Below are positions 1 through 64,000 of a stretch of 64,000 bases of DNA, piece after piece; positions within the stretch are counted from its first letter, which is position 1; the number at the start of each line of letters is the position of its first letter. This DNA comes from Takakia lepidozioides. Its lineage: Eukaryota > Plantae > Bryophyta. The notes under the pieces are model-generated. The model made no database searches. It was given only the letters and a program-made list of their open reading frames with translations, and had not been told where the DNA came from. A program made the position numbers and the translations under genes. The DNA lies in NCBI GenBank assembly GCA_030704615.1, contig CM060733.1, positions 63,426,001 to 63,490,000 of the forward strand, written 5' to 3'.

Positions 1-609
1 TCCAGGGCAAGGCAGCGAATCCGATCGTTGTTATATTTTCAAAATGTCGACGTGTGGGCCTGGGAGTGGAGTCGACTTGGTCACTCGCATGACAACTGGA
101 AACTTGTCGAATGCTTGGGTGATGTTTGATCACATCAAGCGAATTACAAACCATCAGTGGGTGACTATGGGTGCGCATGTTTATGACTATCACTCCAAGA
201 GGCTCATGACGATTGCAATCTGCGAGATGAAAGGGGAGGACACACAGTCCGAGATGCATCTGTGGGAGGGCATAAACGAGCAGATGGCAAGGGCGGGATT
301 GCTAGAGCCCAATTTCAGGGGATTCATGGCAGACAACGCTCAGGCCAACTAGGCAGCGGTGCGGCGTGTGTACGGTGAGGACCCGAATGTTCCAATGGAG
401 GGGAAAGAGAGATCCTGTGGATTCCATTGGATGCAGAGTCTATCCCACTACACTACCAAATTTGTTGCTAGGTCATTCCAGGCTGAACACCGTGTCCTTT
501 GTACGGCGTGGAAGGATGCACCCACATTTGATGACGCGGAGGTTAAGTTTGCTATCATCGAGGCTTGGTGGAACACATCAGGTGCAGTGGAGACAACCAA
601 TCTGGGAGC
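1..609 (+). pseudogene. MULE-like DDE transposase, 5' part, interrupted by a Gypsy insertion
   Basis: Reads WVMFDH...FMADNAQAN*AAVRRVYG...CGFHWMQS, resembling the MULE core D...CxxH motifs. The frame resumes exactly after the GGAGC TSD at 9843 (NLGA|LHSWLGWWHFRYR). In-frame TAG at 350-352. Confidence 0.75.
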
Positions 610-1610
610 TGTCGCGCGGCTTTTACTCACCCATCCCTTCGCTATCCGAGGCGGAAACTCCAAGATAGAAGAGTTGGAAATCTCTAAGTACTCAGCCCGC
701 GCAGAACAATCAGTCATGACCTACAGCTAGTGTATCATGGGGGTGTTTCCTATTTGTTTCCCTTTCCGCATTCATCTTAGCTACCTTACCATTGATAATT
801 AAGTATCAGTTTGCTTCATCGATCTATCGGTTCCCTCCACTAATCCATTCAATCCACAGCTTCACTCAGATCTCTCTACACAGTGTGATTGTATCGTATA
901 AGTATCAGATTATGATTTATCAGGTATCAGGCCGAAGCCATTATGTCTCTAATCTGCTCTACAATATCACTCTAGCTTTGCATATGACAAGCATCTACTA
1001 ATCCTCTTTTCTCCTTCATCGTGCTCTCCGATCTCCGCTCCCGCCTGACTCCGAAGTCCTCCCGAATAATGATCCCCTCATCATTCCCCGTTCTTCCCTT
1101 TATCCTCCTATCCGCGGTTCTAACCGTTTCCCTCTCTAACCGTCGTATGTGAACTAACATGTTCCCTTCACAGGTGTTGTTCCCCACAGTCGTTCCCTGT
1201 CCTACTCTTCGTTCCCTATTATCGTGACAGCTGTGTCAAGCGGTGACTGGCTGTGTTTGGCTGTGTCGGGCTGTGCCGGGCTGTGACTGGCTGTGTGGGC
1301 TGTGTCTGCTGTGACGACTGTGACGGGCTGTGTGGGCTGTGTGGGCTGTGACGGCTGTGTGGGCTGTGTGGGCTGTGACGACTGTGACGGGCTGTGTGGG
1401 CTGTGACGGCTGTGTGGGCTGTGACGACTGTGACGGGCTGTGTTGGCTGTGTGGGCTGTGACTGCTGTGTCGGCTGTGTGGGCTATGTAACCCCCCTCTA
1501 CAGTGCGCTGCTGTCACCCCTAAGGTTCCTGTTTGTCTCAGTCTGTGCAAAAATTAAGGGTACCCTACAGATCCCGTATAAGTGTCTAAGTCCCCTATAG
1601 TCCTCTAACA
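610..1610 (-). repeat. 3' LTR (1001 bp)
   Basis: Near-identical to 8852-9842. The visible differences are one extra 10-bp minisatellite unit and two compensating 1-bp homopolymer indels. Confidence 0.97.
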
Positions 1611-1614
1611 TTTA

Positions 1615-1628
1615 CCCCTTCCCCCCTC
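1615..1628 (-). promoter_or_regulatory. Polypurine tract
   Basis: GAGGGGGGAAGGGG on the minus strand, 4 nt before the 3' LTR. Confidence 0.9.
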
Positions 1629-1642
1629 AAAAAGCCGTGTCC

Positions 1643-4600
1643 TCACGGTTTACTGTTTCCGAGTAGCAAACCTTTGTGAGTGAGCACCTTGTTGACGTTG
1701 AGAGTTTCGTGGTGGGCTGTGTGTACGAGCCCTGACCTCCACGTGTCTATTTTTAAAGTAATTTCCGTTTCCTCTTCCGTCATCCATTTTCCTGAAGTTA
1801 TTATGTGTCCACTTGCCAATGATTCTATGGATGGTGTAACTTTAGTAGGCTGTGTTGAGCTGTGACAGGCTGTGTCATACTGTGTTACGCTGTGATAGGC
1901 TGTGTTGCACTGTGGTAAGCTGTGATAGGCTGTGACACGCTGCGGTAGGTTGTGATAGGCTGTGTCACGTCGTGATGGGCTGTGATAGGCTGTGTCACGC
2001 CGTGCTGGGCTGTGATAGGCTGTGTCACGCCGTGATGGGCTGTGATAGGCTGTGTCACGTTGTGACGGGCTGTGATAGGCTGTGTCACGCCGTGATGGGC
2101 TGTGATAGGTTGTGTCACGTTTGTTTTGCCCACCCCGGTCATATATACTGGGCCTAGCGACAAGTGTTCCATACTCCGTTCGTAACACTGGTGCAGCCCG
2201 TGACTGCTCTTGCGGTTCAACATGCAAATCATGCTGCAGGGGTTTGTCATGGATACCACTGTACCCCTTCAACTTATTTGCATTGACTCTTCCCAGCATT
2301 TCTTTGTTAATGGTTTGTAACATGGCTGTGTTGTTATCATACATCTTTTGTATGACATAAGGTCCTTTCCATGGTGATTTAAGCTTAGAAGCTTGAATCT
2401 TTCCTTTCTTCTGCAACCATAGAACCAAATCCCCCGTCTTAAAAGTCTTTAATTTGCCTTCATCAAACTGTTCCTTTCGCTTCATCTGAATTCTGGTCAT
2501 ATTATCAGCTGCATCAGCACGTACTTCTTCCACATGGTATAATTCATGTTTCCTGACCTTGATGGAGTCTTGCAATTCCATTCTTTTTCCCCACTCCGTT
2601 CTCATGGTAGGTAACAGAAATTCTACTGGAAGTAAGGCTTCCATACCATAAACTAATTGGAATGGTGTATACTTAGTGGTGACTTTATATGAAGTCCTGT
2701 ATGACCACAAAGCTGTCAGCAGCTTTGTATCCCAATCCGTTCTGTTTGCATTGACTATCTTAGCCAAGATAGTACATAGTATTTTGTTGGTAGCCTCTGC
2801 CTGTCCATTACCCTGTGGGTAATATGTTGTACTCTTTCTATGCACAATCATAAACTCTTTAGTCAATAACTCAATGGTCTCATTCATGAAGTGACTTCCT
2901 TGATCACTGATAAATTCTAAGGGACATCCAAATCGTGTAAGTATGTTCTCGTACAGGAACCTTGCTGTGGACTTGGCTGTGTTGTCCCTCAAAGCTTTAG
3001 CTTCCACCCACTTTGTAGTATAATCAGTGGCTGTAATTATGTACCTGTTTTGTGTATTCTTGGATGGTGGATTAATTGGTCCAACAAAGTCTAGTCCCCA
3101 TTTCTGAAATGGTTCCGTAGGCATTGTAGGATGCAAGGCCATTCTTCCAGATCTCTGCAAAGGTCCTAGCCTCTGACATTCATCACACTTCTGACAATAC
3201 TCATGTACATCTTTGAACAAAGTAGGCCACCAGTATCCTGCGAGTAGTATCTTTCTACTGGTAGTCTCTTCTCCAAAATGACCTCCAGCCACTCCTTTAT
3301 GAACTTCCTCCAAGACTTTATTTACTTCATGGTGGTACAAGCATCGTTTTAGTACCCCATCTGGTCCTAACTTATACATTCTGCTTCCTACCATAGTATA
3401 AGGTAAAGCTTTGATAGCGATTCTCTTCCTCTGCTCCTTACCATAACTAGGTGGGCACTGACCATGAGCAAGGTAGTATCTGATTGGCCACTGCCAATCT
3501 AACCATTCATCTGCACTTCCTTGCACCTCCATTACAAATAAACTCGCATCAGGTAACTGATCGTCCACTCCTGTGGCGGCCTCTCCTGTTGTTAGTCGTG
3601 ACAAATGATCTGCCACAAGATGCAAACGGCCAGGCTTGTAAATAACCTCGAACTCAAACTCATGCAAGATTATTAACCACCTCGCTATCCTTCCACTTAT
3701 CAAAGGTTTGTTCACCAGATATATCAGAGCCTGGTGATCCACATAAAACATAAACTTTCTTCCCAATAGGTAATGCCTGAATTTCTTCACTGCATAGATC
3801 ATTGCCAATGCTTCTCTTTCCGTTGTGCTATAGTTCCTCTCAGCACTGTTCATCAACCGGCTAGCATAGTACACAGGTGAATCTATATTCCCTGTAACAT
3901 TCTGGGCTAACACCGCTCCCAACGCTTCTCCTGATGCATCGCAGTGAACATGAAATACTACATGCCAGTGAGGGTTAATCAGCACAGGTGTAGTTGTTAC
4001 TGACAGTGTAAGTTCCTCAAACGCCTGTTGACATTCAGCTGTCCATGCAAACACTGCATCTTTCTTCAGAAGCTTGCTCAATGGTGCTGCTATTTGTGCA
4101 TACCTTTTGACAAATCTTCTGTAATAACTGGTTTGCCCAAGGAATCTCCTTAAACTCTTAACATTCACTGGTGGTGGAGAGACTTTAATGGACTCTGTCT
4201 TCCTGGGATCCACAAGAAGTCCCTTCTTACACACTATGTGTCCCAGAAGCACCCCTGAGTTCACACAGAAAGTACACTTCTCTGGATTCAAGCCCAGACC
4301 TCTCATCCTGCATCTGGCCAGGCATAACTCCAATTTATGCAAGTGCTCATTCTTAGAGCTGTACACACTGAAATCATCCAAGAATACCTGCATGAAATCA
4401 TCCAGATACTCATGAAAAGATTCACTTATCACTCTCTGAAAGGTCGCTGGTGCATTACAAAGTCCAAAGGGCATGACTTTGTATGCATAAGCCCCCCAGT
4501 CTGTGATGAAAGCTGTTTTCCCTTGGTCTTCTTCTGCCACTTGCACTTGATTATAACCACTGAAGCCATCCATGAATGAGTACATCTCATGGCCTGCCAC

Positions 4601-7600
4601 AGTGTCTAATACTGCTTCTGTGAATGGCAAAGGGAAAGGATCTTTCTTCGTACAAGCATTCAGCTTCTTATAGTTCACACATACTCTTAGTTTGCCATTC
4701 TTCTTGGGAACTATAACAATGGGTGACAACCAAGTTGTATACTCTATTGGGTATATAAACTTAGCCTCAGCCAACTTCTTTATCTCTTCTCCAACCTTCT
4801 GTGCGTAGTTGGGATTCATTCTATACCTCGCCTGCTTGATTGGTACTGACCCTGGTTCCAGTTCAATTTTATGCTGACAGACTTCAGGTGGTATCCCTTT
4901 TAGATCCTCATAGCTCCAAGCAAATACATCTCTGTATTTGATGAACAAGCTTTTAGCTTCTTCGAAGAACTCCGGCTCCAAATCAGCTCCTACTTTCACC
5001 ATTCTCGGTTCCTCCTGAGTTCCCACATTTACTTCTCTCACCTGCTCATCAGCTGTGATTGTCCAACCAGTCACCACTTCATCCTTTAAGCTCACAGTGG
5101 CTGGTTCTTCTAGGATTTCTATCTCTCCCTCCTTTTCTTCATAGAAATGTGGTGGGTAACAGTTGGTTTCCTCTTCAATTGGTGTTGCCGACACTACACC
5201 ACAGCAGATACCTCTTAAACAACTTAGGCTTTCCAGCCGCATCTCCGCAACCTGCTCCCATTCTGGGTGTGCAGCAAATAGGGTAGCTTCCTGCTCCTCA
5301 TCCAGTCCTCCCCTCCAGTCATACTCTCTGACTCCTCGAGGTCTTCTTGTAGCAGGTAATCTACTAGATTTCTTTGTGGTAATTTGTATCTCGTGCATCC
5401 CATTATGCACAGTTAGTAACTGAGAATTCCAGTCATGGAATACCCTGGCCTGTTTCAGCCACGGACGTCCCAATAGTAAGGAGTAAGCCTCCATGACTTC
5501 ATCCATTTTTAATACAGTTACTGTGATCATAAAGATCATTTTCTGTATCTGTATCTTAACTCCTCTTATTAATCCCAATGGCTGTACACTTCTTTGATCT
5601 GCCATTGTTACTGTAAATGGGGCTGGTTTCATGTTACTTAGACCAAGCTTCTTCCTTAATTGGTCTGTCATGATATTTACTCCAGAACCACCATCTATCA
5701 GTACATCAATTCTCAATTGGATTACTGGCATAGAATCATCAAAGTCCATGACTGGTTCTCGCCCTTCCGGCTTCACATTATAACTGGTCACCTTGCTGTT
5801 CAGGTCTGTGTTTCCTGTCTCTTGGGCAATTCGATTGATTGCCTGATACAGCCTGTGCCTACAATAAGGTGCCACAGCTAATAGCTGTCCAATGGTAATT
5901 TCTGCTTTGGTCTGACATATTACTGCAGCCAAAGTCTCTTCATTACTTTGCATGTCTGCATCCTCTTTTTTCCTTTCTTCCTCACTCCCCTCTTTTTCTC
6001 CATCCAAATCAGAGGAATCTGCCACAGGAATATTAGTACTCTTTTGCATTTCCCTTATAGTATCTGCCACTTCCTTGTGCAGTTCCTTCTCATCCTTCCA
6101 AGTCTCTTCATCTTCAGGCATATCATTGCCACTTCCAGTCTCATCTTCTTCCTCTTCTACTGGAGGTATTAGTTTGGCTTTACTTCTTGTTACTATCATT
6201 GTACTTACTTCTGGTACAACACATGGCCTAACCATGTGAGCTGCCACCACTGGGCCCTCATTCACAGGAGCTCTCATCTCATTCTGGTGTCTTATCCAGA
6301 ATGAACAGGCTGCCTTGCGATGTCCTGGCTGATTACAATAGTAACATAGCTCTTCACCATTGGGTCCTCGCCCTTGGTCTGGTCTTGGATTATTTCTATA
6401 ATCCTGATTCCCGGGCTGGTAATTCCCCCTTGGATTACCCTGATAGTTGCCTCTGGAATTTCCTTGGTAATTCCCTCTTGAATTACCTCTCCCTTCCATG
6501 CCATTGTTATAACCACCAGACCTACCATAGTGGTCCTGATCATTGCTTCTTCTTGGCTGGGGTTGCACCTGATGCACCCTCACTTGCCTAGGTTCTCTTG
6601 TAGCTGTCCTTCTGTTGTAGTAACAATTCTCAGTAGAATGGTTATCCATTTTACAGATAGTACAGTGTTTCTCCTTCATGTGGCATTCTGCAGTGGTATG
6701 GCCTTCATTCTGGCACTTTGCACACCATACACCCTTTCTCCAATGTGTTGCAGCCTCTGTGGCATACTTCTTCAAGATTTCTTCCAATCTTTTCTCATAG
6801 TTATCCCTCTTCAACTTTTCCTTTCTCTTACTCTTTCTTTTTAGTTCTTGCTCTTCTTCTTCATCTGACTCATCTTCAGAGTCCTCATCTTCCTTTTTCT
6901 CTCTCCTGAGCATTCCCAATTGCTCAATTCTGTTTGCAGTTTCAAATGCCTCCTCCACTGTATTATGGGGTAACATATCCACTTTCTTCTGCAACTCTGG
7001 TCTTAGTCCACTCACAAACCAAGTCTTCTGTAAACCGGGTGCTGGTACTGCAGCCAGCTTTTTCATCATCAATTCCATCTTCTCCATATACTCTTCAACA
7101 GTTTCATGCTTCTTCTGCTTCAGCTGTTGTAAACTTCCATACACTTCATCCTCAGTTTTACTTGTCCTGAACCTATTTCGAAATGCTGTATTCAAGCCAT
7201 TCCAGGTTAGGAAATGATTATCAGGGAATCTTGCATACCATTCACTTGCTTTCTTGATAAGTGAACAAGGAAACAGTCTCATCTTGGCATCATCGCCATT
7301 CTCATTGTTCACTATACACATGTGCTCAAATTGGCTAATGTGTACATCGGGATCCCCTTTTCCTGAATATATTGGAAAGGGTGGTTTTGCCCGTGTTGGT
7401 TGTAACGCCATATGTGGCCCTACCTTCTGCCCACTGACAGGTGCTGGCACCCTTGCTGGTGCTGGTCCTTCTGGACCTGTTGTTTTTGTGGTGGATCTTC
7501 CACCAAGTGGTGGCCCTTGAGCACTCCCTGCTTCTGGCCCCACGATATTCACAGTATTCCCAGCTTCAGTTGCACTACTTCCCACACTCCCTGTCCCCCC

Positions 7601-8242
7601 AGAGCCAGATCCAGGCAGCCCGCCTGATCCCCCTGAGCCGACACCTTCGTTGGCCTGTGATCTAAGTGCTCCACTTGATCCAGGTCCAACGGGTTGGGAT
7701 GTCCTGGTTGTAGTCTCAACCTCAGCTGTTGGGTCTACTTCTTCATATTCTTCCTCTTCCAATTTCTTCTCTCCGTTTTCATCCTCCAAGTTCTGCCCTT
7801 GGGTTTCTTCTTCACTCATGTAACTCAACTGTAATGGTGTTGGAGAGTCTGAACTCTCCGTTGGCTCTGCCACATCCTCATCTCCTTCTTCATCTTCTGC
7901 TTCAGAAACTGGAGTTCCTGCTTTTGGTGTTCCATGCCAACTCTTATCAAAGATTTCTGTCAAGTCTTTTATCCAAGGATGTACCTCAGATCTTTCACCT
8001 CGTGATTGATCTTCTTCCTGTACCAATTCCCTTAATCTTTCTTGCAAAGAAACAGAAGGAGTGACATCCAACTCTAGTTCTTCCGGTATAGGTGATGCAC
8101 TTTTTGATCTTGATGGTGTGAGAGGTCCAGATGATTCCCCTATGTCTATTCCTCTCTCCCAAAGATATGGATAATTAGCTTTCAGATAGCTTTCTCTTTT
8201 TGATGAATATCTTTGTCGTCTAGCTTCTCTTTCATCACTCAT
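1643..8242 (-). CDS. Gag-Pol polyprotein (2199 aa, intact)
   Basis: Retrotransposon gag domain; CCHC knuckles (CAKCQNEGHTTAEC, CTICKMDNHSTENC, CYYCNQPGHRKAAC); protease LIDGGS; RT MPFGLCNAPATFQR...FLDDF; RNase H HCDAS...EREALA...DHQAL; integrase HHCC, WGLDF, SDQG, GQAE and GPY. Confidence 0.96.
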   Translation of the reverse strand: MSDEREARRQRYSSKRESYLKANYPYLWERGIDIGESSGPLTPSRSKSASPIPEELELDVTPSVSLQERLRELVQEEDQSRGERSEVHPWIKDLTEIFDKSWHGTPKAGTPVSEAEDEEGDEDVAEPTESSDSPTPLQLSYMSEEETQGQNLEDENGEKKLEEEEYEEVDPTAEVETTTRTSQPVGPGSSGALRSQANEGVGSGGSGGLPGSGSGGTGSVGSSATEAGNTVNIVGPEAGSAQGPPLGGRSTTKTTGPEGPAPARVPAPVSGQKVGPHMALQPTRAKPPFPIYSGKGDPDVHISQFEHMCIVNNENGDDAKMRLFPCSLIKKASEWYARFPDNHFLTWNGLNTAFRNRFRTSKTEDEVYGSLQQLKQKKHETVEEYMEKMELMMKKLAAVPAPGLQKTWFVSGLRPELQKKVDMLPHNTVEEAFETANRIEQLGMLRREKKEDEDSEDESDEEEEQELKRKSKRKEKLKRDNYEKRLEEILKKYATEAATHWRKGVWCAKCQNEGHTTAECHMKEKHCTICKMDNHSTENCYYNRRTATREPRQVRVHQVQPQPRRSNDQDHYGRSGGYNNGMEGRGNSRGNYQGNSRGNYQGNPRGNYQPGNQDYRNNPRPDQGRGPNGEELCYYCNQPGHRKAACSFWIRHQNEMRAPVNEGPVVAAHMVRPCVVPEVSTMIVTRSKAKLIPPVEEEEDETGSGNDMPEDEETWKDEKELHKEVADTIREMQKSTNIPVADSSDLDGEKEGSEEERKKEDADMQSNEETLAAVICQTKAEITIGQLLAVAPYCRHRLYQAINRIAQETGNTDLNSKVTSYNVKPEGREPVMDFDDSMPVIQLRIDVLIDGGSGVNIMTDQLRKKLGLSNMKPAPFTVTMADQRSVQPLGLIRGVKIQIQKMIFMITVTVLKMDEVMEAYSLLLGRPWLKQARVFHDWNSQLLTVHNGMHEIQITTKKSSRLPATRRPRGVREYDWRGGLDEEQEATLFAAHPEWEQVAEMRLESLSCLRGICCGVVSATPIEEETNCYPPHFYEEKEGEIEILEEPATVSLKDEVVTGWTITADEQVREVNVGTQEEPRMVKVGADLEPEFFEEAKSLFIKYRDVFAWSYEDLKGIPPEVCQHKIELEPGSVPIKQARYRMNPNYAQKVGEEIKKLAEAKFIYPIEYTTWLSPIVIVPKKNGKLRVCVNYKKLNACTKKDPFPLPFTEAVLDTVAGHEMYSFMDGFSGYNQVQVAEEDQGKTAFITDWGAYAYKVMPFGLCNAPATFQRVISESFHEYLDDFMQVFLDDFSVYSSKNEHLHKLELCLARCRMRGLGLNPEKCTFCVNSGVLLGHIVCKKGLLVDPRKTESIKVSPPPVNVKSLRRFLGQTSYYRRFVKRYAQIAAPLSKLLKKDAVFAWTAECQQAFEELTLSVTTTPVLINPHWHVVFHVHCDASGEALGAVLAQNVTGNIDSPVYYASRLMNSAERNYSTTEREALAMIYAVKKFRHYLLGRKFMFYVDHQALIYLVNKPLISGRIARWLIILHEFEFEVIYKPGRLHLVADHLSRLTTGEAATGVDDQLPDASLFVMEVQGSADEWLDWQWPIRYYLAHGQCPPSYGKEQRKRIAIKALPYTMVGSRMYKLGPDGVLKRCLYHHEVNKVLEEVHKGVAGGHFGEETTSRKILLAGYWWPTLFKDVHEYCQKCDECQRLGPLQRSGRMALHPTMPTEPFQKWGLDFVGPINPPSKNTQNRYIITATDYTTKWVEAKALRDNTAKSTARFLYENILTRFGCPLEFISDQGSHFMNETIELLTKEFMIVHRKSTTYYPQGNGQAEATNKILCTILAKIVNANRTDWDTKLLTALWSYRTSYKVTTKYTPFQLVYGMEALLPVEFLLPTMRTEWGKRMELQDSIKVRKHELYHVEEVRADAADNMTRIQMKRKEQFDEGKLKTFKTGDLVLWLQKKGKIQASKLKSPWKGPYVIQKMYDNNTAMLQTINKEMLGRVNANKLKGYSGIHDKPLQHDLHVEPQEQSRAAPVLRTEYGTLVARPSIYDRGGQNKRDTTYHSPSRRDTAYHSPSQRDTAYHSPSRRDTAYHSPARRDTAYHSPSRRDTAYHNLPQRVTAYHSLPQCNTAYHSVTQYDTACHSSTQPTKVTPSIESLASGHIITSGKWMTEEETEITLKIDTWRSGLVHTAHHETLNVNKVLTHKGLLLGNSKP
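1850..2120 (-). repeat. 30-bp in-frame tandem repeat at the integrase C-terminus (RRDTAYHSPS)n
   Basis: About 8 copies of GGCTGTGATAGGCTGTGTCACGCCGTGATG, built from 10-bp GGCTGTG subunits. Confidence 0.9.
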
Positions 8243-8263
8243 GTCCCATGTCTTTCATTTCTT

Positions 8264-8959
8264 TTAATGTGGCAATAACCAAAACTCTCTTCTGTAATAT
8301 CTCTCGTATATGCCTGGATTTCTTTCAAGCTTCAATGCACCCTTGGCTATACTTGAAGTCTCCGTTACCATATAACCATATGGCAAACAAGTCTGAAAAG
8401 CTGTTCTTGGTGTGAGTTTGATCCACAAAATATCCTTTGGAATCCAATTCTTTACCAGTACAAGCTCTTCATGCATATGAGTATAAACATTCACCTTTCT
8501 TTCTTCCCAGCCTTCAAACTCTACTCGTTTAATGGATAGCAACGCTATCACATAAACTAATGTTGGTAACCAACGTGCTCTTCCTCTACAGGCTACCTGA
8601 TAAATCTTTATCACTCCTTTCTCCAGACCCCATTCTGGATCAGCATCATGCACTCGTTTAAGAATATTTTCTTTACATCCGTCTGGCAATTCCAAGAACC
8701 TTTGAAAGAATTGTTTGGACAATCTTTCTTCCTTCGTTCCACAGGGAATTTGATTCACTTCAAATTCTTTAATGGTCCAACCACCATGATCCCACCAGAT
8801 GCCTGTCACATCTGGTTGTTCATGTCCCAGGTCCCCAGTATGGTCGCCAAATGTCGCGCGGCTTTTACTCACCCATCCCTTCGCTATCCGAGGCGGAAAC
8901 TCCAAGATAGAAGAGTTGGAAATCTCTAAGTACTCAGCCCGCGCAGAACAATCAGTCAT
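8264..8959 (-). CDS. Extra ORF upstream of gag, unknown function
   Basis: 231 open codons running from inside the 5' LTR across the PBS and stopping 22 nt before the gag ATG. Globular-like composition. Confidence 0.55.
   Translation of the reverse strand: MTDCSARAEYLEISNSSILEFPPRIAKGWVSKSRATFGDHTGDLGHEQPDVTGIWWDHGGWTIKEFEVNQIPCGTKEERLSKQFFQRFLELPDGCKENILKRVHDADPEWGLEKGVIKIYQVACRGRARWLPTLVYVIALLSIKRVEFEGWEERKVNVYTHMHEELVLVKNWIPKDILWIKLTPRTAFQTCLPYGYMVTETSSIAKGALKLERNPGIYERYYRREFWLLPH
8832..8849 (-). promoter_or_regulatory. Primer binding site (non-Met tRNA, possibly Arg)
   Basis: TGGCGACCATACTGGGGA, 2 nt after the 5' LTR. Confidence 0.8.
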
Positions 8960-9842
8960 GACCTACAGCTAGTGTATCATGGGGGTGTTTCCTATTTGTT
9001 TCCCTTTCCGCATTCATCTTAGCTACCTTACCATTGATAATTAAGTATCAGTTTGCTTCATCGATCTATCGGTTCCCTCCACTAATCCATTCAATCCACA
9101 GCTTCACTCAGATCTCTCTACACAGTGTGATTGTATCGTATAAGTATCAGATTATGATTTATCAGGTATCAGGCCGAAGCCATTATGTCTCTAATCTGCT
9201 CTACAATATCACTCTAGCTTTGCATATGACAAGCATCTACTAATCCTCTTTTCTCCTTCATCGTGCTCTCCGATCTCCGCTCCCGCCTGACTCCGAAGTC
9301 CTCCCCGAATAATGATCCCTCATCATTCCCCGTTCTTCCCTTTATCCTCCTATCCGCGGTTCTAACCGTTTCCCTCTCTAACCGTCGTATGTGAACTAAC
9401 ATGTTCCCTTCACAGGTGTTGTTCCCCACAGTCGTTCCCTGTCCTACTCTTCGTTCCCTATTATCGTGACAGCTGTGTCAAGCGGTGACTGGCTGTGTTT
9501 GGCTGTGTCGGGCTGTGACTGGCTGTGTGGGCTGTGTCTGCTGTGACGACTGTGACGGGCTGTGTGGGCTGTGTGGGCTGTGACGGCTGTGTGGGCTGTG
9601 TGGGCTGTGACGACTGTGACGGGCTGTGTGGGCTGTGACGGCTGTGTGGGCTGTGACGACTGTGACGGGCTGTGTTGGCTGTGTGGGCTGTGACTGCTGT
9701 GTCGGCTGTGTGGGCTATGTAACCCCCCTCTACAGTGCGCTGCTGTCACCCCTAAGGTTCCTGTTTGTCTCAGTCTGTGCAAAAATTAAGGGTACCCTAC
9801 AGATCCCGTATAAGTGTCTAAGTCCCCTATAGTCCTCTAACA
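8852..9842 (-). repeat. 5' LTR (991 bp)
   Basis: Direct repeat of 610-1610; contains a GGCTGTG(A/T) minisatellite at ~9467-9719. Confidence 0.97.
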
Positions 9843-9847
9843 GGAGC

Positions 9848-11420
9848 ATTGCACAGCTGGTTGGGGTGGTGGCATTTTCGGTATCGATAGTTCGGACAGT
9901 ACATGCGGGAGGTAGGCTGCTGTCATTTTCGTTCATTTGTCTTTCTGTTACGGACATTTCGATTGGTCCCTCACCATTGTTTGTGTCCTTCTAGGAGCGG
10001 TGCTTGGATTCCGACACGGACATGCCGAACATGAATATGGCAGAATCAGTCCACTCCTCCTGGCGAGCGTCTTCTGCCGCACATCTGGTGGACGTAGTGA
10101 CGGCCACAACGGAGGACATCGACAGAGCAATCATGCAGCAAGCCACATACTACAAGTTCTTGAGCAGCAAACAATGGGGCTTTGGGCCGGACAGGGAGGA
10201 ATTGTTGGTACGAATAGCTTCGAGGTCCAAGAATCCAGTGAAATGGGCGACAGCATTGCGAGAGAAGATCAAAGGGACGCCTCTGCACCGCAGAGGTGAA
10301 CACCTAGAGGGGGACGTCCGGACTCGCCCTGTGAGGCGGAGGATTGAAGAGGAACCCGGGTGCGAAGAGGATTCCTGGAGATCCGACAGGAACATTCGGA
10401 CAGCACCTCGAGGTCCCGTCATGTTGCCGCACAATGTGTCTTCCAGCAGTGGAAGCCCAAGAAATTCCAGATCGCCGTCGCCTTCAACCGGGGATTTCGT
10501 GCAAAAAATTCCCACCGCTCCCTTGCCCCAGATTCCACCCGCTGTTATGCAGTATGGCCAAGCCATTGTGGAGACGACTGTGTCTGCCTCACAGTGGAGA
10601 ATTGCTCGCACAAAGCCGTCGTTTCGAGGAAGATGTTCCGCAATTCGTGTGGATACATGACAACGTTGTTTAGAGATGATAAGGAGGAATCCAGATGGGG
10701 CTGTCCCTGCTCCTACTTTTACAGGAAGATTTGTCTATGCAAAGTTTGCGGAGGCGACAACCACCCAGTTCTGGTTCTGCAGGCACGACATTATGACTTG
10801 CGTGTATGGAAAGCCCAAGTACGGCATACAAACAATGCCAGAGGCTCCCCCGGTGTGGCCGGTGGAACCAGGCTGCGATCTGAGTCAGGTTGAGGCCGAC
10901 GCCCTTACCGCCGCAGGATTTTGAATGGTGCAGCGCACTGACGTCCCCAGACAACCATTTCCGCTTCCACAGCCTCCACCACCGACCCCTGTGAGAGCAA
11001 GAACAATGGGACACGACAGCTCTAAGCATCCTACACACCGTTGGGGGAAACCGAAGAGGCGGCGACCTCCCTCAAAAGTGAACGAGACAAGGATGGGGAA
11101 TGCACTTCGGATGAACTGTACAATCCAGAGCTCGACAGAAGTGCCCCCACCAGGATTCGGGCGTGTGTATCAGATGGCCACGGCGGGCTGTTCGCAATGA
11201 GGTGTACACCATCACCATTTCAGAATTACCCACCTGCAATTGCACCGACTTCCAGATCATGACGAACAAGGGGGCATCATACTGCCCTTGCAAGCATTTG
11301 TACTACGTGTACCTAAAGAGACTCCGTTGTAATTCCACAACTCATCACTTCATACATGCACCAGGGTTGAGCCCCCAGGAGGTTCACACTCTTCTGAATA
11401 TGGATCCAGGGGACCAGTGA
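9848..11420 (+). pseudogene. MULE-like transposase, 3' part with SWIM zinc finger
   Basis: A phase-0 GT-AG intron at 9912-9994 restores the frame into PNMNMAESVHSSW (TNNxxES-like catalytic E). C-terminal SWIM motif CNC...CKH. Stops at 9888, 10658 and 10922, and a frameshift near 11190. Confidence 0.75.
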
Positions 11421-12009
11421 GCTTGGCTTGCGGTCCCAATACAATGGTACGCCCATCCTTTTCGGATAGTAGAACTGTACTGCTGCCAGTACCTCAGACT
11501 CTGGCCACAGAAAGGTCCGACATATGTCTTGCCTACCAGTAACCTGTTTTGCTCGAACTAAGATATTACTATATCGTTCACTTGCTTCCACGTGCATGTA
11601 TTTTTGTATGTTGGAGGGTTCATGTTTTTCTACTTTCCGAAAACTTGCTTTCCTCATTCGACCTCCGACAAGGAAATGCGGCGCCGCATTTCCAAGTATC
11701 GTCGTAGGTACTGGTAGAGGCGGCCTTCGCCAACACCAAACCGCTCCGAAATTTCGCACGTGCGAACCCTAATGTGGCACCTTATTTCCCAGTTCAGTTG
11801 CAAACCTTTCCCGCCGAATACCCGAAGAAGACAGAATTGTAAAGTACTGCAGACTGTATTGGTGCAGACTCCATTGGTTCAATCGCGGCAAAAGGGTCAG
11901 CTTCATTCCAATGTTAAGGCATGTAAAACCGCGGAATACTCTATACAGGCCAGTATGCGACATCCTTTTGCAGTGGTATACTGGATTTCCCGTTGCACGG
12001 TCACTTATT

Positions 12010-12278
12010 TCCATGAGCGGATCTAAAAAACCATGAGCGGACTTGTTACTGACGACATATCTTCGCCGCACTACATGATCTGGAACGTCCAAAAACGGCA
12101 AGGTCAAATAAAAAACTATTATTTTAATACTTGTTTAATTTGCCGCATTTCCAAATTTGGAGGAGTCCGCTCATGAAATCCGCGTATCTTAGACTTCGGC
12201 TCACCGCTCATGCGGCTCATGCGGCTCATGCGGCTCATGGCTCATGGCTCATGGTTTCTGCTCATGAAATAGTAAACC
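12010..12278. repeat. Probable right terminus and subterminal repeats of the MULE-like element
   Basis: Clustered CATGAGCGG / (CG)GCTCATG repeats in both orientations, ending ...GCTCATGAAATAGTAAACC where integrase coding sequence begins abruptly. Confidence 0.55.
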
Positions 12279-12802
12279 TCCAAGCATGTGCCCAGCGGGC
12301 AGAGTTGTTCAAGAGAGTCATGCCTATGGCTTTTGAGAACCTTGTTATTGCCCAACACCGAGACACATTGAGGTACGCCACAATACGTGGAGGGGGATAT
12401 CGGCTAGGTGTTCGGCGTTTCCACCCTCGAGACTATGTGTATCTGCAGCAGATAGCGCCTACGACTTTGGATGTCACAGCAGGGTGTGTGATTCTAAGGG
12501 TCCGGGAGATGTTGCCTTCAGGAGTGTTGATTCTGGAGGGTCGAGATGGCATGGTATGGAAGGACCATGTGCGCAATTGTGCGCCATGTCACCTTCCACA
12601 TGTGGATGGGAGGATAGATCCCAACCTTGTAGTGGTACCTGCAGGGTTGCGTTGCATGCTATGTGGGCATGCTGGTGGTGCCGCGACCATGTTGGTGTGT
12701 GACAAATGCTCAAGGGGGTGGTACATGGGATGCTTGACACCGCCACTTGAGGAGGTTCCTAGTGGAGAATGGTTGTGTCCACGATGCCTTGGACATAGGT
12801 AG
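12278..12802 (+). pseudogene. Gypsy integrase C-terminus with PHD finger (diverged relative of the DNMT/PHD family)
   Basis: ACAQRAELFKRVMPMAFENL...CMLC...MLVCDKCSRGWYMGCLTPPLEEVPSGEWLCPRC (C4HC3 PHD with H replaced by Y). Homologous to 57355-57880. Confidence 0.88.
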
Positions 12803-12804
12803 TG

Positions 12805-15800
12805 TGTCGCGGCCCTTTGCCTTGAGGGCAGGGGGTCGGGACGCAGAGGGGTTGCCCCTGTGATGGGGGCGGTGGCAGCAATAGGTACGGGGGGCTGAAG
12901 CAACCTTGAGTGCCCAAGGCACTCAAGGAGGCGGAGGCACTCACTAGGTGGAGCCCCGCACACCGGGTTGCGGTGGGGGTGGCTCCACAAGGGGTGGTGG
13001 TAGCTTAGTGGGACTTAGTGGGGGTGGCATGGGACTCACCATGGGGGCGGAGACCTTGTGGTGGGAGTCGTGGGGAGTATTGGGACTCATCACGGCCCAA
13101 TGAAAGTTTGTGCCCCTCAATGCGTCTTGGCTTGCCCGGACAAGATAAGGAATCTGAAGCAAACGGATGACATTCGGGGATATGTTCAGGCTTTCAATGT
13201 GTTGTTGCTCGAAGTCGCGGACATGGCAAAACCAGAAATGGTCTTCATCTTTGTGGCGGGACTGGCCCCATGGGCCAGACGGAAGTTGGAGGAGAAGCCA
13301 CCTAAGACTTTGAATGAGGCAATTGAGAGGGCTGAATGTTTCTCGGATGTCCCTAGGGGCGAAAGACAAGGCCGTACGGAGCTGAACCACAAGAAGGTCC
13401 GGCGGGAAGGTGACTCCTTCCGACCGGAAAAGAAGTGGGATAGGCCACGCGGCGACAATGGCACATGGAAATCGAAGGGAGGGCCCTCACACGTCAAGAT
13501 GACACCCGGTGCCCCGAAAGGAAAACCAGGTGCGGCGGCTTATGGCGGACAGAAGGTGACCTTCGATGGAGTGTGCTTTAATTGCGGGGAACCCGGGCAG
13601 CGAAACCCCGACAATTGAACATGACTCGGGCAACCACAGAGTTGTCCGAGGATTCCATTAGCCGCTTGGTAGAGGCAGTGGTTGCCAAGACTTGCAAGGT
13701 AGGCAACTACTCTTGTGAGTTGTATCAGGAAACTGGCGCCTTGCGTAAAGGTTGTGAGTGGGATAATCTCCGGAACTAACGTGTCGTTGTTGGTGGACAC
13801 AGGAGCGTTGCACTCCTTCATGACACTGGCAATGGCACGGAAGCTGAGACTCCCGACAAGTGATGTGGGGGCCTCTATTGAGGTGCGTTCTGCCAAAGGA
13901 GAACCACAATTGGCGACGAGGTTGGCGTTCGATGTTCCTCTTCAGCTGGGGAGTTGGGAGGGACGTGAGAACTTCACCATTTGCGAGATCGATGGAGTGG
14001 ATCTCATTTTGGGGATGACATTTTTTAGCAGATTTGGAGTGGTCATAGATGGCCGCAAGAGGGTAGTCACGCTACTGTGTGGGAATGGTGGTGAAGTTTT
14101 ACGAGTGTCGAAAACACCCAACCCCGTAGGAGGGCGAATAAACCTTCTGTCAGCGAGGGAGTGGGCCGTGGAGGAGTCACACGAGCCCCAGTTTTTGCTT
14201 TATGTAAGACAAGTGAAGGGAGAAGGCGATGGGGAGCCGAGCCCAGATTGGATCAAGGGGATTTTGGAGAAATACCAGGATGTGATGCCGGAGGATTTAC
14301 CAAGCGGCTTGCCACCGCGAAGAGGAGTTGATCACAAGATTGAGGTGATACCGGGATCGGAGCCGCCTGCCAAGGCGCTCTACCGGTTGAGCCACAGAGA
14401 GTTGGTTGAGCTGAAGACTCAGCTCAAGGATCTAATGTCAAAGGGGTACATCCGGCCGAGTAAGTCACATTACGGAGCCCCGGTGCTATTCGCAGACAAG
14501 AAGGATGGGACGCTGCGGATGTGTGTCGATTACAGGGCTCTAAATAAGGTGACTATCAAAAACCGGTACCCTTTGCCAAGGATCGACGACTTTTTTGATC
14601 GGTTGGCAGGAGTGAAGTATTTCAGCCGGATTGATTTGCGCTCCGGCTACCATCAAATTCGAGTGGCGGAAGGAGACAAGGAGAAGTCCGCGTGTAGGAC
14701 AAGGTATGGTTCGTATGAGTTCTTGGTGATGCCTTTTGGGCTCACCAACGCACCCGCGACCTTTAGCACGCTAATGAACAGCCTCTTCCAGGAGTGGTTG
14801 GACGACTTTGTGATCGTGTACATCGACGACATCTTTGTGTACTCGAAGACAAAGGAAGAGCACCTAGAGCACCTCAAAAGGGTGTTCCAGAAATTACGGG
14901 AATGGAAGCTATATGCCAAAGCTTCAAAGTGCAAATTCGGGGTCACAAAAGTGGAGTTCCTGGGGCATGTGATTACACAGGATGGGATAAAAATGGATGA
15001 CAGAAAGGTGAGGGCGATCTTGGATTGGGAGCCTCCGACTTCGGTCCCGGGAGTGCGATCCTTCCTAGGACTCGCCTCCTATTACCGGAAGTATGTGAGA
15101 AATTTCGCCAAGATCACGGGGCCGCTGTCAGACCTCCTGTGTAAATCCAAAGTCTGGGTATGGAACACCTTTTGTGGCCAAGCTTTTGCCGAGTTGAAGC
15201 AGCGGATGGCGGAAGCTCCAGTCCTCAAAATTCCGGAGTTCGACCGTCCATTTGAGATCCATACAGATGTGTCGGACTTCGCAATTGGGGGTGTACTCAT
15301 GCAGGATGGACGTCCAGTGGCTTACAAAAATAAGAAACTGAATGAAGTGGAGCGACGGTGGCCTACGCACGAGAAAGAAATGAAGGCGGTGGTGCATTGC
15401 CTTGAGCTTTGGCGCCACTATATTGGTTCCAACCCGGTGAAGGTGTTCACGGACAATGTCACGGTGAAGTATTTTGCCACGCAGCCTAAGTTGTCCCCAA
15501 AACAAATTAGGTGGCAAGACACTTTGGCACTGTTTGACGTGGATATCCAGTACAAACCAGGACGGGACAATGTGGTGGCCGATGCTTTAAGTAGAAAGCA
15601 ACAGTTCATGATGGTGTACAGGGGCGAGACGGCGCTCCAAAGGAAGATCCGGAAGGCTTACCGAAAGGATGAGATGGCAAAGTCCGTGATGTGGGACTTG
15701 AGGATGGGGGTTAAATCGCAGTTCCACTTACAAAATGGACTGCTCCGGTACAAGCAAAAGCGTCTCTACGTGCTGAAGGGAGGGATCAGAGATAGTCTTT

Positions 15801-16482
15801 TAAGATAATGCCATGATGGTCCACTTGCGGGCCACGGCGGAGCCAAGCGCACCGCGGCACTCTTGAAGAAAGAGTATTTCTGGCCCAAACTGAGGGAGGA
15901 GGCTGAGGAGTATGTCAAGACATGCACCACATGCCAACAAAACCGGAGCGAGTACAAAAAGCAAGCGGGGCTGTTACAACCCTTGCCGATTCCAGAGGGG
16001 TCTTGGGAAAGTGTCTCGATGGATTTCATGACTGCTATGCCGCTGTCAAAAGGATTCGATGCAATCATGGTGGTGGTGGATAGGTTCAGTAAAATGGGCC
16101 ATTTCATTCCTACCAAGGAGACAGCAACGGCACAGGAGATGGGGCGACTTTACTTCGCCCACGTCTTCAAGCATCATGGACTCCCAAAGGATATTGTCTC
16201 GGACCGCGATCCAAGTTTACGAGTAAATTTTGGAGGGCACTTTGGAAGAAGATGGGGACGAGGCTCAAGATGAGCACCGCCTTCCGACCTACGACGGACG
16301 GCCAAACGGAAAGGGTGAATTCTGTGGTGAAGCAGATCTTGCGGAATTACGTGTCGGCGGATCAATCGGACTGGGTGGAGCACTTGGATGCGGCAGAACT
16401 CTGTTATAATAACACAAAACACTCCGCAACGGGAGTTTCCCCCTTCGTATTGGTCTATGGAAAAGCACCTTTGGTGCCGACA
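12805..16482 (+). mobile_element. Internally deleted, 3'-truncated Galadriel-like chromovirus (same family as 33957-40901)
   Basis: About 290 bp of 5' LTR fused directly to mid-gag, so the PBS is lost. PR LVDTGA, RT YIDD, RH, and IN to VPT. Homology to the other copy stops at 16482. No TSD. Confidence 0.92.
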
Positions 16483-18234
16483 GCAGATTCCTTTGCCGAC
16501 TTTGGCCCAGCAGGGACACGTCTTTCCTTTCTCTTCTCTTCTGCCAAGGCGTGCAGATCTTTCTCAGACTCGTCAACAATACCGCCAGACATGTCCAGGT
16601 ACCACGGGCATCCAACGAGATGCGCGGGATGCCATTGTTTCTGCATCTCGGGTGTGTAGACACAGCTTGGGCCCGCCACGGTCCAAGCCATGAAGAACGG
16701 GGGCTCTTGAGCCAGGGCCCCTGTCTGAAGGAGCACGTATTTCATATACCTGCAAGGCAGTCAGCATGCGTGAGCAAAAGTTGAGACCAACCTACTGGCA
16801 GAGTGCCACCGAAAACATAAAATGCGAATGCGGTGCCGCATTTCCGAGACAAACCTCGTAACCAGGCTTCGCATACAAGGGCAGCTGTGCTTCACCTGTA
16901 AACAATTCGCATTGCAGCTTTCCCCGCTCCCTCCTGATGTGTAAACTCCACGCTCCTTCTTGCTGTCTGTAGCTCTCTGGCGAAAAGGTTGTCCTTGTAC
17001 GCACATCTGAAACGTGTCACGTAGTCTTCCAATGTCTGTGTTCCATCCCATTTGACGTACAAGCCGAACAAATTTGTGTGCATTACGACTTGCTCCTTCG
17101 CATTCGACATTACCTGCCATTCCCAAATCCATTGTCACGTAGCAGTTCAGGGAATTCATGTCAGAAAAGCAAATCTGGGGAAGTACCTTGAATTACCTGG
17201 AACCACCAAGTCATACGGTTGAGCCACACATCCACTGCAGGGTCGGAAACTTCGAGTGGAAAAGACCACATTGTCCTTATGCTCTCGGATGCATTCCAGA
17301 TCGACAGCCACCGTGTCTGCCATTTCCGATCCAATGTCAGGAGCTGGAAGAGAGTGGCTATTGCTAGGAAGGAACTTCAGTGCATTGAAACCTCACCTTC
17401 TCTTTCGCCTCCACACATGCCGTTGAGAGGTGATGCAGTTTCTCCAATTGCATGGTCGGCTGCATGGCCCGAGAATAGTGTTTTGCAATCTCGGGGATGA
17501 AGTCCTGTGCCGGATCTGCAATTGCCACCAGCTTCACAAGCTTTGACTTGTATTTGGTTCTGGACTTGACACCGGCTTCCTTCAAGTGCTCAGTCAATGA
17601 CTGCAACGTTTTGACCTGCCCCTCACTTTCCATGAAGAAGCGTTTGGCATGGGCCAAATCCAGCTTGATGTTTGACTGCCAACAAAAACATGCAGAAGCG
17701 TTACATTCGATTCATGTGGAAACATTACTGAAAATTGGGGAAGGATGAGCGGAGGGAAATTGGAGCACGACTTACTTCGTATATCACCTCCGCCATTCCA
17801 TCCATAGTGAGACGATACCATGTCCGGTCTGTTTTTGCAACGGCTTTCTGAATGAGCTCGGGCTCCAGCATTTCCGCAAACATCTGCGGATCAGTGAGAC
17901 CAATTTTCCTCACCCTGTACAGCATGTGTGCCATGTGGGTATGCACGTACGCATTCTCAGTGACCCTGCAAGGCACACTCTCCAGTTCAGTACACGGAAG
18001 CACGGAAACAAACCAGAATGGAAACCGAAATGCGGCACCGCATTTCGAACGTGCTAGGGAGGGTATGAGTATCTTACGAGTTGAGGTCCGCCATGGCATT
18101 CTTGAGCAGGGAGGAGTCTGCCGCCTTCACCTTGAGGATGACACACTCCACCATGTAATGCCAGCCAATGTGCTTGGCATGGTTCTGCTTGATGTACTCC
18201 CACCAGGCGAGAAGTCGGTGATTCCCGTCCCACA
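16483..18234 (-). pseudogene. Multi-exon gene with ParB/Srx-like WDGNHRLLAW motif (copy 1), 5' part removed at the DNMT-Gypsy insertion
   Basis: Minus strand from 18234 reads VWDGNHRLLAWWEYIKQNH...LLKNAMADLNS|gtaag. Later exons include YVHTHMAHMLYRVRKIG and TRWLSIWNASES...MTWWFQ, bounded by GT-AG introns. Confidence 0.7.
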
Positions 18235-18561
18235 TGTCAAGTTATTTTACCACTAGTGTGAAACTAGCTAGGAAATAGCTAGCTTTTACATATTGACATT
18301 TGGGATTGGCCCAAGTGTCAATCCAGGGGTCAAGGCAGATTTAGGCCCTGGAGTTGTTATCTTCACGGCAAGCGCGGGAGGCTCATCTTTCTCGAGTTGA
18401 GCCTCACCGCGCCTAGCTATGGCGCCGTAGTGTGGATTCCCCATGGCATGGGGTGCACTTGGCTTGACTTGTATGTGAGTGATGAGGTTATATATGCATG
18501 AGTTTATGCTTCAGCTTTGTGAGCTCGCATGAGCTTGTGCTTGTATTCTTCCTCTTTATCA
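18235..18561 (+). repeat. Terminal repeat A1 (TGTCAAG...TTTATCA, 327 bp)
   Basis: Same length as, and near-identical to, the reverse complement of 56600-56926. Confidence 0.92.
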
Positions 18562-19229
18562 CTCGAGAAAGATGAGCTCGTATCTATGAGTGCTAGATAC
18601 GAGTTAGTTGTAGCACTTGTGGTTTTTGCTTGAGAATGAGAGAAACCAAGTTGTTATGCAAGGAGCACCGTGGAGCTCTTGGTTGTTAGAAGCGGAGGCG
18701 ATGTGGGTTACGAGGTGGTAAACCTTGGCATTCGATCTTCAGCTTCAGAGATGAAAGCACCATACTGTAGGTAATTCCAGAGCACCTTGATGGTTTCAGA
18801 TTGTGTACATGCATGAGCAAGCACGATTGGGAAGAGGACCAGTCAAGAGCAGGTTATAGTGGCTTTGGTGGCAAAGCTGAGAACTGGACTTGGGAATGCG
18901 AGCTGTCATTGTGTGAAGGATTGCAAGACCAAGCGAAAGGGCTGATTTGGCTTGGGGCAAATCAGTGCACTTTGTGGAGTATGGTGAGATTGGGTTTCAA
19001 TCTCGAGCTTCAGCATTGAGAGGGCTCTTGTCATGGCGAGAGCAGGGCTGGAACAGGAGCTAAGAGGTGCGGCAAGGCCATGGAATGTGCACCTAGGGTT
19101 ACAGAGCTTGGAAGAAGAGCTCTTGCACCACAAGATAAGTGTCTTGTGGCTGGAAATGTAAGCCTTAGGGTTTCAGGAGCTTGGCAAAGGCTATGGAGTG
19201 CTTAGTCTTGTCTTAGAGAGCATCAAGGA

Positions 19230-19760
19230 GCCAAGGAGCCAAGATAGGGGCTGATATCTCTTGTGTGAAGAGGTTGCATGTGTGGAGCATGTATTCAGCT
19301 CATTGAAGCTTCCATCTTCAAGCTTGGAGGGCAAGCAAGGAAGAGGGAAGGGCTGACTTCCCTTATGTGAGGGCAATGCATGTGTGGAGCATGCTATCAG
19401 CCTGGTGAAGGCTTGCACTTTCAGGTGTGAGAGTGCAAGAAAGGAAGGAAGGGGCTGGTTTCCCTGTAGGGCATGTGGAGCATGCTTTCAGCATGCTGAA
19501 GCTTGTATTTTCAGGTTTGTGGGTGCAAGAAATGAAGCAAAGGAGCTGATTCTTTTATGGTGAGAGTGGGGCATGTGTGGAGCATGCCTTCAGCCCATTG
19601 AGGCTCTTGTTTTCAAGCTTTAGAGAGCTAGAACGGAAGGTCTAGGGCTGGTTTCCACTTGGAGTGAAAGAAAAGCACTTGTAGGGCCTATGTGAGTTGG
19701 GGTTTCAACTTCAAGCTTGAAGGGAGCGCAACTCTTGAAGCAGCAGGTGTAGGGGGCTGG
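19230..19760. repeat. Degenerate ~100-bp tandem repeat in the element leader
   Basis: GCATGTGTGGAGCATG core recurs at ~19277, 19377, 19471 and 19571. Confidence 0.7.
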
Positions 19761-20094
19761 AAGAGGCTCTAAGACAGATGCTATGGCCAAGGAGAGTGCT
19801 TGAATGAGTGTTCACAAGGGCTGGGAACCAGCAGGGCTTGGTTGTTTGCCATTGAGTTTAGTGGCGTGTTTGGGTAGGCTAAGTGAGAAAGAAGGCTTGG
19901 TTTGTGGCAACCACCTCATGGCTTAGGGCTACTATGGTGGTGTGTGGGAGCCGAAAGAGCAAGGATACCTTGCTGATTTCCTCACAGCCACCATAGCTCG
20001 GTGGAAAGAAGCCTAGAGTCCAAGAGACACAAACCCTAGCTTGGCGTGGCTAAACCCCTTGGAGAAATGGCTAAACTGCCAGAGCGGCCATGTG

Positions 20095-21030
20095 TGGGGC
20101 TGTGACAGGCTGTGGCAAGCTGTGACGGGCTGTGTCAGGCTGTGGCGAGCTGTGACGGGCTGTGACGGGCTGTGACAGGCTGTGATGGGCTGTGACAGGC
20201 TGTGCCCTGTGCCTTGTGGGGCTGTGACGGGCTGTGTCAGGCTGTGACAGGCTGTGCCCAGTGGCCTTTTGGGGCTGTGACAGGCTGTGCCCTGAGGCCT
20301 GTGGGGCTGTGACGGGCTGTGACAGGCTGTGCCCATGGCCTTTGGGGCTGTGATGGGCTGTGAGGGGCTGTGACAGGCCGTGCCTGAGGCCTTTGAGGCT
20401 GTGATGGGCTGTGATGGGCTGTGACAGGCTGTGCCCTGTGCCCTGTGGGCTGTGCGGGGCTGTGACAGGCTGTGCCCTGAGGCCTGTGGGGCTGTGACGG
20501 GCTGTGACAGGCTGTGCCTGAGGCCTTTGGGGCTGTGATGGGCTGTGACAGGCCGTGCCTGAGGCCTTTGAGGCTGTGACAGGCCGTGCCCATGGCCTTT
20601 GGGGCTGTGACGGGCTGTGCGGGGCTGTGACAGGCCGTGCCTGAGGCCTTTGAGGCTGTGACGGGCTGTGAGGGGCTGTGACAGGCCGTGCCCATGGCCT
20701 TTGGGGCTGTGACGGGCTGTGAGGGGCTGTGACAGGCCGTGCCTGAGGCCTTTGAGGCTGTGACGGGCTGTGAGGGGCTGTGACAGGCCGTGCCTGAGGC
20801 CTTTGGGGCTGTGATGGGCTGTGACAGGCCGTGCCCATGGCCTTTGGGCTGTGACGGGCTGTGAGGGGCTGTGCAGGCCGCGCCTGAGGCCTTTGGGCTG
20901 TGACGGGCTGTGAGGGGCTGTGACAGGCTGTGCCTGAGGCCTTTGAGGCTGTGACGAGCTGTGAGGGGCTGTGACAGGCTGTGCCCAGTGGCCTGTGGGA
21001 CTGTGACGGCTGTGACCAGTGAGCTGTGTG
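20095..21030. repeat. GGCTGTGAC(A/G) 10-bp minisatellite with ~53-bp higher-order unit
   Basis: Directly visible array of about 0.9 kb. Confidence 0.95.
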
Positions 21031-21303
21031 GGCCTGTGCTGGTCTGTGGTGGCCCATGTTGACCTGTGGATGGCCTGTGCTGACTCGTGGAGGCACTGGT
21101 GGACTAAGGACTGGCATGTGGACTGGAAGGCCGAATTTTGAAGCTCGTGGAGGGCGGTTTGAGGAGTATCTTCATGATATCCCATGGTCATGCAAGTTCA
21201 GGTGTAGGCTATGTTAGGAACTTAGTATTCCAAACCATAAGCCGCAACAGGTTCTCTACCCGTTACCTTGTGGAGAGGGGGTTAGGGACATGTTCATGAC
21301 CGG

Positions 21304-23859
21304 TTGAGTGTCAACACGGAGGTGCCACTAGTTGCTGGGGACAGTGCCGGTTCGAGCACTAGCAATACTAGTGGGTACACGAGACGAGGTGTGCGGTTTA
21401 GGCCACCTTCACCTCCTGTGTCTTCCACGGAAGGTTCTGATTCAGATTGTGAATCGGGAGGGCTCATACCGGCGGTGCAAGTTGTTTCTTTGCCATTATT
21501 GTGGGACACAATGGAGGAGATGTATGGAGCTACCAAGGGGCCACGAAGGTACTCTGGGGCGGTGGGCACCATTGAGTTGGATGATTTTATCCAAGAGTTT
21601 GATAGTTGGTGTGATTTGCAGCAAATGCGCAATCCACAACTATTTACGCCGTTCATGGCATGGAAAGGGCTGTTTCAGCACCTTGAGGGACCGCCTATGG
21701 ATGATTACCATGAGTTCAGGGGGGGCATGAGGTTGAGATGAGGAGTGGAGGATGTACTGGTCACCCGACTATGTCTCCATCACTAGGGGCACTAGAGCCA
21801 CGAGGGCAGTGGCTACACCTGCCGCTGCACCGGCAGCTTCAGCAAGCAGCAGTGGGACTGGTGGTACAGTAGCTACGACGTCCACCCAAGCCACTACCGC
21901 ACCAGCACTAGCACCGTGCCTGCCTTCAACCCTGTTGTGGAGTTCTTCGAAGAGTTGAGAGGGAACTACCAAGGGGTGAGGACAGAGAAGTTGCGGAGCT
22001 TGCAAGAGTTCCAACGGAAGCCGACCGAGAGCTTGAGGGAGGCTTTCACTCGCATGAGGCGCTTGATAAATGTAACCCAGGGGTTACGGAAGCTCAGGCA
22101 GTCCAATTCTGGTATGGGATATTGGACAAGGAGCTGAGGAGAAGGGTGCGGGATGCAACTCTCCTACAAGCGGCCCAACCCACCTTAGCAAATGTGTTTT
22201 TGCTGGCAGAGCGGATAGAGCTCAACATGGTGGAGGAACGAGTGGTCATGGTGGGATTTGCTAAGGAGACACCACGGGGTAGTGGTGCTCCTAGCCAACC
22301 ACTACCTCAACGTGCTCAAGGCAACAAGGGGGCTCAGGTGAAGCTCAGGGAAGGGCAGAGAGGACCTCAAATGCAGGGGTCTCTCCCTTCATTTGCTGGC
22401 CAACAACGGGCGGATGTGGTGTGCTGGACATGTGGAGGACCCCATGTCAAGAAGGATTGCCCAGAGGGAGGCAAAGGGTCGGCACATGCACAGCCTGCAC
22501 AGTTGCAGTGTGGGCATTGTGGCAAGCACGGGCATGGAGAGGCCCAGTGTTATGTTTTGCATCCTGAGTTGCGCCCAGGCCAGTTCCAAGGGAACAATGG
22601 TGGCCGGGGGCGAGGTGGAGCAGCCCAGAGAGGACGAGGTGGCCAGCCACGAGGTGCAGGCCAAGGGCAAGCTCAACGTGGCCAAGGACGCGGAGGTCAG
22701 GGTGTTGACCAAGGCATGGCCAACCGGCTTCAGCAGCTAGAGCAGAGGCTCGCTGCCATGGCTACAGCTCAGGTGGTACCGGCTCTAAGGCCGGATGGTC
22801 CACCTCCTGCTCCTGAGGGAGGAGATATGGGAGGCATGGGATTCATGTGTGGAGCAGCACTACCACTAGTGCAGGTGGAGTCTGCTGCAGCCGTGACTCG
22901 AGGAGCAGCACGAGTTCCTGAGCCACGAGGTGCAGAGGTGGAGTTGGATCCACAGCGTGGGGAGGCAAGCCGTCAGGCTAGGCTTCCTCAGTCATTCACA
23001 TTGGCGGAGACAGTGTCGACGCCACCATGGCACCTAGTTCTCGCCCGACTATTACCGAGGCGGAGGTTACTATGCCATTGGGGAGAGCTACACGGGTAGC
23101 ACCACTACCTAGTGTTGCCAAGGCTACGGCAGCTAGTGTGCTGCTAGGAGCGGCCACATCTGTGTGCCAGGCTCCATTGTTCTCGGCTACCATGATTGCG
23201 ACGCCGGGGGTAAGACCAGCTGAGGTGTTCAGGCTGGCAGCTACACTCTGTGAGAGTGGGGAGTTACTTCATCTTCTGCGGAGATAGTGGGAGGTGTAGT
23301 GCCGGAGGGATCCTCGGATTTGAGGGTCAAGACTGCCACGGCGGCGCCATGGCAAGCTGCAGCTGCCAGGTTGATGGAGCTGCCAGCTAGGCCAGCCATT
23401 GAGCGCGCCATGGTGACACCTGGAGTTGTCATGTTAGACAACCAGGATGGCATTTTCTGTTTGAGTGGACCGGCAGGCAAGAGGTACCGGCCACTGCGAG
23501 TCTTGTTGGACTCGGGAGCTCAGCCATTGATGCTGGGCAGAGCTGCTATTGCAGGCTTGGGCCTCACGGAGGCGGATATGGAGCCTTGTCCTTTCCAGAT
23601 ACAGACGTCTCTGGGAGGATCGGAGCAGGCTCGGGGCATGACACGGCATGAGTTGGCTATCAGACTACGGCCGGATCACCCTACAGATGGCTCAGTGATG
23701 CGAGCCAAGGCCATTGTGACAGACGCAGTCTCATACGATGTCCTGGTTGGTGGGGCAGTGTTGTACCCCATGGGCTTCACCCTGGATTTTTGGGAGGAGT
23801 CAGCTTCCTATAGGCCTGCATGGCAGTCAGGGGAGGGCCGGCGTGTGCAGCTCCTGTGA
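21304..23859 (+). pseudogene. Gag and aspartic protease (frameshifted)
   Basis: FQRKPTESLREAFTRMRRL gag-like segment, zinc knuckles CWTCGGPHVKKDC and CGHCGKHGHGEAQC, protease VLLDSGA...DVLVG. Confidence 0.85.
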
Positions 23860-24214
23860 CGTTCATAGGAGGAGTTGCGGTTGCCCAGCGAGGCAAGATG
23901 CCGACACTAGCAGCATTCACAGCGGCAGTGAGTTGGCCTAGAGAGTTGCTTGAGGGCAATGCTCATTCAGAGGATGTACCACCTCCGGGAGAGCAGGATG
24001 ACATGTATGGTATGGCGGAGTTGCCTACCATGGTTGCTCAGACTCCATTGTGGGGCACGAGCAAGGATTTGCAGCGGGATGCTGATCGACGGGTGCAACA
24101 AGCCTGGGTGGAGGCTTTTGTACCGTCAAGAGAGGAGGAGAGTGTGGGGATTGCACCAGGACCACCTCAATTGTCTCCATTGGACACCACACCTATTGTG
24201 TGGCAGTCATCCGG

Positions 24215-25150
24215 ATGAAGGCATTTGTCTTCTGGACTTGTTTGGCGGGATCAGCACCGGATTGGCTGCTGTGTTACAGGCAGGTGTACGAGTTCGGCGT
24301 TACCTGTATGTGGAGAGGGATGAGACTGCACGACGCGTTTCACTTCGCCATGTTGCTCAGTTGGTGCAGCGGTACCCTGAGTTGTTGTCGGTGTCTGCAA
24401 TTCGTGGATATCAGCAGGCCTTGCCAGCAGACATTTCGTTGCTGGGGGCGCAGGATTTTGAGCGGGTTGGCTCCATTGATCTGGTAGTGGCAGGTTGGCC
24501 CTGCCAAGGGCATTCATCAGCCGGGCATGGCAATGGATTGCGAGACTCGAGGTCGGGTTGTTTTGGGAGATGGTGCGGGTTTTGCGCCACTTGCAGCTTC
24601 ATCAAGCTGTATCTCCACTCAGCATACATCTTGGAGAATGTGCCACTGATGGGCGATTCTCGGGCCAGGGTGATGGCCAGTGTGCATCAAGTCCGGTCGT
24701 GCTTGGGTCAGCAGTGTTGCTGGAGTGCAGCTACAGTGGGGTCACGGGCTCATCGTCCACGGCTATGGTGACTAAATGATGCCACCCGCACTGCTCAAGC
24801 GTGCATTTGATGGGGTGCAGCGGCCAGCACATCTCACAGTGGATAACATTTCTGGACACAGGGAGGGGCAGTCTCAACGTGTGAGACACGATGACCGTTC
24901 GCCTTTGGCAGTGGTCAACAAGGTGGGTCAACCACGAGCAGCATTACTCCACTGCTCAGCTTCCAAGATCGCATGCTTTCCGGATAGTGGACCTGGCTCC
25001 CTGTGGGATGCTCAGTTGCAGCAGTTAGTGGAGCCTAATGCTGACGAGCGTGAGCGGGCAATGGGTTTTTAACCATTGTACCACGGCGGTGTCGTCCTCT
25101 TTCTGATGCATCACGTCGTCAAGTGTTGGGGCAAGCAATGGATCTCATTG
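24215..25150 (+). pseudogene. C5 cytosine DNA methyltransferase domain, DNMT3-like, within pol (frameshifted)
   Basis: Motifs in order: I LDLFGGISTG, II YVERD, IV GWPCQGHS, V RDSRSGLFWE, VI ENV, VIII HRPRLW, IX ERERAMGF, X QVLGQAMD. Confidence 0.92.
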
Positions 25151-25183
25151 CTTGACCTGATTATCAGCTTGGCTCTAGCTGGC

Positions 25184-25683
25184 NNNNNNNNNNNNNNNNN
25201 NNNNNNNNNNNNNNNNNNNNNNNNNNNNNNNNNNNNNNNNNNNNNNNNNNNNNNNNNNNNNNNNNNNNNNNNNNNNNNNNNNNNNNNNNNNNNNNNNNNN
25301 NNNNNNNNNNNNNNNNNNNNNNNNNNNNNNNNNNNNNNNNNNNNNNNNNNNNNNNNNNNNNNNNNNNNNNNNNNNNNNNNNNNNNNNNNNNNNNNNNNNN
25401 NNNNNNNNNNNNNNNNNNNNNNNNNNNNNNNNNNNNNNNNNNNNNNNNNNNNNNNNNNNNNNNNNNNNNNNNNNNNNNNNNNNNNNNNNNNNNNNNNNNN
25501 NNNNNNNNNNNNNNNNNNNNNNNNNNNNNNNNNNNNNNNNNNNNNNNNNNNNNNNNNNNNNNNNNNNNNNNNNNNNNNNNNNNNNNNNNNNNNNNNNNNN
25601 NNNNNNNNNNNNNNNNNNNNNNNNNNNNNNNNNNNNNNNNNNNNNNNNNNNNNNNNNNNNNNNNNNNNNNNNNNNNNNNNNNN
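25184..25683. other. Assembly gap (500 N)
   Basis: Run of N. Confidence 1.
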
Positions 25684-26479
25684 ATTTCCCACTTCTACAC
25701 ACCCAATCCCAAACCCCAATCACTGAAAGGCAAAGAAAGAAACCAATAAGGTGTAGAGCAGTACCTTCCATGGTGCGACTGGGGCTGCAGGTTTAGGCGC
25801 CTCTGGGAGGACGGTTGGGGCTCCATGTATGCGAGTGACAGGCCTTGATACGGTAGGGATCTTTGACAGAGACACCTCCTTAGCCTTCGTACCCTGCAAA
25901 CCAACACAGCAAAATTACAATGGTTGTCCTACTGACCTATGAGCACATACATGCAGATGGTACGAATGGGTGGGAGGGCAGTGTAACCTGCGTTGATGTC
26001 AAGGCAGTGGCATCCACAAGGTCTGCCTGTCCCTTGGTATCATCTCCTGTGGGTTCCAGAGTATTCTGTTTGAGGGCTTCCTCTTTCTCTGCAGGGTCAG
26101 TCTCCAATTGAGTCTCTTCTGGCGGGGAGGCAGGTTTAATGCCCATAGTAGTATCCTCAGCTGCAACCACAGTAGCCTCAGTCTCTTTTGAAGTGCCACC
26201 CAAGACCTATGATAGCAACCTGGTCAGTAATAGGCACCAAGTACATGCAGAGAAGGAATGAATTACAATACCTTGCTTGTAGTTCCCTTCGAAGGTGCCA
26301 GATTAGTGATAGTCCTTTGTTCATGCCCAAGCTCAGATAGAGAGGGGCTGCAAGCTCGACTACCCTTCTGTGGGCCACCATGACATAACACCAATCAATG
26401 AAAACTAGCTCACACCTCAACATTGTTGATGAAAAGAGGAACTGAAACAAAAATGGAATGGAAGGGTTGCAGGTATACT

Positions 26480-26960
26480 TACCAATCGTGCGGCTTGGCC
26501 ACCAACCCCCACACGGCCCCAATGTGACTGGTTCTTTACACTGGCATGGGCCTGTTTCATGGTCTCAGTCTTTGTGATTTGTGTAGGGAAGTTCCAGTAA
26601 ACTAGAAGTCGGTCCCACATATCCTTTTCACAATTGAAGGACTTGTTACCTTTCTTCTTCATGCTGCCAATGGTCCTTACCTGAACGCATAATGCATCAA
26701 TCTCTCTGGAAGCATTCACTTGCACCTGGAAAAAAACAGCAGCAGTTGAGAAGCAGCCCATACAAAAAACCCTACATGGAGAAACCCTACATGCTCAAAC
26801 CCTACATACAAAAAGCCCTACATACCTTACGTCGCTTCTTCCCTTCTGCCACCCTTGCCACAATAGTAGCTTCCCAATTCCGATTGGAAGCACGTCGTTG
26901 TCGCTTCAGACGTGTAGCACGAGCACCTGGATCATCTGAAGACTCCGCAAGCCAGTCAGT
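26480..26960 (-). pseudogene. CACTA TnpA/Ptta-like remnant
   Basis: MWDRLLVYWNFPTQITKTETMKQAHASVKNQSHWGRVG resembles the W..L..YW...K...GR.G pattern of the Ptta/En/Spm family; followed by a gtaagt donor. Confidence 0.5.
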
Positions 26961-28984
26961 GCCTACATTGGCTGCACCTTGCCATTGGGCGCCCGGGAGG
27001 GCCATATGAGCCGTTGGACCCTCCCCACTATGGATTGCCTTGCTGGTTCCATGGCCATGGCCATGACCCTCCCGGAGGTCCCCACTGTGGTGGTGGAGGT
27101 CCCCACTCCTGCCCCACATTATATGCAGGGGGATGAGGTGGTTGCCCATATGTTTGTGGCACAACACGGGACCTTGAAGCAGCCTTCATCATGCAACAGA
27201 GACAACAAATTTTAGAATACACCAAGTCCATAGAAATCTACAAAGGCTAGGCTAGGATGGCATTGTTTAGTTCTCCAGGATTACCAATAAGTTAGATTAC
27301 CAAAAGGATTACCAAGCAAGTTCTCAAGGATTACCAAAAATTTGGCAAGGTCTGCAGCTGTAAATGCATGAAAGGTGATTCGCTGCACCACAGGTCATAG
27401 GTATTTTCAATGCAATTAGCATAGCACACATTGACATAGATTAGACGATCTCATCTAATCTATCAAGGGAATTGTGCCTGTACCTCTATCTACCAAACAA
27501 ACTGGGCACGGGGTCAATGGCCACAAAGCTGCGACAAACAACGTCTTATGAGTACATGACTTCTTACAAGCACTGGCCCCTGGACAGATTTGAAGAGAAG
27601 GTCTATCTGTTGACAAGACCCTGGACTGGAAACAAGCTCAGGGAAGTTTTCTGCCTAACTTCAAATCCATCAGACAATTTCCTGACACAATTTCATAGCA
27701 CACTTTGACATAGATGAATTCATTAGCATGAACAAGCTTGTTCCTGCATCTGTCTTCCCCCCCTCTCTCTTTCACATTCAAACTGGCCGGAGTTCTCTCA
27801 CTAGACTGACAATCTCCTTAAATCTATCGAGGGAATTGTGCTAGTACCTATGTTTACCTAACAAAGAAGAGACTGAGGGTAAACAAGAAACTCGATTGTC
27901 CTCAACTATCCTCATCGTGTCAATGGACATGATCCAGTCCTACGGGCCTCAAACATCCATGCACACTTGCGGAATGTCAGCACATGTCTCAGCATGGTTC
28001 CACAGGTGTAAATGGATGTTTGAGGACCGTAGGACAAAATCTTGTCCGCTGAGACGAGGAGCAGTAATGCTGCAGTCTCCTGCCAACCCCTCTATCATAC
28101 GATCTCGATCCTTGACAAAGCATTGGATCTTCGGGATTTCCATTATGCAAAACTTTTGCACCCCTAAATAGTCCCATCGTCCGATATGAAATGTGCAATG
28201 TATACACGCCCCCATGTGCATATGCTTCCACGATTTCTGCCCTCATGGGGTCCGTTGCAGTATGAAGGGGTATCATGAGGGACCAGAAGCACATGACGAT
28301 ATGGAGGACAGATAAGGCAGTAGCAATTTTATGACATACAAGCATACCATAAAGCCTAACCTTCCCTAAAGCACAACAAGAAGGCCAAAATAGTGGAAGC
28401 ATATGCACGATGGTGGCTGTAGAACTCGGCCCGCCAATCCTGTCCTGTTCAAACACACCCTTCATCATCATCAACGTCGCTCGTGCACAAAAAGAAGACG
28501 GCGTGCGTGGAAACGCCCTCCGCAACATCCGACAACAAAGAGCCCCCATAAGAGAGAGGCCGGTTTTGGTGGCAAGGTATAGATTTTCCCAGCCCTAAAA
28601 AAGGAGGGCTCGGCGGACCACGGGCGCGGCTGGGCGACCGTGCGCAGCGGCGGGCGGAGGGTCCGGGTGGGGGGAGCCGGGCGTCCGTGCGCGGGGCCCA
28701 CCAGTCAGCTCGCGCGTGCGCCATAATGTCCCAATTATTGTAAAATGAGAGGCTATTTTTTATATTAATGAAATTTGCAGTCGTGTTGACGACTGCGGGT
28801 TGGACCCCCCGTGAACATTTTTAGGGATTGTAACACAAATGGCACTATTTTGAAATTACAATGACACGCGTCGAATTGCAAGCGGGACAATTGATAGGGA
28901 ACGCGACCTCCTCTTTGCCCTTTTCCAGGGCTGCCAGGATCACACATGCATTGCAAACACAGTAGATGAAGGAAGGGAAGAAGA

Positions 28985-29545
28985 AGGCATGCTAACATTG
29001 TCGAAGCTGGAATCGTACCAGATGTTGTTCTGAACAGTGCTCTGATGAACATGTATGCAAAATGTGGGAGCATCGAGGATGCAAAGGGAGTGTTGGACAA
29101 TATGGCCGAACGAGATGTGGTGTCTTGGACTGCAATGATCACAACTTATGCATAGCAGGAGCGCGGGATGGAGGCTTTGGAGACCTATGAGCAAATGATG
29201 AGGGAAGAGGTGAAGCCCGACCAGATCACCCCAGGTTAGGTTTGCAAGGTGTGTGCGAGCCTGGCAGCGCTGGATAAGGGCAAGGAAGTCCATGGGGACA
29301 TTGTCAAAGCTAGAATTTTACCAGATGTCATTCTGAATAGTACCCTGGTGGACATGTATGCTAAATGTGGGTGCATTGAGGATGCAAAGGGAGTGTTCGA
29401 CCTCATGGCTGAACAAAATGTGGTGTCTTGGAGCGCAATGATTGCAGGATATGCACAACATGGGTGCGGGATAGAGGCTTTGGAGACCTATGAGAAAATG
29501 GTGGGAAGGGGTGAAGCCCAATCACATCACCTTTATTTGTGTCTG
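28985..29545 (+). pseudogene. PLS-class pentatricopeptide repeat gene fragment
   Basis: SALMNMYAKCGSIEDAKGVLDNMAERDVVSWTAMI and STLVDMYAKCGCIEDAKGVFDLMAEQNVVSWSAMIAGYAQHG. Internal stop and frameshifts. Confidence 0.93.
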
Positions 29546-30819
29546 CAATACCCAACCCACAGTCAATGTATATCACTAGCGAAGTAGTGCATTTCAAACC
29601 TCCAGTTGCATCTGTCACTTCAACACTCTAGTTGTCGACTCTACTTGCAAGTCGTAAAGGCAACCAGCAGACAACTCATCGCGCCACGTGGTGTGGCCTC
29701 AAGCCTGCACGTGGCCACATCCGGAATGTCACGGTAGAGAACACGTGGAGTACCGACACACAGCCACACGGCTGTATGCCCGGCGTGCAGACCGTGGGGA
29801 AGTCACACCCCCCGGTCAAAAGTCCATTGTGGTCAAGGTCCAAAATTCAGTCAACGTCGCGCGCGGTGACGCCATGTGGCCACACCTTAAAAATTACCCC
29901 CCAGTCGGCGTGACGACTGACTAGAACGACTCCGACCACGTAATGACTGGAACGACTGGGCTGTCCGATAGGTCTTGTCCTTTCGGACTCGTAGTCGCCC
30001 AATCGTTTTTTGACTGAAACGACTGGGTTTCCAGTCGTTTTTTGAGTTGTTATTTCGGCGATTCCTTGTAGTGGTGGGACTACGGAGAGGGTGCTTGCTA
30101 TAACAAGCAGTAGCTGCGTTTCCCTGGTGGTGGCGGGAATGAGATGATGCCAGTGGGATTGGCGGCTGGGATAATGCAGTGCTTTGATGGTGGCCGTTAT
30201 CTGTTTATACAGGGATGGCGGCTGAGTGAGACTGTGAGGTGGTGGGGCATAATGAGTTTTAGTTTTGGTGTAAGGTGACGATGAATAATCATCAAGAGCT
30301 GGGGTGGCGGGGCACCACATACTGACAGTTTGTATGAGAGAGGTGATATTGGAGAGAGGTTGTGATAGGAGGTGGAAGTGAGAGAGGGTTATTTGGGGGG
30401 ATGCATTGATCTGTGCAGTTAAGTTGAGGGGGGGTTTATTAAAGAGTAGACGCCTTTCCACCGTAGGCAAGGGGCATTACAGTTGTGTTTTGGGAGGGCT
30501 TGTTGTAATGTTACATGGCATGTAGGGTGTATATCTTGGGGAATGCACCGTTTTGACGGCTGTGGATATGGTGTATGGTACTGGCATTGTGTATTAATGG
30601 TGGTTAGAGGATGTATGGTGTGGGGGGGTGTGTATGTTTTATGGTGTAGGCAGTTGTGGCTTTTACTGTCTGAGCTAGAGTGGGGTGTCCAGTGCCAGTT
30701 GTATGAACTTTGTGTGTATGGTAAGTTCGTGGTGGCGTGGGGGATAAATGTATGTTGATGTGGATATTGTTGGGGGGATTGACAGTAAGTAGGGGTGGTC
30801 TTAGTATGGTTGTGCCCAA

Positions 30820-32460
30820 CTTCCCACCGACTGCTACGGGATCGGATCTAGCCCCCTAATCAGCTCCTACGCCCGCACACTTGGCACACAAATAAAAGAA
30901 GCCCTCAATGATCCAGGTCGTTTAGGTTTCATCTATCAAGGACTCCTCAAATTTCTTGCCCTCAAATACAATGGATTATACTCTCTCCCGTCACTACATC
31001 CACAGGCCTGACTGCACTCCCCTACAGCACGTACATTGCTCATTTTACCACAAATGAACACTAGTATACAAACCGATCTACCAAACTATCCCAATACCTC
31101 ATCACAGATAGAACGAGCTTGGCTCACCAGCCCATTCCTCTCCCAATTCGATCACTCTCACCCTAAACAAAGAACCCCTACCCTTTCTTACTTACGAGAG
31201 TGCCACATTACCACTCTTACCCAAATCACCACTGCAACTGGACACAGACTCCTCACACCTAAGGAATTCACCCTCAAACACTCCAGAGCCACAACCAAAA
31301 CCTGTCGATACCTACACTTCCTCCGCACCCTATTTTGCCACCCCTCCCCTCATGCACTCTTGACTGTAGAATTCCCTGCCCATACTTCCCCCACACTCCC
31401 CAAGATCTACGCCCCCAATACCGATCAGATCCCGCACCCTCCATTCTCCAAAAGCTTAAAACAACATACGCCAATAACGACAATGTCCCCCCCGTCCCTA
31501 CCCCACAATACCAACTACCACACCGCCATCACCACACACTAAGTCAAGATTGCTGCCAAAATACCTCTATCACCTCTAACTCGTCAAACACAACCCTCCT
31601 CTCACAACCACTACCAACACCACCTCCCACTACAACTCTGAAAATCCAGATGCCTACGTTATTGAAGCTATCATAGGCATAAAAACCCAAACGTCGATTG
31701 ATTCCTTCGGAGCCACATGTATGGACACCTATTACCACTGCAAATGGGTCGGATATCCCTCCGAAGACAAAGACATCAATCATGACCCCCCCATGATTTG
31801 CATGGGCCCCTGCTTCTCTAATATACACGCCAAGTACGGTCGATTCATTGGCTTAATCCCTAATAACCATTTAAAATGGTTATGGGAAAAATACTCTACC
31901 ACACACACTCAACCCACATCCCTACAACCTCCCAAACAAGACTTTGCTACCGAAATCAATTGTTTAGTAGAGCGATACCTCAAAGACAACCCCCCAAAAA
32001 AACCACGTTCTCCAAATCGACTGACATAGGCATGTGCTCACAGTACCCTCCCCCAAGACATCCTTACACTGCTTATTGACTCATTTCAACTCACTCATTC
32101 ATACTACTCCAGCCCTCTTACATGCCCCATGGAACTAACCACATATGCCAGCCCACACCATAGAGAGACTGCCTCTTTGGCGCCACCGGCACCGCTACAC
32201 AACACACTTGGTCCAACAGAGGCCTTGCTCACCCCCCTCCTGGCTCCCCGACACATGAAGCCCTCCAATGGGCGCGTTTAGCGCCCACGCCTCTCCATAT
32301 GCCCTCACAATACTTATCCTCACCCAACAAAAATTGCCTGACGATTCCCACCCCCTTTTACGCCTCCCCACTGGAGCCCCACTATTGAACCAAACCAACT
32401 TAAATACGCACACACCCCCCCTCTTCCCAAATACCTCCAGCAGAAATAACCATCTCTAAC
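30820..32460 (+). mobile_element. Degenerate non-LTR retrotransposon fragment (Dualen/RandI-like) with chromodomain-like and PCIF1-like MTase motifs
   Basis: C/A-rich coding relic containing post-RT-like EALNDPGRLGFIYQGL, YVIEAII...YHCKWVGY (31655-31760) and SSPLTC...YASPHHRDCLFGATG...AHPP (32045-32325). Confidence 0.55.
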
Positions 32461-35400
32461 CCTTATCCTACTCATACAGCGCACCTCCCCGACCAACATA
32501 CCCCCTTCCCTCCTCTAGTGTCTCCATAAACTACTTACACAAACTCACAAAATGAAAGCTAACATTGCTCCCCCTTACAAGACTAACCAACCCACTTCCA
32601 ATTACGAAAATATTTCCCTCCCTCCCCGTGAACATTCGAGAAGATCATCATAACTAGAAACTCCTTAGCCCCTCACGTAAGCACGCAGGCTTAGTGAGTA
32701 CCAACACCCCCATGAGCTGCGATCATATCGGCAATGGGACATCAAGGATCACTAGTTCAAACCCATATGTGTTAATAAATGACATCCCATCCAGGTACTT
32801 GGTTAAAAAGCCTCATAGTACATGTAAACCAGGTTTATAATACCTGGTTACAAAAGCTTTTTATAATGACAAGTAAACAAAAGATATATTAGCAATAGTC
32901 TAAATATCTGCAGCATAAGGATTGAAGAGAGGGAGAGAGAGGGAGAGAGGGGGCCAAAAAAAAAAAAAAAGGTGGGGGGGGGGGGGGGGGTATTGAGCAG
33001 TTGCTGCTCAACAGCTCCTGCTACTCAAACCCCCAACCCCCCCCCAACCTTATTTTTTATTTTTTTCACTCCCTCTCTCCCTCTCTGGTTTTTTTTTTTT
33101 TGTGAGCAGCACAAAAGAGAGGGAAGATACTATGTCATGTCAAGACATAGACAAGACTTCTAAAGTCATTGTTAGGAAGAGACAAAGCAACCTTCAGAGA
33201 AGGCATTATCTAACAACTTCTTCCATACTCAGCTTCTGATTTGATTGACCCTTGCAGATTTTAGGGTATCTTAAATCTATGGGTGGGAGGGATTGTAAGG
33301 CATGCATCATGGACATAACCCTATTTTCTCTAAAGAAAATCCACCACCCATCAGCCAAACAGGTGTAACATGCCATGGAGCAAAAATTAAGTCTAGAGAT
33401 ATCATTCCAGAACCTCCTTACAACCATTATAAGTGTAACTGAGCTATTACACCATGTTTAAACATTTGCAAAGTAGTTCCTAAGCAAAATAAACATACAT
33501 AGAGTTGTATGAGCTTTCAGAAAAACAACATCAGGCCTTAAGGTGTTGTTTCAAAGCATTATCAACACCATGCCATAGTAAAAACAAGCACATTAAGTAC
33601 CAGTCTGATACCAAGTTATAAACAAAGTTGTTTGAATTATCAAAAGCTAGACAGGCCTTAAAGTGTTGCTGCAAAGCCTTGTCAGCACACTGCCAGAATA
33701 AAAGCGTGCTCAATAGATACCAGCTAGCAGGTCATATTCCTCAAGAGCCACTGGGGGCTTTCAAAGACAATTTGTATTCTACAAAAGCTTTCTCAGATGC
33801 CCTGCATAGTAGTTTACTAAGCAAAAATGGAGAAACAGAGCTGTTGCGATTTTTCATATGCTGATCCATGCCTGGACATATTGTACCAGGGCCTTATCAC
33901 CATTCTGCTAAATCAAAACAAACTCAAAAGGCAAGGATGCTAGATCGTGAGCGGTGTGTCGCGCACCTCACTTCAGTAAGCTCCCCCCTCAAGTCATAGT
34001 TACTCGCTTTGATGCGCGCGCCTGACTCCCAACCTGGCCGCCGGGCCAACTTGGAGCTTTGGCTGCTCACCGGGGCATAACGGTCCCCCTTTGTTCTCCC
34101 AAAGAACCCTCCACCTATTTGGAACCAGCGGGAATTCCCTTTGGTAGTTGGCAGTCCGGAACAGCTCCCCACTCTTTGGTCGCTTTCCGGCTCGCTCGCT
34201 TACTCACTAGTTTTTGGTCACCAACGGGCTTGCACCATTCTCGGGGTTACTACTCCCTATATATACTTCTGTAGCTGTCCGCGGGGGTTTCACAACCAGC
34301 CATGCCATTTTATGGCGAACCACCACGAAAACCCTCGACTCCCGGTGATGAGTCGCGGTGAGTCTTGGCCCGCTCACCACGGCCCCTATGGACCGTGATG
34401 AGTCCCAAGACTCCCCACGACTCCCACCACGAGGTCTCCGCCCCCATGGTGAGTCCTATGCCACCCCCACTAAGTCCCGCTAAGCTACCACCACCCTTGT
34501 GGAGCCACCCCCACCGCAACCCGGTGTGCGGGGCTCCACCTAGTGAGCGCCTCCGCCTCCTTGAGTGCCTTGGGCACTCAAGGGTGCTTCAGCCCCCCAT
34601 ACCTATCGCTGCTGCTGCCCCCACCACAGGGGCAGCCCCTCATGTGTCCCGACCCCCTGCCCTCAAGGCAAAGGGCCGCGACACACACCCCTACCAACAG
34701 GGAGTCGATGTCCTCATCGACTTGTCCATTTTGTAGAAACGAACATCCAAGTTGTGGCGTCCCACATCAAGGAGTTTGTTTCCGTACCATGGCGTCCATG
34801 GCAAAGAACCAAACCCCACACTTGACTCTACTCTCCACTAGCTAGTTGGCCGACTTCCTCCAAGTCCCGGCCAAGGGTGGAGCCTCTCCAGCTCCTCCCA
34901 GTGCACTCTTCTTGGCCTACTTCAAGGCCAAGGAACGATCCTCCCCGAGGATCGAATCGCCTTACTGCAACAACATTGCTTGCGATCGCTCATGATGCCG
35001 CTTTTGGCATCACCTTGAGCAAGGGTTCACCTGGAACCCTCTTTGACTAGGAAGATAACCTTGAACCAACCGTGCGCCCCAATCACTACAATTGGGTCCG
35101 CCTTGGAATGCTGGCCTGAGGTACGGGAACACGCCGAAGCGCACTACGACTTCGTCCGAGGCTACACGATTATAGTACGTGAACGGAAGCACGTAGCTTC
35201 CGCGTTAGCCCGCACTACAAGGCAACCCCTCGGTAGCGCAGTTATAGTACGCGCACGCGCCAGGTGCGCACTAGCACGTGAACTCCCAAAGAAGGCGCAA
35301 GTTTCCTTGCCCCTTGGATGGGGGTCACCCGATTTCGGCACTACGCAAACACACGATTAACCCAATTTACCTCTCCCACTTTTATAAGCTAGCATGCATT

Positions 35401-35599
35401 CTACACACTAGCCAACCATACCATGCATCACCATTCCAAACAAAATAGGACGCACAACATTTGGAATCCATTTCATTTTTTTGTACAATACAAGTTTTTG
35501 CAATCGGATTTTCCAATACAAGCAATCGGATTCTAAGCTAGCTAAACCGGGCTAAGCATGCATTTCCTCCCCCACGCTCCAAGGTTGATGTCCCCATCA

Positions 35600-38500
35600 A
35601 CGCTTCTTCCGCTTTTGAGGTCGCCCTTCGAAAGCTGCAACCGCCTCGGATGCGTTTCCCATTTCTGAGGCACGCACCCAAGATGCCTCCACATGATGAT
35701 AGCCCTTCCATTTGACGAGATACTCGTTTCTCGGTTCTTGAACCTCCTCGACTTAAGTATTGCCTCCACCTCGTACTCAGGTTCATTTTCATGATCCAAC
35801 AGCATAGGTGGCGGACGCAACACTTGATGCCGATTCGGACGCGCTTCATCTTTGAAGTAAGGCTTCAAAAGGGAGACATGGAATACTGGGTGCACCTTGC
35901 TGTTTGCCGGCAGCTCCAATTCATACACATCCTCATTCATAACCTTCCGAATGCGAAAGGGTCCCGCATACGGAGGTACGAACTTCGGACTCACTTCCGG
36001 AGGTAGTCGGAAATTCTTGATGTTCAACCAGACCTCGTGCCTGCCTCAAACTTCACTTCCCTCCGCTTCCGATTCGCCTGCCTTTCATACCGTTTCCTAG
36101 CTTTGGCAATGTTGTACTTTGCGAGCTTCAACAAACGCTCGCGTTCTTCCAGTACCGCCGCTACTGCCGGTTCCTCAACGTCCTGGCGGCCCAACTTGTC
36201 GGCACCAGAGGTGCTTTTCCATAGACCAATACGAAAGGGGAAACTCCCGTTGCGGAGTGTTCTGTGTTATTATAACAGAACTCTGCCGCGTCTAAGTGTT
36301 CCACCCAGTCTGTTTGGTCTGCCGACACGTAATTCCGCAAGATCTGCTTCACTACGGAATTCACTCTTTCTGTTTGGCCGTCGGTCGTAGGTCGGAAGGC
36401 GGTGCTCATCTTCAGCCTCGTCCCCATCTTCTTCCAAAGTGCCCTCCAAAATTTACTCGTAAACTTTGGATCGCGGTCCGAGACAATATCCTTCGGGACT
36501 CCATGATGCTTTAAGACGTGGGCGAAGTAAAGTCGCCCTGTCTCCTGCGCCGTTGCCGTCTCCTTGGTGGGGATGAAATGGCCCATTTTACTGAACCTAT
36601 CCACCACCACCATGATTGCATCGAATCCTTTTGACAGCGGCATAGCAGTCATGAAATCCATCGAGACGCTTTCCCAAGTCCCCTCTGGAATCGCAAGGGT
36701 TGTAACAGCCCCGCTTGCTTTTTGTACTCGCTCCGGTTTTGTTGGCATGTGGTGCATGTCTTGACATACTCCTCTGCCTCCTCCCTCAGTTTGGGCCAGA
36801 AATACTCTTTCTTCAAGAGTGCCGCAGTGCGCTTGGCTCCGCCGTGGCCCGCAAGCGGGCTATCATGGCATCTCCTACTGATCCCTCCCTTTGGCACGTA
36901 GAGACTTTTTGCTTATACCGGAGCAGTCCATTTTGCAAGTGGAACTGCGATTTAACCCCCATCCTCAAGTCCTGCATCACGGACTTCGCCAGCTCATCCT
37001 TCCGGCAAGCCTTCCGGATCTTCCTTTGGAGCGCCGTCTCGCCCCTGTACACCAACAGAGCTGCTGCTTTCTACTTAAAGCATCGGCCACCACATTGTCC
37101 CGTCCCGGTTTGTACTGGATATCCACGTCGAACACCGCCAAAGTATCTTGCCACCTAAGTTGTTTTGGGGACAACTTGGGCTGCGTGGCAAAATACTTCA
37201 CGTGACATTGTCCGTGAACACCTTCACTGGGTTGGAACCAACATAGTGGCGCCAAAGCTCAAGGCAATGCACCACCGCCTTCATCTCTTTTTCGTGCGTC
37301 GGCCACCGTCGCTCCACTTCATTCAGTTTCTTACTTTCGTAAGCCACTGGACGTCCATCTTGCATAAGTACACCCCCAATCGCGAAGTCCGACGCATCTG
37401 TATGAATCTCAAATGGACGATCGAACTCCGGGATTTTCAAGACTGGAGCTTCCGCCATCCGCTGCTTCAATTCAGCAAAAGCTTGGCCACAAAATGTGTT
37501 CCATACCCAGACTTTGGATTTACACAGAAGGTCCGACAGCGGCCCCGCGATCTTGGCGAAATTTCTCACATACTTCCGGTAATAGGAGGCGAGTCCTAGG
37601 AAGGATCGCACTCCCGGGACCGAAGTCGGAGGCTCCCAGTCCAAGATCGCCCTCACCTTTCTGTCATCCATTTTGATCCCATCCTGTGTAATCACATGCC
37701 CCAAGAACTCCACTTTCGTGACCCCGAATTCGCACTTTGAAGCTTTGGCATACAGCTTCCCTTCTCGCAATTTTTGGAACACCCTTTTGAGGTGCTCCAG
37801 GTGCTCCTCCTTTGTTTTCGAGTACACCAAGATGTCGTCGATGTACACGATCACAAAGTCATCCAACCACTCCTGAAAAGGCTGTTCATCAGTGCTAAAT
37901 GTCGCTGGTGCATTGGTGAGCCCAAAAGGCATCACCAAGAACTCATATGAACCATACCTTGTCCTGCACGCGGTCTTCTCCTCATCTCCTTCCGCCACCC
38001 GAATTTGATGATAGCCGGAGCGCAAGTCGATCCGGCTGAAATACTTCGCTCCTGCCAACCGATCGAAGAGGTCGTCGATCCTTGGCAAAGGGTACCGGTT
38101 TTTGATAGTCACCTTATTCAGAGCCCTGTAATCGACACACATCCGCAACGTCCCATCCTTCTTGTCTGCGAATAGCACCGGGGCTCCGTAAGGTGACTTA
38201 CTCGGCCGGATGTACCCCTTTGACATTAGATCCTTGAGCTGAGTCTTCAGCTCGACCAACTCCCTGTGGCTCAACCGGTAGGGTGCCTTGGCAGGCGGTT
38301 CCGATCCCGGTATCACCTCAATCTTGTGGTCAACTCCTCTTCGCGGTGGCAAGCCGCTTGGTAAATCCTCCGGCATCACATCCTGGTATTTCTCCAAAAT
38401 CCCTTGATCCAATCTGGGCTCGGCTCCCCATCGCCTTCTCCCTTCACTTCTCTAATGTAAAGCAAAAACTGGGGTTCGTGTGCCTCCTCCACGGCCCACT

Positions 38501-40130
38501 CCCTTGCTGACAGAAGGTTTATTCGCCCTCCCACGGATTTGGGCGTTTCCGACACTCGTAAGACCTCGCCACCATTCCCACATGGCAGCGTGACTACTCT
38601 CTTGCGGCCATCTATGACCGCTCCGGATTTGCTCAAAAAGGTCATCCCCAAAATGAGATCACTCCATCGATCTCGCAGATGGTGAAGTTCTCACGTCCCT
38701 CCCAACTCCCCAGTTGAAGAGGAACATCAAACGCCAACCTTGTCGCCAACTGTGGTTCTCCTTTGGCAGAACGCACCTCAATAGAGGCCCCCACGTCACT
38801 TGTCGGGAGTCCCAGCTTTTGTGCCGTTGCCGGTGTCATGAAGGAGTGCGACGCTCCTGTGTCCACCAACAACGACATTAGTTCCGGATATTATCCCATC
38901 CACGAACAATAACTGACTCCCTTTCGTAAGGCGCCAGTTTCCTGATACAACTCACAAGAAAATTTGCCTACCTTGCAAGTCCTGGCGACCACCGCTTCCA
39001 CCAAGCGACTGATGGTATCTTCCGACAGCTCCGTGGTCGCCCGAGTCATGTTCAATTGCCGGGGCTTCGTGCACTTCTTGGCCATGTGCCCGGGCTCCCC
39101 GCAATTGAAACACACTCCATCAAAGGTCGCCTTCTGTCCGCCATAAGCCGCTCCACCCGCTTTTCCTTTCGAAGCACCGGGTGCCGCCTTGACGTGTGAA
39201 GGCCCTCCCTTCGATTTCACGTGCCATTGTCGCCGCGTGGCCTATCCCACTTCTTTTCCGGTCGGAAGGAGTCACCTTCCCGCCGGGTCTTCTTGTGGTT
39301 CAGCTCCGTACGGCCTTGTCTCTCACCCCTAGGGACATCCGAGAAACATTCAGCCCTCTCAATTGCCTCGTCAAAGTCTTGGGTGGCTTCTCCTCCAACT
39401 TCCGCCTGGCCCATGGGGCCAGTCCGCCACAAAGTTGAAGACCATTTCTGGTTCTGCCATGTCCGCGACTTCGAGCAACAGCACATTGAAAGCCTGGACA
39501 TACCCCCGAATGTCATCTGTTTGCTTCAAATTCCTCATCTTGTCCCGGGCAAGCCAGGACGCGTTGAGGGGCACAAACTGTCTCTTCATCAATTCCTTGA
39601 ACCCACTCCAGTTCAAGGTTTCCGGGCTTGGACCTCGGTCGTGAAGGTGTTTCTGCCACCATTGTTGAGCATAGCCCCTCAAATAGGTGGGAGCCACTTC
39701 CACCCGATCCTCGTCACTCAACTTGGCCGCCCGGAAGTACTGCTCTAGCTCCAGGAGCCAGGTGTTGAGTGCCTTCCGATTTCGGACGCCCTCGAAGGTG
39801 CCGGGTTCCTTAGGCTTCACCTTAAACTTTGCCTTAGTGGAAGTGGCATTAGCCGCCTTCAACACGTCTTTCAACGTCCCGCCAAACTGCGCCAACAACC
39901 CTTCCCAAAAGGCTGCCGGCATGGGAGGCATCTCTTGGTTTCTCGGAGCTCTCAAGGATTCCTCGGGCTCCGACTCCTCGGATTCCTCCCGCTCTTGAGC
40001 GGCCTCGTTTTCGGAAACATGCATCGCTTCCTCAAACGGCCGCCTCGGTGACACGTCGCCCCCATCGGGCTCACCGGGATCATCATCTTTTGGGCCGTTC
40101 CGCTTTCGCTTCGGCTTGCCCGACCCCATG
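35600..40130 (-). pseudogene. Chromovirus gag-pol with several 1-bp frameshifts
   Basis: [58 protein letters not shown], and chromodomain EYEVEAIL...YLVKWKGY...ASW at ~35630-35780. Confidence 0.93.
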
Positions 40131-40170
40131 ATGAGGCCAATCCCAAGGACGATCGCGTACTGAACTCTAA

Positions 40171-40182
40171 GCTCTGATACCA
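40171..40182 (-). promoter_or_regulatory. PBS complementary to initiator tRNA-Met
   Basis: TGGTATCAGAGC, 2 nt after the 5' LTR. Confidence 0.95.
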
Positions 40183-41129
40183 AGTGTCGCGCACCTCACT
40201 TGGTAAGCTCCCCTCAAGTCATAGTTACTCGCTTTGATGCGCGCGCCTGACTCCCAACCTGGCCGCCGGGCCAACTTGGAGCTTGGCTGCTCACCGGGGC
40301 ATAACGGTCCCCCTTGTTCTCCCAAAAACCCTCCACCTATTTGGAACCAGGGAATTCCCTTTGGTAGTTGGCAGTCCGGAACAGCTCCCCACTCTTTGGT
40401 CGCTTTCCGGCTCGCTCGCTTACTCACTAGTTTTTGGTCACCAACGGGCTTGCACCGTTCTCGGGGTTACTACTCCCTATATATACTTCTGTAGCTGTCC
40501 GCGGGGTTTCACAACCAGCCATGCCATTTTATGGCGAACCACCACGAAAACCCTCGACTCCCGGTGATGAGTCGCGGTGAGTCTTGGCCCGCTCACCACG
40601 GCCCCTATGGACCGTGATGAGTCCCAAGACTCCCCACGACTCCCACCACGAGGTCTCCGCCCCCATGGTGAGTCCTATGCCACCCCCACTAAGTCCCGCT
40701 AAGCTACCACCACCCCTTGTGGAGCCACCCCCACCGCAACCCGGTGTGCGGGGCTCCACCTAGTGAGCGCCTCCGCCTCCTTGAGTGCCTTGGGCACTCA
40801 AGGGTGCTTCAGCCCCCATACCTATCGCTGCCGCTGCCCCACCACAGGGGCAGCCCCTCATGTGTCCCAACCCCTTGCTCTCAAGGCAAAGGGCCGCGAC
40901 ACGGTGAGCCTACGCTCACGTGAGTGGTGCTGCCCCATGATTTTGCATAAAGGTACTGTGCGCAATTACGCAGATGACACCCATAACCGCGGGCAGTATG
41001 TCTTTGTACGCATGCCAGATTATATGAAGATCACAGTTGCCAAGGAACCAACCGATTGCTGCGATATTGACAGTGGGCACAATGAAGATTAGTACTTAAG
41101 GGGAAGGTGGTATAATGGATGGGTAATTA

Positions 41130-42145
41130 GGGTTTTCTTTAGGGTTTTTTTTTTCCCCGCAGATACCACTGAATTTTTTCCTTGTTTTTTCGGGTTTTAA
41201 AGGTTTTTAGGGTTTTCTTAGGGGGTTCTTAGGGGGGTTTTATTTTCCCCGCAAATTCCACTGAAAGTGGTATGCGGTGCCGATCACTTTCAGGGGATTT
41301 TTTTTGGGGGGGTTTTAGGGTTTTCTTAGGGTTTTAGTGTGTGGTGCCACTGAAAGAGATGTGCGGTGCCGCACACCCATTTTAAGGATTTGTTTTTACT
41401 TGTTTTGGGGGTTTTTTAGGGTTTTAAGGGTTTTTAGGTTTTTTAAAGGTTTTTTCTTAGTGTGCGGTGCTAGTGAAAGAGGTGTGCGGTGCCGCACACC
41501 CTTTTTCAAGGGTTCGTTTCTCTTTTTTTGGGGTTTTAAAGGTTTTTTTAGGGTTTTTTTAGGGGTTTTTTTAAAAGTTTTTTTAAGTTTTTTTTTTTTC
41601 GCCACTGAAAGTGGTGTGCGGTACAGCACTTTCAGGGTTAATTTTTTTGGGGGGTTTTTTTTAGGGTTTTTTAGGGTTTTTTTTCCCTTCATAACACGTG
41701 TCAATGTATGAATGGAGGTTGTTCAGTGATGTTAAAGTGATATTGCTTACTACCTATAGTATAACCCTAATCGTGCACATGTCTTCTTGTCATCTATACT
41801 TCTACTGCTATAATGATTCTACCTACTGTAGTTTACTACCTATACTGACAACCAGCATGTAGCCCAGTGGTAATGGGCACATACCACTGGATGTGGTTGT
41901 GGGTTCAAACCACGGTCTGGTATGTCATGAAGGTGTCCAGTTGGAAGGCAGTAGCCCTTGTGGTGAAGTGACACCATAAGTTACGCTTCCTTCGGGATGC
42001 GTCATGGTGTGCGGTGCCGCACACCATTTTCAGGGGTTTTTTTATAGGGTTTTTTTGGGGGTTTGTTTTGCCCGCAGATGCCACTGAAAGTGGTGTGCGG
42101 TGCTGCACACCACTTTCAGGGGATATGTTTTTTGTTTTTTTTTGC
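41130..42145. repeat. Array of ~35-bp palindromes separated by T-rich, TTTAGGG-like spacers
   Basis: About six copies of CTGAAAGTGGTGTGCGGTGCCGCACACCACTTTCAG at ~41260, 41349, 41473, 41605, 42005 and 42084. Confidence 0.85.
41852..41920 (+). other. tRNA-like Pol III head (SINE-like or pseudo-tRNA)
   Basis: A box TAGCCCAGTGG (41860-41870), B box GGTTCAAACC (41902-41911), CCAG...CTGG ends. No convincing anticodon arm. Confidence 0.4.
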
Positions 42146-43599
42146 AATTGCCACTCACAATGGTGTCGTCTTGTTTGCTATATGCAGCATATGTCAGGAA
42201 TTGACAGTCCTACCTATTCATTGAAGCCATGTGCTCTTCTTTCATAATGGGGTCTAATTTCATCATACTGTACATGCCTATTCCCACGGTTATAGGTTGA
42301 GCGGGAATAGGTACTCTTTCTTCGATCGCCTGTCCTGTGGCATTTGCTGATGTGGCATCCGCTCACGTTGGCATGGCCTGAGCGTGGGCTCACGCCACGT
42401 CAGCCCCTGCTTGAGCGTGTGCTCACCGCTCACGCCTCACTGCTCACGCCGTAGCGTCGCTCTAAAGGACTAAGCATATACACAACCCAAGTTATTGTTG
42501 CCTGATCACAACTCTTTGACCTATCATACAGAATAATTAGGCTTGGAGTGGGCAAACCAAAGCCTTGTCAAGGTGCAGCCAAGTCAAAAAATGCTACACT
42601 GTAGCTTTGTCTAAAAACAAATAGCCACCAATAGAATGTATGTATTCTAGGAGGCTAAAACTGGAAATGCAGATAACATAATAGAATTAAAGGCTTGTGG
42701 AAGAGCAGACGATTGCGACATGGCGTCCAACATTTGCATCCAAATGAGCAAACAAAGTGACTAGTTTGCTGAAGGCAAAGAGAAGCTTATCGGATAAGAG
42801 AGACTTCCTGAAAACCCTCAGGGCGCCGCTGCTACTTAAATGAACATTCAAGAGAACAATAGGCAACTAGTTCGATTGCCCTGCAAAAGAATGCAGCTAC
42901 CAGCAAAGGGGTTGAAGGCTTGCCGCCATTGCACATGCCAGGACCTGTAAAAGAGCCTGGAATTTTGCTGCCAGGCTGCATAGCCTTCATTACGCAACTT
43001 CAGAAGCATCAAACGCCCTATAATCATGCTGTATGAGCACTTTACCGCCATCACTCACCTCCAACATAAACTCAGGCACAAGAATCGTGCGTTTTTAGGG
43101 TTAGAGAAGTGATACGGCAAGAAACCTCTTACGATTTCATGCATTCGGGATGAAATCTCTTAACAGCTGATAATTATCAGTAAACACTTCACGGTTTTCA
43201 TCTCTGTTGTCATCCGGTATGGATGCCATCCAGACAGGATGGAAAAAATATATATATGGGTAGTTCTCATCTGGTATGGATGAGGCCCCTAAAATTAATC
43301 AAGGATGAAACAAGCTCAAAATATTTCCAAACCAGATAGGCTTAAGGAATAAATGGGTTAGGCCTGAACCGATAACTGGAGAGAGGGAGAGAGAGGGAAG
43401 ATACTCATGTCATGTCAAGACATGGACAAGACCCATAGGGTCATTATCAATTAAAGACATAAACAACCCATAAACAGGGCACCATCTAACACCTCCATTC
43501 TAGTCATGACTTCCCAATTGATTTCACCCAATCATTCATGATAAAACAGGGTGGGAGGGCCGGGTTTGTTTATGTGTAGGTCATGACAACAAGACTAGC

Positions 43600-44400
43600 A
43601 TATAAGCAAGCATCTTGTGTACTGAAAAATCAGATTGCTGCAGCCTGTCATACCCTTTCCTGGCATCATAATTACAACAAGACATGCCAAAACATCTTGT
43701 GTATGTGAAGCCAACCTGCAATATTACAGATTCAAGACATGCCCTTCAATCAAACATCTTGGGTATGACAAAATAATTTGCAGCCTTCCTTATCAGTATT
43801 ACCCCAAGACATGCATCATGCAAGACATCTTGGGCAAGTAAGAAACACCTGCCATATTACAGATTCAAGATATGTACACACAAGCATCTTGATGGACCAG
43901 CCTGCAGTTTGGGCAAATTCCAAGCATGCAACCAAGTAACCCTCTTGGGCATGACAAAGCATATTGTAGCCTCATTCTTTACCATTGGTAAGTAACCCAA
44001 GACATGCATCATGCAAGGCTCTTTGGGTAGGTAAGAACAGCCTGTCCTACTACAGATTCAGGATATGTTCATACAAGTACCTTGACGGACGAGTCTGCAA
44101 TTAATCAGATTTCAAGCATGCAACCAAGTAAACTTCTTGGGCATGACAAAACATATTGCAGCTTCATACTACAGATTCAAGACATGTATGCACAAGCATC
44201 TTGATGGACCAGCTTGCAGTATATTATATTCCAAACATGCAACCAAGTGACCCTCTTGGACATGATAAGGCAGACTGCAACTTTATTCTACACCATGTAT
44301 AATTGCCCCAAGACATGTATCATGTAAGGCATTTTGGCATGGAAGAAATGCCTGCCATATTACACATTCAAGATATAGACACACAAACACTTTGAGTGCC
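43600..44400. repeat. Degenerate tandem repeat (~120-190 bp period)
   Basis: Recurrent TACAGATTCAAGA, CAAGCATGCAACCAAGTAAC and CCCAAGACATGCATCATGCAAG blocks. Confidence 0.75.
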
Positions 44401-47400
44401 CAAGACCAAGCCCACTTGGCCAAAAAATAAATCATACATTGCAGGTGCCTGGTCTGATGGCAAAATAAGGCAAACAATCTCTGGCAAAGGTCCAGTAGAG
44501 CTTACCAACACTGTTTTTTAGGAGGCTATGTGCCAGGTTTTGCAAATAAAACCTTACTATGCTCCATTCCACATCAAATCCAGGTCTGAAAGAGGCCTGT
44601 CATTGCCTTATCAGGCTGCCATCTTTAAAAACAGAGCCTCCTCTTCCTTAACAACCATTGATGCCTTACCCATAAACCATAACTCTTCTTTAAGGCCAAA
44701 ACAGTACCTAGCTTAATAATCCATAGGCAATGCTGTCAAAGATTCAAGACAAGGTAGGGTCCAGATGCTAGGCTTCAAGAGACAAGCCTGTCAGGCCGAA
44801 GTGCTCCATCAAAGGCAGCAAAACATAAGTCAAAAGTAAGCATCAACATGCCAAACCAGGAGCAAGTGGGCAGAAATCGGGGCTGCGGGCAGCAGCCAAG
44901 TCAAGACGCCACTAGGTTCCCTTTGTCCACATCCTTATCTGCAAGATCAAGAGAATTCAAAGCAAATAGGGATCCTCACCTGGTCCCATCACAAGCCCCC
45001 ACAAAAACCAACAGGTTAGTGAGGATTGTGGAACCCCAGGTGACCCCTACACTTGTCATCGATATCAACTAAGAACCTCAAAAGCAAGAGAGAAAGACAT
45101 AAAGCAAAATGAACCCTAATTACCAAAAGCACCTTGAGCGATTGGGGAAGATAATTGTGCGCCATCGCCACCAGCAAGCCACCTCCAGCAAAGCTAAGGA
45201 GAGGTGAAGCATATAAGCACTCTTGCTAGGTTTAAGAAAGGAGAGAGAGATACTTCCCAACACAAGCGCCGTTGCGAAAATTAAAAGCCAGAGGAGGGAA
45301 AGAGACGATGCATGCACAACATTGTCTCCTGCCTGTGAGAAGAGACAAAGTGCCGCCATTGCGCATCCCTAGGAGATCGTCCAGCATGGGTACGATGCAG
45401 CAAACAGGGTAGCAGCAAAACGCAGACGCCATAACTCTCATCCCGCGAGCCCAGAAGCACGAGCAATGCTTCTGACGGCGGGAGAGACACCCTAGGGCTC
45501 ATGCCCGATTTTTCATCCGTGCTGGATGAGTAATCAACACCATATTTTTCGAAACCCGACGGATGTCATCCGTTAGCTAGGTTTAAACAATAGGTTATAG
45601 GGTAGGGGTTAGGGTTTCACTCCTTAATTAACCATAATTAAGGGTAATTAATCATCAGTCCAGGGCCATCATAAGCTGTACATTTCATCCGGTTCAGATG
45701 AAAAAGTCAATGAGTTCATCCGTTGGGGAAAGTTCGTCAGTAGGATGGAAAAACATTAAATATCATCCAAAGCATCGGTTTCACATTCTAACAGGTAATT
45801 CAACATCCCCAAAAAAAATGCCTCATCCAATACGGAAAAAAGCCATAAAAGAGGAATGAACGAATTAATATCCTGGTATTTTTCATCCGGTATGGATGGA
45901 AATATATATATATATATATATAATATATATGATGCCAGTATCAACCCCCCACAGAGGTAATTCCTCATTCTTTGGTGACTCATCTGGTATGGATGAAAGT
46001 CAATAAAAGAGGAATGAAAAAAACATAGACTCAGCTTAGAGGTAATTTAGTGTCCACCCAGGTAATTCATCTGGTATGGATAAAAAAGTTATAGGGCGGG
46101 TGAAAAAACTGTTTAGAGTCCATCCCGTATAGATGATAAAACAGGAAAAAACACTGATAAAACCGGCCAGTTCCAAGGAGGGAGGAGAGAGGGAGGGAGA
46201 GAGAGCAGCTGCTCGGTCACTCCCCCCCCCACCTTGTTTTTATTTTTTTGAGCCCCTCTCTCCCTCTCTAGTTTGTTTTTTTTGCGAGCAGCACAAAATA
46301 GAGGTAGAGAGAGGGAGAGAGGGGGTAATTGGACTCGTCTTGTCAAGACAAAGACAATTCAGTCAAGGAAATTTGGACTGGAAACTGGAAATGACAAATC
46401 AGCCCCATAACAGGGCACTATCATTAAAGGACCTGGACCAGGTTTAATAGGAAATAAATAGGGTGGGAGGGTGGGGTAATGGGTGAAACATTAATGTTTC
46501 AAGAAAGGCAGCTGACTGAATTATAGTACCAGACTTCGTTGGAATACCATCAGCACTTAGATTGTTCAAATATCAATCACATTCCATTCAAAAGTTAACT
46601 CCAAAGCCCCATATTCATTCATAGCCCTTTAATTGTTACTGTAAGGCATATGAAGGGGGATTGGTATAACCTTCAGACATAGCATAACGTTTCTGGCTGC
46701 ATTTCATAACAGAACTACAGTGCCATAGGCCAGTCTGGACTAAGTTATCGCCGTAGAAAGAAATGAGTCTCAAACATGAATTGTAGGTGTCTTGCTGCAT
46801 TTTACTTACACAGATAACCCTGTGCAAAGTGCTTTCTAAGCAGAAAACATCTTTAGCCAGTCATGTTTTTTATTCCATGAATAGGTACAGATCTGGAAAT
46901 AGTATTCCAGCACCTTATCAAACTGATTCAAAGCAGAGATGATACAAAGAGCATGTTTACATCCACTTAGCCAAAACCAGGTCATATCCTATGTTCAAAA
47001 CCACTTAACTGTTTCCAACTGTTTCAAACAGTTTGGTTTTTATTCCATGAGCAGGTAATGGTGATAGTAATCCAGCACCACATAACAAACATTCATAGTA
47101 TACATATTCTCATAGAAAGAATTGAGCCCTAACCATGAGCTGCAGGTTCTTTGTTGCTTTGTACTTACACAAATAAGCCTGTGTAAAGTGGTCTTCAATC
47201 AAAGACACCTTCAGATATTCTGGCCAAATCCAAAACATATGGTCCAGATCCAAAAAACACTCAGCCAGATCCAAACATATGGTCTGAAACCATCATCCGG
47301 TGGAATTACAGGGACCACTATTTTCAGATCCATTCTAGCTAGAAAATAAAATGTACTTTCCCAAAACATAAAGAAGGGGGGGGGGAAGTCTGTGTAGGAC

Positions 47401-48799
47401 TTGTCTTGGCTGGTATGCATCATGTACCATCCCATAGTAAAAAAAAGTTGGAAAGAAGCAGGGTTAACAGTTTGTGTGGGATAAGTTTCAAACTCCCCTG
47501 TTCTTCCTCTCCACTTGTAGCTTCACTGTCGCATTAAACCCTGGTCCATCTCTTAGCTGCATCCCACATAGCAATAATTCATAGAAAGTAGAAGACCCTC
47601 ACCTGTCGCCCGTCCCAAAAACAAAACACCAAGGTGAGTGTTAGTGAGGACGCTCAAGGTGCATAACGGATCTTCTACGCGTGCTTATATAGCTTTCCAA
47701 AATGAAACTATGCTAACGCAAGATACAACAAGAGGTATAGAGTCAAGTTCTAATGTCTTGGACTCTTGGACATGCTGCATATGAGGTATTGACACCTCCC
47801 ATAACAAACAAACAGTGAAATCTTAGGGTTACAGCAAAAAACTACTGTAATGAACCCCCTGCCAATTCCTGCATCAGGTTTGGACATAATCTGAAAGACT
47901 ATCAAGCCATAGTCAGATTTATCGATGAACGGTGGTGGGCAGGTAGCCGCTGACGTGTGAGGGTGGGTCCCGGAATTGTCCAAAAACCCAAAAACACCTC
48001 TCGTCCTTTAGGGGTTAAGCAGCCACCAGGATGATTGTAACCAACACCCTTTTCATCGTGAGGTTTGCACATATATCTTTTCTGCCTTCTTGAATGAACC
48101 CTACAGGTATGAAACATCCAGGAAAAAAACATACATGGTTGTACTTGGTTTAATCAGAAAACTGAATTTTAACCAACTACCAAGATGATAATATTATATG
48201 GAATACCAAATGCTCGACAATTTCACTATCATCTACAACCCTCGAGAAATCATCTACGACCCTCAACAAATCATCTACAACCCTGGACAAATCAACCACT
48301 AGTGGTTGTAGATGATTGGTCCAGGGTTGATTTTGTGGGCAAACGGTATGCGTTGAAATACCAAATGCCCATGTCTTCATCCCACTTGTTCAGCAAATAT
48401 TCTCTAATAGATTTTTAAATCCTTCAAATTCATGCTTAGATGCTTTCATCTTTGATTTGTCGGGCATTTGGTACACGAAGGAATACCGTATGACCACGAC
48501 CCTCGACAAATCAACTTAGTTGTTCACACCACTTGTTGACAACATGGGCGTCAACAACGTAGGTGGCGCCACTAAGGCAGCCGGCGCCAACAAGGTTCGT
48601 GGCGCCACTAAGGGAGGCGCCGCCATGTTGTTGGCACAACTTAGTTCAGATTGGCACAACCTAATTTCTGATATATATATATACGTAGAGGGTTTAGGGT
48701 CATTTGCATAATTCAAATATGATGAGACCTTGTCTTTAAGAATGTTGGACTATACCGTAATAATTTGATGATATTTAAAGAACAACTAGATCTAATATG

Positions 48800-49990
48800 T
48801 GGACGTATATCTATAGTGTTCTAGTTTATTCGTATTACTTAGAGTTTTTATATTATGAGATATGCAATAAAATATTGTGAATTAAAAAATCACAAAGGGG
48901 TAGAGATTGAATTAAAATATATCCTATAACAGCCTTATTAAATGCATATGAAATATCACAATTAAGTGTTCACTCTTACATGTGTTTCTATTATTATATT
49001 GGTCATTTATATGTACAGAGTCTCATAAGTATAATATTTTCATTGTCCTGCAATAAGTTATTTTTAATTAAAAATACAAGGATGTGTGAGACCGGATTAT
49101 AAAAAAATAAAAAATAAAATTAAAATGCAGATAAGATTTCATAATTTAATATTCACTCGTACACGCACTTGCTATTATTATATAGATCATTTATGTGTAT
49201 CCCATGAATTCAAGAAGATTATGAGTAACCTATGCATAGGATGGATGCATAGGAATTGTGATAAAGAACAATTGGATCTAATAACATGTGTGCACATATA
49301 CTCTATAGTTTTCTAGTTTGTTCGTAATACTTGGAATTTTAATATTTTGTATTAAAAATAACTACAAATATGTGACAGATCGAATTAAAATCTATCCTAT
49401 AACAGCCTTTTTAAATGCATATAAAATATCACAATTCCCTGTTCATTCTTACATGCACCTCCTATTATTATATTGATCATTTATGTGTACAAAAAATTTC
49501 ATTGTCGTGCAATGAGTTGTTTTAGATAAAAAATCACATGGATTTGGGAGATCAAATTGAAAAAATGAATAACAAATATCATTTTAATATGCAGATTAGA
49601 TTGTATAATTCAATATTCAATCTAACATGCACCTCCTATTATTATATAGATCATTTATGTGTATCGGATGAACTAAGTGACCAATACAACTGAGTGTTCT
49701 GAGTGTTCTAAATGACCTATACATAGGCTGCACGATTTAGAGATGATGTAGATATATAGTCAATGCATTTCGGTACTTAAATACTTATAAATGTTTGAAA
49801 ATTTGTGTTCATAAAACTTAGAATGTTTTGTATTGCTAGACATGCAATGCAATGTTCTCAATAAAAAATCACAAGGATGCGACAAACGAAATATAAAAGA
49901 TTATATAGCATCATTTATAAATAGGTATAAGTTTTAACAATTTAATTTTCATTTCTGCAATGTACATGACACATGTACCCCCCAATATTA
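48800..49990. repeat. AT-rich tandem duplication (~480 bp) with shorter internal repeats
   Basis: 48806 onward resembles 49297 onward; CTATTATTATAT..TCATTTAT recurs four to five times. Confidence 0.65.
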
Positions 49991-51970
49991 TGTAGGTCAT
50001 TTATAATAAGTATATCATATAACCAAGATGAAGTACTTATACAAACAAGCAACATCACAAAATATATATATGTATGCATATTGCAAATGACAACAGGTCA
50101 CTTGTAAATATTGTGTGCTTTTTCTTCATGGAGTTATGGTCTCCTCCACTAGACTTCACAAAGCAATGCCCACCCACCTAAATCCCAAAAATAATGTTTC
50201 TTTGCACATAGAAGTACTAAAACCCAAAAGTAAATGAATGGGCGGGGTCTACCTATATCACATGGCTAGAAATGACATACAGTTTAATTTAAAAACTCTT
50301 CTTCAATTAATGTTACCTTATGGCCCTGTTTAGGTTAATTTTTCCCTCTATCTTTTAAATTTGAGTAACTCGACTTTTGTCCCGTTTGGATGGAGTTGCA
50401 TCTGATTGATGCATTTGGAGTTCTTGTGTTGTCTGGCCATGTCACAAAACTCTAGCTCTCTAGCACTTATGGATAGAACAGACAAACTCTAGCTCTCTAA
50501 AAGGACAGAGTACCCATATGGGGAAGAGGCTCTTCTTGACGCTACCTTTGGTTGTCGTCCATATACATATATATGATTTTAATACATGATTATTACATTC
50601 AACGGTTAGTATATAGAATATAGAGTATACTAAGTATCATTATACAAAATAAAGCCATAACTCTTCTTATTTTATTGTATAAATATTATGCGGCTTGTAT
50701 TTGTGTAATATAGAATCTCTCTTTAGATCTTAGATATCATAATTCCATATTAATGCAATATGACCATGCTTCCTACTACTTTAAGTTCATCGTTGATATA
50801 TAGGTTCATCGCTGGTTTCTTGGTTTTTATGTTCTGATTATTACTTGTACTTTCATTTCTCCATCAATGAAATATTGAGAATCAGTCAAAAATTATTGAC
50901 TTGATGAATATGGATTGAAAATATAGTAACACAAATTAATACAACATCTTGTTAGTTTGGGTGGTATAGGGACCATAAATAAAAACTGCGTGTCAACAGA
51001 ATACCATGTTTGATCCATCACTGCAAGAATATCATTCGTCCATTACTTCTCTTGAGATATGGAAGGTTGCAATGATGCAAGAGATCCTATGAGCCACTAA
51101 GATGAGACATGTATAATGGATATGAGCAGTTGTATATAAGAGGAAGAAGTAGACTAGGATTTATACTCTATAGAATTAAAAACGGTGGAAGATAGAGAAG
51201 AGAAAAAATGAAGACAAACATGTAAATTACACATCATGTACACCAATGTTGTTCTGAAGCAATAAAGTTGATTGCATAATCCCCCATCAATTGATGCACT
51301 AGCCATAGTAGTTTTGTTACAATAATATTTGTTGCAGGATTCATATTTACACACAAACTGGGCAGTAACAAAAGATTATAATGAGAACCAACATTCAATG
51401 TATGGGAATGGTTGAAAAGATAATAAGAAGTAAATTTGCAAGAGGAAAGGAGGTGACACTTGAATGAAAAGCATAATAGGAGTTTAGCGATCCTTAATTT
51501 TTGACATTGATTTCTAGTCTTCTCTTTGAGTAAACAAAAGCGAATAAATAATATAACAAAATTGTTCTAATGCCTCTTGAAAACATATTAATTGAAGCCT
51601 AAATGTGTGTTTATTTCAGCTTGAGCAAAGTACATGAAAAAAGAGAAGAAAAAAACAAGGAATAAATAATCCCCATTCTCATATCCCATTGTGTCAAAAC
51701 ATTATATTGCCAAAATGTTGCTTACAACTATGAATCATATATCCATTGGTAAACTCTGTGAATTCAAGAATTTGTACTTGGTCCGCACTACGACTTCAAC
51801 ATGCTGAATTTTCTAGAATACCGGCCGATGAAAATATGCTAAGATCTCAGATAAATGTATATGGAATATGATACCACTGTAAGAGTATCAACTTATAAGA
51901 GTTCGTTATCCCTCACCTCTATCAAACGTACATCCCAATTTAAACATGATATTTTTGTAAGGGTATCGAC

Positions 51971-52841
51971 CAGTGTTGGGCGGTTCTTGCATTTGTGAAG
52001 GAACCTTCGGTTCCGGTTCCAAAATTATTTCAAGAGACGGTTCCGGATCCGGTTCCGGTTTTTTTTATTGAGCCGGTTCCGGATCCAACTTTTAAACATG
52101 GGGGCGGTTCCGGTTACCGGTTAGTTGCTGATAAAAACCATCGGTTCCGGTTAGGTTCCGGTTCTATTTTAAATATATATTTGTTTAATTTAATTAGATT
52201 TAAAATATTTTATCAGTCCGGTAGATTAAATAGCAGTGTATTCACATATTTGAACTAAAATCCAACGATTTTGTTAGTTTTCATTAACACAAAAAAACAA
52301 ACAAAAATACTCTAAATAAACTGGTAGAAGAAAATGGGTAAAATTTTATGGGTTGAAAGCAGCTACCTGGCAAGTATTGGCATCTTCAAACATTTTATTA
52401 ATGAACTTAGCCAGGATATCATGGAGCTGGAGATTGAACCCAAGATCTCATGGCGCTGAAGCATTGAACATAGAATCTCATGGCCTTCAAGCATTGAACC
52501 CAGGATCTCAGGAGCTTAAGAGCATTAAATAAGTTTTTCCCTGGGCCACCAGCCCCACCAAGGGGTCAAGAACCAAGAACCGGACTTAGAAGCGCTTTGG
52601 TAGGTACTAGAGACATTTAGGGCTACAGCCCCATTTAGGGCTACAGCCCACGGGTGGACCGGAACCGGAACCGGAAACGCTTTGGAGCTGGAACCGCCGG
52701 TTCCCACACATGTGGTCGTAGCTGGAACCGCCGGTTCCGGTTCCCACACAATCCCCAATGAGCGGTTCCGGTTCCGGTTCCACATAACCGGAACCGGAAC
52801 CGGCGGTTACCCGGGGCCAGGCGGGTAACCGCCCAACACTG
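51971..52841. mobile_element. hAT-family non-autonomous element / MITE (871 bp)
   Basis: 15-bp TIR CAGTGTTGGGCGGTT, 8-bp TSD GTATCGAC (51963-51970 and 52842-52849), CCGGTT subterminal repeats. The empty site is present in the other arm at ~54867. Confidence 0.96.
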
Positions 52842-53314
52842 GTATCGACACAAAATCCTTTTATATAGTAATTTGATTTAATATCACGATCCGTTCGTGG
52901 GCTTACATTGGACTTAAAAATGACTGAGGCACTTCTACAACTCTTTCCAAATTTGTAAGAAATTATTATCAAACGCCACAACCATTTTCTACTTGTGGAT
53001 TGCGAATGCTCCCAAACGCTAGAAATTAATATTGGCCAAAGCGCTTTTCTACTTCCAGTTCATAATCTTGTATTTAAGACCCCAGGTCCCCATGACTAAT
53101 CATGTTTTCAATCACTCCCACTTCACATTCCCAACCCCGCCTCCCTTCATATTTATGTAGACTGCCGAATGTATACGTTTCAGAAATTCAATGCTTCAAT
53201 ACATCAAACAAGTTTAAGATACTCAACTAGCTTTTAAAAAAAAAACAAAAAAATACTTGTCCATTTTGTGGTATTATATGTCAAAAATACTGATAGTCTG
53301 GTGAAAATATATGG

Positions 53315-54244
53315 GCCATCAACGCAAACAGACCTTCTGGCCAACCCTATTCCCATCCCCACACTGCCCACTGCTCACACCTTCATGCCAAACATGATAC
53401 TTGGCCTCGTATTCTCAGCGAATGTCCACACCCTGTCATCCACGGGTTGCGAATCGCTCGTCATAATCACACCGTATGGCACATCCACAAACTTCTCTTA
53501 CAATGTAGTGCAACCAGATGGTTTACACTCATCAATGCTGGCACCTACCAGGGTCGGCCTCCAGACCATACAATATGTACTTGGCTCCTTCCACGTATCT
53601 GACAACCTTGCGGGTCCTGCACATGCCCCGCTAAACTATGCCCGGACATCCTCATAATCTAGGGCTTAACTCCCCCCCCTCATGCACCATCATCAGACAT
53701 CACCATACATTTTATAAAATTCATATACTGCCACGACTGCTTCCCTAGCGCCTCTATTATAGAAAAACGTAAAAAATACGCACCATTAATCGTTGGCATC
53801 CGCCGACGAGGGTGGGGCACCGGCCCACTCACTGTCGTAACTACTGGCACCAGATGAGGCATCCATAATGCCAGCATCTCTACCCTTCAAAATAATTTTT
53901 AAATTCCTATCACATCTATTCACAAATGTTTCAAAGCAATACGCCTCACCGCGCTCCGATCCCTCACTGCAATCATCACCAACAAACGACAAACTCAAAT
54001 CCAGTCTCCCTCCCGCTTCCTAGGCACCTCATACGCCTCTGGGTACCAGTGGTACCCATGGGCCCACGAGTGCCAAGTGGCACCCTTCACCACTACTACC
54101 GTTCTCCCAATCTGCCCCAGGGTATCCCATGGGCCTCGATTTTTACATAGGGCCCACCTCTGTTTAGGGGCAATAGCCGCAAAACAAAGTGGCTCTTAAT
54201 TACGCCGGCTTTGGCCGGAGTCTTCTTCTTCTCTCTTCTCTTCT
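53315..54244 (+). mobile_element. 5'-truncated RLE-type LINE (Dualen-like) 3' end
   Basis: HCPL...ILSECPHPVIHGLRIARHN...PDILI...FIKFIYCHD...EKRKKYAPL...GWG...GIH corresponds to a zinc knuckle plus PD-(D/E)xK-type endonuclease with stops. A 3' UTR and (CTT/CT)n tail follow. Confidence 0.72.
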
Positions 54245-56421
54245 ACACGAGTGTCTTACCACCAGACATGGTGATGTTGCATTAAAATTATAGTTAATCG
54301 TTGAAGTATGATGTCTTCAAAGCCATATATATATATATGTTAATGAATGTGTGGTAATCGGCTTAATTATATGAAAATTTGATGGATGTTATTATATTTT
54401 CAACCATATATTTTCACCAGACTATCAGTATTTTTGACATATAATACCACAAAATGGACAAGTATTTTTTTGTTTTTTTTAAAAGCTAGTTGAGTATCTT
54501 TGACTTGTTTGATGTATTGAAGCATTGAATTTCTGAAACGTATACATTCGGCAGTCTACATAAATATGAAGGGAGGCGGGGTTGGGAATGTGAAGTGGGA
54601 GTGATTGAAAACATGATTAGTCATGGGGACATGGGGTCTTAAATACAAGATTATGAACTGGAAGTAGAAAAGCGCTTTGGCCAATATTAATTTCTAGCGT
54701 TTGGGAGCATTCGCAATCCACAAGTAGAAAATGGTTGTGGCGTTTGATAATAATTTCTTACAAATTTGGAAAGAGTTGTAGAAGTGCCTCAGTCATTTTT
54801 AAGTCCAATGTAAGCCCACGAACGGATCTTGATATTAAATCAGATTACTATATAAAAGGATTTTGTGTCGATACTCTTACAAAAATATCATGTTTAAATT
54901 GGGATGTACGTTTGATAGAGGTGAGGAATAACGAACTCCTATAAGTTGATACTCTTACAGTGGTATCATATTCCATATACATTTATCTTAGATCTTAGCA
55001 TATTTTCATCGGCCGGTATTCTAGAAAATTCAGCATGTTGAAGTCGTAGTGCGGACCAAGTACAAATTCTTGAATTCACGGAGTTTACCAATGGATATAT
55101 GATTCATAGTTGTAAGCAACATTTTGGCAATATAATGTTTCGACACAATGGGATATGAGAATGAAGATTATTTATTCCTTGTTTTTTTCTTCTCTTTTTT
55201 CATGTACTTTGCTCAAGCTGAAATAAACACACATTTAGGCTTCAATTAATATGTTTTCAAGAGGCATTAGAACAATTTTGTTATATTATTTTATTGGCTT
55301 TTGTTTACTCAAAGAGAAGACTAGAAATCAATGTCAAAAATTAAGGATCGCTAAACTCCTATTATGCTTTTCATTCAAGTGTCACCTCCTCTCCTCTTGC
55401 AAATTTACTTCTTATTATCTTTTCAACCATTCCCATACATTGAATGTTGGTTCTCATTATAATCTTTTGTTACTGCCCAGTTTATGTGTAAATATGAATC
55501 CTGCAACAAATATTATTGTAACAAAACTACTATGGCTAGTGCATCAATTGATGGGGGATTATGCAATCAACTTTATTGCTTCAGAACAACATTGGTGTAC
55601 ATGATGTGTAACTTACATGTTTGTCTTCATTTTTTCTCTTCTCTATCTTCCACCGTTTTTAATTCTATAGAGTCTATTTCTTCCTCTTATATACAACTGC
55701 TCATATCCATTATACATGTCTCATCTTAGTGGCTCATAGGATCTCTTGCATCATTGCGACCTTCCATATCTCAAGAGAAGTATGGACGAATGATATTCTT
55801 GCAGTGATAGATCAAACATGGTATTTTGTTGACACGTAGTTTTTATTTATGGTCCCTATACCACCCAAACTAACAAGATGTTGTATTAATTTGTGTTACT
55901 ATATTTTCAATCCATATTCATCAAGTCAATAATTTTTGACTGATTCTCAATATTTCATTGATGGAGAACTGAAAGTACAAGTAATAATTAGAACATAAAA
56001 ACCAAGAAACCAGCGATGAACCTATATATCAACGATGAACTTAAGTAGTAGGAAGCATGGTCATATTGCATTAATATGGAATTATGATATCTAAGATCTA
56101 AAGAGAGATTCTATATTACACAAATACAAGCCGCATAATATTTATACAATAAAATAAGCAGAGTTATGGCTTTATTTTGTATAATGATACATAGTATACT
56201 CTATATTCTATATACTAACCGTTGAATGTAACAATCATGTATTAAAATCATATATATGTATATCGACGACAATCAAAGGTAGCGTCAAGAAGAGCCTCTT
56301 CCCCATATGGGTACTCTGTCCTTTTAGAGAGCTAGAGTTTGTCTATCCAACTCTATCCATAAATGCTAGAGAGCTAGAGTTTTGTGATATGGCCAGACAA
56401 CACAAGAACTCCAGATGCATC

Positions 56422-57091
56422 TGTCGTGCGCATACATATCGCTACACAACTACATCGTTGTCCAAAACCACACAACACATGTGCACACCACACACTAGTA
56501 TACCACTAGTCCAGCCACTAGTCCAACCACTAGGCTACAACTAGTCAGTCACTAGGCTGCCACTATGCTGCCCACTATGGCAGTCACTAGTCCACACAAT
56601 GATAAAGAAGAAGAATACAAGCACAAGCTCATGCGAGCTCACAAAGCTGAAGCATAAACTCATGCATATATAACCTCATCACTCAAATACAAGTCAAGCC
56701 AAGTGCACCCCACGCCATGGGGAATCCACACTACGGCGCCATAGCTAGGCGCGGTGAGGCTCAACTCGAGAAAGATGAGCCTCCCGTGCTTGCCGTGAAG
56801 ATAACCACTCTAGGGCCTAAATCTACCTTGACCCCTGGATTGACACTTGGGCCAATCCCAAATGTCAATATGTAAAAGCTAGCTATTTCCTAGCTAGTTT
56901 CACACTAGTGGTAAAATAACTTGACAGTTGTTGTGCGCATACATATCGCTACACAACTACATCGTTGTCCAAAACCACACAACACATGTGCACACCACAC
57001 ACTAGTTTACCACTAGTCCAACCACTAGGCTACAAACTAGTCAGTCACAGTGCCACTAGGCTGCCCACTATGGCAGTCACTAGTCCACCCA
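56422..57091 (-). repeat. Split terminal repeats B1 (57091-56929), A2 (56926-56600), B2 (56598-56422)
   Basis: B1 and B2 are direct repeats flanking A2, and each unit is bounded by TG...CA. A PPT-like AGGGGGGCGA (57093-57102) precedes B1. Confidence 0.88.
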
Positions 57092-57351
57092 ATCGCCCCC
57101 CTAGCTGGTGCTTAGGTCCCTCTAAGTCCAGGTAGCCACAAGATGTGATAGTGACCATAACCTCACTAAGTCCTCCACCACTATCCCTACTACACTCAAA
57201 CTCGATAGATCAAGAGGCCGGGTGCAAGAGTTGCCCCATCGTTAGTCGCCGTCTTGCAATCTGTGAACTTGAGCTTGGGATCTCATGTATTGACTCCTAT
57301 GAGCTTGGCCTCTCATGTCTTGTTAGCTGCCTCCAGTCATGTCCACTGCCA

Positions 57352-59683
57352 CTATCCCAAGCAGTGTGGACACAACCAATCTCCGTCAGGAACCTTCTCA
57401 AGAGGTGGTGTCAAGCATCCCATATGTCAACCCCTTGAGCATCGATCACACACCAGCATGGTGGCTGCCCCTTTGGCAGACCCACAGAGCATGCACCTCA
57501 AACCTGCAGGTACCACTGCCAAGTTTGGGTCAACTCTGTCATCGACATTGGGAATGTGACATGGCGCACAATTACGCACATGGTCCTTCCAAGTCATGCC
57601 ATCCCGACCCTCCAAGATCAGGAGCCCTGAGGGCAACACCTCTCAAACCCTCAGAATAACACGCCCTGCAGTAACATCCAGAGTCGTAGGAGCAGTCTGC
57701 TGCAAAATAACATAGTCACCAGGGCTAAACCTCCGAACCCCAGGACGATATCCTCCACCACGTATAGTGGCATACCTCAACGTATCACGGTGCTATGCAA
57801 TGGCAAGGTTCTCAAAAGCCATGGGCATGGCTTTCTTGAACAACTCTGCACGCTGATCACATGCACGTACCCACACGTCCGGATCGTCAAGGTTAAGGAC
57901 TTGAGCAGTGTCCCTACAAATGGCTGCAGGCAAATCCGGCTCTCGGCCAAAGAGAAGGAAATATGGTGAGAAGGAGGCAAGTGATGTTTGTTTGCTGAAC
58001 TGTAGCCCATGGCTAACCAAGGAACCTGAAGATCCCAATCTCCTAGGTGTCCCTTCTGCAAGCCATACTTGCGCAAAACCCTCTTCACCGTCTGAACAAC
58101 TCTCTCTACTAAGCCATCGGCCTCAGGATAATCACGAGAAGTGGTGCGGTGGTCTATCAAGGCTTTATCACACAAAGCCTGAAACTCCCCAAGAACTCTC
58201 TCCCTTGGTCCGTGAGTACCTCAGCTGGAGCACCAAATCGGCTAAGCACACGATCTAAGAATGCATACGCAGCCCCATCACTAGCCTTGTCAGGCAATGG
58301 AACCAACTCAATCCACTTGGAGAAGTGCTCCACCATCAACACACATATCTGTGGTGGCGCATAGTCAGTGGCAACGGTCCTGCGAAGTCAAGACTCCACC
58401 TGTAGCCCAATCCCATGATTGGTAAAAGATGCAACTGTGGTGTAGGGGTGTTGAATGAAGCACGCACCCTGTCACACACCATGCACCTAGCCACGAACTA
58501 TTGCATCTCTGTATGCATACCACGCCACCAATACTGCCCTTGCAGTAAACTGTGAGTGCGTCGCACTCCAAAATGCCCCAACTCCTCATGGGCATGCCGC
58601 ACTAACCGTGCACGTTGTGTGGGGTGAGGCACAATCCTCACCCGACCATCCTCCCACACTCGAAGTAGGTGTATCCCCTCCCACTTGAACCTCTTGGCTC
58701 GTTGCAGGATCCGATCCCTCTCCTTGGCAGTCACAGTGGTTGCCGTGTCTCCCGTGCGGAGGTAGTCCAACACAGCCGAATCCTCATGTATATCTCTGGC
58801 ACCACCTGGCTCATCACTAGCCTCAGGGTCCTCAGACACTCCGTCTACAATCATCCCTGTTATAGGTCCAACCTGACCTCCCGATGCCAAGATACACAAA
58901 AATGCAGATGCGTGCCATCCCGGCACCATCTCCTCGTCCGTCTCACCATGCCACCGAGCTCCAGTGTCATCCTGCTGGCTCATGCATGGATTGCGGCTCA
59001 ATCCATCCGCATCCCGATTGACCAAACCCGGTCGATGCACAACCTAAAAGTCATACTCCTGGAGTATGAGTGCCCACCGTGCAAGCTTCCCCGTAAACTT
59101 GTCTGACTCCATCAACCACTTGAGTGGCTGGTGATCTGTGACAAGGGTGAAAAGATTGCCGTATAGATAGCACCTGAAGTGTGCCACGGCCCACACTACA
59201 GCTAAGCACTCTCCCTCATATGAGCTGTACTTAGCCTCTGCAGCGTTGTTCGAGCGGCTAGCATAAGCCACTACGAACTCTCTTCCCTCATCATCCACAT
59301 GTGTGAGCACCGCTCCAAGCCCCAGCATGCTCCAATCCGTATGCAGCTGAAAGGGACGCCCCCTGATAGGTCGTCTCAGGATAGGCGCCGAGGTCAACCT
59401 CGCCTTGAGCTCTTGAAAAGCTCGTTCCTGCTCATCTTCCACTGCCACTCCTGGTCCACCTTGGTCAGCTTGGTTAGAGCCTTTGCAATGGTACTAAATC
59501 CCTTGATAAACCGTCTATAATAGTTTGCCAACCCCATGAAAGCTCGAACTCGGCTCACATCCGTGGGGCGTGGAATTTGTGCAATGGCCTCTACCTTAGT
59601 CTGCTGTACCCCCAATCCTCCAGGATATATCATGTGACCCAGATACTCAATCTGGTTGTGGAAAAACTTGCACTTCCCCGGAT
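57352..59683 (-). pseudogene. pol (RT-RH-IN) with C-terminal PHD finger
   Basis: CMLC...[29 protein letters not shown]. Several stops and frameshifts. Confidence 0.9.
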
Positions 59684-60183
59684 NNNNNNNNNNNNNNNNN
59701 NNNNNNNNNNNNNNNNNNNNNNNNNNNNNNNNNNNNNNNNNNNNNNNNNNNNNNNNNNNNNNNNNNNNNNNNNNNNNNNNNNNNNNNNNNNNNNNNNNNN
59801 NNNNNNNNNNNNNNNNNNNNNNNNNNNNNNNNNNNNNNNNNNNNNNNNNNNNNNNNNNNNNNNNNNNNNNNNNNNNNNNNNNNNNNNNNNNNNNNNNNNN
59901 NNNNNNNNNNNNNNNNNNNNNNNNNNNNNNNNNNNNNNNNNNNNNNNNNNNNNNNNNNNNNNNNNNNNNNNNNNNNNNNNNNNNNNNNNNNNNNNNNNNN
60001 NNNNNNNNNNNNNNNNNNNNNNNNNNNNNNNNNNNNNNNNNNNNNNNNNNNNNNNNNNNNNNNNNNNNNNNNNNNNNNNNNNNNNNNNNNNNNNNNNNNN
60101 NNNNNNNNNNNNNNNNNNNNNNNNNNNNNNNNNNNNNNNNNNNNNNNNNNNNNNNNNNNNNNNNNNNNNNNNNNNNNNNNNNN
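59684..60183. other. Assembly gap (500 N)
   Basis: Run of N. Confidence 1.
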
Positions 60184-60299
60184 CTCAGTAGGACATTGCA
60201 CACCCGTAGACAACGTCTGCATCATGACTCATATGGCCCACCTCTCCCCCAACTGACTGTCAAAGTCGTTTGGACCGCAAAATGTTACCGTCCTTGAGA

Positions 60300-63200
60300 A
60301 CTCGTCCCAGAAAAAAATAGATCTCTCCCAGGTGAGACCTCTCCACTTCCTTATGTAGCCTCCAATGTCATTTGGGCGGGGAAACAATTGAAAGTTTCAA
60401 GTCCTTCAAAGTCTGCTCGAGCCCCCACAAAGATGGTGGGCGCGCTTCTCCATCTGCAAATGGTACATTTTGTCAGTTTGCAAATAAGGTACTCATCAAC
60501 ATTCATGAAGAGCCCAACAAAAATGGAATTTCTTTTTGCATCATTAACCCGTTGAGCCTTGTGGAGCCAGTTATCAAACACAATGTTCACCCGATTCCTT
60601 CCCACCTTTTGTGCCAGGCTTTAATGTTTGCCTCTTTGGGGACTGATTCCAGTCCTTCACTGTCTGATCTGAGTTCCAAATCTCCAGCCACCTTATTTTG
60701 GTTTGGGGGTCGACCATGGAAATGGCCAGCCGGTGCAATTTCTCCTGCCTTGCATCTCTCCGGGTGCACATGCTTGTCATAGTGAGATTTGATCTGCAGA
60801 AGGAACTCAGCACCAAGGCCAGGATCTACTATTCTAAGCTGCTTTCCGAAGAGCTGACATCATTTTGGTTCTGCGGATTTCATACTCCTTCTTTATTGCT
60901 GCTGCCACACTCTTTTGATGGTCCCCATAATTCCTCTGGTTGGAGTGCGTAGTTTTAATTTAGTATTCGGATTTCCCACTTTCTCAGCTGCCCTCTGCCC
61001 CAACTCTTGCTGCATTGATAAAATAGGGAATTATTACAAAACGAAAGACAAACAATGTATTCAGAAAGACAAGTGAGTAACAAAAAAAAGCTCGGCCTTA
61101 CCCTACATGTACTCCCAAGAAATGCCTCTCGCACCAAAGTTGCCTGCAAGCTCTTTCCTGTTTCACACTTCTTGATTATATCGGGGTGGAGTACTGTGCG
61201 AAATCATCCAGCTTCATCAGACCAAGACCAATCCTCCTGAATTCGGAACAGTGTGTGGACCAAGCTTGTTGTCACATGCGATTTTCCCTTTTCCTGTCGA
61301 TCCTACCATAAGATTTGGAATTGGAAACCTGCATTGGTAAACATCGTTTTTCGGGGGATTAAACAAGACATTGGAGAGGCAAATGGGAGTCTCTAGGATG
61401 ACTTACTTGTTCACCGTCGTGCATAGCTGTTAAGAAGCCTAGCGATGTCAATTTGTCCCAGGATCCCAAAACCATTGCCCTCTACAGCACATGCTTCTCT
61501 TCTCTCTTTGCATGATGTTTCTAAAATGTATCCCATCCATGCCAGCAATCTGTGGTTGGCATCCCAGACGTAGACCATGTGGTTTCAGAATTGCTGGGTG
61601 TTTCTTCCCATCATGAGGCCTAGCTCAAACTCCTCATTAACATCCTTCCAGCACTCATCCCAGGTATCTCTGATCTCAGGAGACACTAATGTGCTTTCCC
61701 ATTTTGTATCTGTTAGTGACACATAAAAAACTTGTGCACCAAGTCTGTATCCATGCACGAAATCAGTTTCCAATTTTGTTATGTCATGGGAAGAGGGGGA
61801 CGCACAACAGGCATAGATTATCAATCCGGCAAAGTGGGATGTCCAGACGCCCTCCAGAGACGAGCATGTCCTAATAACCTCCTGAGAGTTTACCTTCTGG
61901 ATGACATGAGTTCTTTCACCTTGTCAAGGTAGTGCACTTCAGGTTTATCTGTTTCATCGCTATTCTCAGAGCTCTTGCCAGACTCGTCCCCATCTCCAGA
62001 ACCTTTTGCCTCTGTTCCTGTCTACTTGGACTTCACAGTTTTCCTTTTCCTGCACGTGCCATTCCATTGTCAGTGAGTAATGTGCAAATAAGTGAACGTC
62101 CGTACCGACCATCACTCTGTCTCCTCTCAAATCACAGTGAATGGCGGCAACCGACATTCACAACAATCTACAAAACCAAAGCTGATCCAGACGAATGCAA
62201 ACCAAACATATGACTACAAAGTGATGGTCGGTAACCACACGACAATCACTATGTTTTTTTGGGCAAACATGTACACTAAGGTTCTGAGCATTAGCGAACG
62301 GCGTTAACGACAATGCATTTTGACATTGCATTTGAAGGACGTGCTGGATCGGTTTGGTGCAATGAAATATATGTCTAAGTGATTGGCGGCACCGACACCC
62401 AGTCTAGTTCAGGGCAGAAATTGAGTGTAGATAAGTCAGAGAGACCTCCATTGTGATGATCATCACAAAACCAATCACTGTTTTCTTGTCTGTCTCGAAC
62501 GTACTTTCCAATCGATACTCTACATGAATCTACAGTATGGTCGCCAAAAAATGATTGGCGGTACCGCCTCCACTTCCTAATCTGTTCAACACTGAAACAT
62601 AGAAAATGCAATGCAAGCACGACTAACTAACTGAAATATGCCGACCATCACTTTCTACCTCCACCCCCCAGGTACATAAAGCTCATGAGGAGAATCGATG
62701 GCATTAACGACAATCCCCAGCACTACACTAGAATCAAATGCCGACAATCACATGTTCCTGCTACAGAATGAAAAAGAAGGAGTGTTTGAAAGGCATCAGA
62801 CGACTCCTACGATCTGAAGAACAGTGAATGCGGTATACCAGTCACAAATTGCTGGTGTGGAAAACCATAAACATAGGAGTACAAAGCAAATCAACGTGGC
62901 TTCATAGTGAATGGCGGTACTGATAGTCACAAACTGCAGGTTGTGGAAAACCATAAACAGAGGAGTACAAAGCAAATCAGGATGGCTTCATATGTGAATG
63001 GCGGTACCACTAGTCACAAACAGTTGGTGTGAAAACCATAAACAGAGGAGTACAAAGCAAATCAACATGACTCATAGTGAATGGCGGTACCACCAGTCAC
63101 AAACTGCTGGTTGGAAAACCATAAACAGAGGAGTAACAAAGCAAATCAACATGGCCCATCAAGTGACCTGCGGTACTCTACCAGTCACAAACTGCTGGTG

Positions 63201-63850
63201 TGGAAAACCATAAACAGAGGAGTACAAAGCAAATCAACATGGCTTCATAGTGAATGCCGGTACCACCAGTCACAAACTACTGGTGTGGAAAACCATAAAC
63301 AGAGGAGTACAAAGCAAATCAACATGGCTTCCATAATGAATGGCAGTAACCACCAGTCACAAATGCTGGTGTGGGAAAACAACATAAACAGAGGAGTATA
63401 AAGCAAATCAACATGGCTTCATAGTGATGGTCGTACCGACCATCACTTCTAGGACATTGCACTCACTCTCTTCGTAGATCTTTAAAACAGGAAATGGAAG
63501 GTAGAGACACTTACTGGCGCCTTCTTAGGTTTTGAATTTGGATCCCCTTCTAACAGCTTTCCTCTCTTCCCTTTTCTCATCTGCTGGAATTTCTTTTGCT
63601 CTAGGGTTTGTAGACCTTCTCCCGGATCAGCGTTCCCCGGACTTCCACCTCCTTCAGTTTCCCTGCGAATCAGCTCTGCTTCCACAGTCTGGTTTCCAAT
63701 GCTCATGTTCTCTCTGACTGTGTGACAGCTGCAGCCTCATTCTCGGTCTGCTCTTGTGTTGCAGTCTCCGCGTTCACCTACTGCCTTGGCCCTTTGTTCT
63801 CCATCAAGCGACGCCTCGTCATTTGCTCTCTTTGCTCTGAGTCTCTTCTT
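60300..63850 (-). pseudogene. Multi-exon ParB/Srx-motif gene (copy 2, diverged paralogue of 16483-18234)
   Basis: KLETDFVHGYRLGAQVFYVS...MVYVWDANHRLLAWMGYI...LLTAMHD..|gtaag, with next exon SHVTTSLVHTLFRIQ. Same intron position as copy 1. A probable upstream exon lies at 63514-63850. Confidence 0.62.
62823..63447. repeat. ~85-bp tandem repeat x7, ending in a perfect palindrome
   Basis: Unit AGTGAATGGCGGTACCACCAGTCACAAACTGCTGGTGTGGAAAACCATAAACAGAGGAGTACAAAGCAAATCAACATGGCTTCAT. Ends in AGTGATGGTCG-TAC-CGACCATCACT. Confidence 0.95.
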
Positions 63851-64000
63851 TCTAAGGGAAGTAAAATAGAGTGACTTCCTTCTCTTTTCGAATCGTAGAA
63901 GAAACCCTCTCCAGCTTTACTACCTCTCTCCCTCTAAGTGCGGAAACTTGAAAGACAAAGTGAGTTGCGTGCGTGCGTTGGGATTGCTTCTAGAAGCATC

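Follow-up and report, generated by a model that had tools for sequence, protein, structure and literature searches.

A candidate self-primed gypsy retrotransposon with A...B-A-B repeats in the moss Takakia lepidozioides

The window, as we call the whole stretch of DNA analysed here, comprises 64,000 nucleotides of the Takakia lepidozioides assembly GCA_030704615.1 (contig CM060733.1, positions 63,426,001 to 63,490,000, forward strand). It holds two partial copies of one Ty3/gypsy retrotransposon family, each showing part of an A...B-A-B arrangement of repeats (Table 1). The copy that begins at 18235, where contigs diverge into mixed flanks, contributes gag, protease and a cytosine methyltransferase; its 3' end is missing and falls in a gap of Ns (25184-25683). 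Reverse transcriptase (RT), RNase H, integrase and a PHD finger are supplied by a second insertion of the family on the minus strand. A preliminary description of this DNA had assigned a second A repeat to the element at 18235; the only A2 that the window contains, at 56926-56600 on the minus strand and with 97.9% identity to A1, belongs to this second insertion instead. A scan of metagenome contigs for the related family gave 122 related stretches, the best 80 of which we considered, and seven loci among these carry single elements with both ends (L028 stops inside A2). Since both ends occur within single loci of relatives, the two halves seen in the window belong to one element type.

Table 1. 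Features of the two insertions in the window and, in the last row, of the third family's locus L037 (own coordinates)
Feature	Position	Strand	Remarks
Repeat A1, 327 bp, TG...CA	18235..18561	+	left element end; predicted promoter, R, U5
Hairpin with 12-nt loop = primer copy	18372..18412	+	5' arm upstream of predicted start
Self-primer copy	18385..18397	+	predicted first 11-12 nt of RNA: 18385 or 18386 to 18396
Primer binding site (PBS) directly after A1	18562..18577	+	core 18562-18572/18573; beyond it, up to 18577, site 18574 varies
10-bp stem after PBS	18577..18603 (18577-18586/18594-18603)	+	closing pair mostly G-C elsewhere, here A-T
Tandem array, ~10-bp units, in long 5' leader	20091..21050	+	
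gag + aspartic protease + C5 cytosine methyltransferase	21280..25183	+	frameshifted, interrupted by N gap; from translations
Repeat B2, ends GACA	56422..56599	-	right element end
Repeat A2, then B2, no PBS	56600..56926	-	
2-nt spacer at B1/A2 boundary	56927..56928	-	most copies: palindrome GACA-GC-TGTC
Repeat B1, ends ACA	56929..57092	-	
Polypurine tract directly before B1	57093..57102	-	surrounding 46 nt 80-91% identical in relatives
Second copy: RT end, RNase H, integrase, C-terminal PHD finger	57355..59683	-	stops and frameshifts present
Third-family 3' end (L037)	16535-17201		G-rich tract, B1, 7-bp-arm palindrome, 339-bp A with TATA, B2; no PBS in locus

A Pfam profile search of the plus-strand coding region recovered the methyltransferase (DNA_methylase, PF00145, E = 3.8e-07), with protease below the cut-off and gag without any match; the order gag, protease, methyltransferase is identical in the metagenome relatives. 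In the minus-strand coding region Pfam matched RT_RNaseH (1e-36), Integrase_H2C2 (1e-09) and PHD (7e-12), and the integrase core was recognised in translation. No tyrosine recombinase was seen in the element, which has a gypsy integrase instead. Among named proteins, the closest are those of Marchantia, Calypogeia, Sphagnum, Klebsormidium and Closterium. The RT-RNase H of one relative (L008) shares 52% identity with a protein from K. nitens, and the RT of a relative finds its best solved-structure match in Ty3. Among the 120 RT relatives listed, about 76 carry a PHD finger and two a chromodomain, the latter at 40-41% identity. Scans of viral contigs returned no family member with ends.

Several other elements share the window. 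An intact-looking gypsy element on the minus strand (610-9842) has 1-kb LTRs, a 2,203-aa ORF, a TGG-type PBS and a 5-bp duplication, and its LTR and the end of its pol contain ~10-bp tandem units like those of the leader at 20091-21050. Another gypsy family (33957-40901 and 12805-16482) has a 5-bp duplication and a TGGTATCAGAGC PBS, which we take to be of the initiator-Met type; a deleted copy of this family adjoins a fragment of a different PHD-integrase element (12272-12804). An AT-rich element with 1.5-kb terminal inverted repeats (97%) occupies 50408-56421, its edge abutting the right end of B2, and tandem arrays lie at 62823-63446 (~85-bp units), 43700-44400 (120-190-bp units) and 41100-42140 (TTTTAGGG-like).

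Where does the retrotransposon end, and which of its repeats is the LTR? Contig depth across 56422 drops from about 1.2 million to below 1,000, with mixed loose ends (depths here and below are summed contig depths, not copy numbers). A2 is joined straight to B2, and B2 starts as B1 does. Because the purine tract precedes B1 rather than A2, the LTR that is copied is likely to be B+A; the A2/B2 boundary, which joins a PBS-defined end to a purine-tract-defined start, then resembles an LTR-LTR junction. We rejected two simpler assignments, namely that A by itself is the LTR (A2 is not preceded by a purine tract) and that A2 is a solo LTR inside a tandem B (no duplication at the edges of A2, and the same layout in many elements). 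At the B1/A2 boundary, contigs of X2 differ from the window letter at 56928 (95% of depth) and 56932 (97%), the spacer being GC in 95% of X2 depth, which yields a 10-bp palindrome. Both outer ends lack the two spacer bases. In the relatives, 4-bp target duplications are perfect at six of nine sites, match at three of four bases at two and are absent at one damaged end, and duplications of this kind at ends that lack the spacer fit the action of an integrase. The junctions between purine tract and B1 and between A2 and B2, together with ACA-NN-TGT (or a decayed ACA-NN-TAT), are kept in three families: that of the window, the related family and the more distant family represented by L037, whose integrase is 37-56% identical.

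B1 and B2 differ by 0.074 within elements (n = 7) versus 0.096 between elements (n = 49). A diagnostic base with three states is the same in B1 and B2 of all seven elements; the element's own B2 is the nearest, or tied for nearest, to B1 in just five of the seven. Among the best 80 of the 122 related stretches, B precedes a PBS-bearing A in none of 20 distinct copies. The same stretches provide 17 distinct right ends after the purine tract, nine of which run into A2 while eight stop after B. L036 (7554-8173, B-A-B) and L038 (13325-13482, B alone) represent the same insertion site and are counted in both groups, which shows that post-insertion change or the assembly itself can produce the short form. 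For this reason we rejected A-ORF-B structures as proof that 1-LTR circles integrate: post-insertion loss or assembly collapse suffices. One rearranged insertion (L013 5531-5819, L025 13159-13447) has the end of A followed by exactly 11 PBS bases and four extra bases before the final B, a junction that may reflect either a primer copy that was kept or a switch of template.

Turning to the left end, bases 18561-18577 match the reverse complement of 18381-18397 without a mismatch and pairing extends no further on either side, so that the perfect 17-nt complementarity reported in the preliminary description holds to the letter. A1 ends in CA at 18561; the first paired base is hence the last base of A, and its partner is 18397. 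The PBS proper begins at 18562 with CTC rather than TGG, in keeping with the earlier claim that a TGG-type site is absent. Could a complement of this length, anchored at the end of A, have arisen from base composition? In 5,000 dinucleotide shuffles of A the longest anchored complement was 11 nt (mean 5.3) and none reached 12, and the same anchored test gave 6 and 7 nt for the two ordinary LTR elements of the window, in both of which the PBS starts with TGG. The element has no other PBS beside the site after A1. ARAGORN found no tRNA within the window, and Rfam returned no match at 18200-18800.

The 17-mers had been expected to covary across subfamilies, and this proved true of part of their length. 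We aligned the window with seven relatives (MAFFT), picked from 23 PBS-bearing A copies so as to avoid deleted ones; the 12 core columns of target and PBS contain no gaps. At five of the 12 pairs nearest the repeat, both partners have changed between the two families with pairing preserved. Overall, 97.9% of 96 cells pair, compared to 92.2% in shuffles (0 of 500 reach the observed value) and 28-50% in slid registers. The five double changes stem from a single two-family comparison and therefore constitute one event, not five independent ones. Cognate 12-bp duplexes have predicted energies of -17.2 and -15.2 kcal/mol, swapped ones of -5.0 and -6.7. In a fuller count of 20 distinct relative copies (three same-site duplicates removed; 17 scored, three not scorable), positions 1-12 pair in 12-17 of the 17 relatives. 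Position 13 pairs in five relatives and is broken in the other 12. Since pairing restarts past this mismatch, with positions 14-21 paired in 10-16 of 17, the primer could be longer or variable.

Variation between contigs points to the same boundary. At 18574 a G>C change, which breaks pair 14, accounts for 20% of contig depth in X2 and 41% in X7 and is seen in the only X8 contig, and the variants listed for A in the contigs of X2, X7 and X8 include none that would restore the pair; one X6 contig has a mismatch inside the PBS core. Conservation of the pairing in other copies thus applies to the core, across two families, and fails at pair 14 in a large minority of the copies of the window family and in that one X6 contig. 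The absence of variants from the 17-mer of A within the window family carries no weight as evidence, since the X2 list names just 16 variable sites among the 327 of A. Judged from these comparisons, the conserved unit is 11-12 PBS bases plus the terminal A, not 17. A scan for repeat-anchored 12-nt complements across 1.44 Mb (loci plus window, both strands) found no further family with a primer copy and PBS.

If the 5' end of the RNA is to prime reverse transcription, it should lie at the target. Plant promoters place the TATA box about 30 nt before the start. Counted back from the first A of the target, a TATA is found at 31 nt in L011 and at 29 nt in the other relative subfamily, which would put the RNA start of these relatives at the first base of the target. 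In the window family the corresponding place holds just a degenerate word, and the most TATA-like one (18487-18495) lies downstream of the primer copy; by position from the relatives' TATA spacing, we infer a start at 18385/18386. The hairpin at 18372-18412 is present as the preliminary description had it, with a loop that overlaps the target. When we folded RNAs with sliding 5' ends, the probability of the primer-PBS duplex stayed at 0.00-0.04 as long as the RNA included 18372 and was about 0.7 for starts at 18375-18387. The predicted start leaves the 5' arm untranscribed in A1 and complete in A2, so that the hairpin would be intact in A2 only, where opening the primer copy costs 4.8 kcal/mol in the window and 9.7 in L059. 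The idea of a regulatory switch, put forward earlier, gains no clear support from this analysis: the hairpin prevails solely in RNAs that begin at 18372 or further upstream, and in L011 every tested start except one favoured the duplex. Masking of the 3' copy is simpler, and the folding models suggest that this is probably what the hairpin does. Relatives have their own hairpin over the same target site, and in one X13 contig (depth 5) the outer hairpin stem is altered and still pairs. The third family has no such hairpin by eye, which, along with the behaviour of L011, counts against a necessary role for it.

Some copies have lost part of the hairpin region. Separate deletions in the A1 copies of L007, L050, L060, L065 and L084 take away part of the hairpin and primer copy, a pattern that suggests instability of the inverted repeat in DNA. 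A short variant of A exists as well: 12 X2 and two X7 contigs leave A at 18333 (retaining 18235-18333, without hairpin or primer copy), and the loose letters of X2 past this point reach the same TTTATCA end within 30 bases. Downstream of the PBS, the 10-bp stem that had been described at 18577-18603 is likewise there. In X2, 18586 A>G and 18594 T>C make up 76% and 75% of contig depth, and the similar shares of these unphased changes suggest that the closing pair is compensated; X8 has only one of the two. The stem was not found in the related family.

Taken together, these patterns lead us to regard Tf1-type self-priming by the RNA 5' end (11-12 nt) as likely in this element, a judgement made from sequence comparison. 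The earlier proposal of tRNA-independent, Tf1-like priming is supported, in that the PBS tracks the element's own repeat through five double changes in two families. In the scheme we propose, transcription would begin at 18385/18386, the PBS would be bound by the initial 11-12 bases of the RNA, and RNase H would release these paired bases as a primer. Minus-strand strong-stop DNA would then copy the rest of A1 and jump to A2, where the hairpin would mask the competing primer copy.

What else might account for the complementarity? That it is a structural or chance inverted repeat without a priming role deserves next to no credence: A is indeed rich in hairpins (folding z -6.9), and five relative A copies are deleted in the hairpin region, yet none of 5,000 shuffles reaches 12 nt, and in two families whose letters differ the match sets in exactly on A's last base. 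The element, moreover, has no other PBS. We also think it very improbable that a host tRNA half or other small RNA primes synthesis and that the match in A is a decoy or relic. The PBS differs at five of 12 bases between families, each version matching its own repeat, so that two fragments would be needed, and the 18200-18800 region has no Rfam match; a tRNA half would nonetheless require no TGG, and such primers are described for some plant copia lineages (PMC6317226). Finally, the primer might come from A2 near the RNA 3' end, with the start lying downstream of the 5' copy and the 12-nt loop of A2 pairing with the PBS before being cut. Covariation fits either copy equally, the loop at 18386-18397 is exactly the PBS-complementary core, and the window family has no clear upstream TATA and a TATA-like word only further downstream. 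Nevertheless, we consider this version improbable. A 12-bp helix formed through a 12-nt loop is topologically strained, the TATA spacing of relatives puts the start at the target, and in the relatives' A2 hairpin (L059) the target is base-paired rather than exposed. The self-priming cases described in PMC7175516 and PMC4600332, moreover, use the 5' end. Of the two primer sources entertained in the preliminary description, then, the 5' copy gains from the TATA spacing in relatives, and A2 loses ground because its target sits in an intact hairpin.

Self-priming from the 5' end leaves the peculiar repeat order to be explained. Plus-strand synthesis would begin at the purine tract before B1, giving a first product of the form BA-ORF-BA. 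The two cDNA ends would be joined, producing the A2/B2 junction, and integrase would open it at the ACA-NN-TGT palindrome on the left. The 2-nt spacer would be lost in this step, and the inserted form would be A1...B1-A2-B2. We advance this permuted-LTR reading, end-joining followed by integrase opening at an internal palindrome, tentatively, giving it slightly less than an even chance. Random opening of a symmetric 2-LTR circle was rejected: such a circle, opened at either palindrome, should give the mirror form half the time, and its absence from 20 copies counts against a simple circle. An alternative keeps the same priming and has B2 and the ends remade by template jumps (B2 to B1, A1 to A2) or by an end-to-end jump of RT, with no free 2-LTR circle; jumps of the former kind have been proposed for split-direct-repeat elements that use a tyrosine recombinase. 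This, too, is a real possibility, if one we would place somewhat below even. Template jumps may be asymmetric, which fits the 0 of 20 A-B-A left ends, and A2/B2 junctions are mostly precise. On the other hand, jumps by themselves leave unaccounted for the exact join of PBS end to purine-tract start in three families, do not explain the filler bases at the A2/B2 junction in L060 and L013/L025, and still need the palindrome to be cleaved before a left end can form.

Why should this matter? The self-primer here would mark where the minus strand starts and, with the purine tract, indicates that the LTR as copied (B+A) differs from the integrated ends (A on the left, B on the right). On a tentative view, which we would put just under an even chance, this green-plant PHD-gypsy lineage separates the ends made by RT from those used by integrase, depends on end-joined cDNA as an obligatory step instead of a dead end and self-primes outside the Tf1/Tcn1 group and TAR. 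If true, this would be a third plant lineage with tRNA-free priming. The permuted-LTR reading would offer a testable explanation for the DIRS-like repeats of KnitGypsy-Dnmt3, reported without a mechanism, and the element would let one study in nature a long-standing issue, namely whether retroelement DNA with joined ends can serve as a genuine precursor of integration. LTR finders that expect paired LTRs would likely mis-delimit such elements.

The closest described system is KnitGypsy-Dnmt3 of Klebsormidium nitens, which combines gypsy domains with a Dnmt3-type methyltransferase in pol and has DIRS-like repeats in the order A, coding region, B-A-B (PMC5890265); the passages of that report on the element give no PBS, priming mechanism, purine tract or target duplication and do not account for the order of its repeats. 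Its gypsy pol domains, C5 cytosine methyltransferase within pol and A...B-A-B repeats are all found here. In the literature on Gypsy-Dnmt3 elements (mostly open access; supplementary figures aside) we found no account of priming or repeat order. By description, Gypsy-7a_cRei (PMC9940879) and REM1 (PMC2774666) of Chlamydomonas are likewise green-lineage gypsy elements with a PHD finger. Gypsy-7a_cRei has subdivided, slightly unequal LTRs (PMC9940879), and the portions of the two reports that describe these elements give no priming or repeat logic (PMC9940879, PMC2774666).

Self-priming by itself is already known, including in plants. The Tf1 primer stays on the cDNA. It consists of the RNA's initial 11 bases, cut off by RNase H (PMC7175516). 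As in the published descriptions of Tf1/Tf2 of Schizosaccharomyces pombe and of Tcn1, the PBS of our element abuts the 5' repeat, lacks TGG and has about 11 bases matching the predicted RNA start (PMC7175516, PMC4600332, PMC6317226). One survey predicts self-priming for 12% of the plant elements covered (PMC6317226), among them TAR copia elements (Houba, Osr-1), which belong to another superfamily and have ordinary LTRs. The Tf1/sushi elements, plant Tcn1 included, are described with ordinary paired LTRs, whereas the repeats here are permuted. Plant Tcn1 elements are described as carrying a chromodomain, and the present lineage is set apart from them by its C-terminal PHD finger and methyltransferase.

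In split-repeat elements with a tyrosine recombinase, the internal B/A junction mirrors the two ends, as it does here; to our knowledge, such elements make no target duplication. PAT, TOC1/Ngaro-type elements and SymbioDIRS are described with the same A...B-A-B layout (PMC5890265). What sets our element apart from the DIRS/PAT group is its gypsy integrase, together with a PBS, a purine tract and, as seen in relatives, target duplications of 4 bp. For a DDE integrase that cuts an internal palindrome to processed ends there is precedent: foamy virus integrase is reported to cleave the palindromic LTR-LTR circle junction (PMC1180852), and HIV-1 integrase likewise (PMC1905944). In these viruses, as reported, the palindrome is the end-to-end junction itself, whereas here it lies within the B+A unit and one copy is kept in each full element.
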